Assembly: GCA_044892525.1 (NCBI GenBank) | Contig: CM097885.1 | Span: 25,050,001 to 25,114,000, forward strand | Length of the DNA stretch: 64,000 nucleotides | Origin: Schmidtea polychroa | Lineage: Eukaryota | Direction: 5' to 3' | Shown: one piece after another, positions 1-64,000 of the stretch | Layout of the letters: every line of letters starts with the position of its first letter | Position numbering within the stretch: position 1 is the stretch's first letter | Position numbers and translations under genes: made by a program | The notes under the pieces: model-generated | What the model was told of the DNA's origin: nothing | Seen by the model: the letters and a program-made list of their open reading frames with translations, nothing else | Database searches by the model: none

Positions 1-758
1 CACTCTCTGTTTCGAACTCCTTTAATGCTCCTTTTCTAACTCTTCAGTTCCTCTTATAATTCCTTTTTCTTGAAATTTGTTCCTCAAATTCCTATTGTCA
101 GTTTCTTCTTCAGTACCTAAGGCTACTACCGATTATCTGAATTTGGAATTTCCTTATATACTCCCATAATCGTTGTAATTGCCCCATTTTTCACCTAATT
201 GGTTTTGACTTCCTTAGTTATCGTTCTCTAATTAGTTATTTCTGTTGACCCTTTTAGTAATTCCTCTTCTTTTGTTTATCTTGTGGTGGGTTACTGGTGG
301 TTGAATGTTTAAGTGCTGTTACCAGCGTAACCCAGAATACAACATTGTTTTCCTCTTGGTACCCGTTGAGCAATCAACGTTGGTACTGTACCAAGGGGTT
401 GAGTACTCGCAAAAAGTGAGCGCGTCAAGCACTGTAATCGTCGAGCACTCTATGGGTTCACGGACGCCGATAGAAGGCACGTGTCCGATTTATTTCGGTC
501 CCTCATCGAGATTGTTTTGCCAAACACCTTTCTGTCGACCATCTTGTTCTAGACAATCGCAAAGTTTAATCACATATTCATTAGACAACAAGAATCATTT
601 ATTTAACCACTACTACATTACAAGGTCTGTTTTACTCAGGAGGGGTCGCACTCTCAAATATTCCTCAGGGTCGTGGATTGGCTTCAAGCTCTTTCGATTT
701 TTCTTGCTCGGCGAGCCAGGCCCTTTTCAATTTGTCTCTTGTATTCCGCCCCAGTCGT

Positions 759-1232
759 TTACGTTTCGGCTTGCTTGCCTGGGTAGGCGGGTATATCTTG
801 GCCAGCTCCACCGGAAGTGGGCGAATCTGCTCGCAGAGTGTCCTGGATGAACCTTTCGTTCAGTTTGCTCTCAAGCGAGCGCACTTGTAGCTTCAGCGCT
901 CGGATTTCGAGTTGATCTTGCTCCGCCTGGGTCTGGAGTTGTGCGATGTGTGTTGTCCGTTTCTTCATCTCAGCCGGACTGAACCAAGTACCTTCGAGTT
1001 CTCGGCACTTGACCTTGAGCTTCACGACCCGACTTCGAAAGTCTTCGGCTTGTTGCTGGGCCTGTTCGCGGTCCTTTCGTAGATTTTCGAGGAATTTGTA
1101 CACTAAATGAAGATAATAATGAAGTTCCATAACTAGCTTCCATATGCGTAAATGTGATTCGATTAATTGTATAGAATTAATAGATGAAGGATAGGGAGGG
1201 TCATCTCGTCCCTGGGGACACCCCATACGCAA
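759..1232 (-). pseudogene. Small coiled-coil protein of the large TG...CA element (frameshifted near its 3' end)
   Basis: Heptad-rich (LQTQAEQDQLEIRALKLQVRSLESKLNE). The homologue at 58199-58647 continues LAKIYPP...RAWLAEQEKSKE, which lies in another frame here. A likely splice acceptor precedes VYKFLENL in both copies. Confidence 0.6.
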
Positions 1233-1427
1233 TAAGACCTATATGCAATGACTAAAAGATGATCTATTATACAACGAATATGCACGATGAACAATAATAT
1301 AAAAGTTTTAATAATAAAAATTTCACAAATTGTCATAATTGCTACAAAAACAGGAAAATCAAACGCAACACAGTATCACTAATTGTATCACTCAAATAAT
1401 TTCGTCCGAATTGTCACTACTGATGAG

Positions 1428-1793
1428 TTAGACCGGGTTCTTACGGGGCCTTCCTCGTTTTCGTGGAGGGGCATCTGCCTCCTTCAGCTCTTCGGGGGTT
1501 ACTCCCTCGGCTTCGGCTCTGAGCTGGAGTTCGAGTCTCCTCAGCCGCATCTGGGACACTTCTACCTCGACGGCCGCTCGATCGCGGGCTTCCCGCAACT
1601 CATTGTTGGTGGGCTCTGTTTTCACCCACGCCGGGGCATCGGGCTCTGGGCCACTTCGGATGACCGGACCGTAATTATCTAGGTCCAACCCCCGGTTCCA
1701 ATCGTGGATCCGGTACCAGATGTACCGGGTCCGGAGCCGCGTGATCATTTGATTGTAGGCTTCATCACCGTTAGAGTCGTCAGAGTGAGACAT
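1428..1793 (-). CDS. 121-aa protein with coiled coil and C-terminal AT-hook (PPRKRGRPRK)
   Basis: ATG at 1793 follows an acceptor-like TTATAG. The RGRP AT-hook motif is present. A same-length (366 nt), indel-free homologue lies at 57524-57889. Confidence 0.7.
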   Translation of the reverse strand: MSHSDDSNGDEAYNQMITRLRTRYIWYRIHDWNRGLDLDNYGPVIRSGPEPDAPAWVKTEPTNNELREARDRAAVEVEVSQMRLRRLELQLRAEAEGVTPEELKEADAPPRKRGRPRKNPV

Positions 1794-3129
1794 TCTATAA
1801 TACAAATCGAAATCAGGACACCTTACACAGCCTGATATGAGTCTTTAAGGGACTCGGACAACGGAGTTCATAATTAAAACCTTGCATTCAAAGTTAATCA
1901 TTTTCGATAGTTGTAACTTGGAAAAAAATTTAATGAAGTTGTATAACTAGAGAAACGACTGCAATTACAACCTGGATTTCCGTAATTAATTTTTAGTTAA
2001 AAAGAAATTCAAAAGTCCTGTGTAAATTTTTAGTAAATCTTACGCTTTAACTAAATATATCCTAAAATTGATAACTAAATATATCCTAAAATTGATTAGC
2101 AATTAACTTTGTTTAATTTAATCATTTAAATTTTCAGAATCTTATTTACCACTAGATGGTAATTTAAAATTTTATACATTAATTTTTCCTACGAATTTAT
2201 GAAATTAGACCATTTTGGTAATTTACCACTAAATTCGGGTACACTGGGGCGATAAGTATTAGTGACGAGCTTAGTTTCTCGTTTACTTACTTCTCCCTCG
2301 GTTGTGCTCGTCGTGAGTGGTATAGTCTTCTCTGGCTAGCTTGGAAGTAATTTATTTATTAACAATAAATTTTCAATTTCAGGTACGTTTGGTGGGAATG
2401 GCCGATTTTAACTTTTGAGAGATTGTCATACGATTCCTTACTGGTACTTTTGTTTTATAGTTTATATCCAATACACATTTGCATTTCGTTAATAATAAAG
2501 TTTAGTATTTTCTTTTGGTAATGCTTTTATATTTCATATAAAGTATGTATTCGTAATTTATTAATAATTTATAAAGTTGTTTTTAGGTATTGCGGTAATC
2601 TGTACTATTTTCTCGATGCTTTACTGGTGGTTCAAGTAAGCCTGATTAATCATTCCAAGTTATTAAGGTAAGTTTATCTAACTCTTAATTTCTGGGGCTA
2701 CTAAGTTGACTAAATTTTTCCGTCAATTGATAACCTTGGGTTAAATTAAATTATTATATACACGTAGACACCTATAATAATCACGATAATAGCAATCATA
2801 ATGAGGCTAATGGTAATAAGACCGCTACTGATAATAATATCAGGAATGCTAATAATAATAATGGTAGAGCTATATTCCTATCAGATTACTATCTATGAGA
2901 GAGTCATTCATAAAAAATTAACAATTTGTATTCTATATATATACTGCAAACATTAAGGTAAATTCATAAACTATAACTTAGAAATAACTTAAACACCTAT
3001 GCGATTCTTAAGTATAATACAAATTTAGAGGTAGTGTATACTTATAAATTATACCTGAAGTTTAATATTAAATTATATTTTATATTTTAAGCATATAATG
3101 CATTTAAAATTAGATATTATATTTTGTGA

Positions 3130-3900
3130 TTTAGATACATTAGACATCTATGAATTATATATTCAAGTATAACATAAATTCATATTTTATAATTTAGGCA
3201 TATTAGACATTTATAAATTATATATTTAGGCATAATATAAAATTATATTTTATAAATTAGGCATATTAGACATTTATAAATTATATATTTAGGCATAATA
3301 TAAGATTATATTTTATAAATTAGGCATATTAGACATTTATAAACTATATATTTAATTATAATATAAAATTATATTTTATAAATTAGGCATATTAGACATT
3401 TATAAATTATATATTTAGGCATAATATAAAATTATATTTTATAAATTAGGCATAAATTATATATTTAGGCATAATATAAAATTATATTTTATAAATTAGG
3501 CATATTAGACATTTATAAATTATATATTTAGGCATAATATAAAATTATATTTTATAAATTAGGCATATTAGACATTTATAAATTATATATTTAGGCATAA
3601 TATAAAATTATATTTTATAAATTAGGCATATTAGACATTTATAAGTTATATATTTAGGCATAATATAAGATTATATTTTATAAATTAGGCATATTAGACA
3701 TTTATAAATTATATATTCAGGCATAATATAATTTATATTTCATAAATTAGGCATATTAGATATTTATAAACTATATTTAAGTATAATATAAAATTATATT
3801 TTCTAATTTAGGACTATTGTACATTTATACATTATATTTTTGAGTATCATATTAAGTTACATTTTACAGTTTAGGTATGTTCTGCATTTACCAATTATAT
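3130..3900. repeat. 63-bp AT-rich tandem repeat inside copy A, decaying further to ~4500
   Basis: TATAAATTAGG recurs at 3251, 3314 and 3377 (period 63). Each unit consists of two related half-units containing TAGGCATA. Confidence 0.85.
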
Positions 3901-6039
3901 CTTTAGGTATAATATAAAGTTATATTTTCTCCTTTCGTGCTATCATACATTTATACATTCTATTTTTAAAGATGTATTTTATTTCTCCTTTCGTGCTATC
4001 ATACATTTATACATTCTATTTTTAAAGATGTATTTTATAATTTAATTTTTATAGATTCTAAATCTAGTTCTATTTTATCATTTAGTACTATTACCCAATC
4101 ATACATTATATTTTTAAGTATAATATAAAGATGCATAATTTAATATTTATAGATTATATTTTTAAGTACAATTTTTTAAGTTATTTTCTTAATTTACGAA
4201 TATTTCGCAATTATAAGTTATATTTTAAGCACAATACTAAGTTATATTTTATAATTTAAGGACAATACATATTTACAAATTATATCTCTGAGAATAATTT
4301 TAGGTTATATTCTATAATTCAGGGATACTACATGTTTATAATTTTTATTTTTAAGGGCCATATCAAGTTATATGTTACCATTGAGGAACGCTATCTATTT
4401 AGAAATCATATAATTCTATTTTGTAAATTAAGATGATTATACATTTAGAGATCATGTGTTATTCAAAATTATATTTTATAGTTCGGCATATTGTACATTT
4501 ACGGATTAATAATTTAATGGTAATATGAGGTTACGTTTCACAATTTACTAACATGAGGCCTTCATGAGCTATTCCTTCCTGATTGTATTCTACGATATAA
4601 TTGATCGAGTCTTTTCATTTTATTATTCACGCTTGTCGAACTTCTTTATGAGGATTAATGCTTTTAATTCCGAGAAAAATCTTTACAATGACACGAAAAT
4701 TCTATGTATCAATGAGGTTCGCCAAACGTTTAGGTATAACTGAGTTCCTTAATGATGTCCAACCGACTGCATTACTAAATTGTAAGATGATGTTTATTTA
4801 AGTCTGAGTTCTACTCAATTATGACCTTAGTGGAAAACTATTGTATGAGATTTTTAATGTTGAGTTTAATTGTGTTCTGCATTCGAACTCGGGAAGAATG
4901 CTTGCTTACACGGCCCCACTGTGACCGCTACGACAAGCCCTACTGTAGTGTTGAGTCGAAACATCACTGTCGACCGATAAATAAATATATGGAGCCATAG
5001 CGGAGGGGTTTTATCGACACAACTCTATGGCAGAACCATGAAGTGGCCGACCTCCGATGACCGAACAACAAAAAAAATATATAAAGGATATTGCATGTCT
5101 GCATGTTTCATTTTAGAAAAATTCATTATCATCAAATGTAGGACTAAATAGAGACGCACTGAGACGCCGCTGATCAGTCGTATTTAAAGAAAAAAAAATT
5201 AAATAAAATAAAAAAGTAGGTCCTAAAAATTGATTTACATTAAAATAATTACATAAGTGATTATTCATAGATAAAACATATATCAAATAAAAAAAAATAC
5301 CTACTATTAATTTTTCGGCAAAATTTTCGTCAACAAAATATTGGCATAAAGTGATTGATTGTGACTGAAACGTCTCAGTATATATACCTATTTTGTACAC
5401 GTGTATGTATTGATGCATTAAAACAAACTCGAATTCTTTTTATTCCAGAATTTTCTATTTCGCGATTTTGATATTTTTAATGGCAATTTTTGTGCCATAA
5501 TTTTTGTTTTTATTTTTAAATTTTTATTTTTTAATTATTTTTCGTTAATTTCACGTCCATGATGGATTTGGAACGGTTCCAGAACATTCTATATTACTTT
5601 TAATTTAATTTTTATTTTAACTGATGTTTTATGAATTTCTTTTTAAGATTTTTTTATTTTTATTACTAATTTATTTATTTTTCTAAATTTTATTGTTTAA
5701 GGTAGCTTTTATGATGGTCATCGCCATTTTTATGGAATGTTCTGGGTTTTTCTGGAATTTTTTACTGTTTTTACCATCTTTTAAGTTATTCGAGTTTGCT
5801 TTTTGTAATTCTATGTTTATTTGGTTATTTTTGAGTTAGATTTTGCATAACTTCTTGCTTTTGTATAATTTTTATTTAATTTCTATGTTTATATTTTTTG
5901 TTGTTTCTCTTTTAATCATTATTGTTTATTTGATGTAATTTTATTATTTAACTATACTTTTTGCTTTTTGCATGCTGTGTACTTACACATTTCAGTCACA
6001 ATCATAAGTTTGGGCCTAGAATTCAGTTCTAGCCCAACA

Positions 6040-6580
6040 CTTGTTTATCCGACTGTTTGGATAATTGCCCTCTAAATTCCCAGTTTGTTTATTCTCCAAA
6101 ATTGCCGCGCTCGGGTTTTCTTCATCGCTCGGGTTCTCCATTGGCTCGGACATCCCATTAGCTTGGGTTTCCCATTAGCCAATTAATTAATTAAATAATA
6201 TTTTGTATTTTTCATATTTGCCTGTTTTACGACCCTTTCTAAACATTTTCTAACAATTTCTTACTCATTGTCTTCTTCTCTATCCCTCTCCCGTTTCAGC
6301 TTCAATTTCGATAACATTTCACTTTATTCCACTTCCTCAGGTTTGCGCATCTTTCCATTTCGTGTCTGATTGTACCCTTTTATAGTTCTGTTTTTATCAT
6401 ATATTTCTTTGTCATTACTTCTCTGCTTGACCGCCATTCTTTTTCTTTCAATTTCGGTTTTCTTTTTATTCGGAACTATTCAATTTGATATAATTTAATA
6501 ATTTACTTTTACAACCTAAACAAAATGAATAATTATTCTTTTGTACTTAATTTATTTTTCCATTTTTAAATTAATTCTAA
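6040..6580 (-). repeat. Diverged LTR fragment related to the 38214 LTR; target of copies A and C
   Basis: The reverse complement of 6105-6215 matches the AATTAATTAATTGGCTAATGG..AACCCGAGC repeat block of the LTR at ~38560-38650. Confidence 0.65.
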
Positions 6581-6868
6581 TGGTGGGTTACAAATGATTA
6601 AATATTTTGCTCTTTATTGTTGTTACCAGCGTAACCCATGATACAACATTGTTTTACGCCTTGATACCCGTTGAGTAATCAACGTTGGTACTGTATCAAG
6701 TGGGTGAGTACTCGCAAAAAGTGAGCGCACTAACGGCACTATAATTGTCGGGTACTCTATGGGTCCACGGACTACCGTTAAAAGGTATGTGTCCGATTTA
6801 TACTGGTCCCTTTGCTAGATTTTGTTCTCACATGTATTTGCACATTTACCTACATAAGCATACACATC

Positions 6869-6871
<3 letters not shown>

Positions 6872-6935
<64 letters not shown>
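6872..6935. repeat. (TA)n microsatellite
   Basis: Direct reading. Confidence 0.95.
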
Positions 6936-6943
<8 letters not shown>

Positions 6944-6953
6944 ATCTCATTAA

Positions 6954-7110
6954 CCCATTCGCCGCGTCACAAATTTATCACACTTTCGCCAGGAGCGGCT
7001 TCGGTTTTTTTAAATGAATTAGCTGTTTTTAAAGTAAATCAAAATTATTTATGATTAATATCTTTACAAAATGTTTCTGGTTTTTTTGGGGCCAAGACGC
7101 AGTCAATGTG
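6954..7110. mobile_element. piggyBac-like MITE (157 bp)
   Basis: TTAA on both sides (6950-6953, 7111-7114). Imperfect TIR: CCCATTCGCCGCGTC versus reverse complement CACATTGACTGCGTC. Confidence 0.5.
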
Positions 7111-10022
7111 TTAAGCAAATGAAAATTAATAATAACAATGACTAACTACAAATATTAATTTTTTCCTTTTAATTTAATATTTAATTAAATTAATTTATAT
7201 TTACAATTTCATTTATATTCATTACAATTTTGATTATAGATTAATGCTTTTTCTATTTGACAAATCATGTCGATTGCCATTTTCAATTGTTATATTTTTG
7301 TTATTATTTTTTGTTTAAAGTTATTCATTTTCAATGAACTTTTAAATCGTCCTGAATATTTTTATTTTAAAATTTTTTGTTTATGCATTTTTTAAATAAT
7401 GAAAGTTTAATACCAATGAAATTTTAAGTAATTGAATCGATTTTCTATTATTTATTTCTATTGTTTATTTTAAGTAAATTTTATTCTAAGAAAATTTATT
7501 ATGATGAAGCTGACATAGAAGAGAAAATTATACTAGGTTGGGTCCAGAGGGATAAGCCACTAATAAAACGTCAAATGCAGTGCAGTTAAGACATATCGAA
7601 ACTGGTATAGTTATTAAAAAATCACATTAGTGTTATAATTAATAAATATCAACCTTTGGAATACTTTATCAGGATACCCGATCATTAGAAGGAAATCGAA
7701 AACTAGCTGGACAAATATTGAATACCAAACTGGACATTCCGTGTAATTGAGGAAATGTAGAAATCATTTTAACACAAAAGAAAATGTGATAAGAAGGAGC
7801 GAGATAAGTATAATAAATCTCAAGAGCGCTTCGAAATGACAAAAAAAATGTTCAAAAACATTCTGGAAGAAAACTCCAACAATGATAAATGAATTACTTA
7901 ATTCGATTGCGGAATTGTGTACAAACTTAATCCTGTACTTATGTCAAACAAATAAAAATATCAGAAGTTTGGAATCTGAAAATGAATTTACAATTTTTAA
8001 AATGTTATTCGCTATTTTTGTTTTTTTAAATAAATGAAATTAGAAAATTATTTTTGACTTTTTATTTTTATAATACAACCTTATTAGTGAAATGTTTGAA
8101 TTAGTAATGTTATTAGAATCAATTCTGAAGGATTTGTAGTTATGAAATTGATATAAACTCTAGATGAACCGATCGATATTATAATTTATACATATAATTT
8201 AAATTATTAGATTTGACGTCTTTTTTGTGGGGGGCTGTTACTAGAGATTTACCTAAATATTATTGGGGGAAAAAATTCTAAATTAAATTTGTCATTAGGG
8301 GAATCCTAAAATCAATAATTTGGTTTATAATTTTATTTTATAAATTAAAGATTATGTCAATAATATAATACTAATAGCGCTACCAGTACTAATGATAATA
8401 AGAGTGAAAGTGCTAATGGCAATGATACCAATAATCGTAACAATAATAATATTAATAACGATAATAATAGAGGTAAATATATATTCCTATAAGATTGCCA
8501 CATATGGGGGGGGGGTCATAAAAATTAAGAAATTATATTTTTAAATGAGCTAAAATTTAACCCTATATGAACATGATATAATTCAATACACCCAAGTAAT
8601 AATTAATGGTTACATGTTTTGAGGGGGTTAAAACTATAAGCTATATTTTTAAAAGTAATATAAGTTGGATATATTTGAAAACAAATGAAATTAGTACTTT
8701 CGGGTAATCATTAATGACTATATGATCTGAGGGGGGGTCATTTATAAAAATTTTCAAGTTATATTTTTGAATAAAATATAAGTGGAATATATATTAAGAT
8801 AAGACGATTTAGTATATTTAGGTAATGAATAATGACAGAATGATTTTGAGAGAGGGGGGTTGTTTATAAAATATTTACAACTTATTATGAGATTATAGAT
8901 TATAGATTATTTTTATCGCTAACGTAGTTTATATTTTATACTTTTATGACCAAATTAAGATTATAATTTATACTCTTACAGCTAATATAAGTTTATAATT
9001 TATATTTTTATGAAATTAAATTTATAGTTTATATTTTTAAAGCTAATATAATTTTATAATTTACACTTTTAGGATCAATTATAATTTTTATTTTTTATTC
9101 TGGAATTTTCTATTTTCTATTTTTGATGATTTTAATGGCAATTTTAGTGCCATAATTTTTATTTTTATTTTTAAATTTTTATTTTCTAATTATTTTTGTT
9201 AAAGTTGCCTCCATGATAGATTTGGAGCAATTCCAGAACATTCCATATTAATTTAAGGTTAATTTTTATTTTAATGTTTTTCCTTATTTCTTTTTTCAAA
9301 TTTTTATTTTTTGAACTAATTAGTTTATTTTTGTTAACTTTTGTTGATTTACATGACTTTTATGATGGATGTCGCCATTTTTATGAATTGTTCTGGAATT
9401 TCACCTATAATTTTATATTTTACTATCTTTTGATGTCATTCGAGTCTGCTTTGTTTTATAAATTTTATGTTTCCTTGTTATGTTTGAGTTAATTTTCTTG
9501 CAGTACTTCTTGCTTTTGTGTCATTTTATTAAATTTCAGTGTTTATATTTTTGTTGTTTTGCTCTTTGTTAATATTGTTTATTTGATGTTTTTATCTTTA
9601 TATTTCATTAAACTTATTGCTAGGTATGCGTGATATGTACCACCACACCTCAGTCACAAAATAAAGTTTTCGGTCTAGAAATCAGTTCTAGCCCAACACT
9701 AATAACACCTTCGATTAAATTGCACACTGTTTTGTACATTTGAAATTTATTTGAACTAAAAGGAATAACCCCAACATCTCTAATGATAAGGAAATAATTA
9801 GAGAAGTATTCTTCCGAACTAAAAAGTATAGAACAAGACTAACCAGAAACTGTATGGCGAAAATTTGTTGGGAGGAACGATTATAGAGATAGAAAAGTAC
9901 GTTATAATGATGAAAAAACGCTACAAGCATTAAAACTATCATTCAAAAGTTATCAACAAATATGGAAATGCAGAGTAAATTAGAGAAACATACTTCTTAC
10001 AGTGCTCAAGTTTTTTTCTTGG

Positions 10023-10772
10023 TGTAATATACGAGGTCAAACATGCGATTGACCTTAACATCGCATGTTGACATATTTATAATAATTATTATGTAAGGAT
10101 AATTCCAGAACATGATGTAATCATATCGAAATAATCTCGCATATTTATTGATTAATTTGTATTGGAATAAATTAGTAGTTGATTTATACTTTATCTTTTA
10201 TATGGCGTCACGAGCAGGATGTCAGAGAAAATTCCAAACACATTGAAAATTGATGACAGCTCAACGGAACAAGTATATTTTGGGAATTATTGACTACATT
10301 TCGAAATATGCATGGTTTATTCCAATTACAGATATTACTGCTGCAACAGTCGCAAGATCAATTTGGGAACAGTGGATTACTAAATTTGGTTGTCAAGAAT
10401 ATATGCATTCAAACAATGGATCAAATTTTAGAAAAAGCTAATTAGAGTATTCAACGTAATCAGAATTAAACAAAGGTTTTCAGGTAGAATCAATGGACTT
10501 CTTCTTTACGATATAATAGAGGAAGAGTGATTCAAAGGTACTACAATCAAGTAAAAAGAATCCAGGCTTACCCTGCTTATCGATAAGCGGGATGTAATAT
10601 ACGATGTCAAACATGTGATTGACCTTGACATCATATATTGACAAATTTATAATAATTATTATGCAAGGATAACTCACGAACATGATGCAATCATTTTGAA
10701 ATATCCTCATATATTTATTAATTAATTTGTATTGGAATAAATTAGTAGTTGATTTATACTTTATCTTTTAGA
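10023..10772 (+). mobile_element. TRIM-like or internally deleted Gypsy element with ~180-bp LTRs and an integrase remnant
   Basis: Direct repeats 10023-10202 and 10593-10772 starting TGTAATATACG. PBS-like TGGCGTCACGAGCAGG at 10203 and purine tract AAGCGGGA before LTR2. 5-bp TSD CTTGG. Internal ORF 10250-10441 (KYILGIIDYISKYAWFIP...WITKFG) is an rve integrase core fragment. Confidence 0.8.
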
Positions 10773-11158
10773 CTTGGAAACAGAGAGTTTTTAAACATGA
10801 CGTTAATAACATTACACTAATAATTTGGGTGCTTTTTGTGACGGTACGGCGCACAGGCACCTTTTCCAACTTATAAAAAATAAAAATTATTAATTTTAAC
10901 TTTTAAGTGTTCTACATTTTTATTGTATTTTATTATACTATTAATAAGAATGTGGGGTCAAAAGTCAACATTCTACTACTTTCAAATGCTATAGAAACTA
11001 TAGAAAAAAAAACTATAAAAACTATAGAAGAACCATTTGCATGAGTGACCGAGTCTACTCGCTACAGATGCTAGAAAGTTTGATTGTATATGTGAGTGAG
11101 ACTCAACATTAGATCGAGATTATCAGGACCCATGAGTCATAAATAGACTTATTTATTT

Positions 11159-11758
11159 TTAATTAAAATTATTAATTAAATTAACTCCAGGTTCAAGAAC
11201 AGTGTGAGAAATTGGTACTATTTGTAGTTGAATTATTGAAAAATAAAGAAACAAAACGAAATCAAAACTTTTACTTACTTCATCGTCATTAGTAGACATT
11301 TGTAAATTCCAAAAGTTCCGATAATATACCAAATCGTCATTCAGAATGTCTTTCTTTACTTTCAAATTTACCAAATGAGTTTGAATATTTTCCAATTTAT
11401 TCAATTTACTCTTATAAATATGCATAATGTTCTTCGTTTCAGTTTTGACATTGTTGTGAATAATCCACAGGGTGTTCATGACCTCCATGGTAAATTGAAT
11501 GAAGATCGAGGAGGAAAGAATTGTTTTCGAAAGAGACAGAATTTCATTGTGAATTTCTATGAATTCCGATATATCAATGACCTTGGAAAAATGAGTTGAC
11601 AAAAGTGTTTCATGAAACTCTTTTCTCGTGGTGTCATTTATATTCTTTTGTTGGAAATGTAGGAATGATAATTTCTCAATAATTTTCTGGACAGCTTGTG
11701 TATTTTCTTTATTAGTTAGATACTCGGTATTCTTTTTATCTTCAGTTTTACTAATCAT
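11159..11758 (-). CDS. Hypothetical protein or exon (199-aa ORF), function unknown
   Basis: A long ATG-initiated ORF in very AT-rich DNA with no recognisable motif. Confidence 0.3.
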   Translation of the reverse strand: MISKTEDKKNTEYLTNKENTQAVQKIIEKLSFLHFQQKNINDTTRKEFHETLLSTHFSKVIDISEFIEIHNEILSLSKTILSSSIFIQFTMEVMNTLWIIHNNVKTETKNIMHIYKSKLNKLENIQTHLVNLKVKKDILNDDLVYYRNFWNLQMSTNDDEVSKSFDFVLFLYFSIIQLQIVPISHTVLEPGVNLINNFN

Positions 11759-12128
11759 TTGATCTATTGTGAATCAATGATATGTATTTCAATAAAATAT
11801 TTAACAATAACAATTCTGGGGGCGGGCACGTAATGTAATTTAAAAGATGGATCCACTTACAGCAAATTTAGACAACCATTAACATAGCAGATTACACCCA
11901 GTTCCATTGGACAACATTTTTTATAATTAAAAAAAATCAATAAATTTTATAATATAGGCAACCAGTGTCGAACTAAACCGGAGGGACATTACCCAATGGG
12001 CCGGTCGAATTAGAAGCTTCAAGGCCGGCGATACCTGAACTAACAAATTATCTTTTATTTTTTTTGATTAAAAAAATAATACAATATATGTACATCTGTA
12101 TGCTCCTTTCAGCTCTTTTCAATACATT

Positions 12129-13174
12129 TGTTGGGTTATTGAGTTGGTGATAAAATTTAATGTTACTCTGACTCCAAGCGTGTCTTTATATAATTCACAA
12201 ATAACACTTGAGAACAGAAATCTTTATTGATAATCACAAATAAACTTTTACTTGACACTGACAATAAATTCAACAATCTGCTTGGTGACTATACAATGCT
12301 TATTGCAACACTCGGTGAGGAATAGCACTTTTGTATAACACCGGATTAAAAGATCACAAATTACTGATTGGTTTCTAAACTGGGATTCTGAGCTGGTTGT
12401 TTTCTTTGACTTTCTTCCAAACTTTATTCCAATACTCAAATAACTTCTTTTCGTTTTATTATTCAACTAATTCTTCTCTTCAACTCTTCTCCAATAATTA
12501 TTTTCCACAATTATTTCCTTTACAACTATTTTTGACAATCGTTTGTCCAACAACGTTTCGTCCAACGTCTAATTTTCTTCAATAATTTTATTTATTAAAT
12601 CGTCTCTCAAATCGTATCTCAGATCGTCTCTCAAATTGTCTCTCAAATCGTTTTCAATGTCGCGTCACTTTGTCTCTAATTTTTCTTCTAATTTTGTTCT
12701 CTCTTTTGTTCTCTTTTCATGTTCACCAGTTTTCCCTTATATAGTTCGCTTCTCTTGTGGAACTCTAGATAATCAAGTGTTTTCCCACTTTCCTTCTCCT
12801 GCTTTCCCCGACTGTCCCATTTTTATCTCTGACAGCTGTCAAGTTGTTTTTCCCTTTTTCCTTTCTTGTTTGGCCGCCTTCTCCCATCAATTCTATTATC
12901 ACTGGCAAGCTGTCGAGATAAAGATATATTGTTGTTTTCCTTTTTCCCTGATTTCAAAATTCCTTTTCCTTTTTGTACTAATTAATTAGTACTGACCTTG
13001 ATTTTTATTTTCCTCTTTGATAACTTTTATTTCCTTTCTCTTTCTCATTTTCAATTTCTTTTCACTTCCGTTTTCTTTTCTGAGTCCCTATAGATCGTCC
13101 CGTTTGTCATGGCGATCTTCCCCCAGGTAATTTTATTTATTTCTTTATGAATTATTATTTAGGTATCCTCAACA
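12129..13174 (-). mobile_element. Solo LTR (1046 bp) related to the 17.4-kb Gypsy element
   Basis: The minus strand reads TGTTGAGG ... GGAGTCAGAG ... AACCCAACA, the same termini and subterminal motif as 38214-39270. 4-bp TSD CATT (12125-12128, 13175-13178). Confidence 0.85.
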
Positions 13175-13514
13175 CATTTTATTTTAACAATCAAGTAAAG
13201 TTCTTTTTTGCTTTCAAAATTTATTAATCTTTTTTTTAAGAATAGCTACACTTCTTCGTCAATATATGAGGTAAATAAAGCAAAAGTAAAAATAATAATT
13301 AACAAAAAAATTAACAAACTAATTCATTTTAAGAAAATTTGAAATTACTTTTGTTTTTATGGGAGAAATTATAAAAAATTTTGTTTTCATTTTTCTGTGG
13401 GAAAATTTTTATTTTTTGTGAAAAAAAATTATTCAAAGAAAACATTTTTGATTTAACATTTGGCATGGCCCACCGGAAATTTCCCGGTATATTGATAGGC
13501 CAGTCTAACTCTGT

Positions 13515-13976
13515 TAGGGTTGCCAGACGTCCCGTTTTGAGATCATTGTCCTGGTGTCCCGAAAGAAGTCTTCAGGACGCTCAATTGTCCCGGTTTTTTG
13601 CATTGCCATATTGCAAACAAAATTAAAAATTTTGGAGGACAACTGCCTGCAAAGTTTCGTTTATTTATCACACTTTTTCTATTCTTCGAATTAGCTTTCT
13701 TGTTCGATGGGTTTTCATATGAAACTTTTCCTGTTGGGTAGTTTGTTTTTGTTATGAATGACAGATGGTTAAGTTTTGTTTTTGTTTAATTTAATCTGTG
13801 GCCGTCGTGGGAAAGTTACTTTTTTATTTACAATATTTAAAACTATTAAATTATTTAAAAATGTGTGAGTTTATTGATTTTTATATTTATACTTGGTTTA
13901 TTATTTTAATTTTTTATATAATTACCTAGGGTTGCCAGACGTCCCGGTTTGTCTTGGTGAAAATCTGGCAACTCTA
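13515..13976. mobile_element. hAT-type MITE (462 bp)
   Basis: TIRs TAGGGTTGCCAGA / TCTGGCAACTCTA, an internal copy of the left end at 13927, and an 8-bp TSD AACTCTGT (13507-13514, 13977-13984). Confidence 0.85.
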
Positions 13977-14013
13977 AACTCTGTCTATATGTAAATAAAA
14001 TATTATTTTTTTT

Positions 14014-14090
14014 ATACTCACGAACTTTCGGCACTGCCTTTTTCAAGTGAAATTCACTTGAAAAAGGCAGTGCCGAAAATTCGTGAGTAT
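14014..14090. repeat. Near-perfect 77-bp palindrome
   Basis: ATACTCACGAAcTTTCGGCACTGCCTTTTTCAAGTGAA-a-TTCACTTGAAAAAGGCAGTGCCGAAAaTTCGTGAGTAT, with one mismatch. Confidence 0.9.
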
Positions 14091-14652
14091 CAAAAAACAT
14101 TGATATATTACTGATTTAGTCTTCAAACTCTCTTTTTAATAAATTCAATGGAAAAAATAATCAGTGGTGAAATTGGAAAAAAAAATTTCTTATAAAATAT
14201 TATTTGCTGTTCGAATTTTAAATAAATATAATAAATAAAAATTGTTATTTTTTATCGATTAGTTTTTGTTTAGGCGTTAAGGTTTTAAATAAAAATTTTA
14301 ATTACCTATAATTATTTTTAAAAATATTGATATTATATTATCAAATCGTTTAAGCTTATGATCTAGAAAATAACCAGGAAAGGAATATTTAAAGGAGGCG
14401 CATAAAAGGAAAGGGAAAAACGGCAAAAAGTCATGCAAGAAGCATTTTCTTTTATAAATTTGTTTATAATAAACTAATAATTATTAGGGCATTTGCATAT
14501 TTTTCATTTTTTGGCATATTTTAAGCAAGTTATGATGTCCTCAACTTCTAAATTCATAAAATAAATCAATAATAATTCAATAAAATATATTTTTCAAAAA
14601 CACACTAAAACGAATATTATTCAAACAAAACTTTACATAACTCTCCCCTTCT

Positions 14653-16894
14653 TTAAGGAACTGCCCATCTCTTAAGCCATTCAATTCGTCTGAGTTTCTT
14701 TGTCGTCCCGTCACTCAATTCCACCTGGTGTTCTGACAAAAACTTTGATATGACAAACGGACCTTCATACTGTAGTCCATCTTTGTCGCGATTTTGTGGT
14801 TCTTTCCGAACTAATACTTTCTCCCCCACCGTGAAACATCGATTCGTTCTCTTCTCTGTTTCGTTCTCTTTCATTCGTTTAGCTGCTTTCTCACTGTTCT
14901 CTCTTACCAATCTATGTATCTCAACTGTATCCAATGTCGTCTGAGGCAATGTTGAATGAAGGTTAATCTTCCTCCCAAAAACAATTTCAAATGGAGAAAA
15001 TCCCGTCGCGCTTTGTTGTGTCACGTTGATACAAAATTCTACTCGAGGAAGTAACTCCGCCCAATTTCGCTCTCCTAGTCCACCTGCTAATGATGTCGCC
15101 AGCAAGTCTCTGACTGTCCGTATTGTTCTCTCAACTAAACCGTTAGATTGATGCTGATATGGTGAACTGAACTGTTGCGTAATACCCAGTCTTCCTAGAT
15201 TTGTTTTCATAAAACCACTATCGAAGTTCTTCCCTCTGTCTGACAGACAATTTCGCGGTTTTCCGAAACGGTATATCCACTTCTCCAATATGGCTTTGAA
15301 AATCGATCTCTCGTCTTGTCTCTCCAGTGCGGTCAGACTGACCATTTTGCTAAAACGATCAATGATAACTAGCATATACTTGTACACTCCACCATTCTTC
15401 ATGTGTGCTATATCAATGACCAACTGTTCTAAAAATTCTGAACTTATTATCGGCAACAATCGTTCCTTTGTCTTCTCCTGCACTATTTTCCTTCTGCAGC
15501 ATATCTCACATACTCTCAAACAGTTTTGTATAGTTTCTTGCATGTTTGGCCAAAAAAATATGTTGCTCATATAGCTAATTAATTTCTATACTCCAATGTG
15601 ACACATTTCAGTATGTATTCCTTTAACTAACGTATTTGAGTAGTCTATCGGCACCAGGATGACATCTTTACCATTCTTCTCTAATAATAAAAACCCATCT
15701 TCTAATTTTATGTTGTTATGCAAATTGAAAGGAAATTTCTTTTTATTCAAGTCATCTTTTTTCTCTTCTCCCTGTAACACTCTTGTCATGTGAATGAAAT
15801 CTACATCATCTTGTTGCTTTTCTAAGAGTATTGTCATTGACTCAGTCTTCTGTAATGAGCTGATATGTCTTACTCTGGCTTTTTCTTCTTTTGCGTCTTC
15901 ATGTCTAGTCTGGCATTGTGCACATAGCATCCCTTTAATCCTTGATATTCCGTCCGCATTTCCATGTTCCTCTCCTTTCCTATATTGAAGATCGAAATCA
16001 TATCCGGAAAGGTTGGCTAGCCAGGTTTGAAATTGCGGGCTTATCGGTTTTTTTGTGTATCTCATGAAAACCAACGCCTTGTGATCCGTTCGTACTACAA
16101 ATGACTTTCCGTATAGATATTGTTTAAAATACATTACATATTCGTGTATAGCAAGTAACTCCTTCCTAGTCACACAATAACCTTTTTCATGTGCGGTCAA
16201 GTGTCTCGACCAATATGCAATTACTACTTCAGTACCATCTTCTTTAGCTTGACATAAAACTGCTCCGATGGCCCCAAAACTAGCGTCTGTATCCAGAATA
16301 AAGTTTCTATCCATTCTTGGGTAATCTAGAATTGGAGCTTCACACAACTTTGTTTTAAGTAATTCAAAGCTATTGTTGCAATCTTCTGACCAATTAATCT
16401 TTTTCTCACAGCCGGACGTAGCTGCATGTAGAGGTTCCGCAATTTTCGCATAGTCTTTTATAAACTTCCTATAGTAATTGGTCATACCTAAAAAGGATCT
16501 TAATTGTTTGGCGCATACTGGTATTTCTGCATCTTGAATCTCTTTAATCTTCTTGTCGTTCGTTTTTATCCCACTTGCACTTACAGTGTGCCCTAGGAAT
16601 GTCAATTCTTCTTTATACAGATTACATTTTTCTGGGTTAATTCTCAACCCCGCTAGTTGAATTCTTCTGAATACTTCCTCTAATCGGTTATTGTGTTCCT
16701 CTATGTCTTTTCCATAGACAAGAATGTCGTCGAGGTAGACAACAACACCCTTAAATAATATTCCATCCAACATTAAGTGCATCATTCTTTGAAACGTCGC
16801 AGGGGCTGTTGCTAGTCCAAAAGGAAGTCGGTTAAAACAAAATTGTCCTTGCCTTGTACTGAAAGCCGTGACCTCTTGAATTTCCTTCGCCATT
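14653..16894 (-). pseudogene. pol: Gypsy pol, 3' part: RT (YLDD), RNase H, integrase with GPF motif
   Basis: LPFGLATAPATFQ, VVVYLDDILV, FILDTDAS, HxxxxHIG...CEIC zinc finger, IDIAH/SDRG/NGLVER catalytic core. A single in-frame TAG at 15586-15588 separates the two listed ORFs. Confidence 0.95.
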
Positions 16895-17594
16895 AGTAGT
16901 GTGTATATATACCCAACAAACACAGCCCTCCCAACAAAAACATACCTCCATTACGCTTAAACCATTAGAAAAACAACATAAAACCTATGTTTTTATAGTA
17001 TTTTAACCCCATATTTTAAACAACAACCACCCTTAATCTTTAAAGCCTCAAACTCAAAAGCTTCAAACTAAAAAGAGAATAGAAAAGAAAATGGCATTAT
17101 GAAAAAGTTAGAGGGCTATTTGGGATAGGGCTATATACACACTACTTTTGATCGCAATCAAACTCCGGAGTTGATCTTTATCAGATTATTGATTTTAAAT
17201 TATATAAATTAAAAAATAAATGAAAAATAGTAAAACTGCTCTGAGGGGACAGTGGTATTTTTTTTTCCACTGTCCCCTCAACAGTTTTTTTGATCCGGAT
17301 CATTTCAACCTCTTTCGTTTATCAAATCTCTTCTAATATACAAGCTGGCCAGACTCATACATCAGAATCAATCCGATAATAGCAGCACACCTTATTATTC
17401 GCTTCTCGCTCGAATACGATTTCATCGGCGTTTTAAGCGTGCTGCTCGAAAGTACAAATGAATTCGAAAGTGAATCCGAAAGAGGTCCGAAAACAACTGA
17501 GAAATAAATGTGCACATTAAAGAATCGATCCGGGGGTGTTCGAAAGACAGGTGGCGATAATTACCGGTTCGCCACCATCACCCGTTTCAATAAT
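16895..17594 (+). repeat. Polinton left terminal inverted repeat region
   Basis: AGTAGTGTGTATATA terminus. The inner 248 bp are mirrored at 30030-30277 with 4 mismatches. Hairpins at ~17241-17280 and ~17550-17576. Confidence 0.75.
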
Positions 17595-17766
17595 TTTTTT
17601 TTCATATTTATGTTTAAAAATAAAATAATTAATAAAATAAATAAAATAAATAAAATAAATAAAATAAAATAAAAATAAATAAAATAAAATAAAAATAAAT
17701 AAAATAAAATATAAATCTAAGATACCCACACTATTATTTTCAAATTTTTAATATTATTTTATGTTG

Positions 17767-17849
17767 AAAAAAAACTAACCACAGTTAGGATTTGAACCAC
17801 CATCCATTTGAACCACTGTGCCAGTCTAGCCCACTGCGCTATCTAGGTT
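17767..17849 (-). ncRNA. Candidate Pol III (tRNA-like or VA-RNA-like) small RNA gene in the Polinton
   Basis: Minus strand: A box TAGCGCAGTGG at about +8, B box GGTTCAAATCC (plus a second GTGGTTCAAAT copy), short AACC/GGTT terminal stem and T8 terminator. It is a GC-richer island in AT-rich intergenic DNA. Confidence 0.6.
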
Positions 17850-17947
17850 TGGATTTTTGTTATTTTTTATACTGTCACATTATGAAAATAAATATAAAAA
17901 CATAAAAAATCAAAACAGGATATCCAATAAAAAATTTTTTTCTAAAA

Positions 17948-20900
17948 ATGAATTGTAATATTTGTAATAAAGTTTTTAAAAATAAAACTGGATTAATTTC
18001 TCACTTAAAATCGAAAGCTCATTTATTAAAAGAAAACAATCTTAATGATACAAATTCAAAAGTTTGTCCTAAATGTAAAGGAAGATTTCTACATTCTGGA
18101 TATAATAAACATTTTGAAAATTGTATCGGGAAAAATAGAGAAATATTTACATGTTCTCACTGTAACTTTTCAACAAAAGTAAATTTCTATTATTTAGAAC
18201 ATATAAAAGAATGTAAAAATAAAAAACAAAATTCTGACGATGAGGAATGTCATTCAGAAGGAGAACCTGATCATGTTGAAAGAGAAAAATATAACTGGGA
18301 TGATTTTAATCATGTAGATGAATTTCAATTAGAAATTAATGGACCTATAACTCCTGGAGAATATATAAATAAAAATAAAAAAAATATTAAAAATTCTTTC
18401 ACTGAAGCTTTAAAAAATTATAAACCGACAAGGTATAATGTTATAAAATATAAAATTATAATCAAAGCAAAATACTGGCGAGGAGCAGAAGAAAAGACAA
18501 CACCCTTAGATGTTGAAATTGGAATACCTTTTAAATATTTATTTTCAACTAAAAGATTTGATAAAACCATCAAAGAAATAATTCAAGCAGTAGAAGCAAA
18601 ACAAGAAGAGGTTGAAAATGAATTAGGAGATTCAAACTTAGTATTCAACTCTTTCCAAACTTTAGTGATTGATTATTGGAGAGGATTACCACCTAATCTT
18701 AAATCTTATATTCCTACACCCTTTAAATCTAAAAATGTTATAAACGTACAGAATAATGATAACAAATGTTTTGTCTGGTCAATACTTGCACATTTACACC
18801 CTCAAGAATCAAACCCTCAAAGAGTTTCAAAATACAAACAATATGAAAATGAATTAATATTTCCCAAAGGATTCAAACATCCAATGAAACTAGAAGACAT
18901 TCCAAAATTTGAAAGTTTAAATAATCTTAAAATTAATATTTATGAACGTGTTAAAGGGAAACATGTTAATAGCAGAGAAATTATTCCAATTTATATTTCA
19001 GATTATGAAGTTAGAGATAACGAACCCCAGGATAACACTAGGGAGATATATCTTTTAATCTTGGAACAACAAAATAATCAACATTATGTTTTAATAAAAA
19101 ACTTTCAAGCTTTTACATCACCAGAGAATCCAACTAGTGGAGGAGGAACATGTAAAAGATGTCTTCATTATTCAACAACTAAAAACTCTATGATTAAACA
19201 TACAAGATTTTGTGAAAAAGATGATCCAGCTTTAATTAAAATGCCTAATAATCCCAAGATGTATTTTAAAAACTTTTCAAATTTACTACAAACAGTAGGA
19301 GTGCTTTATGGGGACTTTGAATCTATAAATCGTAAACAAGATTTGGTTAAACAATATTTAAAAATAATAGAAAAAAATAAACTCATGGATTCCTGGAACT
19401 CCTCAGGAGAGAAGATGAAACCAGAGAGGATGAAAGCCTTTCTAAGAAAAAGGAATAAACCTAATAGTGTTAAAAAAACTAAACAATTACCATCTGCTTA
19501 TAAATTATTATTTAAAAGTAATTATCCTGAACTCATAGAATCTAGAGAATATACATTTCGAGGAATTTCAGAAACAGAAGTCTTGAATCATTTTACTAAA
19601 ATTATAAATGATCTAGAACATGAAATATTTAAAGTATTAAAAACAAACTATCCTCAAAATATTTCTAATCAACAACAACAAGAATATGAAAACACTTCCA
19701 ACTGTTGGATGTGTAAACAACCATTTGAAGAGTCTCCGAATATAAAAGTCCTCGATCATGATCATTTAAAAAAGGAAAATAATTATCGAGGAGCAGCTCA
19801 TAAAAATTGTAATCTTAATTATCATACTCCTAAATTTGTACCTGTTATATTTCATAATCTTTTTGGTTATGACATACATCTATTTATTAAACATTTAGCA
19901 GCAAATGCTAAAAACTCTTTCAAAGTTATAGGACTTACAAAGGAAAAATATAAATCAGTTGAATATGGAAAATTAAAATTTATAGACTCGTTAAACTTTC
20001 TTCAAATGTCTCTAGATGGAATAGCTAAAACAATGAAACCAGAAGATTTTAAAATCACTCGAGAATTCTTAGAAAAAAATAATATTCCTCTAGAAGAATA
20101 TCCTACATGTTTAGCAAAAGGAATATATCCTTATGACTATGTTGACTCGTTTGAAAGATATAATGAAACAAGTCTTCCTAGCCAAGAAGATTTCTATTCA
20201 CAACTTCAAAAAAATCATATTACAAATCAAGAATATTCTCGAGCAAATAAAATGTGGGAATTATTCAAGTGTAAAACTTTAGGAGAATATACAAGTATGT
20301 ATTTATCCTTGGATGTTTATATTCTAGCAGATTGCTTTGAAGAATTTACAAAATCTTTTGTTCTTAAACCTTACAATTATATAACAGCACCCTCTTTAGC
20401 TTGGGATACTTTATTATATACCATTTGGACTTCAAATATAGAAGAAGCTGATAAAATTATAGATCTTTTAACTAACCTCGATATGTTTAATCTAATTAAA
20501 ACAAACATTAGAGGAGGAGTCTCTTCAGTAATGGGGAATAGAGAAATAAAAGCTAGAAATGCAATAACTACTAGCAGAATGCTTTCAAAGACCTCTGATC
20601 CATATATAAAAATTAACAATGAGGAATTAAAAGAAATATTAGAAACAATGAAAAATCCTATATTTATACTTTATATAGATGCAACAGCTTTATATTCAGG
20701 AATTATGACTCAATATTTACCAATGGGTGATTTCATTGAAATAGAATCATCAAAAGAACTTATAAAAGAAATACTTTCAACACCTAAAGATTCTCCAATA
20801 GGTTACTTTGTAGAATGTGACTTATTATATCCAGATGATATAAAATCAGGAACAAGATATTTCCCATTAGCTCCTGTAAGAAGAAAGATTGATATCAACG

Positions 20901-22264
20901 AACTTTCTGAATGGCAAATCTCACAAGATAAACCCCCAACAATGAAACTTCTTTGTGATCAAACAGATCGAAGGTTTTATCTTTGTCACTATAGACTCCT
21001 CCAATTTTATCTTTCACGAGGTATGATATTAAAAAAAGTTCATAGTGTCATAAGATTTAAACAGAGGCCATTCATGAAAGCTTTTATCGAGGAGAACATT
21101 AGATGTCGAAACATTGCAAAAAGAGAAGGTAACCTTTTTAAAGATAATAATTATAAACTTTTAAACAATTCAGTCTTTGGGAAGACAATGGAGAATGTTG
21201 ATAAATATACTCATATTGAACTCCTAACTAATACTGCCAAAGATATTAAGCGTTATAATCGTATGCTAGGAAAGCCTACATTTAAAAACGCACAAGTATT
21301 TTCTGAAAATCTTACTGCAGTAGAACTAAAGAATTTTGATAAAACATACAACAAACCAATATTTATAGGGTTTTCAATTTTAGAACTTTCAAAATTACAA
21401 ATGTATGAAACATATTATAACATCTTACAACCTATATATGGTTCTAATATATCAATGCATGCAATGGATACAGATACAATGTTTTTAACAATAAGAACTC
21501 ATGATTTACAAAGAGATATAGCTGAAAATCCTATACTTTCAAATTTAATAAATTCAACTGGAGAATTATTTTCATTTAAAGATGAAAAACCTTTTACTCC
21601 TATAGAAAATGGAATATTTATTCGTGCTAAACAATATTCATACGAAACATTTAAAAACCCTGAATTTATAACCCGAGAAATTATATTTAAAACCCCAGAA
21701 AAAGAGGAAATTATTTCATTTAAATATCCTATATTCCCTAAAGGACCAGAGGGACAAGAAGAAAAACCTGTAAAGGATAACAGATGTAAAGGAATACAGA
21801 AATCCGTTGCAAAGAATCTTTCTCATCAAGATTATATAGATACATTGAATCCAAATCATAAAGATAAAATTGATGAAGTGCATCAGATTAAAAGCGAAAA
21901 CCATGATATTCACTTGATAGAATCTCAAAAAGTATCATTATCAAATTATGATGATAAGAGATTCATCCTAAGTGATTTAAAGACAACTCTTCCTATAGGA
22001 AATAATTTAATACCGATAATAAAAAATCTAGAAAAGTTGAATAAGTTATATGATACAAAAAATACTGATCTTGATATTTATAATGTTGAAATCATTTATC
22101 CCGAGAGAGAAATCGAGAAGCCTTTATATTCTCAAGTTTTTAATCCTATATGTTTAGAACTTAAATATTTTAATACTGATCCTGAATATATAAAAGGTCT
22201 AAGTGATAAAGAATTTAAAGATCATAAATTAATGATTCAAAGGTTGGCTTTCAACGATATTTAA
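17948..22264 (+). CDS. Protein-primed family B DNA polymerase with N-terminal zinc fingers and an embedded endonuclease VII-like (CxxC...DHDH...H..CN) domain
   Basis: ExoI YGDFES, ExoII FHNLFGYD, ExoIII YLSLDV, PolA YIDATALYS, PolB KLLNNSVFGK, PolC MDTDT and C-terminal YDDKRFI. Intact 1438-aa ORF. Confidence 0.95.
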   Translation: MNCNICNKVFKNKTGLISHLKSKAHLLKENNLNDTNSKVCPKCKGRFLHSGYNKHFENCIGKNREIFTCSHCNFSTKVNFYYLEHIKECKNKKQNSDDEECHSEGEPDHVEREKYNWDDFNHVDEFQLEINGPITPGEYINKNKKNIKNSFTEALKNYKPTRYNVIKYKIIIKAKYWRGAEEKTTPLDVEIGIPFKYLFSTKRFDKTIKEIIQAVEAKQEEVENELGDSNLVFNSFQTLVIDYWRGLPPNLKSYIPTPFKSKNVINVQNNDNKCFVWSILAHLHPQESNPQRVSKYKQYENELIFPKGFKHPMKLEDIPKFESLNNLKINIYERVKGKHVNSREIIPIYISDYEVRDNEPQDNTREIYLLILEQQNNQHYVLIKNFQAFTSPENPTSGGGTCKRCLHYSTTKNSMIKHTRFCEKDDPALIKMPNNPKMYFKNFSNLLQTVGVLYGDFESINRKQDLVKQYLKIIEKNKLMDSWNSSGEKMKPERMKAFLRKRNKPNSVKKTKQLPSAYKLLFKSNYPELIESREYTFRGISETEVLNHFTKIINDLEHEIFKVLKTNYPQNISNQQQQEYENTSNCWMCKQPFEESPNIKVLDHDHLKKENNYRGAAHKNCNLNYHTPKFVPVIFHNLFGYDIHLFIKHLAANAKNSFKVIGLTKEKYKSVEYGKLKFIDSLNFLQMSLDGIAKTMKPEDFKITREFLEKNNIPLEEYPTCLAKGIYPYDYVDSFERYNETSLPSQEDFYSQLQKNHITNQEYSRANKMWELFKCKTLGEYTSMYLSLDVYILADCFEEFTKSFVLKPYNYITAPSLAWDTLLYTIWTSNIEEADKIIDLLTNLDMFNLIKTNIRGGVSSVMGNREIKARNAITTSRMLSKTSDPYIKINNEELKEILETMKNPIFILYIDATALYSGIMTQYLPMGDFIEIESSKELIKEILSTPKDSPIGYFVECDLLYPDDIKSGTRYFPLAPVRRKIDINELSEWQISQDKPPTMKLLCDQTDRRFYLCHYRLLQFYLSRGMILKKVHSVIRFKQRPFMKAFIEENIRCRNIAKREGNLFKDNNYKLLNNSVFGKTMENVDKYTHIELLTNTAKDIKRYNRMLGKPTFKNAQVFSENLTAVELKNFDKTYNKPIFIGFSILELSKLQMYETYYNILQPIYGSNISMHAMDTDTMFLTIRTHDLQRDIAENPILSNLINSTGELFSFKDEKPFTPIENGIFIRAKQYSYETFKNPEFITREIIFKTPEKEEIISFKYPIFPKGPEGQEEKPVKDNRCKGIQKSVAKNLSHQDYIDTLNPNHKDKIDEVHQIKSENHDIHLIESQKVSLSNYDDKRFILSDLKTTLPIGNNLIPIIKNLEKLNKLYDTKNTDLDIYNVEIIYPEREIEKPLYSQVFNPICLELKYFNTDPEYIKGLSDKEFKDHKLMIQRLAFNDI

Positions 22265-22342
22265 TTTTTTAATAATAAAATGTCGACAATTAATTTAAGC
22301 AACTATAGCAACCTGATCTACTTTTTTAAAAATACACCCATT

Positions 22343-22951
22343 TTATAAATAAGAATTCTTTAACCATTTCTCCCGTTTAATTTTTTTAGAATATTCATTA
22401 GTTATAACATTAGCACTTTTTAATCTATTAATATTATTTTTAATATCTTGTATTATTTGATTTGATTTCATTATTTCATCATCAGTTAAGATTCCATCTT
22501 CCAAAGCTTTTAATTGAAATAAAAATAATTTAGAGATTCCTAATTCTATTGACAAACAAACTTCACGATATAAACCTTTCTTTTTTGAAGTATAAGATAA
22601 TGAAACTATTTCAGTTAAGAAACCATCAGCTACAGAAATACTTCCAAGTATTACTGGCGCAAGTGTTAAAACTGGTAAAGTTATAGGTAAAATAACTGTT
22701 AATATTGCAGATGCAAATCCTAAAGAATAACCTATAACTTTTAAAACTGTATTCCCTTTATTCCATCTATTTTTAATTTTTTTATAATGCTTTAATAAAT
22801 CTTGTAAATGTAACGTTTCTGATTTAAATTCTTTTACTCTCATAATTTCAAGTTCTGTGGGAGCTGAAGGTCCCGAAGGTCCCGAAGGTTTGGGGGAATA
22901 ATATCCTGATGACAATTCTGGGTAAATATTTTCTTCTCTTACTTCTTCCAT
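22343..22951 (-). CDS. Polinton hypothetical membrane protein
   Basis: Intact ORF in the gene cassette with a central hydrophobic hairpin (VIGYSLGFASAILTVILPITLPVLTLAPVILGSISV). Confidence 0.7.
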   Translation of the reverse strand: MEEVREENIYPELSSGYYSPKPSGPSGPSAPTELEIMRVKEFKSETLHLQDLLKHYKKIKNRWNKGNTVLKVIGYSLGFASAILTVILPITLPVLTLAPVILGSISVADGFLTEIVSLSYTSKKKGLYREVCLSIELGISKLFLFQLKALEDGILTDDEIMKSNQIIQDIKNNINRLKSANVITNEYSKKIKREKWLKNSYL

Positions 22952-22959
22952 TTTAATAA

Positions 22960-23937
22960 TTAAAAAAATAAGATTTTATTATCTGGTACCAATACTCGGA
23001 TATCATAAGAGACTCTTGTTGAGAGAATGTCTTTATACAATTCCATCAATGCTTTACGAACTTCATCAACATCAACCTTTTTTTCATAAAATATTAAATC
23101 TATATATTGTACAAGTGTGCTTTTAAAAATAATATTCTTACTTTTAACTTTATGTGTTTTATGTGAATCAGTTTTATCATGCCAATATCCATGTGTTAAA
23201 TCATAACCACTTATTATAACATCACCCTTTTCAAACTTACTATTATAATCACATTTCACAAACCATTTCATTGTTTCACCATCATCATTAAATAAAAAGA
23301 AATAAGGATCAATAATCTTTACAACCATAAAAACACTCCATTCTTTACTATTTGTTGTTATTAAAGTTGGTTCTATAAAATGTTTATATGTATGGGGTAA
23401 TAATGTTTTATTCTGTTCTAATTCAGCAGCTCTTTTTCTAATACTATGTGTGGTGTTAATGTGTGTTGTATGAGATTCTAAATTTGAAAGTCTTTTATTA
23501 AATGATGTAATCATCTCATTTATTATATTATATATTGTATTAAATTTAGTATTCATAATTTGTTTATCTTTAGAATTTAATATGCTAGTATTTAACTTTA
23601 CAACTTGTTCAGTTAACAGACTTTGTAACTTGTCAAATTTATCATTAAATCGTTGTTCGATATTATTAAGCTTTGATTCCATTGAATCCATTTTTGTTGT
23701 TAATGAACTTTCAATTCTTGTTGTTGTTAAATCAGTATAATTTTTATTAGCAGCATCACCTTCATCAATTGGTAAAGATAAATCTTTTATCTTGTGTCCA
23801 TTTAAATTTAAATCTCCTTTCATTGAATCACCTCTTTCATTAATATATTTATTTTCTGTTAAAGTTAATATTTCTTCTGTATTAAACCCTGTTTTTATTG
23901 TTCCACCACCTCTATTACAAGGAATATAAGAACTCAT
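22960..23937 (-). CDS. Putative fibre/spike-like virion protein
   Basis: GDSMKGDLNLNGHKIKDLSLPIDEGDAANKNY resembles the DAAxKxYVD neck motif of trimeric fibre/adhesin proteins. It is followed by a coiled coil and a beta-rich C-terminus. Confidence 0.55.
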   Translation of the reverse strand: MSSYIPCNRGGGTIKTGFNTEEILTLTENKYINERGDSMKGDLNLNGHKIKDLSLPIDEGDAANKNYTDLTTTRIESSLTTKMDSMESKLNNIEQRFNDKFDKLQSLLTEQVVKLNTSILNSKDKQIMNTKFNTIYNIINEMITSFNKRLSNLESHTTHINTTHSIRKRAAELEQNKTLLPHTYKHFIEPTLITTNSKEWSVFMVVKIIDPYFFLFNDDGETMKWFVKCDYNSKFEKGDVIISGYDLTHGYWHDKTDSHKTHKVKSKNIIFKSTLVQYIDLIFYEKKVDVDEVRKALMELYKDILSTRVSYDIRVLVPDNKILFF

Positions 23938-23961
23938 TTATTAATAATTTAAAATGAATCT

Positions 23962-24706
23962 TCAAACCTGTTTCAAATGTAAATACATTGAAATCTCTTC
24001 TCCATTAAAATCAATCAATTCTCCTTCTTGATTAAGAATTTTAAAATTAATATCCATTATATATTTTCTACATAAAGGTAAATAATTTGGAGGATTCATT
24101 CTTTCAACTATTTTATATCCCATAGGAACTGTGTTTGAGGGAAAGGAATATAAAACATTTATAAGAACCTGTTATACAATCGCAATGAATATTTATTGTG
24201 TTTGTATTTATTATTTTTATAATATTTTCTGATGTAACTTCAGGTGTGGTATAATGGTTTTGTGTAAATCCTAAAATTGTTCTAAAGAAACTATTATTTT
24301 GAAAACGAATTCCTATATTCTCTAAAGTCATTATACATTTTGAAGTTGGTAAATCCATTTTAATTTTAATGACTCCATTTGTTTTTTTAGAAAGTATATT
24401 ATTTAAATCTTTTATCTCATAAGCTCCGGGTTCGATTGTTATTATAATCTTATCTGTAGATTTTGGGCTTATATAATAAAATATGTTATTATCTTTAGTT
24501 ATATTAAAAATAGTATTATAAGCACAAAACCATAATAGTCCTAATTCATAATTTAAATTTTGATCTAATTTAATTGAATCTTGAAAGTTTATAGTAAAGT
24601 CTGATTCTTTTGAATTTATAGATAAAGTTCTTGAATATTTATCTGACATTATGTTTACCATTTTTTTAAAATTATCTTCTGGAGGGTTGCGAAGCTCCAT
24701 TTTCAT
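23962..24706 (-). pseudogene. Polinton minor capsid (penton) protein, frameshifted
   Basis: IFNITKDNN, IEPGAYEIKDLN, ILGF and INIHCDCITGSY. The conserved C-terminus NVLYSF...GYKIVE...YLP...NQEGELIDFNGEEISMYLHLKQV continues in another frame to a stop at 23962. Confidence 0.85.
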
Positions 24707-25125
24707 AGTAGAGATTTTAAATCATTATAAATTTCTTGGATTAAGGAAGTGAAACCTTCTCCTTTGGATTTATTCAATCTATACAAAACATATAAGCTTA
24801 AAATACCACATATTTTAGTATTATTAGGTTGAACTTGTAAAGAATTAAAAGTGTAGTCCGAGAGATAGTCTTCAACTTCTTTAGTGGGTTTAATCCCAAA
24901 AGAATCAAAGTATATAGATTTATTATATATACAAACCCAATGAGATCCTTTTTCATTTGAATTTTGATAATTGATTATTATATTATTCTCTTTCAGACTC
25001 GACAATTCATCATTCATTAATATTTTTATTTTTAAATTTAAATAATCTGCATAATCTTTTAAATCAAAATTTGTTTTTGCATTTATTCCAAATGTTATTA
25101 AAAAATCTAATATTGAAGGAGTCAT
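24703..25125 (-). CDS. Adenain-like cysteine maturation protease
   Basis: GSHWVC, YFDSFG and Q....CG provide the His/Asp/Gln/Cys catalytic set. Confidence 0.9.
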   Translation of the reverse strand: MTPSILDFLITFGINAKTNFDLKDYADYLNLKIKILMNDELSSLKENNIIINYQNSNEKGSHWVCIYNKSIYFDSFGIKPTKEVEDYLSDYTFNSLQVQPNNTKICGILSLYVLYRLNKSKGEGFTSLIQEIYNDLKSLL

Positions 25126-25997
25126 TTTATATACTTATTAAATTTATCTTTTGAAATTATTCCTTGTTTTAACAAATCTTTAGAAATCTTTAAAATATCA
25201 TAATCTAAATTATTATGTCCTGCTTTTTTAGCTGCTAATAGTTTTCTTAATTCAATAAAAAGGTTGATTGGGTTTGGTTTAACCCTTATACCATCACCTT
25301 CTTTAACAACATAACCCTTTTCATTTCTATCTAAATATTTCTTTAAATCTTGAATGTGTTTTGCTTTTGAACTAGCTTTTATTGATCTTATAAAATTTAA
25401 ATATTTTTTAATTTCTTCAACATCATCTGAAGGATATCCACAAAGTAATCTATAAAAATCATCTGTAAATTCAAAGTCTAAATATTCATTATTATAAACA
25501 TTTTGTGAATGAATATGTGATTTATTTTCTGGAGTTGTATATAAAGTAAAGTTTTGTTTATTGATTGTTATTATTGAATATCCTTCAGAATTAATATGAA
25601 ATGTGGGTTTAATTGAATCACTTAAACCTTCTCTAATTTTAGGATTAACTTTAAGAGGTTTTGTTTTTAAAAACATTTCTTCTTCTTCCACATTAGAGGT
25701 TCTTCTACGTTTTCTTTGATTTCTTTCAGAATGACTTTCAGGATGATTTTCAGGATGATTTTCAGTGGATTCTTTCTCCCACTCCAATTCTTTTATTTTT
25801 TGTTTTTTATCTTCCAACTCTTTAAATTTTGCTTGCTCATTTAATCCTTTTATAGCTTTAATTGTTGGTCCTTGTTGTTTTTGGATTACCTCATTTAATA
25901 TTATAGATTCAGCATGTTGAGTTGTATCTTTTTTATTATACTTGTTTTGTTTTGATTGTAATTTTTTTAAAAGTGCTAATCTTTCTTCATATACCAT
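25122..25997 (-). CDS. Conserved Polinton hypothetical protein
   Basis: C-terminal P..L...L..LLAAKKAGHNN....I...LL..GII motif of the kind seen in Polinton core ORFs. Confidence 0.65.
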   Translation of the reverse strand: MVYEERLALLKKLQSKQNKYNKKDTTQHAESIILNEVIQKQQGPTIKAIKGLNEQAKFKELEDKKQKIKELEWEKESTENHPENHPESHSERNQRKRRRTSNVEEEEMFLKTKPLKVNPKIREGLSDSIKPTFHINSEGYSIITINKQNFTLYTTPENKSHIHSQNVYNNEYLDFEFTDDFYRLLCGYPSDDVEEIKKYLNFIRSIKASSKAKHIQDLKKYLDRNEKGYVVKEGDGIRVKPNPINLFIELRKLLAAKKAGHNNLDYDILKISKDLLKQGIISKDKFNKYIK

Positions 25998-26019
25998 TTT
26001 AATGGTATCAAAAATGGTA

Positions 26020-26613
26020 TCATGGTTCCTTCCAAGGTTTTAAATATAATCCTTTACCATTTTTAGTTTTACAAAGGCATCCATTCTTTAAAGATTTACA
26101 CATTTTTTTAAAATCATCTTTATCTTTTGAAGATAAAGATTCAGATGATGAAATTAGATTTTTTAAAAAATCATTTAAACCGCGGCCTTTATAAGGATCA
26201 AGATAGAGACCCTTTCCAACGGAGGAACTCCCCTGAGACTTTTGACCTTCGGACACTTTCTGATATGGATTAAGATAGAGACCTTTTTCAACGGACTTTT
26301 GACCTTCAGACACTCCCTTCTTTTTCATTGAATCGATTTCAGTTTGTAGTTTTTCTTTTTCTAGGTCTGTCTTTTGAGATTCTTTAGCTTTTTGAACTGT
26401 AGTTGCAATTCCTCCAGCTATTCCAGCAGCACCTGATAGTCCGGCAATGATTGCAGGTATTAAAGCAGCTAATGGAAGAATGCCACCTTCTTTAATCTTC
26501 GCTCTAATTTGTTCTTTTACATGTTTTCCAATAAAATATTTTTTACCATCAATTACTACTGATTTATTTTTATTTGAATTTATTAATTCTTGCAAAGATT
26601 CTTCAGTTGTCAT
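26020..26613 (-). CDS. Polinton core or membrane-lytic protein with an adenovirus pX-like segment
   Basis: KEGG|ILPLAALIPAIIAGLSGAAGIAGG hydrophobic segment after a GG cleavage-like site, and three KGLYLxP(Y/W) repeats. Confidence 0.65.
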   Translation of the reverse strand: MTTEESLQELINSNKNKSVVIDGKKYFIGKHVKEQIRAKIKEGGILPLAALIPAIIAGLSGAAGIAGGIATTVQKAKESQKTDLEKEKLQTEIDSMKKKGVSEGQKSVEKGLYLNPYQKVSEGQKSQGSSSVGKGLYLDPYKGRGLNDFLKNLISSSESLSSKDKDDFKKMCKSLKNGCLCKTKNGKGLYLKPWKEP

Positions 26614-26628
26614 TTTTAAATAAATAAA

Positions 26629-27426
26629 ATGGATATTTGGAAACCAATTTTAAATAGACATAAATCTAAATTTAATAATAAAGTATTTCCTGATAATTTT
26701 AGATTATTAATTGTTGGTTCTTCTGGATGTGGAAAGAATGTACTTGTTTTGAAAATGTTGCTTGAAGATGGTTTTTTAGATTATAATAATTTAATCTTTT
26801 ACTCTACAACCATAAATCAACCAGAATTACAACTTTTGAAATGTGGATTTGAAAATAAATTAACTAAAAAAGCAATAATTGATATTTTTAAAAATCAACA
26901 TAGATGTCCTGAAGAAGTTTTTCAACCTTGTGATATGGTTGATTGGTATAAGGAAAAGATTTTAGAATCAGATATTAGTAATAAAAATGATTACATTTCT
27001 GAAAATTCTGCAGTCCATTCTGGGATTAAAGTTTTATTCTCTAATAAACCTGAAGATGTTTTACATTGTGATTTACTTCCTAAAGATAAAAAAAATCTAG
27101 TTATATTTGATGATGTTGTTAACATGAAAAATCAAGAGATTCAAAAGAGTTACTTTACAAGAGGAAGACATAATAATTGTAATGTTATTTATATATCTCA
27201 AACTTATTATGCTTTAGATAAAAACTGTATAAGAAATAATTCCAATTGTTTTATATTTTTTAAATTAGATCGCCGTGATAAGAATATGATTTATAATGAT
27301 TTATTTTCAAATGTTGAACCTGATAAGAATATGTTTGATATGTTTGTTGATAATCATTGGAGAGAAAAATATAATTATATTTATTTGGATAGAGAAGAAG
27401 CTGAAATATGGAAAAGTTTATTTTAG
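26629..27426 (+). CDS. A32-like (FtsK-HerA) genome packaging ATPase
   Basis: Walker A GSSGCGK(N), Walker B LVIFDD and FTRGRH...ISQ motif. The Walker A Thr/Ser is replaced by Asn. Confidence 0.9.
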   Translation: MDIWKPILNRHKSKFNNKVFPDNFRLLIVGSSGCGKNVLVLKMLLEDGFLDYNNLIFYSTTINQPELQLLKCGFENKLTKKAIIDIFKNQHRCPEEVFQPCDMVDWYKEKILESDISNKNDYISENSAVHSGIKVLFSNKPEDVLHCDLLPKDKKNLVIFDDVVNMKNQEIQKSYFTRGRHNNCNVIYISQTYYALDKNCIRNNSNCFIFFKLDRRDKNMIYNDLFSNVEPDKNMFDMFVDNHWREKYNYIYLDREEAEIWKSLF

Positions 27427-28790
27427 AAATCTGTTTTCTGTAACTCATTATTATAAAATCTACCTAATATTTTTTCATTATTTAAATCAATGATGCTATA
27501 TGTTATTGGAGTTGTATAATGTATTTTATTTATAATAAAAATTTCATTTGTCCGTTTTGCTGTGAATCCTTTTTCAAATTTATTTTTATATTTAAATATT
27601 CTTACTCGGTCACCAATTTTAAACTTTGGTTTTTCAATAACATCATTTTCAATATTTACCACTTTAATGGTTTCAGGATTCATGGAAGCATTTAAAGGTG
27701 TTGATTTTGTAGAACTATGTACATCATTATTATATTCATTTACAATCTTTTGTAACAACTCATTGTTCCATTTTTGTTTTCCAATAGCAGTAAAATATTT
27801 CCACATTTTATTTTTTAATGTTCTATTTAATCTTTCAACCACAACTGCTTTTCCTTCGTTTTCTGTTGAATATAATTTAATATCATTTTCATTTAAAAAC
27901 TTTGTAAAAACTTTGTTATAAAATTCTGTTCCTTTATCACACCATAAATATTTTGGAATTCTTTGATGTTCTTCAAATATATTTTCAAATGCTTCTGTAA
28001 TAGAATATCCTGTTTTATTTTCTAAACACCTTGCAAAGGCAAATCTTGTATATAAATCTATTACAGTTAAAATTATTTTATATTTTTCAGGGTCTGATGA
28101 TTTGGTTGGCATAAAGACTAAATCTGCAGACCATGTTTGATCTTTTTCATGTACTTGAACTTTTAAATATTTTTATTTTTTCAAAATTCATGGTGTAATT
28201 CGTTGGCATATTTTATTTGTGATTCTGTTGGGGTTAATAAACTAGTCTTGGATATATTCTCGAGGGATCTTTCAGCATCTGCTTGTTCAATAATCTTTTT
28301 ATTAGCAACATCTTTTGCCATCCTTGGTAAACTAGCACCTATGAAAATCTTACCTTTCATTGCTAATTTAACTAGAGCTCTTTGAATCTTTTCTTGGGTT
28401 GATGGATTTTGGATACTATTTAAATCATGTATTAAATTAACATCTGCAACATGCCTATCTCTAAGATCTTCTGAATTGTAAGCAATATCATGTTTTAAAG
28501 CTGCTTGGTCGATTCTATTTATTGGTTCTTCTCCTTGTTTGGGATTATTATTTTCATCTAATCTAATATCTAATCTTGTTCCTGGTCCGGTATAGTTGTG
28601 TTTAAATAAATGTCTTTCACCTGGATATTTTTCTGTAGTAAAAGGTTTTAATATTGAAGATGTCACTTTTGAAGATTGTAGGTCGCCTCCGGCTCGTGGA
28701 ATCATGTCGCCTCCTATATGTTTTTTAGTTTTTAGATGACTTGCTTTATGATGTCTTGTAACTTGACAATTACAACTTTTACATCTCCAA
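27423..28790 (-). pseudogene. Zinc finger + parvovirus-type PLA2 + retroviral-like integrase fusion, disrupted
   Basis: PLA2 motifs HNYTGPG and IDQAALKHDIAY (28181-28705). ANELH then TGA and a 1-nt frameshift, then WSADL, VIDLY, WCDKGTEF, VERLNRTLK and KFKIGDRVRI (27423-28112). An upstream in-frame CKSC...HLKTKKH is also present. Confidence 0.85.
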
Positions 28791-28828
28791 TAGAGACATT
28801 TTAAAATGTTAAAATATCAGGGATTATA

Positions 28829-30030
28829 TCAAGAATCTCCCCTAACATTTTCGATTATTGAAATCTTTCCACCATATAATTTCATTTCTATTTTCTTTTC
28901 TTCTAATATTAATGTATATACTTTAGCTTTAAAATTAGAATCCTTTGTTACATGAAGTGTAACATCAACATTATTTATGGCTAGGCGATCATCTTGGTCT
29001 GAAACATTTATACAAAATATAGAATATAAATTTTTGAAATCTTCTAAACTTAATTGCGGTTCAACTTTGAAATCATAACATGTTTCAATATAATTTAGAT
29101 ATGGGAATGTTTTCATTATTTTCAATATTAAATTCCATTCTATTTATTGGATAATAAGAACTATTTAATTGAATTTGGATTGTTTTTAAATTATCAACTC
29201 CAATCTTTTGAATAAACAAGTTGTTATTTTTTTGGAAAGATGAATCTACTTCTTTGAATCCAATCAAGATATATCTTGGTCGGTATGCTAAATTTGCTAC
29301 CTTTATAGAATATGTTGAACCCTCTGTCATACTAAATTCACTACAGATTCTATTTAAATAATTTACATTTATAGACTTGTTGGAATTTAATCTTTCAAGG
29401 AGTTTGATTCCAGAATGTGGATTTAATGTCCATTCAGGTATATGCAATTCAAGTGTTGATATTTTTAATTTAGTTGTTGTATCCTTATCTCCATAGAACA
29501 ATCTTTTATCACCTTCTACTCTATTACAGATGAGTTCTATAAAAACATTATGAAGTATACGATTATAGTTTTGAAGGAATCCAAACAAGTGTTTTAATTC
29601 AAAATAACCTTCAAATTTTTTAGATTTATAAAGTTCAGCTCTTTTATAGTAACCATAATTTATATCTAAACCATCTTTATCTAAATCCCCTTTATTAACA
29701 TCAGGAATCCAACCTGTTAATTCACCATATTCATTTTTATAATCACAACCAGTCAAAATAAAATTTAACATTGTAGAATTTACTCCCGGATGCAAAACAG
29801 TTTCAATTTCTGATGATCCTAGTTTTAATCTCATGTTGGAGAATAAATTTGGAAAGAAATTATTTTCTAGGGTTATATCTTTGTTTGCTTCAATTTCTAA
29901 TTCGATTTTATAATATAATTTGGCATTACAAATATCTATAGGGTTTGATGTTTGAAGAGATTGAAAAACTATATCACCTCTACGATTTAAGTTTGCAATA
30001 GATCCTGAAGTTGGGGAGATTTTAAGTACA
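28829..30030 (-). pseudogene. Polinton double-jelly-roll major capsid protein, frameshifted and 5'-truncated
   Basis: P.SG...LN..GDIVF, LENNFFPNLFSNMRLKLGSSEIE, LKHLFGF, RPRYILIGF and LNSSYYP. The C-terminus (F.NLYSIFCINVSDQ) lies in overlapping ORF 28829-29125. The N-terminus is replaced by TIR sequence. Confidence 0.85.
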
Positions 30031-30277
30031 TTATTGAAACAGGTGATGGTGGCGAACCGGTAATTATCGCCACCTGTCTTTCGAACACCCCCGGATCGAT
30101 TCTTTAATGTGCACATTTATTTCACAGTTGTTTTCGGACCTCTTTCGGATTCACTTTCGAATTCATTTGTACTTTCGAGCAGCACGCTTAAAACGCCGAT
30201 GAAATCGTATTCGAGTGAGAAGCGAATAATAAGGTGTGCTGCTATTATCGGATTGATTCTGATGTATGAGTTTGGCC
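30030..30277 (-). repeat. Remnant of the Polinton right TIR
   Basis: Reverse complement of 17347-17594. It joins the Gypsy RT through GGCCA microhomology. Confidence 0.9.
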
Positions 30278-31174
30278 TAGATCGATGGATGTGAAATATT
30301 TTGAATCTGCCAGACAATCCAGTAGAAATCGTGTATCTGGCATTGGAAAAGATATCTTTTCAGTGATCGCATTCAACCCTCTATAGTCGACACACATCCT
30401 TATTGATCCATCTTTCTTAGCCACAATCACTAGTGGCGCGTTCCATGCACTTTTGCATTTTCTAATAACTCTCGCTTCGAATAAGTTTGTGACACGTTCG
30501 TCAAGCTTTTGTTCTAAATGCATTGGTTGTCTTCTTGGCTGTAACATTACAGGCCCACCTACTCTATTCATTTCATGCTGAACAACTTTCGTAAACCCGA
30601 GATCAAAAGTTGAAGCCATAAAAATACCTTTGAACTTCCGTACCAATATGTCTAACTGTTCATTCTTCCTGTCTCCAAGCATTAATAATGCTTTCTCTTC
30701 TCGTTGTGAGTCCACATATGTCCTCCCTACTTGTGACGCTTCAATATTGTCTACCTCTACCAGTTGAATACCAAATCTCTCCATTGTATCTACACCCCCA
30801 ATGAAATCTGGACGTATATCTTTGACAACTATAACATTAATAATTCTTTTTTTCCCATTCCAATCAGCTTCTATCGTCATTGCTCCTAACGGTCTTTCCA
30901 TTCCTGTCGAAAATACTCCACAAAGAGAAATTGTGCTCTGCTTCAACCTCGGTTTCCCGATCTTTGTCCAACATTTTTCACTCATAACTGATACTGACGC
31001 TCCAGAGTCCCAAAGCATGTCAATCGCCGTCATGTTTATTACAATCTTACTCCACTTTCTTCTGTCTGTCGTCTCATACATCTTCTGCATCATGTCTTCA
31101 TTTCGCTTCTTTCTACTGATTATTGTGTCGACCCCACTGACGAAATGAAAGCAATGGGATCGTCCTTGTTTTTT
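30272..31174 (-). pseudogene. pol: Gypsy pol, 5' part: aspartic protease and RT N-terminus
   Basis: LWDSGASVS protease motif and WNAPLVIVAKKDGSIRMCVDYRGLN, ending at SIDLGQ at the Polinton junction. The frame is open back to the A AAA AAC slippery site (31168-31174). Confidence 0.9.
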
Positions 31175-32283
31175 GGTTTATCCATTGATTTTTTTATCGT
31201 TTCTTCGTAATTACTGTATAAATCTTCTGTTAAATCACCATTATTTCTTTCGTGATCTTCTTCGTAAATACATGCCACTCTCTTCTGATATCCATTTCTA
31301 TTTTTAAGCAAAAAACAATCTCTGAATCCATGACCTTCTTTTCCACAGATTAGACATTTGTCTTTCATTGGACATTCAAAACGCCGGTGCCCTTTTTCTC
31401 CACAACAAAAACACTGACCTGGTGTCAGTTTCACTGGATGAGGCGAATCTCTTCCTTTGCTGTCATTAAATAACCTTCTTGCAATATCTTTAAGCGATAC
31501 TGTAGGTATTCTTCTCTCTGGTTCTCCTGTCTCATATCGTCCTCTATACCGCTCATTTTCATTCTTGTCTTCATTTACAATTGGTACAAACCGACCATTA
31601 CCAGGTCTATTCCTCTCATGATTAATCTCTCGGTGTTCGTCGCGTTGATGTGCAGTTGTCTTCACAATTGTTCTTTGGTCTCGTCTACCCTCGAATTTAC
31701 CATTTTTCATCACTGATGCGTAGGAGTCTCTTCTTATGGCATCAATATTGAATTTATTGTCATTCGTCATCTCAATCTTCTCCTGAATTTTTGCCATATC
31801 CCTGGCATCTTCAAAACTTGTCACTTTCCCTGATAAGAATATTTCTTTTACTCTATCGTCTTTCGCTCTGTTTGAGATAATGTCTCGAACAATCTGTTCA
31901 TCAGACATTCCAGAGCTAAATACACTTTTAACTAAACTTCTTACTCGTATTTCGAAGACTTGGAATCTTTCATCTCTCTCTTGCTGAATTTGAGCTAGTT
32001 CCACAATCTTGTTAGTAATGGTTTTCCTTACTGTAAAAGTTTCTATAAACCACTCTTTTGCCATTTCATCGGTCATTTTCGCTATTTTCGCCGCTTCCCA
32101 TAACATCGATGCCGCATCTGTCAACAAAAGATCCAATGCGTCTACTAGACTTTGATCTTCTATTCTCAGCCATTCCATAATATCCTTTAGCCAAAGTTCG
32201 GCTTCAGATCCAACTTTTCCGTCAAACTTTCTGACATTAAAATTTAGCATCTCACGTGCTTGTTTTGACAAGGAATCTAACAT
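31120..32283 (-). CDS. gag: Gypsy Gag with two CCHC zinc knuckles
   Basis: CFCCGEKGHRRFEC and CLICGKEGHGFRDC. The first ATG after the PBS is at 32283. Confidence 0.9.
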   Translation of the reverse strand: MLDSLSKQAREMLNFNVRKFDGKVGSEAELWLKDIMEWLRIEDQSLVDALDLLLTDAASMLWEAAKIAKMTDEMAKEWFIETFTVRKTITNKIVELAQIQQERDERFQVFEIRVRSLVKSVFSSGMSDEQIVRDIISNRAKDDRVKEIFLSGKVTSFEDARDMAKIQEKIEMTNDNKFNIDAIRRDSYASVMKNGKFEGRRDQRTIVKTTAHQRDEHREINHERNRPGNGRFVPIVNEDKNENERYRGRYETGEPERRIPTVSLKDIARRLFNDSKGRDSPHPVKLTPGQCFCCGEKGHRRFECPMKDKCLICGKEGHGFRDCFLLKNRNGYQKRVACIYEEDHERNNGDLTEDLYSNYEETIKKSMDKPKNKDDPIAFISSVGSTQ

Positions 32284-32995
32284 ATTCTTAGTTCCTTTCT
32301 TTTTTCCTATCGCATTGATTTCCTTGGCGTGGTCGCCAGTTATGATGTCCTCAACTTCTAAATTCATAAAATAAATCAATAATAATTCAATAAAATATAT
32401 TTTTCAAAAACACACTAAAACGAATATTATTCAAACAAAACTTTACATAACTAAGCATAAATGCATAAATGCATATTTTGCTTTATAAAAAACAAACAAA
32501 ATATGCACCGCTTATAGTACAATATTCATTCCAGATCGTTTTACTCCTTAAAACTGTATTTTGATAACAGTGAAATAAAGCAATTCTATTTAATACGTAC
32601 GATAAAGATGATTGCAATGTCATAATTAATTAATTTTTAATTATTTTCAAATTACCATTGCGAAGCGTTATTTACCAATTTATCACTCGATTAAATTTGG
32701 CATTATTCAATAAACAAATCAATATTACCTTACAGTTGTGATTTTTAGGAATAACTAAAAGTAAATTAAAAGTAAAAGTAAAGTCTTTGTAGACAAAAAT
32801 TAATCGAGTTTTAATCAAATCATTTACGATATGATTTTTGAATTCTTGTTGTGGCAATAAAGGAAGTGCGTTAGATATCCCTTTAAAATAGTATGTATAA
32901 AAAGTATGTAATAATTAACATGGGTTTATTCTGTCGCACTTATTTCTAGAAAAGTTGTTAACTCTTTACTCGCATCCAGCAAAAATTTAGAAATT

Positions 32996-34380
32996 ATGCC
33001 GAAAGAAAGGCAATTAATTTCAAACAGATTGAATCATTATGTAAGTCAATATCCAGACTTCAAAACCGATGGGAAAATACTGTACTGTAAGGGGTGCAAT
33101 AAGTCAGTGTCTGCAGAGAATTTATTTACCGTAAAACAGCATCTAGAAAGTGCAAAGCATATTAAACTCAACGAACGAGGTATTGCGAAGAAGGCAACAC
33201 ATCAGTTGATTGGAGAACTTTCCATTACCTTCACTTGATGCCCAATTTGGAGAAGATTTATGCGGTGCATTTATTGCTGCAGATATACCGTTATACAAAA
33301 TGCGCCACGAAAATACACGGATCACAGAGTTCCATCGGAAACTAATCTTCGTTCAAATCACATTAAAAATCTATACAACGCAACTCTGGATAACATAAAA
33401 AGTTGCATTGAAAACCGTTTATTGTGGTTGTCGATTGATGAAACTACAGATGCTGCTGGTAGATACAAAAAGTTTTTATTGAATACTGCAATTCTTGATT
33501 CGGCTAATCACACAACCAATGCGAGACTATTTAATGATTCGGTTAGAAGTTTGGGTGAAGACTTTGACAAAGATTTGATCTTGTTATTTATATCAGATGA
33601 TGCATCGTATATGGTACAGACTGCCAAAGATATACAAACATTTAACCCAAAAATAACTCATTTGACATGTCTTGGTCATGGTCTCCACCGAGTATGTGAG
33701 CAAATTCGATGATTATATCCAAATGTAGGTCGTTTGATTTCAAGTGTAAAAAAATATTCCTGAAGGCACCATCCAGATTCAAGATTTTTAAACATATGGA
33801 ACCCAGGTTAACACTTCTTCCACAACCTGTACTCCCACAATGAGGAACATGGCTTCAAGCAGTTAACTACTACGTCATAAATTACGACAAAATTTCACGT
33901 GTATTTGAAATGTTAGACAAAGATGAAGCAGCTTCAATTAAACCATAGCAAGACCTCCTCAACAATTTTACAATAAGAGCGGATATTATTTTTATCACAT
34001 CCAGCTATGAATTTCTCGAACAGTCCACTAAGCGTTTAGAAACGAGTGGTTTACAGCTAGCGGTTCAAATTAAGATCGTAACAGACGCCACTAATTTAAT
34101 TAACGGCATAAATACTGATGCTGGAAGTACTATTAAAGGAAAGCTTTCGTCTGTAACTGAAAAAACATTGGATTTGCAGTATTGAGAAATAGTTCTGATT
34201 CTTTAACAGGAATACGAATCAATGAATTTGATCTTAAAGCATATACGATTCGCCCCGATATCTTCTGTTGACGTTGAGAGAAGTTTTTCAATGTATAAAA
34301 AAGTTTTGCGATCAAACAGGCAATGCTTTTTTATTTGAAAATTTGAGAGAAATATTCGTTATACATTGTAATAGGAATAT
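32996..34380 (+). pseudogene. hAT-like transposase, multiply disrupted
   Basis: N-terminal zinc finger (YCKGC...QHLESAKH), SIDETTD, FISDDASYM, CxxH (CLGHGLH) and a terminal VERSFS-like segment (GTTGAGAGAAGTTTTTCA), with frameshifts and stops. Confidence 0.85.
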
Positions 34381-37300
34381 TAATTAATAAATTTATTTAT
34401 TTTATTATTTCATTTCGTCTTCTTATCGAAATTTTGGAATAAATATCAAATTTTGTTAATTTGGTTTTGATTTGAAAGTGCATATAATGGATTTTATAGT
34501 GCATATTTTCGGTTGCCCTAATAATTATGAATCCTTATTTTTTGAAGTAGCACCAAAATAACCTTTTTATTAAAATACATTTTTTATTATTAATTAATAA
34601 TGTACTTAATACATGTTTTTATAAAATTATCTTTTATTAATATTGTTGAGTTAGTGTTGTTAAAGTCGGTACTGACTCTGACTCTACATGCTCTTTATTT
34701 CAATTATTAATATAAGACTCAAAACAAAACACTATCAAATGTCAAAAAAATTAATAAAAAGTTCTCGATGAAACTTCTTTCGTTCTGCATTCTTATAAAA
34801 TTCGAAAGCAGGTGGCCCTGATTTGGCAATGATTTTTGTTTTCTTGTCAATTTTAATTAACACATTTAAGCTTGTTTTTCTACAATAACGATATTATAGT
34901 TTCCTCTCTTCAACAAAATAGCATTTTCCCCACAATGTCGCTTACTTTAATATTGTTGTTCCTTCCTATTAATCGGATAATTGAATTTCTATAGCACAAA
35001 GCTTTGGAAAACAAAATAGTTGAACAGGAGCTCTCTTGCCTTTGTTCAAAAATTTCGTTTCAATTTTTATCGATTTTGAAAAGAGACCTAATTTCATTAT
35101 CTTCTTGTTTGCTGCTCGGGTTTCCAAAATAACTAATAAATTATTGATTTATTTGTAATTAATGCGTATTTATTTAATATCCTTTTCTGGGGACCCATCA
35201 TCGATTTCTTATTAATATATCTGTGTTTGTTTCAACGTTCGCTATCCCTAGAATACGCATTTTGATTTTTTCAAATTTTAAATTAATTTCGGATTTTTAT
35301 AGGATTAAGAATTTTATTGATTTGCACTTTTAATATTTTGCACGTTCAAACTTATTTTAAGCTATTTTATACAAACCACAACAATATTTTAATTTTATTA
35401 GATAAACAATAATTAATTACATTAAAAACTAAAAATAATTATTAAATAAAATTGTAATATCGAATTGCCTGATAAAATGGCCACTGTATAAATTAATTCT
35501 AGGCTTGTAGTGTGTATCAATCCAACACATAATACAAAAATGTTATCGATCAAAATCCAGTATAGTTACACCAAAACGCAATAAGTTAAAGTCTAAATGA
35601 AAAAGCATAAAAGCGTCAAAATATAAAAAATAACAAATATTAAATGTATGTGTCACTAAAAAATGACGATAAATAAGGTTCTTTGACAATAAGTATGAAC
35701 CTTATTTTAAATATAAAATAGACATTACGAATTTTTTGAAGATTAACTTTATGTTTACACACCACCAATTATACCATACAAATAAATATGTAAATTTTTT
35801 TAGTTAACTTTTTTGTAGAATTTGTATCAAAAATTGTTGATTTCTACCAAGAAAAATGATTACATAAAATTTAAAAAATCAAAAACACTTAGAAATTCAT
35901 CTAATTAAAGCTTTTCATAAACATCCATTTTATTATAGTGATCTGTTTTACTTTGTTGCAGCAATATCAGTAGTGAATGCTGACTAAGATTTGATGAGTT
36001 CTAGTTAGTAGTGGATAAGTTAGGAGTATTGTTGGGCTAGAACTGACTTCTAGACCCAAAATCCTAATTGTGACTGAAATGTGTAGGTACACAGCAAGTA
36101 AAAAAGCAAAAAGTATAGCTAAATATTAAAAACTACACCAAATAAACAATGGTAATTAAAGGAGAAAGTAACAAAAAATAAACACAGAAATTAAATAAAA
36201 TTATACAAGCGCAAGAAGCTATGCAAAATCTAACTCAAAAATAACCAAATAAACATAGAGTTACAAGAAACAAACTCGAATAACTTAAAAGATGGTAAAA
36301 ACAGAAAAAAATTCCAGAAAAACCCAGAACATTCCATAAAAATGGCGATGACCATCATAAAAGCTACCTTAAACAATAAAATTTAGAAAAATAAATAAAT
36401 TAGTAATAAAAATAAAAATTCTTAAAAAGAATTTCATAAAACATCAATTAAAATAAAAATTAAATTAAAAGTAATATAGAATGTTCTGGAACCGTTCCAA
36501 ATCCATCATGGACGTAAAATTAATGAAAAATAATTAAAAATTTGAAATTTAGAAATAAAAACAAAAATTATGGCACAAAAATTGCCATTAAAAATATCAA
36601 AATCGCGAAATAGAAAATTCTGGAATAAAAAGAATTCGAGTTTGTTTTAATGCATCAATACATACACGTGTACAAAATAGGTATATATACTGACACGTTT
36701 CAGTCACAAGCATCACTTTTATGCCAATATTTTGTGAACAAAATTTTGTCAAGAAAACTAACAGTAAGTGGTTTTTCTTCTTTGAGTGATGTTCATCATT
36801 TTCAGTATTGATAATAATATTTGTATATGATTCATTAATGCAAATTATTTTAATGATTTTAATTGATTTTAACCCTCTCAAGACCTGACTTGTTTTTATT
36901 TTTTTTTGACTAATCAGCGGCGTCTTAGTGCGTCTCTATTTAGTCCTGCATTTAATATTAATTTTCAAATAACGATTTCACATGCAGACAGGCAATATCT
37001 CGTATATATTTTTTTTGTTCGGTCATCGGAGGTCGGCCACTTCATGGTTCTACCATGGAGTTGTGTCGATAAAACCCCTCCGCTATGGCTCTATATGCTT
37101 TATTTATCGGTCGACAGTGATGTTTCGACTCAACATTACAGTAGGGCTTGTCGTAGCGGTCACAGTGGGGCCGTGTAAGCAAGCATTCTTCCCGAGTAAA
37201 TGCAAACATAATTAAACTCAACACTAAAAATCTCTACAACACAAACATCCTAAGGTTAATAAACAGAGTAGAACTCAGACCTAAATTAATCACAACTCAA

Positions 37301-38143
37301 CATTCATACCTAATGTGGACGGTTGATTTCATCAAAATTCGGCCTATGCGTTGTCGAACATAGATTTGGAGATGTCCCACATAAAAGTTCTAGAAAAATA
37401 AAGATTTCCGTCAATGATTGATTTAGTAATACGGGCCTCCATAGGTGTTAGACATGCGTATCGGCAGGGTTTGGATGTTAAATTGAATTAACTTCAAGCG
37501 AACGATAAAAATACTAACCGTAGTAGTATAAAACTCCATAAAACCATGAATTGTATTTGTAGTTTTAGTTACTTTTGAAGGGAAATTCGGATTAATTATA
37601 AATGTATAAATCATAGACTTAACTTCTGGAAATTATAAATTATATTAACGTTTAAAACTATAAACTATAATCTATGTCAATTATAAAATATAAATCATGA
37701 ATGGTGCTATATAAATAGTAAATGTAACCAACCCGTAAAATACTTGTATATAAATTCATAAGTTGTAAATAGTCATGTATAAATTATATATGTATCAGGG
37801 TTATAAAATATAAGTTGTAAATAATTATATAAATTTTTTATTATAAAATATAAAGTATAGATGGTTGCACCTAACTTATACATGTATCTTGATGCTCGAA
37901 AAGGAACCCATAATTAGCCATAGATAAATTCTGTCTACGAAAATAGTAATTCTAAGTAATTATATGAAATTTTTGATTACAAAATACAAAGTATAAAGGA
38001 TTGAATATAAATTATACATATATCTTGATTTCATAAAAATAAACTATATATAAATTATAAAATTATATATAAATTTTGATCCTAAAAAATAAAGTATAAA
38101 ATGGTTATACATAGAGGTTGAGTATAAAATATAAATAGTTATA

Positions 38144-38213
<70 letters not shown>

Positions 38214-38218
<5 letters not shown>

Positions 38219-39270
38219 AGGTCTGTAAATTAAAATTAAAATTTAAATAAAATTTAGGATAATAATTCAAATGGAAAGTAAGCGAGGAAAAATGGCAAAT
38301 AAAAGCGGGATCGTGCACAGAATTAATAGTAAAGAAAAATGCGATGGAAGCAGTATTAGAAAATGCAAAAAGCAATTACGAAAGGCGAGAATCCGGAAAT
38401 CCGAGAAAAATCAATAAATGGAAAAATCATCGAAATCGAATGGGAAAAACGGGACAGGTATAGATTAGCTAATGGTCAACAAGATGATGGTTAGGGATTT
38501 ATCAGAAAAGGGTTAGGAAGGGTCGAAAAACATTCAAACGTATGAAAACAGAAAACGTTAATTAATTAATTAATTGGCTAATGGAAAACCCGAGCTAATG
38601 GGAAACCCGAGCCAATGGAGAACCCGAGAGATAAAGGAAACCCGAGCTGGGTAAACAAGAAGAAAGGCAAACAAAAGGAAGATTTGGGCCCATTAGTTTG
38701 ACACAATGATTAATGGGAAAAGAGTAAGGAGAAGATAACGCGCGTAGGAAGACCGGTAGGGCCATTAATTATCTGGATTCGTTGGACCATTATGGATGAC
38801 AGCCGAAGCAAACACGTAGGAGAAAATGTCAAACGAAAGATTGGCTCGGCAATAACCATTTGTCATCCTGATTTCGAGGAGTATATAAGCAAAGGGAAAA
38901 TCAGAGAAAATCGGCATTTTGCCTCAGCTAGGGTTCGAAGAATTAGACTGTAGGAAAAGTGGTAAACGAATTAGGGAAGTAGGGAAAAGAAGAAATAGAA
39001 TTAAGAATACGGAAAGGAGAAAAGAGATCAAACCAAACCGAAACCGAGGAAAACGAGAGTCAACAGAACTAAAGGATCAAAAGGTGAATATTGTTTGTTT
39101 GCAAAGCATCAACACCGAGCAGAGAATCGTGTAAAACTTTGATTGGTAATTGTAGAGTGATAATAAATTGTGAACCTGTTGTTTCAATATACGTTGGGTC
39201 GTTCATTGTTTTAATTTAAAGAACACCAGGAGTCAGAGAGAACCGACTTGAAATAATCCAAAACCCAACA
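38214..39270 (+). repeat. 5' LTR
   Basis: Direct repeat of 54567-55623. TATA-like TATATAA at ~38882 and AATAAA at ~39163. Confidence 0.95.
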
Positions 39271-39277
39271 TATATTC

Positions 39278-39295
39278 TGGTGAGCCCGACGTGAT
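39278..39295 (+). promoter_or_regulatory. Primer-binding site, tRNA-Trp type
   Basis: TGGTGAGCCCGACGTGAT differs at one position from the classical tRNA-Trp PBS TGGTGACCCCGACGTGAT. Confidence 0.8.
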
Positions 39296-39551
39296 TGAAA
39301 GTCGGAGGAAAAAATTATTGGAAGTTAGTGAAAAAGAAATTATTAAAAAAATTTAGTACCGACGCGATAGAGAGTCGGCTGAGAATCATTGAAAGTAGTG
39401 AAAATTTGTGAAAATTGTGCTAACGAGATTATTAAAGGCTATTATTGGGAGATTTGAAAGAAGTTGAAAAGTAATTTTAAATTATTGTTTAACGTTTGAA
39501 GTTTAGCTCAAAGTGAACCGATACAACCTCAGAAGCCAGAAACAAGTCCAA

Positions 39552-42500
39552 ATGGCAAATGATAATGCTGTTATGCCTCTCAATAGAGAGATGATTGATT
39601 TCGCAAGTTGCCAGAAATTACCCGTCAATCAATATGGAGGAGACCCTGTTGAATTTGCAGATTTCATGGGAGATTATTATATGTACGCCTCAGCATACGG
39701 ATGGACACAAGCCATTATGGTTCAGAGATTCCCACTCTATCTGAAGGGTGCGGCAAGAGAAGCCTGGCAGCAAGTCGACAAACGAAATGTTGGCAATGAT
39801 TGGACAAAATTGAAGGATGCAATGGCACTGAAACTGGTTGGTGGAGATATCAAAAGAATCATGCGACAGAAATTTTATAATCGAGTTCAAGGTCCAGATG
39901 AATCGGTCAGTGAGTTTGCTTATCATCTGACCACTTTAGCAGATAAAGCCTTTGAAGTTAAACCAGACCAAGCAGATATGGCCAAGCAGGTTAAAGAGCT
40001 ATTAGAAGATCAGTTTATAACCGGAGTCCACTCCGAAATCAAAAAAGCCCTATGTTATGTGGATTTTTCCAATTTTGATGAGCTCGTGAAGAAAGCCATG
40101 AAGATAGAGCTGAATTTAAAAAGTGCAAAAAGATCAGATGCTTTTGGAGTTAATGTGGAGAGACGTGAGCGATCAATTACGCCTGTGAGAGCACCATGGG
40201 ATGAAAAGAAAATAAATCAGATCAGTAGTCCAATTTTGAGACCAAATAATAGATTTCAAGCCAGTAGATCAGCCATGAACGTACAATCAAATGGACAGGT
40301 AAATAATCCTCAATGCGAACATTGCAAAAAGTCTGGACACTACTCAAATCAATGTTGGTTCAAATATGGGAAAAATCCCAGCCCTAACAAGAGATTCACA
40401 GAAAACAAACGGATCAGCAGTGATGTCGAATGCTATCGATGCGGAAAGAAAGGGCATATTAGCAGAAACTGTTTTACCAGATCAAGGTCATCGTCAACGT
40501 CACCTTCACCACAAAGGGACAAAGTGAATACAAATGGACAGATCCAATGTCATTCGTGCAAGGGATACGGCCACATGGCTCGATCATGCCCAAGGAACTC
40601 AGAAAGATTCAACAGACCTATCTTAAAGAAATCAATCAGATTCCAAGAAGATATGCCAAACACCAGTAACATGACATATGCTCAGAGAGAGGAATTTCAA
40701 GACAAAATGGAAAAGGAATTTCGAGAAATGCGACAGAAGCTAAACAAACTAGTGGCGAAATTTGAATCAGATGAGGAAACTGAATCTCATATGATAATTG
40801 GAACCGTGTCAGAAGGTGAGGGAAAACCTGCCACGAAAGTGCGAAAGATCTCTTCAGATGAGAATCCAACTGCACTGTTAGCCCGAGTTGAAAAATGGCT
40901 TGAGAAAATGGAAACTGACAACTCCCAGTTGAAACGATGGATCGCAGAACTCAGTGTGATGTCACTAACCCAAAGCGAACTAAAGAGAGCCATAAATTTA
41001 TGTGCAAAGTTATTCAAAGGAAACAGAGACGATGAGATACTTAAACAAATGCAAAAGTTTGGCAAGGCTTTACGGTTAACAAGGGATTTAGCTGATATCA
41101 TAGTGGAAACGACGGGACTTGATAATGTGAAGTGCCAATTCCGTGTAAATGCCTACGGAAAAATCAGAGAGTTAAAGGAGCGAATCCTGCGTCAATACAG
41201 TGGATGGCAAGTGCAATTAAAATTCGAAAATCGATGTCTGGAAGACGAAGAGTACTTAGTAGATTGCGGTCTGATACCAGGCTGGAAAAATAAAGTAAAT
41301 GTTATTAATGCTGTTAATACTTTGAATTCAGACAGACGAAATTGGGAAAAGATTCTAGCAGATTTACAAGATACCCTGTATGCAGGGAATAGAGATAAAA
41401 TTAATGCGAGTATCGACTTCATAATGAGCATCGAAATGGATCGAGACATGAAAGAAGGGTTGTTTGAATGCATCGTACCGTATACGAATAAACCGACGAG
41501 TTATCAGGCAAAACTAAAAGAGGTAATCCGAAAACTAGGACATGATTATGAGGCGGCAGACGATAGTGCGAAGTCTTTGATAATAGCGTTAAATATTGCG
41601 GATCAAAGGATTGAATATTATCAGGAACATTGGAGTGTAAAAGCAAAGAAAATACGACAAAAAGCAGCGGAGATATTAGGTAATGAAGGAATTATCGTGT
41701 TGACGTTCAAAGGACGAGAATTGGATGATGACGAATATTTATTAAACTACGGATGTAACCCAAATTGTATTAATAATGTGTACGCAACAAAACAAAGTGA
41801 TGAAATGGAAAGAGATGCGGTAATAGTACCGTTTTGGCCTCTATATGAGGAAATGGATAATAATAATGTGGAGATTAAAACTGAAGTTGTAGATGACCCA
41901 GGAGAAATTGATCAAGAAATTAATGAATTGCAGAGATTAGAAACAATGGAAAATGAGGAAATGGGATCGGAAAATGAAGTTGCAAGGGATATCGGGGAAA
42001 TGAGCACCGATAATAGGGTACTACCGAGCATAGATGAGATGAAGAGCGAAGAGAACTTCGTTGAAACGAAAAATGACATTGCGATATGTCGGAAAAAACA
42101 GAATGATGCGGAAATTGAATCTTTGAGTTTAGATAAATCGAGCGAAACTGAGCGTTTAGATGAATCAAACGAGACTGAACGAATATTAAAAAGTTTAGTT
42201 ACGGAATTGTACTTGTTAGATGAAACTGAAACAGAAGATGATACTTCGGAGGGGGAGGAAAGAGTTGTAAAAAGATTGGCAACGGAATTAAAGAGGAGAT
42301 TACCGTCGATAATTAAAAGAAATTATGAAGAAAAGGAATTTTGTGAGGAAGCAGTGATTGAGGACCTAACACGAACTGAGTTAGATCGAGATGTAATATT
42401 GACAGCGTTAGCCTATATAATATTGGAGATTGGTATTTATGGTTGTCTGGAAAGTGACAGTTCAAAATCATTGATAAAGAAAGCTACGGAAATGACGAAT

Positions 42501-45500
42501 AAATATTTGGCTAGGTGGATCGCAAACAATGGCGGATGGGAAAATTTGATACAAAAGGCTGAGAGCCCAAAAACCGAGACAGTGAGGAAAAAGGGAAAAC
42601 TCGCATTTCCATGGTTGATGATTTCTGTTATTATGTTATTGGGAATAATAAACACGACGAATTCATTGGTGGCATACGACTGCTCCCAAACCGAAATGGG
42701 AAGAGTATATTCGTTGGTAAACGTAGCAGAGTGTTCGGATGCATATCCAGTAAAATTTAAAGTGACAAATCCAGTAAAATATTATGTATATCAAGAATCG
42801 GGATTTCGACGAGCAAAGGTGAGAGAGTGTACAGTGAAACGAACTACTTTTGTATTTTATTGTGGAAAATGGAGTCACTCATCGATGGTGAAAATGCAAT
42901 CGATACCTAGACCGATAGAAATAATTCCAGAGAATTGTTTGGCAGCCTTTCAAACAGGACAGTTGAAAATCAATGCAGATCTCAAACTACAAGCAAAGCT
43001 TAACCACAAAATCCGTGAGACTGTAACCGTGCGAGGGATAATAAAGTCGAATGGTGATTGCCAAGGCGAGCCATACAAAGTAGACGATGCTATAATGGAC
43101 AAAGCCGTGGTTGTGGAAGAGTACATGTCAGAATTAAGAGAATTTGATGGATCATTTGATGATGATACTGGTAAACTACAAACACATCCATTCTGCAACA
43201 TGAAACAATCTAGCTGTCGGACAGGAGAATCAATCTTGGTGTACGATGTCGATACCAAAAAGTGCAATTTAGTGCAATTGAAGTCAATGAGTTTTAAAGA
43301 AATAACGGGAGAACAGATCAGGGAAAAGCCTGAGAAAATAAGAATGGATCCAGCAACGAGTACAACAACAAGAATCACACCTCTACGGATGAAAGATACT
43401 CCAACAGTGTTAATGTCAACCTCGGAGGAAGATGGGATGCGATTCCTGAGAAAAGAAACTAAAACAAAGTGTGGACAAAGTGTCTATGAGACAAATTATA
43501 AAGGTATATATGTATCTCAGAAGATGATTACAGAGGCCCAAACAAACATACATGCCGGAGATATTAAGTTGACAAATTACTTTAATAACAAAATAGATTA
43601 TTTATTTCACTTTGGTCAAAATACTGTTGAAAATGTGTACCGAGAAGTTATTATAAATGATTGCAATCTCAACAAAGAAATACTCCGAAATCGGATGGCA
43701 ATGGCTATAACCAATCCTAATTTGGTAGCACCAATGTTAATTGCAGAAAATGGAGTGTTCGCCAGAATTTTCGGTGAAGCACTATATAGCTATAAATGTA
43801 AAGCGGTACCAGTTAAACTGACAAAGTATGACCAATGCACCAACGAGTTACCAGTGAATTTAAATGGAAAGTTGCGATTTATGGAGCCTGTAACACGAAT
43901 CTTACTGGAAGAGGACGCGAAACCGAAAGTATTACAGTGCAATAGATTGTTAGCACCATTATACAGACTAACACCAGAATCTTGGATTGCATTACCAGAT
44001 CATCGAGAAGTAAAGACACCGGAAAACTTAGAATTGACAGAATTACAATATCTGGTAAATTTTACGTCGTTAGAAAAATTGTCGCAAAGTGGAATTTACT
44101 CGAACGAAGACATTGAGGAAGCTCGCAGAAACTTGTTATTTCCATCAAAGAAAGAAAGAGTAATAATGGAAATGGTAGATACAATTCTCCCAAGCGGAAG
44201 TGGGAAGGTAAATTATGAGTATTTGTTAACTCCAGATCATTACAAGAAAGCGACGTATAATACAATGAAAAAGATCTGGGGAAAGTTTATGTTCATTGGA
44301 CAAGCATGTGCCGGATTGATTGGAATTTATGTAATATGTGTTGTAATCAAAGTAATAATATCGCAGGCCCTATCAACACACAGATTATATGCGATCACAG
44401 GTTGGTCGTGGAAACTAGTAATTGGTTGCATACCATTATTGGCTAGATTCTTCATTACTCATCATCAATATCAGGAGTTGGAGATACTCAAGGCTCGAAT
44501 ATTAAAGAAGAAAAAGGTGAGCTACGCGAGTACAACCCCTTCAAGGGACGAGAACAATGACAATGACAACGAGGGTGATAGTGCACCGTTATATGTTGAC
44601 AATCAAGAACTAAGTGGAATGAATAAAGAAGCGTTAAGAACCTATCAAATCTTAAAAGAGCCACTGTTGAATGCGAGTAGCGTAGACACGTTTACAAAAC
44701 TGTGTATACCAAAATCATTTATGCAACCAGCACCAGTGTATCCAGTTGATCGATTACGAGAGATGAAACCAGTGGAAAATATCGCATTACAATGTGAAGG
44801 AATGGTAGGAGAGAGAATCGAGCCTTCTAGCGCAGAGATCGAGAGAAAAAATATGTTAGGCTTACCATGCAACTACTCAATGATGACATTAACAAAAAGA
44901 GGAAAGCAACCCCGAATATTTATACAAATGAACAAACATAAAGTGGAAGCTTTAGTCGATTCGGGATCTAGTCACACAATAGTATCGGAAAATGTATTAA
45001 ACGCGAAGGAAAAAATGCGAATGAAGCCTACCGGTGAAATAGTGAGGTCATTATCAAAAAATGAATTAAACATAATTGGACAACTTAACGTCATATTCCA
45101 TATTGGAGATCGAATAATAGCGCACGATGCGCTCATAATGAAGGGAAGTCCAGTACGATGTCTGATCGGCATGGATATATTAGAGCAGCTGGACGGAGTC
45201 TCACTTGAGTTAAAGACAGGTAATTTGATAGCAGGAGAAACAGGAGAAATAATTCACAGGGCAGGTGAAGTGTTTGTGAATCAGACATTGACAATACCAC
45301 CACAATCGGAGATGGTATATTGTGCAAATACCATGAGTGTGGATAATGGTGATTTTATATTCGAACCAAATCAAACGCTAGTCGAAAAATATGATTTACC
45401 GATATGTGACGAAGTTGTCAAAGTGGAAAATCAGATAGTACCAGTCCATATAACGAATAGCAGCAAAAAACCGGTTCAGCTACACCCAAAAACAAAATTG

Positions 45501-48500
45501 GGAAAATTATCAAAAATGTCTATTGAAACAAATTGTAAAATACCAAGAAACGTCAAGGTGTATAAGGAGCCTGAAGTGGTAAGCAATGATTTAAATGAGA
45601 TGCAGAAAAAGGAATTCACAAAACTGTTGAGGAAATACCGAGATATCTTTGCCAAACACGAATATGATTTGGGTTTAACCAATGTAATTGAGCATGAAAT
45701 ACCGTTATTAGACGAAACTCCAATAAAAATAAAGCCATACAGAATCCCCTACGTTCATCAAGATGAAAGCGATAGACAGATTACAGCAATGAAGGAATTT
45801 GGAATAATTCGAGATAGCGCGTCACCATTCTCCTCATCAATAGTGATAGTTAAGAAAAAAGATGGAGACTTACGATTTTGCGTAGATTATCGGAAGCTAA
45901 ATCAAGTTACAAGGAAAGACACTTATCCAATTCCGGTACCCCAAGAAATGTTTGATCAAATGGGAGAGGCACGATATTTCACAGTTATTGATTTAAACAA
46001 AGGGTACAATCAATTTAGAGTAAAAGAGGAAGATAGAGGAAAGACGGCGTTCTCGGATGGCAAAGGACTGTATGAGTTCAATGTGTTACCATTTGAATTA
46101 ACAGGAGCCCCAGCTACATTCCAACGAGGAATGAATTATGTGTTACGAGGAATTCGACATGCATTGGTATATATCGACGATATAATAATATTTTCAAATG
46201 ATTTTGAAGAACATCTGAAGGATGTAGAAACTGTATTTAAACGGCTCAAAAGTGCAAAATTAAAAATCAAACCATCGAAATGTGAATGGGGCAAAGCAGA
46301 AGTGATTTATGTAGGACATATAATATCACGGCGAGGGTTACAAACTAATCCAGATAACATCAAAAAAGTGGAAGAGTACCCAGTACCAAAAGATGCCGAT
46401 GAGGTTAGACAATTTTTAGGTTTGGCGAGCTATTACAGAAAATTTATAAAAGATTTCTCTCATATCGCACAACCATTGAATACGTTACTAAAGAAAAACA
46501 ATAAATTTATTTGGGGACAAATGCAACAAAACGCTTTCAATACATTAAAAGAGAAATTAGTAACAACTCCTATATTAAGATGTCCAGATTTTACAAAACA
46601 ATTTATCTTGATGACGGATGCAAGCAACGTTGCATTGGGTGCGGTATTGGGACAAAAATTTGAAGGTGAAAAGGACCATGTAATAGCATACGCAAGCAGA
46701 TCATTGAGGCCTCACGAGAAAAACTACTCAACGATTGAAAAGGAAACGTTAGCGTTAGTGTATGGAATTACTACTTTTAGACAATATTTATTGGGCAGAA
46801 AATTTACTGTTTATACAGATCATAATCCATTACAGTGGTTAATGAAACACAGAGATTCAGCCAGTAAGTTAATACGATGGTCAATTGCCCTCCAAGAATA
46901 CGACTTTGAGATTAAATACCGGACAGGTAAAGCTAACGCGAATGCAGATGCAATGTCGAGAATCCCAGAAAATAATAGTGAAGGGACACCTGGAAAAGTG
47001 GAAGGCACTATATTCGCAGCAATCAAAGCTGTTAATGATATGTCTGAACTTCAAAATGATCAGGAAAACGATAGTGAATTAAAACAATTTATGGAACAAG
47101 CGGTCAAAATAAGAAAAGAACAAGACTGGAAACGACTTACAGATGCAAACAGCAAATATGTAATTCATAATGGAATACTTAAATGTTGGAAAAATGGGGA
47201 AGCATTAATTATTATACCAGCCAAGCACAGAGATGCATTACTGATGCAGTATCATGATGGAGCGTTGGGAGGTCATTTGTCAACGCGCAAGACGCTATCA
47301 AGATTAAAATTGAAATACTTTTGGCCGACAATGGAACAAGACGTGAAAAATTGGTGTAACAGTTGCAAAGTATGCATCACCCGCAGAAATACTGGTAAAA
47401 AGATTAAAGTACCATTAAAACCGATGCCAGTACCTGCAGCACCAATGGAGATGACGGCAATGGATATTCTGGGACCATTACCGGAAACAACAAAAGGAAA
47501 CAAATACATTGTTGTTTTTTGTGACTACTTTACCAAATGGCCAGAAGCATACGCTATTCCAAACCAAAAAGCAGATACGATTGCTAGAATATTTGTGGAA
47601 AACATAATAGTTCGCTATGGTACTCCAAAGAAATTGTTAACTGATCAAGGAAAGAACTTTCAAAGCGAGATGTTTAAATCAATCACAGACTTATTTGGAA
47701 TTTGGAAATTGAATACGTCACCATATCATCCACAAACTGATGGATTGGTGGAACGATTTAATGGGACACTGATAAATATGATCTCATCATATGTGAATCG
47801 AAAACAGAAAGATTGGGACGACTTCATAAAGCCGTGTCTGTTTGCCTACAGAAATGCAGTAAATCAAAGTACAGGAGAGACCCCTTTTTACTTGATGTAT
47901 TTAAGGAAAAATAATATGCCGATTGATCTCAAATTCCAACCACCAATTTCACAATATATGGAGATACCCGATTATAAAGCATTGATGCAAGAAAGAATGC
48001 AGTCAGTATGGACTAAAGCCGGTTTGACAATAAAGCACAACCAAGAGAAATATAAAGAATCATACGATAAAAAAGCACATGCGCATGGCATAAAGATTGG
48101 AGATCTAGTATATCTGAACAGACCGGAACCTCTCAAAGGTTTATCGCCTAAATTGCAAAGACCATTTAAAGGACCCTACAAAGTGTGCGACACCACCGAA
48201 ACCAATTTGAAGTTATTACCATTCAGGAGTAAAAAGGCTAACCCGATGATTGTGCATGCAAATCGATGTAAACTAGTGCCAGAGGAAGATGAATCTAGAT
48301 ACCCCTTAAGATCCAAGCAGAATAAAGTAACGGGTCAAACAAAATTGAAACAGAAATTCACGAAAAATCCAACACCAGTCAGCTACATCAATAAGATATT
48401 ATATGTAGCAATAATGCTGATGTTAGTAACAGTTGCGAGCGGCAAAAAGATTGATTTACCATATGCGGTAAACAAAATCCGAGGAATGGAGAAAATACAT

Positions 48501-49160
48501 ATATATTCCACTCTAACAAATATAGTATGGAGCTGTAAATGCGAGATCGCAGACCAAATAGAAATTATTAATTTACTAGACAATACGGCACCAGTGGTAG
48601 AACTGAATTATGATAAAGATATAGTTGCGGTACGAAAGTTAAAGCCAAATTACAAATACCAATGGCTGTTGAGACAGAACATGTCAAAGTGGTACACGCA
48701 AATTCCGATAGAAGTGCACACAAAAGAGATGCGAAACTTGATCGAGATAGAACCAGAGATAAACGGAATCAATATATATTGGAAGCCAGTGGACTTGGTG
48801 AAAGTACGACTCACATTTCAAGGGTTAAATGTCGACACCCTTAACTCGCGAAAATCATTTATCCGCTACGAGAAATTGAAAATGAATCAAAATTGTTCAG
48901 TTAATGCAAACTACTACGAGAACATATGCCTCGAAAATGGAACGGTAGTGAGAAACCAATGGTCACGATTTAAGAGTGAGACCCAGTCTATCTATCTCAG
49001 AGACGAGTCAAATCGTATAACCCTGAGTGTTGGAAATGGACCGGTAACGATATATAGAAAATCAGGAAATGATGAAAGAGTTGTTATTATCTACAAACAA
49101 AAAACCCTGACTATATTAGATACCGGTAATCATTTTTTACACTTTACACTTCTGATTTAG
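39552..49160 (+). CDS. Single polyprotein: Gag(3xCCHC)-UBL-UBL-Bcl-2-like-signal-class III glycoprotein-TM-PR-RT-RNase H-IN-signal-ectodomain
   Basis: First ATG at 39552. CCHC knuckles ~40314-40589, UBL-like 41097-41307 and 41577-41790, WIANNGGW 42516-42539, AYDC...YCGKWSH glycoprotein from 42666, TM ~44277-44455. Then LVDSGS 44958, YIDD 46170, TDAS RNase H, HHCC and D,D,E integrase, GPY 48171 and a second hydrophobic signal ~48396-48443. Confidence 0.95.
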   Translation: MANDNAVMPLNREMIDFASCQKLPVNQYGGDPVEFADFMGDYYMYASAYGWTQAIMVQRFPLYLKGAAREAWQQVDKRNVGNDWTKLKDAMALKLVGGDIKRIMRQKFYNRVQGPDESVSEFAYHLTTLADKAFEVKPDQADMAKQVKELLEDQFITGVHSEIKKALCYVDFSNFDELVKKAMKIELNLKSAKRSDAFGVNVERRERSITPVRAPWDEKKINQISSPILRPNNRFQASRSAMNVQSNGQVNNPQCEHCKKSGHYSNQCWFKYGKNPSPNKRFTENKRISSDVECYRCGKKGHISRNCFTRSRSSSTSPSPQRDKVNTNGQIQCHSCKGYGHMARSCPRNSERFNRPILKKSIRFQEDMPNTSNMTYAQREEFQDKMEKEFREMRQKLNKLVAKFESDEETESHMIIGTVSEGEGKPATKVRKISSDENPTALLARVEKWLEKMETDNSQLKRWIAELSVMSLTQSELKRAINLCAKLFKGNRDDEILKQMQKFGKALRLTRDLADIIVETTGLDNVKCQFRVNAYGKIRELKERILRQYSGWQVQLKFENRCLEDEEYLVDCGLIPGWKNKVNVINAVNTLNSDRRNWEKILADLQDTLYAGNRDKINASIDFIMSIEMDRDMKEGLFECIVPYTNKPTSYQAKLKEVIRKLGHDYEAADDSAKSLIIALNIADQRIEYYQEHWSVKAKKIRQKAAEILGNEGIIVLTFKGRELDDDEYLLNYGCNPNCINNVYATKQSDEMERDAVIVPFWPLYEEMDNNNVEIKTEVVDDPGEIDQEINELQRLETMENEEMGSENEVARDIGEMSTDNRVLPSIDEMKSEENFVETKNDIAICRKKQNDAEIESLSLDKSSETERLDESNETERILKSLVTELYLLDETETEDDTSEGEERVVKRLATELKRRLPSIIKRNYEEKEFCEEAVIEDLTRTELDRDVILTALAYIILEIGIYGCLESDSSKSLIKKATEMTNKYLARWIANNGGWENLIQKAESPKTETVRKKGKLAFPWLMISVIMLLGIINTTNSLVAYDCSQTEMGRVYSLVNVAECSDAYPVKFKVTNPVKYYVYQESGFRRAKVRECTVKRTTFVFYCGKWSHSSMVKMQSIPRPIEIIPENCLAAFQTGQLKINADLKLQAKLNHKIRETVTVRGIIKSNGDCQGEPYKVDDAIMDKAVVVEEYMSELREFDGSFDDDTGKLQTHPFCNMKQSSCRTGESILVYDVDTKKCNLVQLKSMSFKEITGEQIREKPEKIRMDPATSTTTRITPLRMKDTPTVLMSTSEEDGMRFLRKETKTKCGQSVYETNYKGIYVSQKMITEAQTNIHAGDIKLTNYFNNKIDYLFHFGQNTVENVYREVIINDCNLNKEILRNRMAMAITNPNLVAPMLIAENGVFARIFGEALYSYKCKAVPVKLTKYDQCTNELPVNLNGKLRFMEPVTRILLEEDAKPKVLQCNRLLAPLYRLTPESWIALPDHREVKTPENLELTELQYLVNFTSLEKLSQSGIYSNEDIEEARRNLLFPSKKERVIMEMVDTILPSGSGKVNYEYLLTPDHYKKATYNTMKKIWGKFMFIGQACAGLIGIYVICVVIKVIISQALSTHRLYAITGWSWKLVIGCIPLLARFFITHHQYQELEILKARILKKKKVSYASTTPSRDENNDNDNEGDSAPLYVDNQELSGMNKEALRTYQILKEPLLNASSVDTFTKLCIPKSFMQPAPVYPVDRLREMKPVENIALQCEGMVGERIEPSSAEIERKNMLGLPCNYSMMTLTKRGKQPRIFIQMNKHKVEALVDSGSSHTIVSENVLNAKEKMRMKPTGEIVRSLSKNELNIIGQLNVIFHIGDRIIAHDALIMKGSPVRCLIGMDILEQLDGVSLELKTGNLIAGETGEIIHRAGEVFVNQTLTIPPQSEMVYCANTMSVDNGDFIFEPNQTLVEKYDLPICDEVVKVENQIVPVHITNSSKKPVQLHPKTKLGKLSKMSIETNCKIPRNVKVYKEPEVVSNDLNEMQKKEFTKLLRKYRDIFAKHEYDLGLTNVIEHEIPLLDETPIKIKPYRIPYVHQDESDRQITAMKEFGIIRDSASPFSSSIVIVKKKDGDLRFCVDYRKLNQVTRKDTYPIPVPQEMFDQMGEARYFTVIDLNKGYNQFRVKEEDRGKTAFSDGKGLYEFNVLPFELTGAPATFQRGMNYVLRGIRHALVYIDDIIIFSNDFEEHLKDVETVFKRLKSAKLKIKPSKCEWGKAEVIYVGHIISRRGLQTNPDNIKKVEEYPVPKDADEVRQFLGLASYYRKFIKDFSHIAQPLNTLLKKNNKFIWGQMQQNAFNTLKEKLVTTPILRCPDFTKQFILMTDASNVALGAVLGQKFEGEKDHVIAYASRSLRPHEKNYSTIEKETLALVYGITTFRQYLLGRKFTVYTDHNPLQWLMKHRDSASKLIRWSIALQEYDFEIKYRTGKANANADAMSRIPENNSEGTPGKVEGTIFAAIKAVNDMSELQNDQENDSELKQFMEQAVKIRKEQDWKRLTDANSKYVIHNGILKCWKNGEALIIIPAKHRDALLMQYHDGALGGHLSTRKTLSRLKLKYFWPTMEQDVKNWCNSCKVCITRRNTGKKIKVPLKPMPVPAAPMEMTAMDILGPLPETTKGNKYIVVFCDYFTKWPEAYAIPNQKADTIARIFVENIIVRYGTPKKLLTDQGKNFQSEMFKSITDLFGIWKLNTSPYHPQTDGLVERFNGTLINMISSYVNRKQKDWDDFIKPCLFAYRNAVNQSTGETPFYLMYLRKNNMPIDLKFQPPISQYMEIPDYKALMQERMQSVWTKAGLTIKHNQEKYKESYDKKAHAHGIKIGDLVYLNRPEPLKGLSPKLQRPFKGPYKVCDTTETNLKLLPFRSKKANPMIVHANRCKLVPEEDESRYPLRSKQNKVTGQTKLKQKFTKNPTPVSYINKILYVAIMLMLVTVASGKKIDLPYAVNKIRGMEKIHIYSTLTNIVWSCKCEIADQIEIINLLDNTAPVVELNYDKDIVAVRKLKPNYKYQWLLRQNMSKWYTQIPIEVHTKEMRNLIEIEPEINGINIYWKPVDLVKVRLTFQGLNVDTLNSRKSFIRYEKLKMNQNCSVNANYYENICLENGTVVRNQWSRFKSETQSIYLRDESNRITLSVGNGPVTIYRKSGNDERVVIIYKQKTLTILDTGNHFLHFTLLI

Positions 49161-49516
49161 AGACGGCATGGGAATTAACAGTTAAATATCAGCGATGGAT
49201 AACCGATCCAGGCAGATGGCAAACAGTTTTCGTGGAAGTCAAGACAATCAATGAATCGAAACGAAAATCATATACAACCACATCACCTTTCCAATTACCG
49301 ACCCAAGAGACGACAAAACCTAACTCAAACAAACTAAGGATGATAAATTCGGATTTGACAGTCAACTATTGTGAATATCTTATTTACATTTTAATAACAG
49401 GTTTTCTCATCTTATCAATAACATTCATAATCATCACCATCTTGATATGTGTAAAAGAGAGACAGCTAACTATCCTTCAACCACCATCATATTCATATTA
49501 TGAGACAAGACTATAA
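49130..49516 (+). CDS. -1-frame extension of the polyprotein: Ser/Thr-rich stalk, TM helix and PPSY tail
   Basis: The frame opens just before T TTT TTA (49133-49139) and reads LYTSDLETAWELTVKYQRWITDPGRWQTVFVEVKT...LIYILITGFLILSITFIIITILIC...QPPSYSYYETRL. Confidence 0.7.
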   Translation, partial: SFFTLYTSDLETAWELTVKYQRWITDPGRWQTVFVEVKTINESKRKSYTTTSPFQLPTQETTKPNSNKLRMINSDLTVNYCEYLIYILITGFLILSITFIIITILICVKERQLTILQPPSYSYYETRL

Positions 49517-49694
49517 ATTGTGATCTGCATGAATAGTGTAAAAAAAATATATATTACATTTATATTAACAATGTGCATGTTTTATAAGTACCATAGGATG
49601 AACTGTGTAATTTGTTTGAGATTCGAAGTGAGGTGTTGATGCTTTGCGAATAAAGAGTGATACAAAAAAAATGACTATCATTTAATTTCAGAGA

Positions 49695-49940
49695 ATGCAA
49701 GAAGCCTCGGAGATGACATGCAAAGAGTGTAAAACAAGTACGCAAGAACTAAAACAAAAGTTTCGTAGCATGCAGGGCAGAATAACAGATTTGGAGGAAG
49801 AAAACTTCCGTCTGAAAAGGCGGTTGGACCGTTTGGAAATCTTATTGTTTCAACACGAAGCCGATTTCGCGATGTTTCGAATGAGAGTAGAAGAAATGGA
49901 GGAATCGGAAGATGATGGTGAGATAAATCAATTAGACTAA
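49695..49940 (+). CDS. Small coiled-coil accessory ORF (CxxC plus leucine-zipper-like)
   Basis: CKEC followed by ITDLEEENFRLKRRLDRLE heptads. Acceptor-like TTTAATTTCAG ends 4 nt before the ATG. Confidence 0.55.
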   Translation: MQEASEMTCKECKTSTQELKQKFRSMQGRITDLEEENFRLKRRLDRLEILLFQHEADFAMFRMRVEEMEESEDDGEINQLD

Positions 49941-50401
49941 AAAAATTAATTATTTAAACGGACCCTGTTGGTGTTTTTTCGTCCTCGAGAAAAACAAATA
50001 ATAGTTAAATAATTATAAGTAAATTAACAAATAATCAAATGAATAAACAAATTGATATAAATAAATAAGTAAAAAAGTGATAAATTAAATGAATGAATAA
50101 TAGATAAAAATGAACAAAGTTAAACGAGCAAATAGAATAACTCAAATAAATGTTGCAAATAATGAAATGACTACCTTAAATGAGCATTAGAAATAAATAA
50201 TATGGCTGATTAGTAATTAATGAATTAGCATAACTATATAGCAATGGGTAAACCACTGGGGCGAGAGAACAAAATTATAAATAAGTAAGGAATAATTTCA
50301 CATTAGTAGTAACAAAAACTATTCGCGAAGAGGGACACAATTACCCCACCCTTTCTAGCATAAATTAAAAACAAAGGTATGCTGAACATTTATTCAAAGT
50401 T

Positions 50402-50644
50402 TTATTCGTCATCAGAGTCCAACAGAACGGGACTTTGGATGCCACAATCCCATTCCCTGCGTACATTGCAAGGCGGGCGTCTTTCAAACCTACTGCCTGT
50501 ATCCACACAGGCAAAGGTACGTTTCAATCCCTTTCGACGCGGTGACAAAGGGACCCTGAAAAAGAAATTAAAAAACCTGTTAGTATGGCAGTCAAATAAC
50601 CATTGCATAACATCGAGATGCTCAAACTTAGGTTCTGGGACAGC
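50402..50644 (-). CDS. Candidate terminal exon of an antisense accessory gene
   Basis: Polypyrimidine tract plus TTTTAG acceptor at 50645, 80 open codons (AVPEPKF...LLDSDDE), AATAAA overlapping the stop, and higher GC than the flanks. Confidence 0.45.
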   Translation of the reverse strand, partial: AVPEPKFEHLDVMQWLFDCHTNRFFNFFFRVPLSPRRKGLKRTFACVDTGSRFERRPPCNVRREWDCGIQSPVLLDSDDE

Positions 50645-52078
50645 CTAAAATAGTAAGGGTTGAAAAGAAAAATGAAATAAATACTATGTAAAACTCCGTA
50701 CCATGGCGCCCTCGACAAATAATTAGTGCAGGGAAGTAATTGATTTTAAGAATTACGTAATAAATTAATAAGTATAAATACGGCTAAAATTGTCAGAAAA
50801 ATACGAGTAGCTGTAATTAGAGGTTTGCTTTTAGTATAAATACAAAATCAAAAATCAAAAATATATGACCCAAAACATGAGTGTGGTATAGATAGTTGCA
50901 TAAACAAATTAACGAATTAAAATTAAAAAGTAAATAAGTTAATTTAATAAGCATCAATAAGTTAATTTAATAAGCAACACGAGCACTTGCAATCACCGGG
51001 GTTTGGCTACCCTGGACAGCGATTGCAAATGTTCGGTTGCTATAAGGGAACGCATTACTAATAGTGAGGACAGCATGGTAAAAAGAATCACAAAAACAAA
51101 AAAAAAATAATAATAAAAGACAAATAATCACTTACGTCCATAGTAATTGAGGGATGGCGGTACTAAAATTCAAAAAAAAAAATGAAAAAGAAAAATAAAA
51201 TATAAAATGCTTACTTCAAGATTGGCAAGACAAAACTAACGAAAAGTGGTAAAGCAGAAACTTATATAGAACGCTTAATAGTACGGGCTACGTTAAGAAA
51301 CCACAGGGTAATTAATTATAGAGCCTATCAGTATCGGCTACGTCAAAAACCGCAGGATAAGTAAATATTCATTCGGAATATTAATGTTCATCGCAGATAC
51401 CTTATCAGGCTGAGTAAACAAAGTGATATCATGAGTCGGTCGGTGCGGTGGGAGATTAACTTTTTACCATGCTGCGAGCGAAATAAACCAATAAGTTATT
51501 AATAACAAAAATTATTTTTAAATTATAATATTAATAATAATGGTAATAATGATGAAAGAAAAAACATAAACAAAAAGAATAAATGAATTACCTTGCGACT
51601 GGGAATAAATTAGACAAATATTTTGCACATAAAAATCGATCAAACCGTAAAGACACACACACACAGACAGACACACAAGCATATCCCATTAACTGCTCAA
51701 CTCTGTTATTAACCACAATTTTATCCATATTCTTGGTAAACCGTATTCATCTTGAACAATAACAACAACCACAGCTAATATCATAGTATAAGAAATTTTC
51801 AATAAATTTTACTGTTGATTTCCACCAAAGTCGCTAGTCTAATCAATTAATGAATTCATAAACTCGCACACAAAAATTGTAAAAATGCAAATTGTAACAA
51901 AATATAATTTAATCAGATACTATTAAAAAAATTTTCTTTTTATTCTCACCACATAACCAAAATAGGAGCAATATACACTTTCAAAATGCAGGAATATCTT
52001 TTTAATATCCTGAAATAATAAACTAAATGTACTCTGTTATATCCTAAAGTAATTAATTTCAATACTCTGAAACAACAA

Positions 52079-52365
52079 TAACCTTACCAGACTGTCGTTA
52101 GTCTACTTGATTTATTAATTTTTAATAGACGTCCCGATAACCTTACCAGACTGTCGTTAGTCTACTTGATTTTTAATAGACGTCCAGACAAAAAATGATT
52201 TACCTCAATTAATAGACGTCCAGATAAAAAGTATTTCCCTTAATAAACGTCCCGATAAAAAATTATTTACCTCAATTAATAGACGTCCAGATAAAAATTA
52301 TTTCCCTCAATTAATAGACGTCCCGATAAAAATTATTTCCCTCAATTAATAGACGTCCCGATAAT
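52079..52365. repeat. Tandem ~30-35-bp repeats with core AATAGACGTCC(C/A)GATAAAA, preceded by a ~35-bp duplication
   Basis: About seven GACGTCC/AACGTCC cores, read directly. Confidence 0.85.
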
Positions 52366-52483
52366 TACGATAATTGGAGTAGGATTGTGATAAATAATAA
52401 TAATATTGATAAAATAATAATATTGATAATAATAATGGTGATGATAGTGGTAATAACAGCAATAATTATAACAATATATAATG

Positions 52484-52534
<51 letters not shown>

Positions 52535-54566
52535 TTGATAGTAGTAATAATAATAGTAGTAGTAGTAGTAATTTTTCAAGTTTATTTCTCATTTAAATTG
52601 ATATCTCTAACATTTCAGGGAACTGCAAATATTATTATTCTTTGGTAATTTTCAAATAATTTCCAATTATAATTTGCAAGCATTACACAAATGCCTAAAT
52701 ATTATTTTAAATGCTCAATTATATCCACTCAAATCCTCATGCTAGTAAATAGCAAGATTAATAACAATTTTATACAAATCATTGAATTGCTTTATAATTG
52801 CCGATATTTCATAACATCACATATAATTGTTACATAAAATGAATAAATAATAAACCTACTTCAATCTTAAAAATATAAATTAATAAACCCAAAGAAATTT
52901 GTTAAAATAATGAAAAAAAAAACATTTTTTTTCATTGTTTTATTGAACCTTCGATTTGAGCTGGAATTCTGAGAGTTGATCGACAGATTGTAAATATATA
53001 TCTCAAACCTGTGCTAATTTTTATACAATTAATACAAAAAAAAAATTAATCTAACCATTGTGTTTCTTCTTCGACGTTTGGTAGCATACATGGTTTTTAT
53101 AACCCAATCGTCAACCATAGATAAGTGTGAATGAAATTTAAGCCAAACTCTAATATAAAAAAAAAATAAATATATTTTTTTTCGTTAAACTCGTTTAAGT
53201 GTTCTCTATGAGTTATTTATTGGCCACAAAAATGTCAGTTGATTCCTGTGTTGAGAATATCTTGGATTGTTCCGGAAATTCGAATGAAGCAATAGATTGA
53301 TTACTTAATGTACGGAAAAAAAATAATGAAACAAAATATTGATATTTCATCATTTAAGGACTCAGAAAGAGCAGAAAGTTATGACACGACAAAATCTCGA
53401 CCAATGAAAATTCCTTTCTCACCTCGATTTGCCAGTGTTTTTGGTCATGCGTATTGTCGAATCTTCTTACTCTGCAACACCACACGAAGGAATTTTTCTC
53501 TCCATTCTTTCTTCTCAATAGATAAAAAAAAATAATATTTTTCTAAATTCATAATTATTTTAGTTCTATTTTAAATATTTTAATTTCGTCATTTAAAATG
53601 GTTATATCAAATTTATTCCAAATTATATTTTAATAAAAATCAAAAAAAAAATAAAATTTTCTTATTAAAATTTATGAAATTTATTTCCTTAAAAATAAAA
53701 TTAATTTTGATATTTTGTTTAAATATCTCTATTAAATAGAAAGAAAAATTTCATTCAATGGAAAATAGAAACAGAAAGACAGTTTATATTTCAAATTTCC
53801 CAGAAACAATAAGTGAAAATGATCTCAAATGCATTGCATCATTAAATAGTTGCAGCAATATTTATTTATTCACAGCTAATTGTTTATATTAAGATCTGAA
53901 TAGAGTTGCATAATACTACTTACATAGGGTGTTAAATTAGCAGTACTCGTGCTATTTTCTGCATACATACCCAGATTAGTGAGCAAAAATCCCATAACTC
54001 CATGATTTAACCAGATTTTATCGATTCTTTAATTTCTGTTAAAACAGAATTACTTTTGAGATTCAGGTCCGCCATATTTTTACATATTTTCAAAATTAAC
54101 TCAATCATTTTTGGTTGGCTAATATTTTAAGCAGTTTGCCAATAAATTATTAGTATTATTGTAATTATAACCGTATTTTCAGTCTTTGGGGTAAAAGTAA
54201 TTTCCTGCATGATGTGCACACATATTCTCATGTCGACAAACCACAATGATCTACAGGAGACCTAAACCACTTATTATAGTTGCTTTCTAGTATAAATAAT
54301 TTAGAAATAACATTCCATTATTTATAAAGGTTTAATTTCTGTTATCCCTACCTACCCCCAATATCCTTCCCCAAAAGATAGAAAAATATATTCAGGAAAA
54401 TTGCCAGCTTATTAAAGAATATCTTTTAATATATAATATTTAAATTAAAAATAACAATAATAATGGTATTTGTGTTGATAGGAATAATAATGACATTTAA
54501 TGTTAACAAAACTTTCCATTAAAACACAAATTTCGAGGACGAAAAAATTTTTTAAGGGGGGAGATA

Positions 54567-55618
54567 TGTTGAGGTCTGTAAATTAAAATTAAAATTGAAA
54601 TAAAATTTAGGATAATAATTCAAATGGAAAGTAAGCGAGGAAAAATGGCAAATAAAAGCGGGATCGTGCACAGAATTAATAGTAAAGGAAAATGCGATGG
54701 AAGCAGTATTAGAAAATGCAAAAAGCAATTACGAAAGGCGAGAATCCGGAAATCCGAGAAAAATCAATAAATGGAAAAATCATCGAAATCGAATGGGAAA
54801 AACGGGACAGGTATAGATTAGCTAATGGTCAACAAGATGATGGTTAGGGATTTATCAGAAAAGGGTTAGGAAGGGTCGAAAAACATTCAAACGTATGAAA
54901 ACAGAAAACGTTAATTAATTAATTAATTGGCTAATGGAAAACCCGAGCTAATGGGAAACCCGAGCCAATGGAGAACCCGAGAGATAAAGGAAACCCGAGC
55001 TGGGTAAACAAGAAGAAAGGCAAACAAAAGGAAGATTTGGGCCCATTAGTTTGACACAATGATTAATGGGAAAAGAGTAAGGAGAAGATAACGCGCGTAG
55101 GAAGACCGGTAGGGCCATTAATTATCTGGATTCGTTGGACCATTATGGATGACAGCCGAAGCAAACACGTAGGAGAAAATGTCAAACGAAAGATTGGCTC
55201 GGCAATAACCATTTGTCATCCTGATTTCGAGGAGTATATAAGCAAAGGGAAAATCAGAGAAAATCGGCATTTTGCCTCAGCTAGGGTTCGAAGAATTAGA
55301 CTGTAGGAAAAGTGGTAAACGAATTAGGGAAGTAGGGAAAAGAAGAAATAGAATTAAGAATACGGAAAGGAGAAAAGAGATCAAACCAAACCGAAACCGA
55401 GGAAAACGAGAGTCAACAGAACTAAAGGATCAAAAGGTGAATATTGTTTGTTTGCAAAGCATCAACACCGAGCAGAGAATCGTGTAAAACTTTGATTGGT
55501 AATTGTAGAGTGATAATAAATTGTGAACCTGTTGTTTCAATATACGTTGGGTCGTTCATTGTTTTAATTTAAAGAACACCAGGAGTCAGAGAGAACCGAC
55601 TTGAAATAATCCAAAACC

Positions 55619-55623
<5 letters not shown>
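54567..55623 (+). repeat. 3' LTR
   Basis: Direct repeat of 38214-39270, preceded by the PPT and followed by (TA)n. Confidence 0.95.
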
Positions 55624-55668
<45 letters not shown>

Positions 55669-56009
55669 CTTGTAAATTACATTAAATCATAACTGGCTAT
55701 ATATCAATTTTGATCGAAAACTATGAAGCATAAACAGCTATATATAAATCGAGTATAGATCTTGATTAGTAAAATGTGAATTAGAAATAACCATTTGTAA
55801 AGTATAGAAACATAATTCATGAACCATACCTAAAATATAAATTAGAAGTCATATTAACTACCCAGGTTCCGAACGTAACCTGCCCAATTTGTAAAGTCTA
55901 ATATCAGTCACCTCCAGAGATATGATCCTATGCCAAGGATATGAAATATAAATTTTCGTTAAATTATAAACTCTAAATGCATACAAATTAAACTAAGAAA
56001 TATAATTCG

Positions 56010-56275
56010 TATTAGTATTATCATTATTGTTATGATTATTACTGTCAGTATTATCACTATTATTACCCTTATTATTGTAAATGTTGGTGTTATTATTATT
56101 ATTATTATTATGATTATTATTATTATGATTATTACTATTATTATTCTTCATATTATTATTATTATTATTATTGTTATTATTATTATTATTATTGTTATTA
56201 TTATTATTATTATTATTACTATTATTATTCTTCATATTATTATTATTATTATTATTGTTATTATTATTATTATTA

Positions 56276-56330
<55 letters not shown>

Positions 56331-56360
56331 CATTATTATTATTATTACGATTATTTATTA
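56010..56360. repeat. (ATT)n microsatellite
   Basis: Direct reading. Confidence 0.95.
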
Positions 56361-57523
56361 GTAACTTCCGAAAATCCAAATTTGATTGAATAATCGATTT
56401 AGGATTTCCCCTCACAACTAAATTTAGAACCTACCCTTTTGCCCCAATAAGAACAATCATAATTCCTAAAGTCTATTTTTAGTAACACCCCCCCTCGGAG
56501 AAAATGCTAGGACTATTAATTAAATAAGAACATGGGTAGATACATCTAAATAGATGTGTGTAAACATGGGTTACTATACGTATATAATAAGTGAATTTAA
56601 CCCAAGCTTATCAGTGACGGATACATCTTAATCAACTTAGCGGCCCCAGAAATTAAAAGCCATGTAAAACCTACATTGTTGACTTACACTAATTTATCGA
56701 GAACACTAGGAATGCATTGAGACAGCCGATAACAACTATTGAACTCCACGGAATCCACTGCATGAATTAGCGATAAATGACAAAAGTACATCTTACTTAA
56801 AATTAAAGCGCTATCAAAAGGGGATATTAAATTAAATCATTCAACAAAATTTCTAACATAATTAGATACAAACCAAACTAAAAATACCAACGCCGAGTCA
56901 TATAAAATTCCTTAAAGGCGCTGAACAATCGGCCATTCCGTCCGAGTGAAAGATTTCTACCAAATAGATCTAAAATCGAAAAGTTATTATTGATAAATAA
57001 AGTACCTACAAGTTAATCAAAGGAGATTACACCACTCATGACGAGCACAACCGAGGGATAAGTAAGTAAAATGAGGAGCTAGGCTCGTCAGTGATACTTA
57101 TCGCCCCAGTGTACCCGAATTTAGTGGTAAATTACTAACAGGATCCGATTTCCTAAATTCAAAGAAAAAGTGAAGTATTAAATTTTGAATTACCAGCTAG
57201 TGGTAAACAAGATTTTGAAAATTTAAAAGATTGAATTAAACAAAGTTAATTAAACTTAAGATATATTTAGTTAAAGTATGAGATTTACGAAAACTTTACT
57301 CAGGATTATTGAATTTTTTTTTGTTAAAATAATTTCGAAAATCCAGGTTGTAATTGCAGTCGTTTTATTTTTTTTTTTCATTAAATTTCTTTTTAACTAA
57401 GATACAACTATCAAAAATTTTAACTGTAAATGTAAGCTTTTAATTATGAACCCCGTTGTTCGAGTCCCTTTAAGACTCACATCAGTCTGTGCCAAATAAC
57501 CTAACTTAGATTTGTATTATAGA

Positions 57524-57889
57524 ATGTCTTACTCTGACGAAGCTAACGGTGATGAAGATTACAATCAGATGGTAACGCGGCTCCGGACCCGGTATATATG
57601 GTGTCATATTCACAGGTGGAGCCAGGGGCGGGACCTGGACTGCTCCAATCGGGTCATCTGAAGTGGCCCAGAGCCCGGTGCCCCGGCGTGGGTAAAAGTA
57701 GAGCCCACCAACAACGTGTTATGGGAAGCCCGCGATCGAGCGGCCGACGAGGTAGTAGAGGCCCAGAAGCGGCTGAGGAGACTCGAGCTCCAACTCAAAG
57801 CCGAAATGATGGGAGTAACTCCTGAAGAACTGGAGGAGACAGATGCCCCTCCACGAAAACGGGGAAGGCCCCGTAAGAACCCGGCCTAA
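57524..57889 (+). pseudogene. AT-hook protein of copy B with one premature stop
   Basis: Colinear with 1428-1793 without indels. CGA>TGA at 57659-57661. Ends PPRKRGRPRKNPA. Confidence 0.8.
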
Positions 57890-58198
57890 CTTATCGATAG
57901 TAACAATTCGGGCGAACTATTTAATCTAATTAGTGATACTATGTGGTGTTTGACTTTTTGTTTTTGGACTATGACGAACTGTAGCGATTTTTATTATTAA
58001 AACTTTTTGGTCGTGCGTATTCATAATATAATAAATCATCTTTTAGCCATTATATAGAGGTCTTATTGCGTATGGGGTGTCTCCAGGGACGGGATGACCC
58101 CCCCCCCTACTCTTCAGTTACTAATTTTATGAAAATAATCGAATTACCTTTATGCACATGGAAGTGAGCGACGAAATTTTTATTATTGTTTTCCTTCA

Positions 58199-58647
58199 GT
58201 GTACAAGCTATTTGAAAATCTACGAAAAGACCGCGAACAGGCCCAGCAACAATCCGAGGACCTTCGAAGTCGAGTCGAGAAGCTCAAAATCAAGTGCCGA
58301 GAACTCGGCTGAAGAAACGGACAGCGCACATCTCACGGCTCCAGATCCAGGCGGAGCAAGACCAACTCGAAATTCGAGCGTTGAAGCTACAAGTACGCTC
58401 GCTCGAGAGCAAACTGAATGAAAAATTCATCCAGGACGCCCTCCAAGAGCAGATTCGTCCTCTTCAGGTGGAGTTAGCCAAGATATACCCACCTGCCCAG
58501 GCAAGCAAGCCGAAACGTAAACGGCTAGGGCGGAATACCCGGGAAAAATTGAAAAGGGCCTGGCTGGCCGAGCAGGAAAAATCGAAAGAGCCTGCAGTTA
58601 CTCCACGATCCCGAGGAACGTTTGAGAGTGTAACCCCTCCTGAGTAA
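58199..58647 (+). pseudogene. Coiled-coil protein of copy B, with an internal deletion/frameshift
   Basis: Homologous to the reverse complement of ~632-1104. It lacks the segment encoding EGTWFSPAEM. Confidence 0.65.
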
Positions 58648-60439
58648 AACATACCTTGTAATATAGCAGTGATTAAATAAATGATTCTTGTTGTCTAATG
58701 CATATGTGATCAAACTTTGTGATGGTCCAGGATCAGACGGTGGGTAGAGAGGCGTTTGGGAAAACAATCTCGATGAGGGACCGAAATAAATCGGACACGT
58801 GCCTTCAATCGGCGTCCGTGAACCCATAGAGTGCTCGACAATTATAGTGCTCTTAAGGCGCTCACTTTTTGCGAGTACTCAACCCCTTGGTACAGTACCA
58901 ACGTTGATTGCTCAACGGGTACCAAGAGGAAAACAATGTTGTATTCTGGGTTACGCTGGTAACAGCACGTAAACATTCAACCACCTGTAACCCACCAATA
59001 TAAACAAAGTCAAATAACCTTTGACCTCGTGTTCATCTGCTATCTAACTGTTAACTAGTAACATTTTATTACTAACAGCAAATTACATACATACACACAT
59101 AATGATCATTCACACTTACCATTTACTAGCACACTGAAATACACAGTGGTAACGGTAATATTACAATTTCTACTTTGTTAGTTGCTATGTCTTCTAAATT
59201 TAAACATGTTCCAAAATATTAAAAATTTTCAAAATCAGAAAAAATGCCATTTATCAATGCCTATTTGAATCGCTCTAACATAGCATTCGAAGAAGCACTG
59301 GGAAAAAATCAGAAAGACTTTTCAAAGTCGATGACTCGCCAATCAAACGACAAAGAATTATTCAGAGATCAGACACCCACCATCAAGGCTTCAATGACCA
59401 GACCGAAGATATGTGCACCTCTAAGGGTCAGCGTGGATCGACTTACCACCATCAGCAATATGACCCTGCAACATCAGATAGCTGCGAAGTCCAGACAGAT
59501 GATCTCGAGACTCGGGATTAATTTCTGATTCAAGGATGCACGATATCCCAGAAATCACCGGACCCCAACAACAAATACAATTCTTTTAGAATTACTATTA
59601 ATAATGAATCTTTCATATCCTTTGCATGACAATTATTTAAAATTTTAAATACATTTTTACTAATCCAGGCATAAAATAAAATTAAATGACCACCACGTGG
59701 TCTAAATAGTAATATCAAAACACTTAAGTTAATTTACTGACTAGTTTGTCATTAGCTTATTCAAATTCTATGAGTCTTATTAAATTTCTTGTGAAATCCT
59801 TGACCGATTTCTATGAAAATTTAAAATTATAGCAAACAAAGTACGGTGATTCATATTCTACTAATAATAAATGTTAAAAATTAATTTTTGAAAAAATAAA
59901 AATTCACTCATCCATAGATTTAAACCCCTCAACTTTCAAAATCATAAATATCAAAACGAAAACTTGACCACTGAATCACCGGTCTGATAAAAAGAACATC
60001 TCATTTTATTATACATACATTTATTTTATTACAATCAGAGGGTGGAGCCTCTGAGGCCTAAGAGACGGTGTCGACGTGGGCTCCAGGAATGTAGAGATTA
60101 CTGGAAAGAATCAAGAGATGAATTGGTATTGTCTCTAGTAAGGTTGTGTCGAGTATACCTCAGGGACTTGCATTGGTTGGAGTCAAAAGGCCTCCATTTT
60201 GTGGATCTTTTATGTAGCTTTGAAACTCATTCTCTTAACTTGCTTATTTCAGTTGTGGCATTGTCGTTAGAATGGTTAGTCGCCTGAGTTTTGTGGTAAT
60301 TTACATGTTCATACTATAAAAAGAAAGCGATCAAAACTTTAGTACATCAAATGGTTAATTAAATAATAATGGCATAAATTACTCACACTGAAGCAAAATT
60401 CAAATTATCAAGTATTAAACGAATTTATTTATAAGTTAA

Positions 60440-61200
60440 ATTGGGATTATCTACGCATACTTACGGAATTTCAATTTTTTATCGTAATTATCTTCTTATT
60501 TTGACTTGTTGAGCTTTTAATTAGATAAATATTAAAGTCGGTGTTTCTGACTCCACAAGTTATATAAAAACAATTAGATAAACAACATTCAACTTATATT
60601 TGTATTCAAATTCGTATAATCTAAAATTCACAAAACTCCGAATATCTCAATAAAATGCCTATTCTGACTATACAATATGTCTCGCTGGTTCTGCACATTC
60701 TGCAACAATAATCACCTCTTTTCTTTAATCCTTTGACTTAACTTGATTCCTTTATTTTTCTTTCCGTAAATTCTATCTTTAATTTTCCATTTAACCCAAC
60801 TGTCAAATTGTTCATTCCTACCTGAGACAAAATACCAGTTGCTATTGAGTATGAGTCCCTTTATTTAGTTAAAATAATCGCATTGATTAATGGCTTTTCA
60901 ACTAGATCGTCTTCCTTTGACAATCTTTGCCTCAAGGTCTTTTTCGTTTTTTCTCCTTCGAAAGAAATAATTAATTGTCTCACCGTGTATCTCCCTTGTG
61001 ATCATCTTTTTCCCGTTTTCTCATTACTCATGCTGCCATAATATTGGTTTTCCAGAATCTACTTTGCTTACTTTTCTTTCTGTTTACTTAACTTGGGTTT
61101 TCCTTAATTAATTAATTAATTAAATAACGATTTTCTGTTTTAGTGCGTTTTCTTACATTTCGGTCCATTCTGAACATATTCTGATGACTCCGTTCTCACC
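60440..61200 (-). repeat. Old LTR remnant of the same Gypsy clan
   Basis: TCTGACTCC subterminal motif (~60546) and CTTGGGTTTTCC-TTAATTAATTAATTAATTAAATAA block (~61092-61130), as in the other LTRs. Boundaries are uncertain. Confidence 0.4.
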
Positions 61201-62727
61201 ATAAAAATTCTCCATAATCTCATTTACATCTGACCAGTTTTTGAATTTGTATTAGTGCTATATCTATGTAGTCAAGAATTTTCATTATGTGAATAAAGTT
61301 TTGAATTGAACTTTTGTTTTCTTTTGTTGTTGTAAAAAGACAACTTCACTTTCATACAATAAAATCACTAAACTTTTCTGGACTTGCATCCACATTTATA
61401 AACAACAAGAAAGTAATGATAATAATGATCTACGAGGAGTGAGTAGTTCCTATTACACCTTTCAATGGAAATATGACTATTAAAGGGTGGAAACATACTT
61501 ATCACTCTGGTGTCTACATTTGGTACGCCACCGCGCGTAAGTCGGGTACTTGAGGAACGCCACCGGTAAGAGTATAATCAGATAGGAAAATCGAGAACTT
61601 CGCCAAGATTTTTAGTTTGCTGGTAGTTCCAAGTTCTTATTATATGATATTAAGAGCTCGTCACATTAGTGTCCAGTGCGCCATGTAAAGCGAGCAACTT
61701 CTCCTTTTCTTTAATAGTAATTGACTCATAGTGCGATTCGAAAATATACCTAAATTCCACACTTAACCTACGACGTCTATGTTACTATAACACAATAAAG
61801 ACGCATCGCAATAATATCCAGTGAGATTAATATCAAGTTGACTCAACGTAATAACGCCAATCACGTAGAAAAAACGAATTTATTACCAAGCATGATAAAC
61901 TTTAGACAAATACATTAAAACTCAAGAATGAGGAGAGATCCCTGCTCAAAATTTAGAGAGATAGTATTAAATAACGATTATAAAGAAAAAGGGTAAAAAA
62001 AATTGTTTATTTGTGGTTTGAAAATGCATGAGTTCTCCTAGGAGTCAGTTCATAGTTCGGCTTAGAGTCATGACGGGGAATAACATAAACCAAAAGAAGT
62101 AAATTTGAACAAGACAAAGACATTAATATATAACATAATTTAATTTTTCAACGCCTGAATCATGAAAATGTTAGAGTGATTATTTCTTTAAAAAATTGAG
62201 AATATCAATTCCCCAAGTTGTTTAAAACCAAATACCGCTTTTCTTCCAGAAATTTACTATTTTTGAGGTATTTTAATTGTGCATTTTTGGAAAAAAATTT
62301 AATTCATATTATTTTAAAATAAAATCATAAATAAAAATATGCAGAATTTAAAGTATTTCAATATGAAATTTAAGATAATAAATTTGATGAGATTATTAAT
62401 TTTCTACTATTAAATTTAACTTAAATTGTTTTACCTAGCTTCAAAATTAAATTTTGAATAATTTCATGCTCATTATATTTTGATATACTATTTAATAATT
62501 ATTTGAAATTTAAAATAATTTGTTTAATTTTAGTTACATGAATCCACATTTTTTGGTTGGATTATTTGTCATTCGAATAAATTATCAAAAATTAAGAAAA
62601 CTGAATTTATTTTTATAAAAAGAAATCAAGAATTTACTTGTTTATTAAAATTTGTGAAAAATACAGCATCTTAAAAGTTGATCTAATATTCGATAAATTT
62701 GCAATTCTACTGGAATATTTAATTTTA

Positions 62728-63942
62728 ATGAACACGACACATGAAACGGATTTATTTGAGTTTTTTCATTGTTTTATACCTTTAATAAATTCTCATTCAA
62801 ACGATTTTATCATAAATGACTTATGGAACAATTTTTTGCCAGAAAAAATTCGTCATTTAATTGATTCAATTGATAATCCTAATTACATATTAGATCAATA
62901 TATAAAATGTTGTAACAGAGTTCCTGTGTACAATAATTTAATTGTAAATACTAATTGCAATTGGTCTTCGTTAATTGATACTAAAGAAAAAACAATTGAT
63001 AGAAATATACGGCCTAATTGGGAAATAGTTTCCAATGACCTTGATGCTTTTATTCAAAACTGTGCCAATTTTTCTTCATTCAAGACATTTATTAATGAAA
63101 AAGAGAATTTTTTTGATGACATTTTTATTGATTATGGAATGAATGAAAAGAAATCATATGAAGTTGAGAAAATGAGCTGTCTTTGTCGCAGTATTTGTAA
63201 AAAACATAATATTGATAATGTGGTAGATGTTGGTAGTGGAAAAGGATATTTAGGTTCAGATTTGTCAATATCAAATGGGCTAAATGTGATAGAATTAGAT
63301 TCAAGAGAGTCAAATAAAGCAGGCGCTCTGAGTAGACGTAAGAGATTTATATTGCAAGTTCCAAGTAAAAAAAGAAAATTAAATGCTACTGAAAATCTCA
63401 AAATGGGAAGTTGTAGAAGTATTGCTCGTAATATCACATCAACTGATACAATTAGCAAAATTTTATTAGAAGAAGGATTTTCGAATACCGAATATTTGAT
63501 GACCGGTTTACACAGTTGTGGTGGATTGTCATCCACGATGTTGAGGAATTTTGTTAATTGCAAGGATGCCAAAGCAATTGTTCTTGTTGGATGTTGTTAT
63601 CATTTATTGAACGAGAAATTCGTCAATAACTTTCCGAATGATCAATTTGAGATGTCAGATTTTCCGTTGAGTAACAAATTTCAAAAATCGGGTATTGTTT
63701 TGGGTAGAAACGCAAAAACATTCTCCAGTCAGACTGTGAAAAGAGTCCTGCGCGACGGAAACTTGCATCCAACAATGTTTCATAGGATACTTCTCCAGAA
63801 ATTATTGCATGATAAATTAGGCTACGTTTCTGATAACTTGATAGTTGGTAAAATCGGTAAACAGATAAAAGATGAAAATAATTTCGAAGAATATGTTCGA
63901 ATATCTTGTCGAAAATTAGGATTTGTTGATTTGATAGAAAAT
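62728..63942 (+). CDS. METTL25: METTL25-like SAM-dependent methyltransferase (host gene, probably continuing beyond the window)
   Basis: MNEKKSYEV, VVDVGSGKGYL (SAM motif I), GLHSCGGLS and VGCCYHLL. Probable donor GTAATT at 63943. The first ATG is at 62728. Confidence 0.8.
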
Positions 63943-64000
63943 GTAATTGTTTTATTTAATCATATTAACTACTTATTAATTTAATCAGTAATACTAAATT

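Follow-up and report, generated by a model that had tools for sequence, protein, structure and literature searches.

The terminus of the long terminal repeat (LTR) of Burro-type giant Gypsy retroelements in Schmidtea polychroa carries a conserved block which is the 3' (U5) end of the LTR, and comparison of its sequences supports the view that it holds one selected, covarying fold, kept by paired base changes at the terminus of the element. Selection of this fold on the sense strand of the element (the minus strand of the window, i.e. of the whole 64,000-nt stretch analysed) is favoured, not proven. We consider that the domain probably serves, in the genomic RNA of the element, as a leader signal acting in cis which helps to set up packaging and reverse transcription from the tRNA primer. 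The initial annotation of the window missed this context, namely the U5 end of a Burro-type LTR adjoining a tRNA-Pro primer site.

Three copies of the domain are present in the window, at the positions first given for them (284-535, 6581-6812 and 58770-58997), and they align as described. Copy 1 (284..503, minus strand) forms the last 220 nt of its LTR, which on the sense strand ends in ...CCACCA at 284; the LTR is a 5.8-kb Burro-type solo LTR (284..6039, minus strand) flanked by a 4-bp target duplication, CTTG. Copy 2 (6581..6812, minus strand), which belongs to another subfamily, is a short remnant of an LTR end, beyond which lies a TA microsatellite. Copy 3 (58770..58997, plus strand) terminates a second solo LTR (36030-58997; flanks GTAT/ATAT), which is split by a 17-kb Gypsy element. 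Positions 284 and 58997 thus belong to two separate solo LTRs of opposite orientation and do not delimit a single element.

A first look at the genome (781 Mb) gave 2,463 candidate relatives of the domain, and about 3,400 copies are present. Exact TGGTGGGTTAC ends occur 3,433 times genome-wide versus 73 times for the reversed control, and the domain was present at 82 of 90 such ends sampled. The outer boundary of the domain is exact, since copies share a common terminus and their unrelated flanks diverge immediately outside TGG. Inward, homology between subfamilies is lost 200-250 nt from the terminus (1,934 of 3,568 pairwise alignments among 78 copies). Conservation is confined to about 230 nt at the LTR end. 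Of the extent proposed initially for copy 1, 284-535, the limit at 284 is thus the exact terminus, but the conserved block ends near 503-510, most pairs ceasing to align 200-250 nt in.

A few oddities were met among the copies. Short remnants of the copy 2 type (window 6581-7010; L062 and L046) are alike beyond the domain, and two of them also beyond the microsatellite, as if carried along with another repeat. The copy at L036:4950-5181 is fused directly to a coding fragment which, from its translation, we take to be HSP70-like. The solo LTR of copy 1 contains an array of 63-nt tandem repeats (3024-4491), and its far end (6005-6039) also starts with a hairpin, TTGGGC-TAGAA ... TTCTAG-GCCCAA, which mirrors the terminal stem of the U5 end.

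Many domain copies occur as same-strand pairs about 30.4 kb apart. In one such pair the LTRs are 4.9 kb long, 99% identical and flanked by ATTA/ATTA. The LTRs of these elements are long and directly repeated, begin with TG, end with CA and are accompanied by a short target duplication; the long ORFs of the element examined are all on the minus strand. They encode a polyprotein running from Gag (with its knuckle) through MATH, a fusion glycoprotein, protease, RT and RNase H to integrase, and also specify ankyrin, TRAF and BIR domains. Because this layout matches the description of Burro/GYPSM1 in the accessible part of PMC6431247, the element was classified as a Burro-type giant Gypsy element. 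Burro/GYPSM1 are giant Gypsy-like LTR retrotransposons of planarians (PMC6431247, PMC8532177), and the likeness extends to a size above 30 kb, thousands of copies, an in-frame fusion glycoprotein between Gag and protease, and the MATH, ankyrin and BIR domains. As far as the accessible parts of these accounts go, they cover coding domains and expression and mention no RNA fold in the LTR.

On the sense strand, the LTR end (...CCACCA) is followed by a spacer of 7-8 nt and then by 23 nt that match the 3' terminus of the genome's own tRNA-Pro(UGG). It is because complete copies end 8 nt before this primer site that the domain was identified as the U5 end. Exact tRNA-Pro primer sites number 268 genome-wide; among 30 that were sampled (all Pro by design), 14 adjoin family A and 16 adjoin three other LTR ends. 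The 7-8 nt from LTR end to primer site is found across the whole lineage (L034:4192-4200; L204; L200; window 39270-39277) and is longer than the few bases that are usual. In the one element inspected for it, a clear purine tract before the 3' LTR was not seen. A long tandem array with a 475-nt period (G000:C1:130901009 onward, L073) carries tRNA-Pro(UGG) genes; pattern matches number 1,555 genome-wide.

The LTR of copy 1 also bears two small ORFs on the minus strand, both without Pfam match: one of 157 aa (759..1232) and one of 125 aa (1428..1805), the basic end of which, RKRGRPRK, is presumably AT-hook-like or nuclear-signal-like. An AATAAA at 598..603 (minus strand), about 95 nt upstream of the domain, is a candidate poly(A) signal; a second AATAAA lies at 489-494 (minus strand). 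Among 56 family-A copies, AATAAA was found in 9 and 22 for the two 25-nt bins located 75-125 nt upstream of the loop, versus 0-3 in most other bins and 7 in the first bin. Contigs ending in poly(T), from one run guessed to be RNA and in which contigs are strandless, end near the far LTR end, at an A-rich tract, so that the AATAAA enrichment and the poly(T) ends point to different R/U5 borders.

One family-B copy is of particular use for what follows. It is 15 kb long, with 1.66-kb LTRs that are 99.3% identical and a Gag ORF (G000:C1:5988501-6009000; L343-L346); no RT or fusion glycoprotein match was found in the three stretches fetched, and this gag-only relative is apparently non-autonomous. 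It retains both the fold and the Pro primer site. Several other family-B pairs have the same spacing of about 13.6-14.2 kb.

The fold, given here in the coordinates of copy 1 (all features on the minus strand), starts with a terminal multi-branch subdomain (287..334), in which P1 (287-294/327-334) closes the hairpin P2 (315-318/323-326). The loop of P2 (319-322) reads GUAA on the sense strand. Among 123 family-A copies, pair 293/328 of P1 is A-T in 100 and G-C in 11, and pair 316/325 of P2 is C-G in 96 and T-A in 18. The outermost bases of this subdomain are predicted to be also the integrase attachment end. Next comes a long hairpin (352..398) made of P3 (352-362/388-398) and P4 (364-369/374-379), separated by an 8x1 internal loop (380-387) which reads AGUACCAA on the sense strand. 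In family A, P3 displays double changes at 355/395, 357/393, 359/391 and 360/390 (same 123 copies). A second long hairpin (401..450) consists of P5 (401-409/442-450, extended by 410-412/438-440) and P6 (419-423/429-433), with double changes at 402/449, 403/448, 405/446, 408/443, 411/439, 422/430 and 423/429. Pair 421/431 is C-A on the plus strand in 109 of the 123 family-A copies, and U-G on the sense strand in 26 of 30 representatives across families; there the U-G at 431/421 completes a continuous P6 helix. The last hairpin, P8/P9 (461..487; double changes at 466/478 and 467/477 in family A), carries a 7-nt loop, UUCUAUC, at 469-475. Two unpaired words of the sense strand, AGUWCCAA and UUCUAWC, are invariant: the latter was present in all 16 copies of other families that were found by the primer site alone, and genome-wide 51 matches carry a change at the first C of CCAA, against about 3,438 matches of the pattern describing the frame of the fold.

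Several of the changes reported at first were recovered as described in the three copies of the window: the double change from CTTGGTAC/GTACCAAG to CTTGATAC/GTATCAAG, the loop change between GCAA and GTAA, and the change of an inner stem from GCC/GGC to ACC/GGT. The element CTCGC-AAAAA-GTGAG fared less well. It is indeed invariant in these three copies, but it is broken at 408/418 in at least 21 of 123 copies, and as a hairpin it is a competitor of P5/P6, lacks any common double change and was not seen in the alignments of the other families. Two other local proposals were dropped along the way: kissing of the P2 and P4 loops, for which covariation is absent at 321/371, and GAGC as a 4-nt bulge or as a pseudoknot with 456-459, which the continuous P6 of the sense strand replaces.

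Support within family A was evaluated on an alignment of 123 unique copies, kept from 165 full-length ones among 193 hits, from which a structure of nine helices and 56 pairs was drawn by hand. In it 92.6% of 6,810 cells pair, and cells changed on both sides number 297 versus 94 in shuffles, which ignore the relatedness of the copies. Sliding the register lowered the paired fraction to 30-38%, a control that is partly circular because the structure was drawn by hand from the same sequences. Fourteen pairs show a second Watson-Crick type in at least 9 of the 123 copies. On the other hand, an R-scape-like all-pairs covariation test against a tree null gave no significant pair within family A (best E = 12), and RNAalifold recovered only 11 pairs from the 123 decayed copies, so that family A alone is suggestive.

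The stronger argument comes from the other families. Sixteen LTR ends that do not belong to family A, found without any structural pattern, all have the same core with the stems rewritten. The frame pattern gave 3,438 matches versus 0 for its control and exposed further families; eight LTR families in all share the layout and spacing of the hairpins despite differing stem sequences. From 201 pattern matches, 40 representatives were taken and 30 were kept, ten family-A rows being excluded; the pattern-found rows are by construction selected for the invariant words. With one copy for each of the eight families, 113 of 120 stem positions of P3 and P4 were paired, and when whole 3' arms were swapped only 1 of 20,000 swaps did as well. 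Over the 30 representatives, 96.1% of 507 cells pair at the 17 well-aligned pairs, and double-change cells number 76 versus 28.8. The eight families are not deep independent replicates, because the RT identity between A and C is 90%.

The earlier proposal of a selected RNA structure holds in so far as compensatory changes exceed chance, but its argument from GNRA loops does not, since the P4 loop flips strand between families. In family A, 97 of 123 copies have a GNRA sequence in the P4 loop (370-373) when read on the plus strand, and 115 of 123 have one in the P2 loop when read on the minus strand. Of 10 copies from families C, D and G, 9 have GNRA at P4 on the minus strand; on the plus strand the P4 loop is of the TTGC/TTAC type in C and D and six-membered in B. 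The loops do not by themselves decide the strand. Family A gives a mixed signal in other respects too, with common G-T pairs on the plus strand at 354/396, 356/394, 407/444, 458/498, 416/435 and in P1a, and plus-strand totals of 323 G-T versus 245 A-C.

Folding on the sense strand is favoured because of the wobble pairs and the energies. Across families, the sense-strand cells comprise 650 Watson-Crick, 76 G-U, 28 A-C and 53 other combinations. The z-score was lower on the sense strand in 24 of 30 representatives; the signal was absent on both strands in families F, G and H. Minimum free energies in families C/D were of -99/-103 for sense versus -78/-72 for antisense, i.e. sense was better by 21-32 kcal/mol. 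The initial annotation had placed the structure on the strand antisense to the small ORFs, whereas the evidence across families favours the sense strand, which is the strand of the small ORFs and of gag-pol.

As to the role of the domain, transcription from the 5' LTR places U5 ahead of the primer site, and the transcript would thus carry the domain directly ahead of that site. A fold formed on this sense RNA, in which AGUWCCAA and UUCUAWC putatively touch the primer tRNA or else Gag/RT, would constitute a leader signal for priming and packaging. Retention of the fold and the Pro site by the gag-only copy is indirectly consistent with a signal needed in cis for both processes. The position and general role are of the expected kind. 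If the loops do not grip the tRNA, the domain still marks, within sharp bounds, a signal that neither autonomous nor gag-only copies can afford to lose.

In a more specific form of the leader reading, which we regard as unlikely, the domain would dock the primer tRNA-Pro through several contacts at once. The anticodon loop (U33-UGG) would be recognised by the CCAA of the internal loop, the acceptor stem would contact GCUCA, and the D-loop would be caught by the T-loop-like hairpin once the T-arm of the primer melts on the 23-nt site. CCAA can pair with U33-U34-G35-G36 of tRNA-Pro and is kept in 26 of 30 representatives, but it also matches the UUGG that starts the primer site, and the GCU of GCUCA is paired in P6. 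The constancy of UUCUAWC in the 16 independently found copies is consistent with docking, as is the absence of the motif at the LTR ends of Trp-primed relatives (about 50% RT identity), of which the copies retrieved are near-identical. Precedent exists in HIV, the A-rich loop of which is complementary to the anticodon of tRNA-Lys3 (PMC3185550, accessible part). However, 4-mers shared among families and complementary to tRNA-Pro number 4 versus 5.1 in shuffles, and 5-mers 1 versus 0.71; nor did the genome yield any family that combines the fold with another primer. Because of this negative shuffle test and of the lack of a fold with another primer, the leader signal is preferred and docking is treated as a sub-case of it only.

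Quite unlikely is the bolder proposal that the domain belongs to a new class of tRNA-handling RNA, a core of about 150 nt forming a T-box-like clamp, which would have arisen in a retroelement of animals and would grip tRNA-Pro at anticodon and elbow. The CCAA loop would hold the anticodon and the T-loop mimic would dock the freed D-loop, selecting and positioning the primer. If the loops do grip the primer tRNA, they would form a compact new tRNA-recognition fold. As in T-box riboswitches, a codon-like triplet plus A lies in an internal loop; unlike in them, neither a loop-E partner strand nor paired T-loops were identified. The consensus of the tRNA T-loop has U at position 1, a purine at 4, A at 5 and a pyrimidine at 7; UUCUAWC, a 7-nt loop of the UUC-N-A-N-Y type, fits at positions 1, 5 and 7 but has U instead of a purine at position 4. 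A resemblance of TGGWACT on the plus strand to the T-box antiterminator was discarded, as it is on the wrong strand; its W is also, we presume, unfit for the tRNA-Pro discriminator.

Selection on both strands, with the sense RNA and the strong-stop DNA copy (plus strand) each folding, the latter during strand transfer, appears improbable. Most of the common changes go from one Watson-Crick pair to another, G-T pairs are frequent on both plus and minus strands in family A, and helix probabilities computed with DNA parameters are nearly equal on the two strands. Equal DNA energies are, however, expected for any inverted repeat, and the wobble bias across families and the C/D energies are one-sided.

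The idea put forward initially, that of a structured RNA on the antisense strand or a ribozyme that cleaves itself, is very improbable. The plus-strand GNRA character of P4 in most family-A copies, several G-T pairs on that strand and invariant loops that look tertiary speak for it. Against it, the P4 loop loses that character in families B, C and D, the near-invariant 421/431 is a C-A mismatch on the plus strand, Rfam gave no ribozyme match in the domain, and nothing in the analysis pointed to self-cleavage. A hammerhead was rejected: judged by its known consensus, CTGATGA is there in one subfamily only and without a GAAA partner. By-eye resemblances to HDV-like ribozymes, group II domain V, xrRNA and the Pol III A/B box, each relative to its consensus, were likewise dropped.

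Hardly tenable is the absence of any selected fold, with integrase-end conservation and template-switch repair of inverted repeats mimicking covariation: the terminal 11 nt do resemble the other LTR end and the tree-null test in family A was not significant, but between families the stems are rewritten with no change in loops, bulges or spacing over about 150 nt, strand-biased wobble requires single-strand folding, and the arm-swap result largely refutes it.

The leader signal which we prefer was compared with known systems. The U5 stem, A-rich loop and primer activation signal of HIV-1/HIV-2 (PMC3185550, accessible part) likewise make up a folded RNA region immediately before the primer site, and contacts between retroviral U5 and the primer tRNA are documented there. 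The exposed loop complementary to the primer anticodon is common to HIV-1/HIV-2 leaders and the present domain, where the tRNA contact is predicted only. In contrast to the HIV-1/HIV-2 U5/PBS region as given in that source, the planarian domain extends over about 230-280 nt in three long subdomains, and it is further set apart by its T-loop-like hairpin, the spacer of 7-8 nt and the primer match of 23 nt; sequence or Rfam similarity to retroviral U5/PBS leaders is lacking. The 5' cis-acting region of Ty1 (PMC3592414) is similar in being a folded 5' region that organises priming and packaging, but the Ty1 elements probed in the accessible part of that study belong to the GAG region that surrounds the primer site, whereas the planarian block is wholly within the LTR end.

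The initial statement that the structure could be assigned to no known family agrees with Rfam 15, in which no hit within the domain was found at E<=1 in the window or at E<=2 in 8 loci of other families. Hits outside the domain consisted of microsatellite-driven miRNA hits and one weak snoRNA hit. Outside collections gave 0 matches in viral contigs and 1 in metagenomes, located in an unrelated bacterial-looking coding stretch and taken as chance. A literature search found no description of the fold; the original genome paper and its supplements, outside that search, may mention it. For a few retroviruses and for the Ty elements of yeast, good maps of cis-acting RNA structure exist; for these giant animal Gypsy elements the literature search yielded none. 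The thousands of copies in eight families offer a ready covariation model, and the invariant loops are testable on a short RNA.

Other elements were noted in the window. The 17-kb Gypsy element (38211-55628) has 1,065-nt LTRs that are 99.8% identical, and one ORF of 3,215 aa with a fusion glycoprotein between Gag and protease. Its primer site, 7 nt from the LTR end, is presumably that of tRNA-Trp, and it is without the motifs of the fold. A Polinton/Maverick-like element with 248-nt inverted ends (17347-30277) encodes a protein-primed DNA polymerase B, an A32 ATPase, an integrase, a double jelly-roll protein and a phospholipase A2-like protein; it is apparently inserted in a Gypsy element that has 118-nt repeats at its two boundaries (14525 and 32335). 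Finally, an ORF of 448 aa at 62638-63984 contains a methyltransferase domain (PF13679).

What the first reader, a model, noticed from the sequence alone, without database searches (positions are those of the whole stretch)
284..6039. Family of 3-6-kb TG...CA elements with 4-bp TSDs, hairpin ends and no transposase (three copies here)
Seen: copies at 284-6039 (TSD CTTG), 6581-9698 (TSD CTAA) and 36030-58997. One end (CCCAACA) matches the LTR end of the Gypsy clan in this window, and the 4-bp TSD matches its solo LTR at 12129. Both ends fold back: TGGGTTAC...GTAACCCA and TTGGG(C)CTAGAA...TTCTAGCCCAA. The interior holds satellites, structured blocks and two small genes. Inference: these are either solo LTRs of a giant retroelement with multi-kb, gene-bearing LTRs, or a non-autonomous unit that borrows a Gypsy integrase.
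Basis: partly seen in the sequence, partly recalled or inferred. Interest (0 to 1): 0.7.

Follow-up and report, generated by a model that had tools for sequence, protein, structure and literature searches.

The report
Gene-bearing giant solo LTR family
These three 3-6 kb insertions are real members of one repeat family and are likely the leftover long terminal repeats of a giant Burro-type retrotransposon of a flatworm-like animal, unusual in that two copies carry two small conserved protein-coding frames and the third carries a broken captured host gene.

Summary
The family is real. Three copies share both ends. Copies 1 and 2 have perfect 4-bp TSDs; copy 3 has 3 of 4 and is 5.55 kb once a nested 17.4-kb Burro-like Gypsy is subtracted. 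Public contigs show the host repeat without copy 1 and thousands of variant contigs. The terminal inverted repeat is only about 7-10 bp, which excludes Ginger-type TIR elements; there are no internal LTRs. Termini and TSD length match the Burro-like LTRs in the window, so solo LTRs of a giant Gypsy are the best reading (0.7). It is not proven: no genome was held and no paired copy, PBS or PPT was seen. New details: two ORFs under purifying selection (AT-hook protein, dN/dS 0.52; coiled coil, 0.15-0.28) without homologues; RNA hairpins that fold better on the strand opposite the genes, so the genes are probably antisense; and a broken C12orf65/MTRFR-like gene with an intron-sized insert inside copy 2. 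The 4.9-5.2 kb block is conserved but not structured. Three sequence look-ups found no earlier scan report of this family; an unchecked note reports a 30-kb Burro in the same genome.

The parts
284..6039 (+). Copy 1, 5,756 bp, putative solo LTR (TGGTGGG...CCCAACA)
   Evidence: empty site in public contigs
280..283 (+). Left TSD of copy 1 (CTTG); right copy 6040-6043
284..510 (+). Terminal block shared by all three copies; series of hairpins; most widely shared part in public contigs
   Evidence: depth table
620..1106 (-). ORF2, coiled-coil protein with a basic C-terminal stretch; frameshifted in copy 1 near 833; start codon or upstream exon not identified; limits approximate
   Evidence: dN/dS 0.28, 0.15, 0.27 in three gap-free blocks; shared acceptor-like site near 1110
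1428..1793 (-). ORF1, 121 aa, open in copy 1; two predicted helices and a C-terminal AT-hook-like motif
   Evidence: AT_hook E 0.062, below cut-off; dN/dS 0.52, p 0.028
2218..2330 (+). Conserved rod-like hairpin with four invariant G-U pairs on the plus strand; overlaps a shared donor-like GTAAGT (2290) on the minus strand
2774..2862 (.). AAT-type simple repeat zone, also in copies 2 and 3
3042..4411 (.). 63-bp AT-rich satellite array and degenerate flanks
4860..5170 (+). GC-richer conserved block without significant fold, followed by TATATAA near 5078 in copy 1; candidate promoter (inferred); absent from copy 2
5437..6039 (+). T-rich 600-nt terminal block shared by all three copies, ending in a hairpin and CCCAACA
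6581..9698 (+). Copy 2, 3,118 bp, diverged subfamily with the same ends and another interior; TSD CTAA
7520..7790 (+). Broken C12orf65/MTRFR-like (RF-1 domain) gene piece in copy 2, with about 48 extra nt at 7619-7669, at the position of human intron 2
   Evidence: (E 6.4e-9 to 7a5h_C)
36030..38213 (-). Copy 3, CCCAACA-end part
55624..58997 (-). Copy 3, TGGTGGG-end part, with ORF1 (57524-57889, in-frame stop at 57659) and ORF2 (about 58192-58647, frameshift near 58308) on the window plus strand
38214..55623 (+). Nested young Burro-like Gypsy inside copy 3's (AT)n: 1,057-bp LTRs differing at 2 sites, PBS, PPT, one long Gag-Ub-Bcl2-fusion glycoprotein-PR-RT-RH-IN frame. Not part of the family, but the local model for its termini
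6044..6576 (-). Piece of the host LTR (69% like the nested element's LTR over 6102-6511) into which copies 1 and 2 both inserted; it continues at 1-279 and probably 9703-9776

Best explanation
The three elements are one repeat family with shared TG...CA ends and 4-bp target duplications, and are likely solo LTRs left when giant Burro-type Gypsy retroelements recombined between their two multi-kb LTRs. Shown: exact shared ends, TSDs, insertion into another repeat, many variants, two ORFs under purifying selection, hairpins, and a captured host gene in copy 2. Inferred: a full-length element was reverse-transcribed and inserted by a Gypsy integrase with a 4-bp stagger; LTR-LTR recombination then removed gag-env-pol and left one LTR between the TSDs. 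The LTR is long because its U3 holds accessory cargo (genes, satellites, captured host DNA) that differs between subfamilies, while the two end blocks are kept. Orientation is probably TGGTGGG to CCCAACA (about 60:40), which puts a candidate promoter at 4860-5100 before a T-rich R-U5 and makes both genes antisense, with their own predicted promoter near 2320-2356, donor at 2290, acceptor at 1794 and polyA signal at 494. ORF1 would be a small nuclear AT-hook regulator binding the element's own AT-rich arrays, ORF2 a coiled-coil partner; both functions are untested.
For: Termini: 7-10-bp imperfect inverted repeat, as short as in the nested and solo Burro-like LTRs, and the same CCCAACA end. 4-bp TSD as at the clan's solo LTR 12129-13174. 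No TIRs, no internal direct terminal repeats, no transposase. No PBS- or PPT-like flank at any of the 6 ends, as expected for solos. Copies 1 and 2 sit in an LTR of the same clan; 45, 46 and 5 contigs of runs X1, X5, X7 run from position 278 straight into the right-flank sequence, the empty site. 5,541 and 2,727 contigs of two runs lie on 2.6 kb, with summed depth over 287-460 about 6-fold (X1) and 16-fold (X5) above the best gene bin (not a copy number), so more elements share the end than the interior, as copy 2 does. The nested element's own 3' region has the same kind of cargo: a small coiled-coil ORF, a structured block, a 35-bp satellite and AAT repeats. The Burro domain order is present in this genome (PMC6431247 section 7), and that review gives up to 25 kb internal and over 30 kb total, so LTRs of several kb. 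Burro LTR lengths of about 2.7-5.3 kb are recalled from Grohme et al. 2018, not seen in any call.
Against: No paired copy around gag-pol, and no shared PBS or PPT, was seen: no genome was held, and among the 24 loose-end rows shown of 737 none is a shared continuation at 284. The one contig seen crossing that end (X11, 50 loose letters) continues into sequence that is neither PBS- nor PPT-like. Beyond the last 7 nt the family's ends are no more like the nested LTR than shuffles are (scores 59, 73, 99 against shuffle means 58, 68, 100). Copy 2 lacks the candidate promoter block, which an LTR of a replicating subfamily needs. The clan's LTRs in this window are only about 1.05 kb. Orientation evidence conflicts: folds favour the plus strand; the genes, an A-rich first 600 nt and one contig ending in 16 A on the minus strand at 2196 favour the minus strand. 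Copy 3's TSD has a mismatch.
Confidence: 0.7

Rival explanations
1. A non-autonomous unit without terminal direct repeats that is itself the mobile species, mobilised in trans by a Burro-clan integrase (from one-LTR circles, tandem transcripts or excised DNA), with its two conserved end blocks as cis signals and interchangeable cargo between them.
For: 3 of 3 copies here stand alone. Both end blocks (230 and 600 nt) are far longer than integrase att sites and are kept across subfamilies whose interiors are unrelated. End hairpins are conserved. Copy-2-type ends are multi-copy (24 contigs in X5 diverge at 351 into copy-2-like sequence) although copy 2 has no obvious promoter block.
Against: Solo LTRs commonly outnumber full elements (general knowledge). 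Standard reverse transcription needs terminal redundancy, absent here. An autonomous giant element is reported in this genome (unchecked note e1-7879936).
Confidence: 0.18
2. Non-autonomous cut-and-paste DNA transposon of the Ginger type (Gypsy-like integrase, 4-bp TSD) carrying cargo, Pack-style.
For: 4-bp TSD; one end reads TGTTG, fitting the TGTNR pattern; copy 2 holds host DNA with an intron-sized insert, which DNA-level capture would explain.
Against: Ginger TIRs are about 40-270 bp (PMC2836005 passages); here 7-10 bp. TSDs are not CCGG/CCGT. The other end reads TGGTG. Strand-asymmetric G-U pairs point to an RNA stage.
Confidence: 0.07
3. Copies 1 and 3 are solo LTRs, but copy 2 is a one-off copy rearranged after insertion, in which a deletion and a patch of host DNA replaced the genes.
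For: Copy 2's foreign interior (about 6830-8200) starts at an (AT)n/(GT)n microsatellite and lacks the promoter-like block.
Against: Its ends are 16-23% diverged from copies 1 and 3, and copy-2-like ends recur in many contigs. The interior's copy number was not tested.
Confidence: 0.3

Closest known systems
Burro/GYPSM1 giant Gypsy-like retroelements of planarians (Jurka 2007 and Grohme et al. 2018, as reviewed in PMC6431247)
   Same: Same kind of genome (a Gag-Ub-BCL2-env-pol element lies inside copy 3); multi-kb size expected of their LTRs; tandem repeats and accessory ORFs are drawn in the review's figure legend; high abundance.
   Different: No internal region is linked to these copies here. 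Protein-coding genes or captured host genes inside Burro LTRs are not mentioned in the review section read; the original paper, its supplement and Lee et al. 2026 were not held, so a prior description cannot be excluded.
Ogre elements of dicots (LTRs 1.9-6.5 kb, PMC6431247)
   Same: LTR length range.
   Different: Plant lineage; extra ORFs are in the internal region.
Retand/Grande/RIRE2 antisense accessory ORFs and HTLV-1 HBZ (PMC11963269 passages)
   Same: Small, probably nuclear, DNA-binding proteins next to tandem-repeat arrays, antisense to the genome; proposed regulators.
   Different: There the ORFs lie between pol and the 3' LTR; here they lie inside the TSD-bounded unit. No TRP28 or other Pfam domain above cut-off.
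Ginger1/Ginger2 DNA transposons (PMC2836005)
   Same: 4-bp TSD, Gypsy-like termini.
   Different: No long TIRs, no transposase, no CCGG target.

Membership tests
Solo LTR of a Gypsy element | TG...CA ends with a short imperfect inverted repeat | tested here: met
   6 of 7 terminal bases pair, 8 of 10
Solo LTR of a Gypsy element | 4-6 bp TSD directly at both ends | tested here: met
   4/4 in 2 of 3 copies, 3/4 in the third; empty site for copy 1
Solo LTR of a Gypsy element | No PBS or PPT in the flanks of the solo copy | tested here: met
   6 of 6 flanks inspected
Solo LTR of a Gypsy element | The same sequence occurs as a direct pair around gag-pol with PBS and PPT | tested here: inconclusive
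   No genome; no shared junction among 24 of 737 loose-end rows shown; contigs break at repeat ends
Solo LTR of a Gypsy element | U3-R-U5 layout (start site and polyA site inside the repeat) | not testable with these tools
   No listed holder is on record as RNA; contigs give no start or strand
Burro/GYPSM1 | Element over 30 kb with one Gag-(Ub, BCL2)-Env-PR-RT-RH-IN polyprotein attached to these LTRs | not testable with these tools
   No internal region linked. The nested element has the domain order but is 17.4 kb with other, 1-kb LTRs
Burro/GYPSM1 | Sequence identity to published Burro LTRs | not testable with these tools
   No Repbase or planarian genome collection; Grohme et al. not held
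Ginger DNA transposon | TIRs of about 40-270 bp | tested here: not met
   7-10 bp only (definition)
Ginger DNA transposon | 4-bp TSD | tested here: met
Ginger DNA transposon | Ginger1 target CCGG/CCGT | tested here: not met
   CTTG, CTAA, GTAT/ATAT
TRIM/LARD non-autonomous LTR elements (definition recalled) | Own pair of terminal direct repeats with internal PBS and PPT | tested here: not met
   No direct repeat between the two ends of any copy
Helitron/Helentron (definition recalled) | No TSD | tested here: not met
   TSDs present

The most novel reading that the evidence does not exclude
The unit is not a recombination leftover but a self-contained, LTR-like mobile cassette: two conserved hairpin-bearing end blocks recognised by a Burro-clan integrase, with swappable cargo between them (its own AT-hook and coiled-coil regulators in one subfamily, an unspliced host gene in another), spreading without a gag-pol of its own and without terminal direct repeats.
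Probability: 0.18. Interest if true: 0.8.

Novelty: new variant of a known kind. Interest (0 to 1): 0.45.

Why it matters
If these are Burro-type LTRs, every full element carries two copies of a two-gene accessory module, and every solo LTR leaves one behind, so the genome holds many dispersed copies of a candidate transcriptional regulator of the element. Burro1 is reported to support planarian stem cells (cited in PMC13465017 passages), so LTR-borne regulators are a concrete lead on how such elements are switched on. Copy 2 suggests that these LTRs can also take up intron-bearing host DNA. If the unit instead moves on its own, it would be an undescribed route of non-autonomous mobility.

Tried and rejected
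Whole genome: none held. Homologues of ORF1: none in the 5.8-billion set (49 candidates, 0 pass), none among 1.84 billion representatives, no usable Atlas hit. ORF2 segment of copy 3: none (4 candidates; Atlas best 0.88, lead only; one weak PHROG hit E 0.005 typical of coiled coils). Longer or shorter length classes were not searched. No similarity of the genes to the nested element's 3' region or to copy 2's interior. The single-sequence fold of ORF1 is low confidence (pTM 0.32), so no fold search was run. Rfam: nothing at gathering score in the window; two chance-level hits in copy 1; no tRNA. End motif not found in metagenome or viral contigs. No RNA holder listed; runs X7 and X11 are only guessed to be RNA, so expression is not shown. 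A piggyBac-like start at 6950 has no matching other end. A deletion remnant made of part of a 5' LTR plus the 3' internal region plus a 3' LTR was rejected because the first 230 nt are not repeated inside any copy. Scan look-ups by sequence found 0 windows in 3 of 3 tries. Literature: 10 searches gave no paper describing genes inside Burro LTRs; supplements of PMC11410931 (one file unreadable) and PMC13309565 (files 13-16 not searched) had no 'Burro'. Grohme et al. 2018 and Lee et al. 2026 were not held, and their texts or supplements may bear on novelty.
Full report
Observation. A self-comparison of the window and end listings confirm three related elements: copy 1 (284-6039), copy 2 (6581-9698) and copy 3 (36030-58997, opposite strand). 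Homology stops at the same bases in all three, so the borders do not depend on the TSDs. Copies 1 and 2 have perfect 4-bp TSDs, and 3, 5 or 6 bp do not fit; copy 3 has GTAT/ATAT. The chance of 4/4 from local composition is about 0.01 per site, of at least 3/4 about 0.10. Public contigs give independent support: 45, 46 and 5 contigs of runs X1, X5 and X7 leave the window at 278 and continue with the sequence found right of copy 1, which is the host repeat without the insertion.

Copy 3 is not 23 kb of family sequence. A 17,410-bp LTR element sits in its (AT)n tract (38214-55623), with 1,057-bp LTRs that differ at 2 sites, a PBS and a PPT. Its long frame (3,201 aa as scanned) has Gag, a weak ubiquitin hit, a weak Bcl-2 hit, a Monjiviricetes-type fusion glycoprotein, protease, RT, RNase H and integrase. 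That is the Burro order described in PMC6431247 (section 7 read whole). Without it copy 3 is 5,554 bp, close to copy 1's 5,756 bp.

Anatomy. Copies 1 and 3 are 78% alike over 284-2775 and 86% over 4778-6039; between lie AAT repeats and a 63-bp satellite. Identity peaks at 284-483 (95-98%), 2218-2259 (42 identical nt), 4900-5099 (91-97%) and 5400-5799 (94-100%). Copy 2 shares only the two end blocks and the satellite zone. The terminal inverted repeat is 6 of 7 bases, as short as in the window's true LTRs; there is no direct repeat between the ends and no transposase. Copies 1 and 2 both inserted into an LTR related to the nested element's LTR.

Genes. ORF1 (1793-1428, 121 aa) is open in copy 1 and has a stop in copy 3; dN/dS is 0.52 over 120 codons (p 0.028), while five control frames give 0.69-1.31, none significant. 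It ends in an AT-hook-like motif (Pfam E 0.062, below cut-off) and is predicted as two long helices at low confidence. ORF2 is a coiled coil; three gap-free blocks give dN/dS 0.28, 0.15 and 0.27 (p 0.021, 0.0002, 0.0013), and the six other frames tested are not significant. Each copy has its own frameshift. So the frames were under selection in the lineage, and the copies here are decaying. Both copies keep a donor-like site at 2290, an acceptor right before the ORF1 start, another near 1110, and AATAAA at 494; a spliced transcript is inferred, not shown. No homologue was found for either protein.

RNA structure and orientation. The 2218-2330 rod folds at z -4.1 and -4.6 on the element's plus strand against -2.4 and -2.0 on the minus strand, with four invariant G-U pairs and four one-sided changes that keep pairing, in two sequences. 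The first 147 nt also fold better on the plus strand in all three copies, strongly in copies 1 and 3; the three-copy structure has 4 pairs of 63 with changes on both sides (5 of 500 shuffles; minus strand 3 of 59, 19 of 500), which is weak with three related sequences. Against it stand the gene strand, the A-rich first 600 nt of the minus strand and one X11 contig that ends in 16 A at 2196 on the minus strand, which may be genomic. I put orientation at about 60:40 for plus.

Family size. 5,541 (X1) and 2,727 (X5) contigs lie on 200-2800, with 515 variant places. Summed depth at 287-460 is 1.5-1.7 million in X1 against at most 0.29 million over the genes, and 0.34-0.36 million against 0.022 million in X5. 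The tool warns that this is no copy number, but it suggests that many more elements share the end than the interior. Loose ends at 351-355, 421-429 and 465 show further end variants, some like copy 2.

Copy 2's cargo. Read with stops as X, 7520-7879 matches human C12orf65 (E 6.4e-9; Pfam RF-1 E 5e-6), with 16 extra codons at the place aligned to Lys94/Cys95. Human intron 2 follows Lys94 (PMC4568311 passages). The insert has no clean GT-AG ends, so it is an intron-sized insert at a conserved intron position, probably a decayed intron. It lies on the element's plus strand. A kept intron on the transcribed strand would need capture of unspliced RNA or DNA, so this detail fits the minus orientation or a DNA-level event somewhat better. 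Unchecked scan notes report spliced host pieces in BEL/Pao LTRs of the same genome; this case differs.

Mechanism. The simplest account is insertion of a full-length Burro-type element by a Gypsy integrase and later LTR-LTR recombination. It explains the LTR-type termini, the 4-bp TSD shared with the clan's solo LTR at 12129, the lack of TIRs and transposase, and the size: the review gives up to 25 kb internal and over 30 kb total for Burro, and I recall LTR means of about 2.7-5.3 kb from Grohme et al. 2018, which I could not open. The decisive link is missing. No genome was held, and none of the 24 loose-end rows shown (of 737) is a shared PBS or PPT at 284; contigs break at repeat ends, so this blank is weak. 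The single contig seen crossing the end runs into a non-PBS, non-PPT flank. Copy 2's lack of the candidate promoter keeps the mobile-cassette rival alive (0.18). Ginger fails on TIR length (PMC2836005 passages).

What was read. PMC6431247: passages and section 7. PMC2836005, PMC11963269, PMC4568311, PMC8532177, PMC13465017: passages. PMC11410931 and PMC13309565: passages and a term search of part of the supplements. Grohme et al. 2018, Jurka 2007 and Lee et al. 2026: nothing seen directly. TRIM/LARD and Helitron definitions and the commonness of solo LTRs are recalled.

Verdict. A real, abundant family, most likely giant solo LTRs of a known class of element, with features I did not find described in the texts available: selected accessory genes inside the repeat and intron-position host DNA in a sister subfamily. 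New variant of a known kind; interest 0.45.

Noticed in passing
38214-55623: Young, compact (17.4 kb) Burro-like Gypsy with 1-kb LTRs, an open 3,200-aa Gag-Ub-Bcl2-fusion glycoprotein-pol frame, a PBS separated from the LTR by 7 nt, and a 5.4-kb 3' region with a small coiled-coil ORF (49695-49940), a structured block (50400-50548, z -3) and satellites; inserted in (AT)n.
   Followed up: partly
17347-30277: Polinton/Maverick-like element with 248-bp inverted repeats (98%) and a 1,452-aa protein-primed polymerase frame, inserted into a Gypsy element.
   Followed up: no
14525-32452: Minus-strand Gypsy element with very short 118-bp LTRs (99% alike), split by the Polinton; a piece of its pol region appears on both sides of the insertion zone.
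   Followed up: no
12129-13174: Solo LTR with CATT TSD; its last 200 nt are related to the nested element's LTR (score 106 against shuffle maximum 97).
   Followed up: partly
5356-5380 and 5980-6004: A 25-nt inverted repeat brackets the conserved last 650 nt in copies 1 and 3; copy 2 keeps only the outer arm.
   Followed up: partly
2196: One contig of run X11 (highest depth in that run) ends in 16 A on the minus strand just after the conserved rod; a polyA site or a genomic A run.
   Followed up: no
10023-10770: 178-bp direct repeats (89%) around a short stretch that looks like a decayed integrase piece.
   Followed up: no
32915-34300: Broken DUF659 transposase-like gene (Pfam E 3e-7).
   Followed up: no
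13512-13978 and 14007-14097: Short repeated ends of a MITE-like element and a 91-bp near-perfect palindrome.
   Followed up: no
60500-61250: Another decayed LTR piece related to the nested element's LTR (about 70%).
   Followed up: no
62605-63984: Host-like methyltransferase exon (Pfam Methyltransf_32, E 4.5e-23), the only apparent host gene in the window.
   Followed up: no

What the first reader, a model, noticed from the sequence alone, without database searches (positions are those of the whole stretch)
38214..55623. Giant young Gypsy 'retrovirus' with its envelope gene embedded between gag and pol in one polyprotein
Seen: 17.4-kb element with near-identical LTRs, PBS and PPT, and one ~3200-aa ORF. 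A signal-peptide-led, cysteine-rich, TM-anchored ~600-aa glycoprotein lies after Gag and before PR-RT-RH-IN. Known: retroviruses and env-bearing errantiviruses place env 3' of pol, usually on a spliced mRNA. Inference: the polyprotein would thread the ER membrane repeatedly (cytosolic Gag-accessory, luminal glycoprotein, cytosolic Pol, luminal second ectodomain). It would be processed by signal peptidase plus the element's protease, more like an RNA-virus polyprotein. This may be an undescribed enveloped retroelement lineage.
Basis: partly seen in the sequence, partly recalled or inferred. Interest (0 to 1): 0.95.

Follow-up and report, generated by a model that had tools for sequence, protein, structure and literature searches.

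The report
Known planarian gag-env-pol retroelement copy
This is a young copy of an already catalogued flatworm retrovirus-like element whose envelope gene sits between gag and pol in one giant protein; the layout is published, and only a second membrane protein at its end appears to be undescribed.

Summary
The element spans 17,410 bp, with 1,057-bp LTRs (2 mismatches), a tRNA-Trp PBS and a PPT. One 3,217-codon frame reads Gag, 2x(helical+ubiquitin-like), Bcl-2-fold, signal, gB-type fusion glycoprotein (PF24664, E 7e-93), TM, PR-RT-RH-IN, second signal and ectodomain. It is a family trait: 70 of 70 scored genome matches are 98-100% identical, and two further families here plus seven outside proteins carry env ahead of protease in one frame.

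It is not an undescribed lineage. Arkhipova & Yushenova 2019 (PMC6431247) reported in-frame env between gag and pol, after Ubl and BCL2 motifs, in planarian Burro. Chary & Hayashi (PMC13524379) list GAG-ENV-POL elements in flatworms, nematodes and bryozoans; their Smed_errantivirus_2 differs from this env at 6 of 251 residues (by eye).

Not found in what I read: a second type-I membrane protein after integrase (7 of 7 families reaching that far; weak FN3 leads), the PBS, the 4-bp TSD, and the topology model. That model (signal peptidase plus own protease, Pol tethered to Env's tail) is inference. This copy is frameshifted near the ORF's end. The scan earlier noted a Burro element elsewhere in this genome, not this family.

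The parts
38210..38213 (+). Left copy of the probable 4-bp target-site duplication (TATA), inside a (TA)n microsatellite
   Evidence: 9 of 10 other copies show a 4-bp duplication. Inside a TA run it cannot be proven for this copy.
38214..39270 (+). 5' LTR, 1,057 bp; TATA-like box at 38882, AATAAA at 39162
39278..39296 (+). Primer-binding site for tRNA-Trp(CCA), 7 nt downstream of the LTR end
39507..49160 (+). Single polyprotein frame, 3,217 codons, first ATG at 39552
39552..40589 (+). Gag: capsid-like region and three CCHC knuckles (aa 270, 309, 348)
   Evidence: Pfam PF03732 and PF00098; motif scan
40863..41315 (+). Module 1: unidentified helical domain plus ubiquitin-like domain
   Evidence: Pfam ubiquitin E 9.4e-6; 8-sequence profile hits ISG15/ubiquitin/NEDD8 structures, best E 1.5e-4
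41343..41795 (+). Module 2: tandem duplicate of the helical+Ubl module
   Evidence: Alignment; conserved in the sister family
42159..42581 (+). Bcl-2-fold domain ending in a BH2-like motif, directly before the env signal
   Evidence: Profile vs PDB: Bcl-xL E 1.1e-5; AF2 pLDDT 77; VIA-align Z 14.9, rmsd 2.8, 134 aligned, to Hydra Bcl-2-4
42600..42665 (+). Internal signal sequence, basic residues before it, predicted signal-peptidase site after aa 1053
   Evidence: small residues at -3 and -1 in 13 of 15 proteins listed (rule recalled)
42666..44303 (+). Env ectodomain, class III (HSV gB / chuvirus G type), 14 Cys
   Evidence: PF24664 E 6.7e-93; matches Smed_errantivirus_2 domain I at 245 of 251 residues by eye
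44304..44360 (+). Env transmembrane anchor
44361..44903 (+). About 180-aa predicted cytosolic tail linking Env to protease
   Evidence: Inference from topology; no further hydrophobic segment
44904..45197 (+). Aspartic protease (DSG)
45849..46901 (+). Reverse transcriptase (YIDD) and RNase H
47214..48206 (+). Integrase: H2C2, core, GPY module
48378..49157 (+). Second signal-like segment and ectodomain (FN3-like, weak evidence) of a post-integrase membrane protein; truncated in this copy
49130..49516 (+). Rest of the second membrane protein with its TM, out of frame in this copy (frameshift near the end of the ORF)
49695..49940 (+). Small 81-aa ORF (CxxC, coiled coil, acidic end) behind a splice-acceptor-like sequence
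   Evidence: 80 of 81 identical in 2 of 3 other copies, disrupted in the third; only weak coiled-coil Pfam hits
49941..54553 (.). AT-rich 4.6-kb 3' region without a long ORF
   Evidence: 15 LTR pairs have a median span of about 17.3 kb (counted), so the window's overall length is typical
54554..54564 (+). Polypurine tract
54567..55623 (+). 3' LTR

Best explanation
This is a recently inserted copy of a high-copy planarian Ty3/Gypsy (Metaviridae) family, Smed_errantivirus_2 of Chary & Hayashi, a compact relative of Burro.

Shown: gene order, domain identities, multi-copy status, the 4-bp TSD in other copies, and the tRNA-Trp PBS.

Inferred: one mRNA gives one polyprotein. Gag, the Ubl modules and the Bcl-2-fold domain are made in the cytosol. 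An internal signal sends the gB-type ectodomain into the ER lumen, and signal peptidase cuts it free, which could leave the Bcl-2-fold domain held by that hydrophobic segment much as cellular Bcl-2 proteins are held by a tail anchor. The Env TM stops transfer, so PR-RT-RH-IN are cytosolic and at first tethered to Env's tail. A second signal/TM pair after integrase makes another type-I membrane protein. The element's own protease trims the cytosolic parts. Gag, Env and Pol are thus made 1:1:1 with no frameshift or splice. Pol can reach particles only through the Env tail or after release, because it is cut off from Gag. Env most likely serves enveloped cell-to-cell spread, and the Bcl-2-fold domain probably dampens apoptosis in the producer cell. 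This copy lacks the in-frame anchor of the second membrane protein.
For: Domain order. 70 of 70 scored matches are 98-100% identical, with 13 of 70 in frames of 3,200 codons or more. Accessory region, env and complete protease are all covered, in order, in 26 of 29 other loci. 11 of 15 LTR pairs chosen by LTR contain one of the 70 scored env hits. The same order occurs in a sister family (48% identity) and a third family. All 7 outside proteins carry env plus protease in one chain, 4 of them through RT and IN. Env is 70% identical to the sister family, against PR 56% and RT-RH 78%. The env ectodomain has 14 Cys in 9 of 10 proteins measured; the tenth was mis-bounded. Shared substitutions among 26 copies have dN/dS 0.15 against 0.39 for private ones, Fisher p 2e-5. 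Bcl-2 fold. Prior descriptions. A single-ORF Gag-Pol-Env retroelement with an active fusogen is a precedent (Atlas virus, PMC9094657 passages).
Against: No protein, particle or cleavage data exist here. Topology rests on hydropathy and a crude insertion-energy scale, in which the env TM is marginal and the window's signal segments do not pass; SignalP and DeepTMHMM were not available. The 26 copies were ranked by env protein similarity, so env dN/dS is biased low, and the Bcl-2 and Ubl regions have too few substitutions to test (p 1.0 and 0.18). The Bcl-2 Pfam scores are all below the curated cut-off, and the BH2 motif was not found in 5 outside homologs, so the domain is optional. No named reference RT was available for the tree.
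Confidence: 0.85

Rival explanations
1. The gene order is real, but Env is not used for infectious enveloped particles. It serves as a membrane anchor or spacer that brings Gag and Pol to ER-derived membranes, or fuses neighbouring cells, and the element spreads inside cells such as neoblasts.
For: No furin site and only one sequon. Chary & Hayashi state that the entry mechanism of gB-carrying elements is unknown. Planarian stem cells are themselves heritable, so no soma-to-germline jump is needed (own knowledge).
Against: The whole ectodomain, with a constant cysteine count, is kept across families at about 40% identity, more than a spacer needs. A deleted sister copy lacking RT-RH-IN keeps env, PR and the second membrane protein in frame.
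Confidence: 0.25
2. The long frame is only the template. Env or Pol is made mainly from spliced or otherwise recoded RNAs, as in retroviruses and insect errantiviruses.
For: A splice-acceptor-like sequence precedes the small 3' ORF, so the element may splice. 1:1 Gag:Pol production is unusual for Ty3/Gypsy (own knowledge).
Against: The frame stays open across all junctions in three families here and in 4 full-length outside proteins, which recoding would not require.
Confidence: 0.12
3. A one-off capture of a viral glycoprotein in a single copy, or an assembly artefact.
For: None found.
Against: 70 of 70 scored copies, three families in this genome, and the published catalogue.
Confidence: 0.01

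Closest known systems
Platyhelminthes_Rhabditophora_Smed_errantivirus_2 (Chary & Hayashi, eLife RP108449, PMC13524379)
   Same: Env domain I differs at 6 of 251 residues by eye; HSV/gB-type env, GAG-ENV-POL order, 215 copies listed. Very likely the same family.
   Different: Their table gives no LTR and no PBS for it. The main text has 0 hits for 'polyprotein', 'splic', 'Bcl' and 'fibronectin'.
Burro1/GYPSM1 giant planarian Gypsy elements (Arkhipova & Yushenova 2019, PMC6431247 section 7)
   Same: One polyprotein: Gag with three CCHC knuckles, Ubl, BCL2-like, env with mononegavirus fusion-glycoprotein hits, PR-RT-RH-IN.
   Different: 17.4 kb and about 3,300 aa, against over 30 kb and 4,873 aa. 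No MATH, BIR, ankyrin or Smc hit; dUTPase-like segment not detected by Pfam. That section mentions no post-integrase membrane protein.
Nematode and bryozoan GAG-ENV-POL metaviruses (Sacco et al. 2022, known to me only as cited in PMC13524379)
   Same: Gene order and gB-type env.
   Different: They sit in separate host-associated POL clades according to PMC13524379; whether they are single frames could not be read.
Atlas virus (Belpaoviridae, PMC9094657)
   Same: Env is encoded inside a single stop-free polyprotein.
   Different: BEL/Pao, gag-pol-env order, class II fusogen at the C-terminus, so Pol is not placed behind a membrane anchor.

Membership tests
Ty3/Gypsy (Metaviridae) | LTRs with TG...CA ends, PBS, PPT, short TSD | tested here: met
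Ty3/Gypsy (Metaviridae) | Pol order PR-RT-RH-IN with H2C2 and GPY/F integrase modules | tested here: met
Ty3/Gypsy (Metaviridae) | RT phylogeny within Ty3/Gypsy reference clades | tested here: inconclusive
   The tree held no named references; PMC13524379 states that all its elements were classed Ty3/gypsy by HMM
Smed_errantivirus_2 (Chary & Hayashi) | Env sequence identity to the listed representative | tested here: met
   245 of 251 residues of domain I, compared by eye with supplement file 3
Smed_errantivirus_2 (Chary & Hayashi) | Over 98% nucleotide identity across over 98% of the three ORFs to their bait | not testable with these tools
   Their bait DNA is not held here
HSV/gB-type (class III) env | Family profile match, signal-ectodomain-TM layout, conserved cysteines | tested here: met
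   PF24664 E 6.7e-93
HSV/gB-type (class III) env | Class III trimeric fold | not tested
Burro-like architecture | Single frame with Ubl, BCL2-like and env between gag and PR | tested here: met
Burro1 proper | Over 30 kb, about 4,900-aa ORF with MATH, BIR and ankyrin domains | tested here: not met
   17.4 kb, 3,217 codons, none of these Pfam hits
Burro-like architecture | dUTPase-like segment between PR and RT | tested here: inconclusive
   No PF00692 hit at E up to 1; the paper used HHpred
Bcl-2 family | Bcl-2 helical fold with BH2 motif | tested here: met
Bcl-2 family | BH3 binding or anti-apoptotic activity | not testable with these tools
   Needs a binding or cell assay; the canonical BH1 NWGR (recalled) is not conserved in alignment A3
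Fibronectin type III (post-integrase protein) | Profile or fold match | tested here: inconclusive
   Atlas leads 0.82-0.84; Pfam fn3 E 0.05 in one family only; no FN3 in the PDB profile search
Infectious endogenous retrovirus | Enveloped particles that transmit between cells | not testable with these tools
   No data

The most novel reading that the evidence does not exclude
These flatworm elements are enveloped viruses with two surface proteins cut from one polyprotein: a gB-type fusogen in the middle and a fast-evolving FN3-like type-I protein after integrase that acts as attachment or trigger partner, in the role gD/gH-gL play for herpes gB. Pol is packaged through the Env tail instead of through Gag, and the Bcl-2-fold domain uses the env signal as its membrane anchor.
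Probability: 0.25. Interest if true: 0.65.

Novelty: already known. Interest (0 to 1): 0.3.

Why it matters
The headline architecture is published, so this copy is no discovery. It remains a useful handle on an open question that PMC13524379 states itself: how gB-only retroelements enter cells. The conserved post-integrase membrane protein is a concrete candidate partner. The layout also forces an unusual solution to Pol packaging and to Gag:Pol ratios. A retroelement-borne Bcl-2 fold in a young, high-copy family may bear on cell survival in planarian tissues.

Tried and rejected
RNA evidence: no RNA holder listed. Of 4 runs laid, run X6 (RNA only a guess) has one 10.6-kb contig bridging 39409-49945, but X9 (probably DNA) looks the same. 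No joint was shown for the RNA-guess runs among the 15 listed; 59 more were not shown. This gives no conclusion on expression or splicing.

First Bcl-2 model from 2 sequences: pLDDT 55, uninformative fold searches; replaced by a 10-sequence model.

TA-microsatellite targeting: rejected. 0 of 10 other copies sit in a (TA)n run, and one sits in (TTA)n.

Spliced antisense gene in the 3' region (a Burro feature I recall, unverified): minus-strand donor and exon counts were not above shuffles, p 0.21 and 0.30. Four small frames there have no Pfam hit.

Homologs of the post-integrase protein among proteins of 2,509-5,000 aa: none (weak evidence). Its PDB profile search gave only chance-level hits.

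The helical domain before each Ubl stayed unidentified.

No Burro1 sequence was obtained for direct comparison: the stretch fetched held no long ORF, and two genome searches returned no answer.

Grohme et al. 2018 and Sacco et al. 2022 were not held. They, Repbase entries and the figures of both papers read may already show the post-integrase membrane protein or name this family.

Trees of 8 RT-RH and 11 env rows are poorly resolved and have no named references.

The protease-site motif scan did not run, because the script stopped early.
Full report
OBSERVATION. The element runs from 38214 to 55623. Its LTRs are 1,057 bp and differ at 2 positions, 0.19%. A 19-nt PBS, 7 nt after the 5' LTR, is complementary to tRNA-Trp(CCA) genes found in this genome. 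A PPT precedes the 3' LTR. Nine of 10 other copies have a 4-bp target duplication; the tenth has a clipped LTR end. One stop-free frame of 3,217 codons carries Pfam hits in the order Gag, CCHC, Monjiviricetes_fusion (E 6.7e-93), protease, RT, RNase H, integrase. The glycoprotein is only modestly cysteine-rich (14 in 546 aa), with one sequon and no furin motif.

FAMILY. The genome (781 Mb, four large contigs) gave 3,236 env candidates. All 70 scored are 98-100% identical; 8 of 70 lie in frames of 3,334 codons and 13 of 70 in frames of 3,200 or more. In 29 other loci, the Bcl-2-like region is fully covered in 28 and the protease in 27; these loci were chosen by env, so env-less copies could not appear. 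As a partial control, 15 LTR pairs among 40 LTR hits have a median span near 17.3 kb, and 11 of 15 contain one of the scored env hits; the other four were not examined. Twenty-six copies (30 loci less the window and three near-duplicates) are 98.3-99.7% identical to the window. Shared substitutions have dN/dS 0.15 against 0.39 for private ones; the env part of this is biased by how the loci were ranked. The window copy departs from 8 of 8 others near aa 3215, and 3 of 3 read further end in a TM plus 21 residues, so this copy is frameshifted near the end of its ORF. A sister family (48% identity; env 70%, RT-RH 78%) and a third family (3,053 codons; env 40%) have the same layout. Seven outside proteins of 2,099-4,029 aa carry env and protease in one chain, four of them through RT and IN.

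ACCESSORY DOMAINS. Between Gag and env lie two tandem modules, each a helical domain plus a ubiquitin-like domain. An acidic linker follows, then a Bcl-2-fold domain. For the last, 33 of 34 weak phmmer hits are named Bcl-2 proteins, and a 10-sequence profile hits Bcl-xL at E 1.1e-5. The AF2 model has pLDDT 77; its best structural match is Hydra Bcl-2-4, Z 14.9, rmsd 2.8, 134 aligned. The first 36 rows are Bcl-2-family or viral Bcl-2-fold entries (by title and recall), and the first unrelated row has Z 5.7. Foldseek rows are all Bcl-2 family but none reach E 0.001. The BH2 motif was not found in 5 outside homologs. After integrase, all 7 families whose sequence reaches that far show a signal-like segment and a C-terminal TM. 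These are the window family via other copies, the sister, the third family, P0004, P0007, P0009 and P0010; the signal was judged by eye in the sister and third family. The ectodomains vary in length and barely align. FN3 identity is only a lead (against 103).

MECHANISM. Shown: order and identities. Inferred: Gag-Ubl-Bcl-2 is cytosolic; an internal signal with basic residues before it and small residues at -3 and -1 in 13 of 15 proteins (rule recalled) translocates the ectodomain; one TM returns the chain to the cytosol. A crude insertion-energy scan (scale recalled) found one marginal segment after env in 5 of the 9 proteins where it could be scored, none in 4, and never two. Pol therefore starts life on Env's tail, separated from Gag by signal peptidase. 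A second signal/TM pair yields another surface protein. The element's protease trims the cytosolic parts. I give 0.85 to family identity with a single membrane-threaded polyprotein, about 0.6 to enveloped spread (rival 0.25 for non-infectious use of Env), and 0.25 to the two-protein entry model.

PRIOR WORK. [quoted passage not shown] PMC13524379 (abstract; section 5 part 1, section 9 part 1, sections 11 and 14; passages; rows of supplement files 2 and 3) reports GAG-ENV-POL gB-type elements in Nematoda, Bryozoa and Platyhelminthes, six of them in Schmidtea mediterranea. Smed_errantivirus_2 (215 copies) differs from the window's env domain I at 6 of 251 residues by eye. The sister and third families resemble their numbers 1 and 3 more loosely. 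PMC9094657 (passages) gives a single-frame Gag-Pol-Env precedent. PMC8532177 (passages) shows BURRO1 transcripts under SMEDWI-2 control; that is a relative, not this family. PMC11410931 (passages) added nothing specific. Grohme 2018 and Sacco 2022 were not seen. That the post-integrase protein is not in print rests on word searches in two papers and library searches. Figures and the unread papers could overturn it.

VERDICT. The feature is real and was read correctly by the first stage, but it is already known at the level of both architecture and family. What may be new is incremental: the PBS and TSD, a confirmed Bcl-2 fold abutting the env signal, and a lineage-wide second membrane protein. 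Interest 0.3.

Noticed in passing
window 17347-30277: Polinton/Maverick with 248-nt terminal inverted repeats (98%), pPolB, packaging ATPase, integrase, double-jelly-roll capsid and a PLA2-like ORF.
   Followed up: partly
window 14525-32452: A second, short-LTR Gypsy element on the minus strand (118-nt repeats, 99%) appears split by the Polinton: protease and an upstream ORF on one side, RT-RH-IN on the other.
   Followed up: partly
window 9092-9589 and 36135-36631; 33239-33712: Degenerate long inverted repeats and a DUF659 ORF suggest an older DNA transposon enclosing the nested Gypsy and Polinton.
   Followed up: no
L031:1077-5375: A sister-family copy has lost RT-RH-IN by an in-frame deletion but keeps Bcl-2-like, env, protease and the whole second membrane protein in one frame.
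   Followed up: partly
P0004, P0007, P0008, P0009: Outside homologs carry two to four protease-like domains, including one after integrase; P0005 ends in ankyrin repeats.
   Followed up: no
G000 genome-wide: Dozens of dispersed Bcl-2 profile hits: many in frames of up to about 3,050 codons (third family), and another multi-copy set in short frames with an internal TAG, probably a different repeat.
   Followed up: partly
L067 (G000:C4 near 55.02 Mb): A long tandem array of tRNA-Trp(CCA) genes with a 284-bp period, the tRNA that matches this element's PBS.
   Followed up: no
window 53758-53892: A short frame in the element's 3' region looks by eye like the start of an RRM domain; no Pfam hit.
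   Followed up: partly
window 50345-50555 and 51136-51162, minus strand: GC-richer exon-like stretches with splice-like flanks; not above shuffle expectation.
   Followed up: partly
window 62605-63984: ORF with a Methyltransf_32 domain, probably a host gene exon.
   Followed up: no

Follow-up and report, generated by a model that had tools for sequence, protein, structure and literature searches.

A predicted Bcl-2 fold within the polyprotein of a Burro-type LTR retrotransposon of Schmidtea polychroa

The Burro elements of planarians are LTR retrotransposons of Schmidtea mediterranea (Burro1/GYPSM1 and Burro-2 to -4; credited in PMC6431247 to Jurka 2007 and Grohme 2018), and a 2019 review gives planarian Burro elements the domain order SUMO-BCL2-env-PR (PMC6431247). 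The presence of a BCL2-like domain in this arrangement is already published and not new; in the literature searched, the annotation rests on a domain match and no functional test of the Burro domain was found. As related in PMC13465017, the BIR-RING IAP of Burro1 is reported to protect planarian stem cells from caspase death; knockdown of BURRO1, which is only indirectly relevant, left the smedwi-2 phenotype no better (PMC8532177). To the published annotation we add support for the fold, selection data, a degenerate BH1, evidence that the anchor probably stems from a signal peptide, and relatives with no detectable domain as a natural control for its loss.

We analysed a 64,000-nt stretch of the Schmidtea polychroa genome (the window), which holds a young Gypsy LTR element of Burro type, 17.4 kb long, all of whose features lie on the + strand. 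Its 5' LTR (38214..39270; TG...CA, 1,057 bp; target, a (TA)n tract), with ends read from the sequence, and its 3' LTR (54567..55623), placed by LTR alignment with ends read likewise, are 99.8% identical across 1,065 aligned bases. The primer-binding site, directly after the 5' LTR (39278..39296), starts with TGG and is presumably a tRNA-Trp match, and a polypurine tract stands at 54554..54563. A single ORF (39507..49160; 3,217 aa stop to stop, first Met at aa 16, nt 39552), which stops early near its 3' end as compared with the 3,334 aa of sister copies, encodes in order gag, a ubiquitin-like domain, the Bcl-2-like domain, a hydrophobic segment, a mononegavirus-like fusion glycoprotein, PR, RT, RH and IN. 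Gag (39729..40601) combines Retrotrans_gag (aa 75-160) with CCHC knuckles (~aa 266-365; Pfam E = 7e-8 and 2e-8). Env (42675..44360) comprises the fusion glycoprotein ectodomain (Pfam Monjiviricetes_fusion, E = 6.7e-93) and, from hydropathy, a transmembrane helix at aa 1600-1618. The ubiquitin/SUMO-like domain (aa 532-589; 41100..41273) matched Pfam ubiquitin below the cut-off (E = 0.0028) and sits at the position equivalent to that in Burro1 (PMC6431247). Pfam places in Pol (44904..47732) an aspartic protease, RT, RNase H and integrase, together with a conserved segment at Burro1's dUTPase-like position, a label taken from PMC6431247, as the window element itself gave no such match. The region beyond (48378..49516), split over two frames in the window copy, holds a second signal-like helix (aa 2958-2976), an unnamed C-terminal domain with no Pfam match and a final transmembrane helix; its tail ORF (49130-49516) is in frame with the main ORF in 7/7 long-frame sister copies checked. 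Contigs from four presumed-RNA runs span the region, among them two measuring 9,302 and 5,447 nt, and none has a joint that sets the domain apart; we give them no weight as evidence.

Burro elements and the window element are alike in carrying gag, CCHC, Ub/SUMO-like, BCL2-like and env segments in frame, followed by PR-RT-RH-IN, and in both the env lies between gag and pol and matches mononegavirus glycoproteins (PMC6431247). They differ in size: Burro1 exceeds 30 kb and encodes 4,873 aa, whereas the window element is 17.4 kb long, its LTRs measure 1.06 kb and the ORF of its long-frame copies reaches 3,334 aa. They also differ in content: Burro1 has a MATH domain and a BIR/IAP ORF, whereas the window element shows neither (no Pfam match for MATH, no tblastn match for the BIR-RING ORF).

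Pfam, phmmer, profile searches, a structural model and structure searches all place a predicted Bcl-2-fold domain at aa 886-1017 (42162..42557). The initial annotation had assigned 42170..42600 to a Bcl-2-like domain and the helix behind it, which suits the domain (~42162-42557) and ends just short of the hydrophobic helix (42600-42650). The BH2 motif, YLARWIANNGGWENLI (aa 1000-1015; 42504..42551), contains W-I-x3-G-G-W at aa 1004-1011, a pattern with a chance expectation of 6.5e-5 in the 3,217-aa ORF and seen in relaxed form in 16/20,000 shuffles. It is intact in 41/44 copies of the window family and has counterparts in two sister families (WIKLKGGW in family B, YILEQGGW in family C), so that the motif is conserved beyond the window copy. 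Bcl-2 (PF00452) was the sole family matched in a Pfam scan of a 157-aa piece, as the initial annotation would have it (E = 0.0024), albeit at 18.8 bits, below the gathering score of 31.4 bits; family B scored 29.2-29.9 bits, with a few copies at 31.4-33.3, and family C gave no PF00452 match. Each of the 57 PDB sequences that phmmer matched at E <= 10 is a Bcl-2-family protein or a chimera (best E = 0.054), a profile made of element sequences only found human Bcl-2 (E = 1.5e-4), and profiles of two families recovered the third in 3/3 trials (E = 9e-8, 1e-8 and 4e-5; three-sequence search).

The remaining BH motifs are degenerate. The position of BH1 (42384..42395) is occupied by DRDV, aligned to NWGR and lying within ELDRDVI, just as first read; one alternative (phmmer) alignment shifts the register, and WGR is absent there too. 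The counterparts are NRDK in family B and DQNR in family C: the W and G are gone in all three families, and the Arg position holds a basic residue in families B (K) and C (R) and V in the window family. The BH3 motif is defined by an invariant Asp in helix 2, where the window domain has, by eye, a BH3-like VKRLATEL with Thr at the expected Asp, a motif that neither family B nor family C retains. Few residues are identical in all three families (A84, Y85, I120, G124, G125 and W126 in domain numbering), and they lie in the strongly hydrophobic helix 5 (2.13) and in BH2. Measured against canonical multi-BH proteins, the domain therefore has BH2 and falls short in the BH3 Asp, in the PF00452 gathering score and in NWGR, whose Gly and Arg are described as important in BH3 binding (PMC9027176).

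A chance motif is ruled out by the shuffles, the structure ranks and the cross-family profile recovery. An overlapping host gene is likewise ruled out, as the domain is in frame with the polyprotein and 150/150 scored candidates match at 92-100% identity. Searches further afield for homologues of the domain, which have little power with a sequence so short and divergent, returned 0/532 candidates and 0/8,000 scored; two matches from 1.84 billion proteins were discarded as spurious, each being a long repeat protein.

An AF2 model of aa 886-1022, built on aligned element sequences alone, has seven helices and zero strands, as expected for the all-helical segment originally described, with modest confidence (mean pLDDT 62.9, pTM 0.56; 3/5 models under 47). 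The Foldseek comparison suggested at that stage pointed to the same fold, all 35 of the 35 PDB rows shown being Bcl-2 family members with BAK in the top row (TM up to 0.67; best E = 3e-3, with no row at 0.001 or better). Against 48,161 chains, the VIA search placed nothing but Bcl-2 folds at ranks 1-32 (best Z 12.5, rmsd 3.1, 116 aligned), and the first unrelated chain scored Z 5.4, under an aligner warning that Z below ~13 can be common among helical bundles. Viral Bcl-2 proteins matched the model at Z 5.9-10.7, and vBcl-2 rows led the viral search, though only at E 0.04-0.3. The ESM Atlas features of the domain were nearest to BID and BCL2L15 (0.90-0.91; recognition 2069, below the 2300 mark). 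Fold scores leave pro- and anti-death members unseparated, the top Z values lying within 1, and a predicted complex of the domain with a BH3-like peptide from host locus L136 scored 0.01 as compared with a mark of 0.34 (alignment unused), which speaks neither for nor against binding. The window segment is predicted to adopt a Bcl-2 fold, a helical bundle around hydrophobic helix 5.

In three element families the domain occurs in frame, preceded by the ubiquitin-like domain and followed by Env; env identity in these families to the window element is only 36-41%. Family C, from the same genome as the window, is a 30-34-kb Burro1-like family that bears MATH and BIR, including a BIR-RING ORF, and a homologous Bcl-2 segment; family B has no BIR-RING ORF. 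Two outside relatives of equal architecture, P0004 and P0005 (pol identity to the window element 58%, as compared with 48-50% for families B and C), have no detectable Bcl-2 domain: an acidic spacer fills its place, and the P0004 spacer, searched in the ESM Atlas, led to no Bcl-2-family protein (best 0.79). Because these two relatives have no detectable one, the domain is dispensable; env and RT trees leave the loss unrooted. In the phylogeny against host Bcl-2 genes for which the initial annotation had called, six element rows did group (90/92, unstarred, with a long-branch warning), but no host donor could be named, and hhalign of the domain with host locus L021 matched only BH2.

The Bcl-2 domain is under purifying selection. 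Variants shared among 44 copies (17N/20S) give a dN/dS of 0.32 (p = 6e-4), as compared with 0.88 for singletons, and the subfamilies of family B give 0.10-0.11 (CI 0.05-0.20 for the value of 0.11). Constraint on the domain is weaker than on env (0.12) and RT (0.03) and level with that on the ubiquitin-like domain (0.33), the protease (0.31) and the segment at the dUTPase position (0.31). For variants in at least three copies, dN/dS rises to 0.44 over the domain and, without significance, to 0.53 in its core (aa 925-1015; p = 0.15).

Behind the domain, hydropathy delineates a basic stretch, a 17-aa hydrophobic helix and a polar c-region (42585..42674), a predicted internal Env signal peptide and anchor of the upstream precursor. 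The basic residues and hydrophobic helix reported at the outset are there: RKKGK spans aa 1027-1031, and the hydrophobic stretch sets in at aa 1032 (Kyte-Doolittle 19-window 1.99). The further proposal, that a Bcl-2 tail anchor doubles as the glycoprotein signal peptide, held in its placement, as the segment follows the domain and precedes Env, but probably not in its origin. A captured tail anchor is disfavoured by the Pfam viral-fusion profile, which in relatives begins inside the hydrophobic segment (profile position 5-7), and by the basic-hydrophobic layout ahead of YDC, found in 5/5 elements compared. Since P0004 and P0005 retain the segment with no detectable Bcl-2 domain, the hydrophobic tail looks like Env's own signal peptide. 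It is internal in the polyprotein and would come to form a C-terminus only after the predicted signal-peptidase cleavage. Its role would be that of an ER anchor for the domain, not of a mitochondrial tail anchor captured with it.

We propose, giving it about an even chance, that the domain dampens host cell death as a non-canonical protein tethered to the membrane, and that it likely derives from a single host-gene capture in the ancestry of the env-bearing LTR elements of Burro type. During threading of the polyprotein into the ER, signal peptidase would cleave directly ahead of YDC, where Env starts (its N-terminus expected near aa 1054-1057), leaving the Gag-Ub-Bcl-2 precursor on the cytosolic side, held by the spent signal peptide, from which the element's own protease could release a membrane-bound Bcl-2 unit. 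With a reshaped surface this unit may engage pro-death members of the host Bcl-2 family or death signals at the ER, and expressing cells might then survive long enough for new element copies to be made.

In the main rival reading, the captured fold has lost death regulation and would serve assembly, as a matrix-like spacer linking Gag to the Env-bearing membrane via the signal peptide. Such a role would accord with the few residues invariant across families, confined to helix 5 and BH2 while BH1 is scrambled, with a topology that tethers Gag to the membrane irrespective of domain function, and with the acidic spacer in the equivalent place in relatives. That same low-complexity spacer suffices there, however, and the full fold retained under selection in three families so divergent in env therefore suggests that it is used more specifically. 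An IAP is also encoded within the clade, and we regard an assembly role as unlikely.

A poxvirus-like immunomodulator, blocking innate or stress signalling via surfaces other than the BH3 groove, appears improbable: the model does match A52, N1 and B14 (Z 6.2, 6.2 and 4.9), yet cellular multi-BH proteins fit far better (Z 11-12.5). The loss of NWGR, the ubiquitin-like neighbour and the MATH/TRAF domains of family C would suit such a function; BH2, which poxviral A52, B14 and N1 are not known to have, is retained.

Were the domain a decaying relic, constrained only for polyprotein solubility and frame, the window family might be expected to look as it does at BH1, where it is the most degenerate, and in its Pfam score (18.8 bits as compared with 29-30 in family B); the value of 0.44 for the more widely shared variants and the domain's absence from P0004 and P0005 point the same way. 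We consider this very unlikely given the dN/dS in family B and a value in the window family that equals those of the ubiquitin-like, protease and dUTPase-position segments and is lower than that of the acidic linker upstream (0.60). Highly improbable is a pro-death, membrane-permeabilising (Bak/Bok/Bid-like) protein aiding particle exit from the cell, for which BAK's top Foldseek row, the Atlas neighbours, VKRLATEL and hydrophobic helix 5 could be cited, against a Thr in place of the BH3 Asp in a motif absent from families B and C, fold scores blind to pro- versus anti-death members and the cost of host-cell killing to an inherited element.

Returning to the dampener of cell death, a stronger version is less likely than not: a working retroelement vBcl-2, ER-anchored by the spent signal peptide of Env and with a rebuilt, NWGR-free groove, that would shield planarian stem cells from apoptosis as B-IAP is reported to do for Burro1, in an element whose polyprotein (Gag, Bcl-2, Env, Pol and a second surface protein) would be threaded through the ER in four passes, flavivirus-like. 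The window family is IAP-less and high-copy. If the domain works, the vBcl-2 strategy would no longer be confined to DNA viruses but include a retroelement. A working domain would matter, too, for the recently reported support of planarian regeneration by anti-apoptotic genes carried on Burro elements, because in this family without an IAP no death-related module other than the Bcl-2 fold was found.

Capsid precursors of flavi- and hepaciviruses are anchored in the ER by the internal signal peptide of the next glycoprotein, a topology like that predicted for the window precursor from hydropathy, in unrelated proteins. With cellular Bcl-2, Bcl-xL, Bak and Bok the window domain shares the predicted fold, BH2, hydrophobic helix 5 and a downstream membrane helix; it differs from cellular multi-BH proteins in having neither NWGR nor the BH3 Asp, in scoring below the Pfam cut-off and in lying inside a polyprotein, where the membrane helix leads into a 550-aa ectodomain rather than ending the protein. 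Viral Bcl-2 proteins are free-standing genes of dsDNA viruses with demonstrated binding, whereas the window domain is part of a retroelement polyprotein, and the Gly-Arg pair present in KsBcl-2 and ORFV125 is absent from it. Lack of BH motifs does not keep some poxviral Bcl-2 proteins from binding Bak, Bax and Bim (DPV022, PMC11209288). KsBcl-2, BHRF1, A179L, DPV022 and ORFV125 are like the window domain in one respect, each placing a death-regulator fold, predicted in our case, in a mobile parasite.

The Bcl-2-like domain (aa 886-1017; nt 42162-42557, + strand) lies in a Gypsy LTR element whose 5' and 3' LTRs (38214-39270 and 54567-55623, both +, with ends read from the sequence) are 99.8% identical, so that the 17.4-kb insertion is young. 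One polyprotein ORF (3,217 aa; 39507-49160, +) lies between the two LTRs. Pfam matches on this strand comprised gag (aa 75-160), CCHC knuckles, a weak ubiquitin match (aa 532-589; E = 0.0028), a mononegavirus-like fusion glycoprotein (Env; E = 6.7e-93), and protease, RT, RNase H and integrase; the Bcl-2 scan proposed in the initial annotation did return a match (aa 959-1011), albeit a weak one. In the source genome (781 Mb, four chromosome-size contigs), 150 of 1,206 first-look candidates were scored, and all 150 carried domain copies 92-100% identical to that of the window. The genome's size, its AT richness and its Burro1-like elements suggest a planarian (Schmidtea-like) host. Several scored copies of this family (family A) hold 3,334-aa frames; the reading frame of the window copy stops early near its 3' end, and its tail ORF is part of the main frame in 7/7 long-frame copies checked.

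The BH2 signature WIxxxGGW reported initially is present as YLARWIANNGGWENLI (aa 1000-1015; nt 42504-42551), after which come, as also described, basic residues (RKKGK) and then a hydrophobic helix that starts at aa 1032. The exact motif has a chance expectation of 6.5e-5 occurrences in the 3,217-aa ORF, a relaxed form arose in 16/20,000 shuffles, and BH2 is retained in 41/44 family-A copies. So that the answer was not forced, the structure was predicted from an alignment restricted to 11 element sequences. The resulting model (mean pLDDT 62.9, pTM 0.56) contains seven helices; of the five models produced, three scored below 47. All 35 Foldseek rows shown were Bcl-2-family (best E = 3e-3, TM at most 0.67), with none at E <= 0.001. 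In a VIA search of 48,161 chains, Bcl-2 folds occupied ranks 1-32 (best Z 12.5, rmsd 3.1, 116 aligned) and the top unrelated chain reached Z 5.4; because Z below about 13 can be common among helical bundles, the argument rests on this gap and on the uniform identity of the hits. Sequence comparisons agree with the model: an element-only profile matched human Bcl-2 (E = 1.5e-4), the sister family B scored 29-30 bits against Pfam Bcl-2, and the three leading ESM Atlas matches were BID and BCL2L15 (0.90-0.91, with recognition under the mark). The Bcl-2-like domain first proposed is real and is predicted to have the Bcl-2 fold; the element that carries it is of Burro type.

The domain passes these tests as a Bcl-2 fold but fails as a canonical multi-BH protein. 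The NWGR position of BH1, already noted as unrecognisable, aligns with DRDV in family A and with NRDK and DQNR in families B and C, respectively, and the alternative register found by single-sequence phmmer likewise lacks WGR. Since the Gly and Arg of NWGR are described as important in BH3 binding (PMC9027176, PMC7719400), a canonical groove is not supported in family A. The poxviral DPV022 lacks BH motifs, yet is described as a binder of Bak, Bax and Bim (PMC11209288).

Selection was estimated from 44 copies (the window and 43 of the 150 listed, spread along the ranking), picked by match to the domain region and hence slightly biased to conservation. Singleton variants gave dN/dS 0.88 (53N/23S). 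Variants in two or more copies gave 0.32 (17N/20S; p = 6e-4), those in at least three copies 0.44 (p = 0.02) and the domain core alone at that threshold 0.53 (p = 0.15), these p values being rough because shared variants are not independent events. For comparison, dN/dS was 0.12 in env, 0.03 in RT, 0.33 in the ubiquitin-like region, 0.31 in protease and 0.60 in the upstream acidic linker. Between two family-B subfamilies the domain gave 0.11 (CI 0.05-0.20; dS near 1.2).

Family B (13.4 kb; ORF 3,051-3,053 aa) was recovered by searching the genome with Pfam Bcl-2, which yielded 909 candidates, 150 of them scored and 136 of those matching; family C (30-34 kb; LTRs of 4.1-4.3 kb in 3/4 loci; MATH domain and BIR-RING ORF) was reached via a BIR search. 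No match to the BIR-RING ORF was found in family A or B. In all three families a helical domain that ends in BH2 is followed by a linker, a hydrophobic helix and a YDC opening Env. A profile of two families recovers the third (E = 9e-8, 1e-8 and 4e-5; three-sequence search), and in the suggested phylogeny a branch supported at 90/92 (unstarred, with a long-branch warning) separates six element rows from 11 rows of host or Polinton-like origin; together these make a single capture likely, with no donor gene identified among those rows.

An env-region search yielded two outside relatives with matching architecture among 3,703 candidates, P0004 and P0005; in RT-RH-IN, P0004 is 58% identical to the window element, versus 48-50% for families B and C. 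The Bcl-2 domain is undetectable in both, through either loss or primary absence, the trees being unrooted or poorly resolved. Both relatives retain the hydrophobic helix and a polar stretch ahead of AYDC, and in both, as in family B, the Pfam fusion-protein profile starts within this helix. The helix therefore probably belongs with Env as its signal peptide, whose cleavage would leave it as the ER anchor of the upstream precursor. The initial idea of a tail anchor doubling as signal peptide is thus plausible as topology and implausible as a captured Bcl-2 tail, since the relatives have the helix without the domain. Hydropathy also placed helices near aa 1600 and aa 2958 and within the tail ORF, the sole remaining peak being helix 5 of the domain (aa 963), a profile consistent with a four-pass polyprotein. 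Downstream of integrase, the stretch at 48378-49516 begins with another signal-like helix, continues with a domain that has no name and no Pfam match, and closes with a transmembrane helix; it may encode a second surface protein. The layout recurs in P0004, whereas family B combines a signal-like helix at the corresponding place with a separate 722-aa ORF. P0004 also carries three protease-like segments: two flank a spacer downstream of env, and the third follows integrase.

We give about even chances to the domain acting, tethered to a membrane and in a non-canonical way, to dampen host cell death, a reading supported indirectly by the fold being kept under selection, by viral Bcl-2 precedent and by the Burro1 BIR-RING protein, reported to protect stem cells (Lee et al. 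2026, as relayed in PMC13465017). Among the rivals, an assembly spacer is improbable, a poxvirus-style signalling inhibitor more so, a relic slightly less probable again and a pro-death role least probable.

Multi-copy Polinton-like elements of this genome (L036-L050, L061-L063, L066-L067; e.g., C1:50163300-50173299 and C1:15401000-15410999), which contain A32 ATPase, rve integrase, a TBP-like ORF and PolB-like fragments, also carry Bcl-2 genes; these are free-standing, have tails and score at or above the Pfam cut-off, and one group has an apparent short intron. They may represent a second, less described mobile-element capture, a literature search on Polinton/Maverick and Bcl-2 returning a giant-transposon review alone. 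A cluster of host-like Bcl-2 genes (L021-L027; C4:89.9-90.8 Mb) packs seven nearly identical members, each with a canonical NWGR, into ~0.9 Mb. The window itself contains a 12.9-kb Polinton (17347-30277) that interrupts the pol gene of a minus-strand Gypsy element (about 14525-32452); the Polinton is bounded by terminal inverted repeats of 248 bp and has ORFs for PolB, A32 ATPase, integrase, a PLA2-like protein and a double-jelly-roll capsid. The window further holds a 2.5-kb repeat present twice in inverted orientation (271-2761 and 56580-59008; 79% identical), a 63-bp tandem array (3024-4491) and a Pfam Methyltransf_32 ORF (62605-63984).

In the literature searched, which included PMC8532177 and PMC11410931, we came across neither an experimental test of the Bcl-2 domain nor a description of the signal-anchor topology. 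The annotation of the domain in a Burro-type element is already known, its function being putative: PMC6431247 notes a BCL2-like motif in Burro-2, -3 and -4, suggests that it meddles with host apoptosis, and gives the order of domains as Ubi2/SUMO-like, BCL2, env, PR, dUTPase-like and RT. Family C matches the published description of Burro1.
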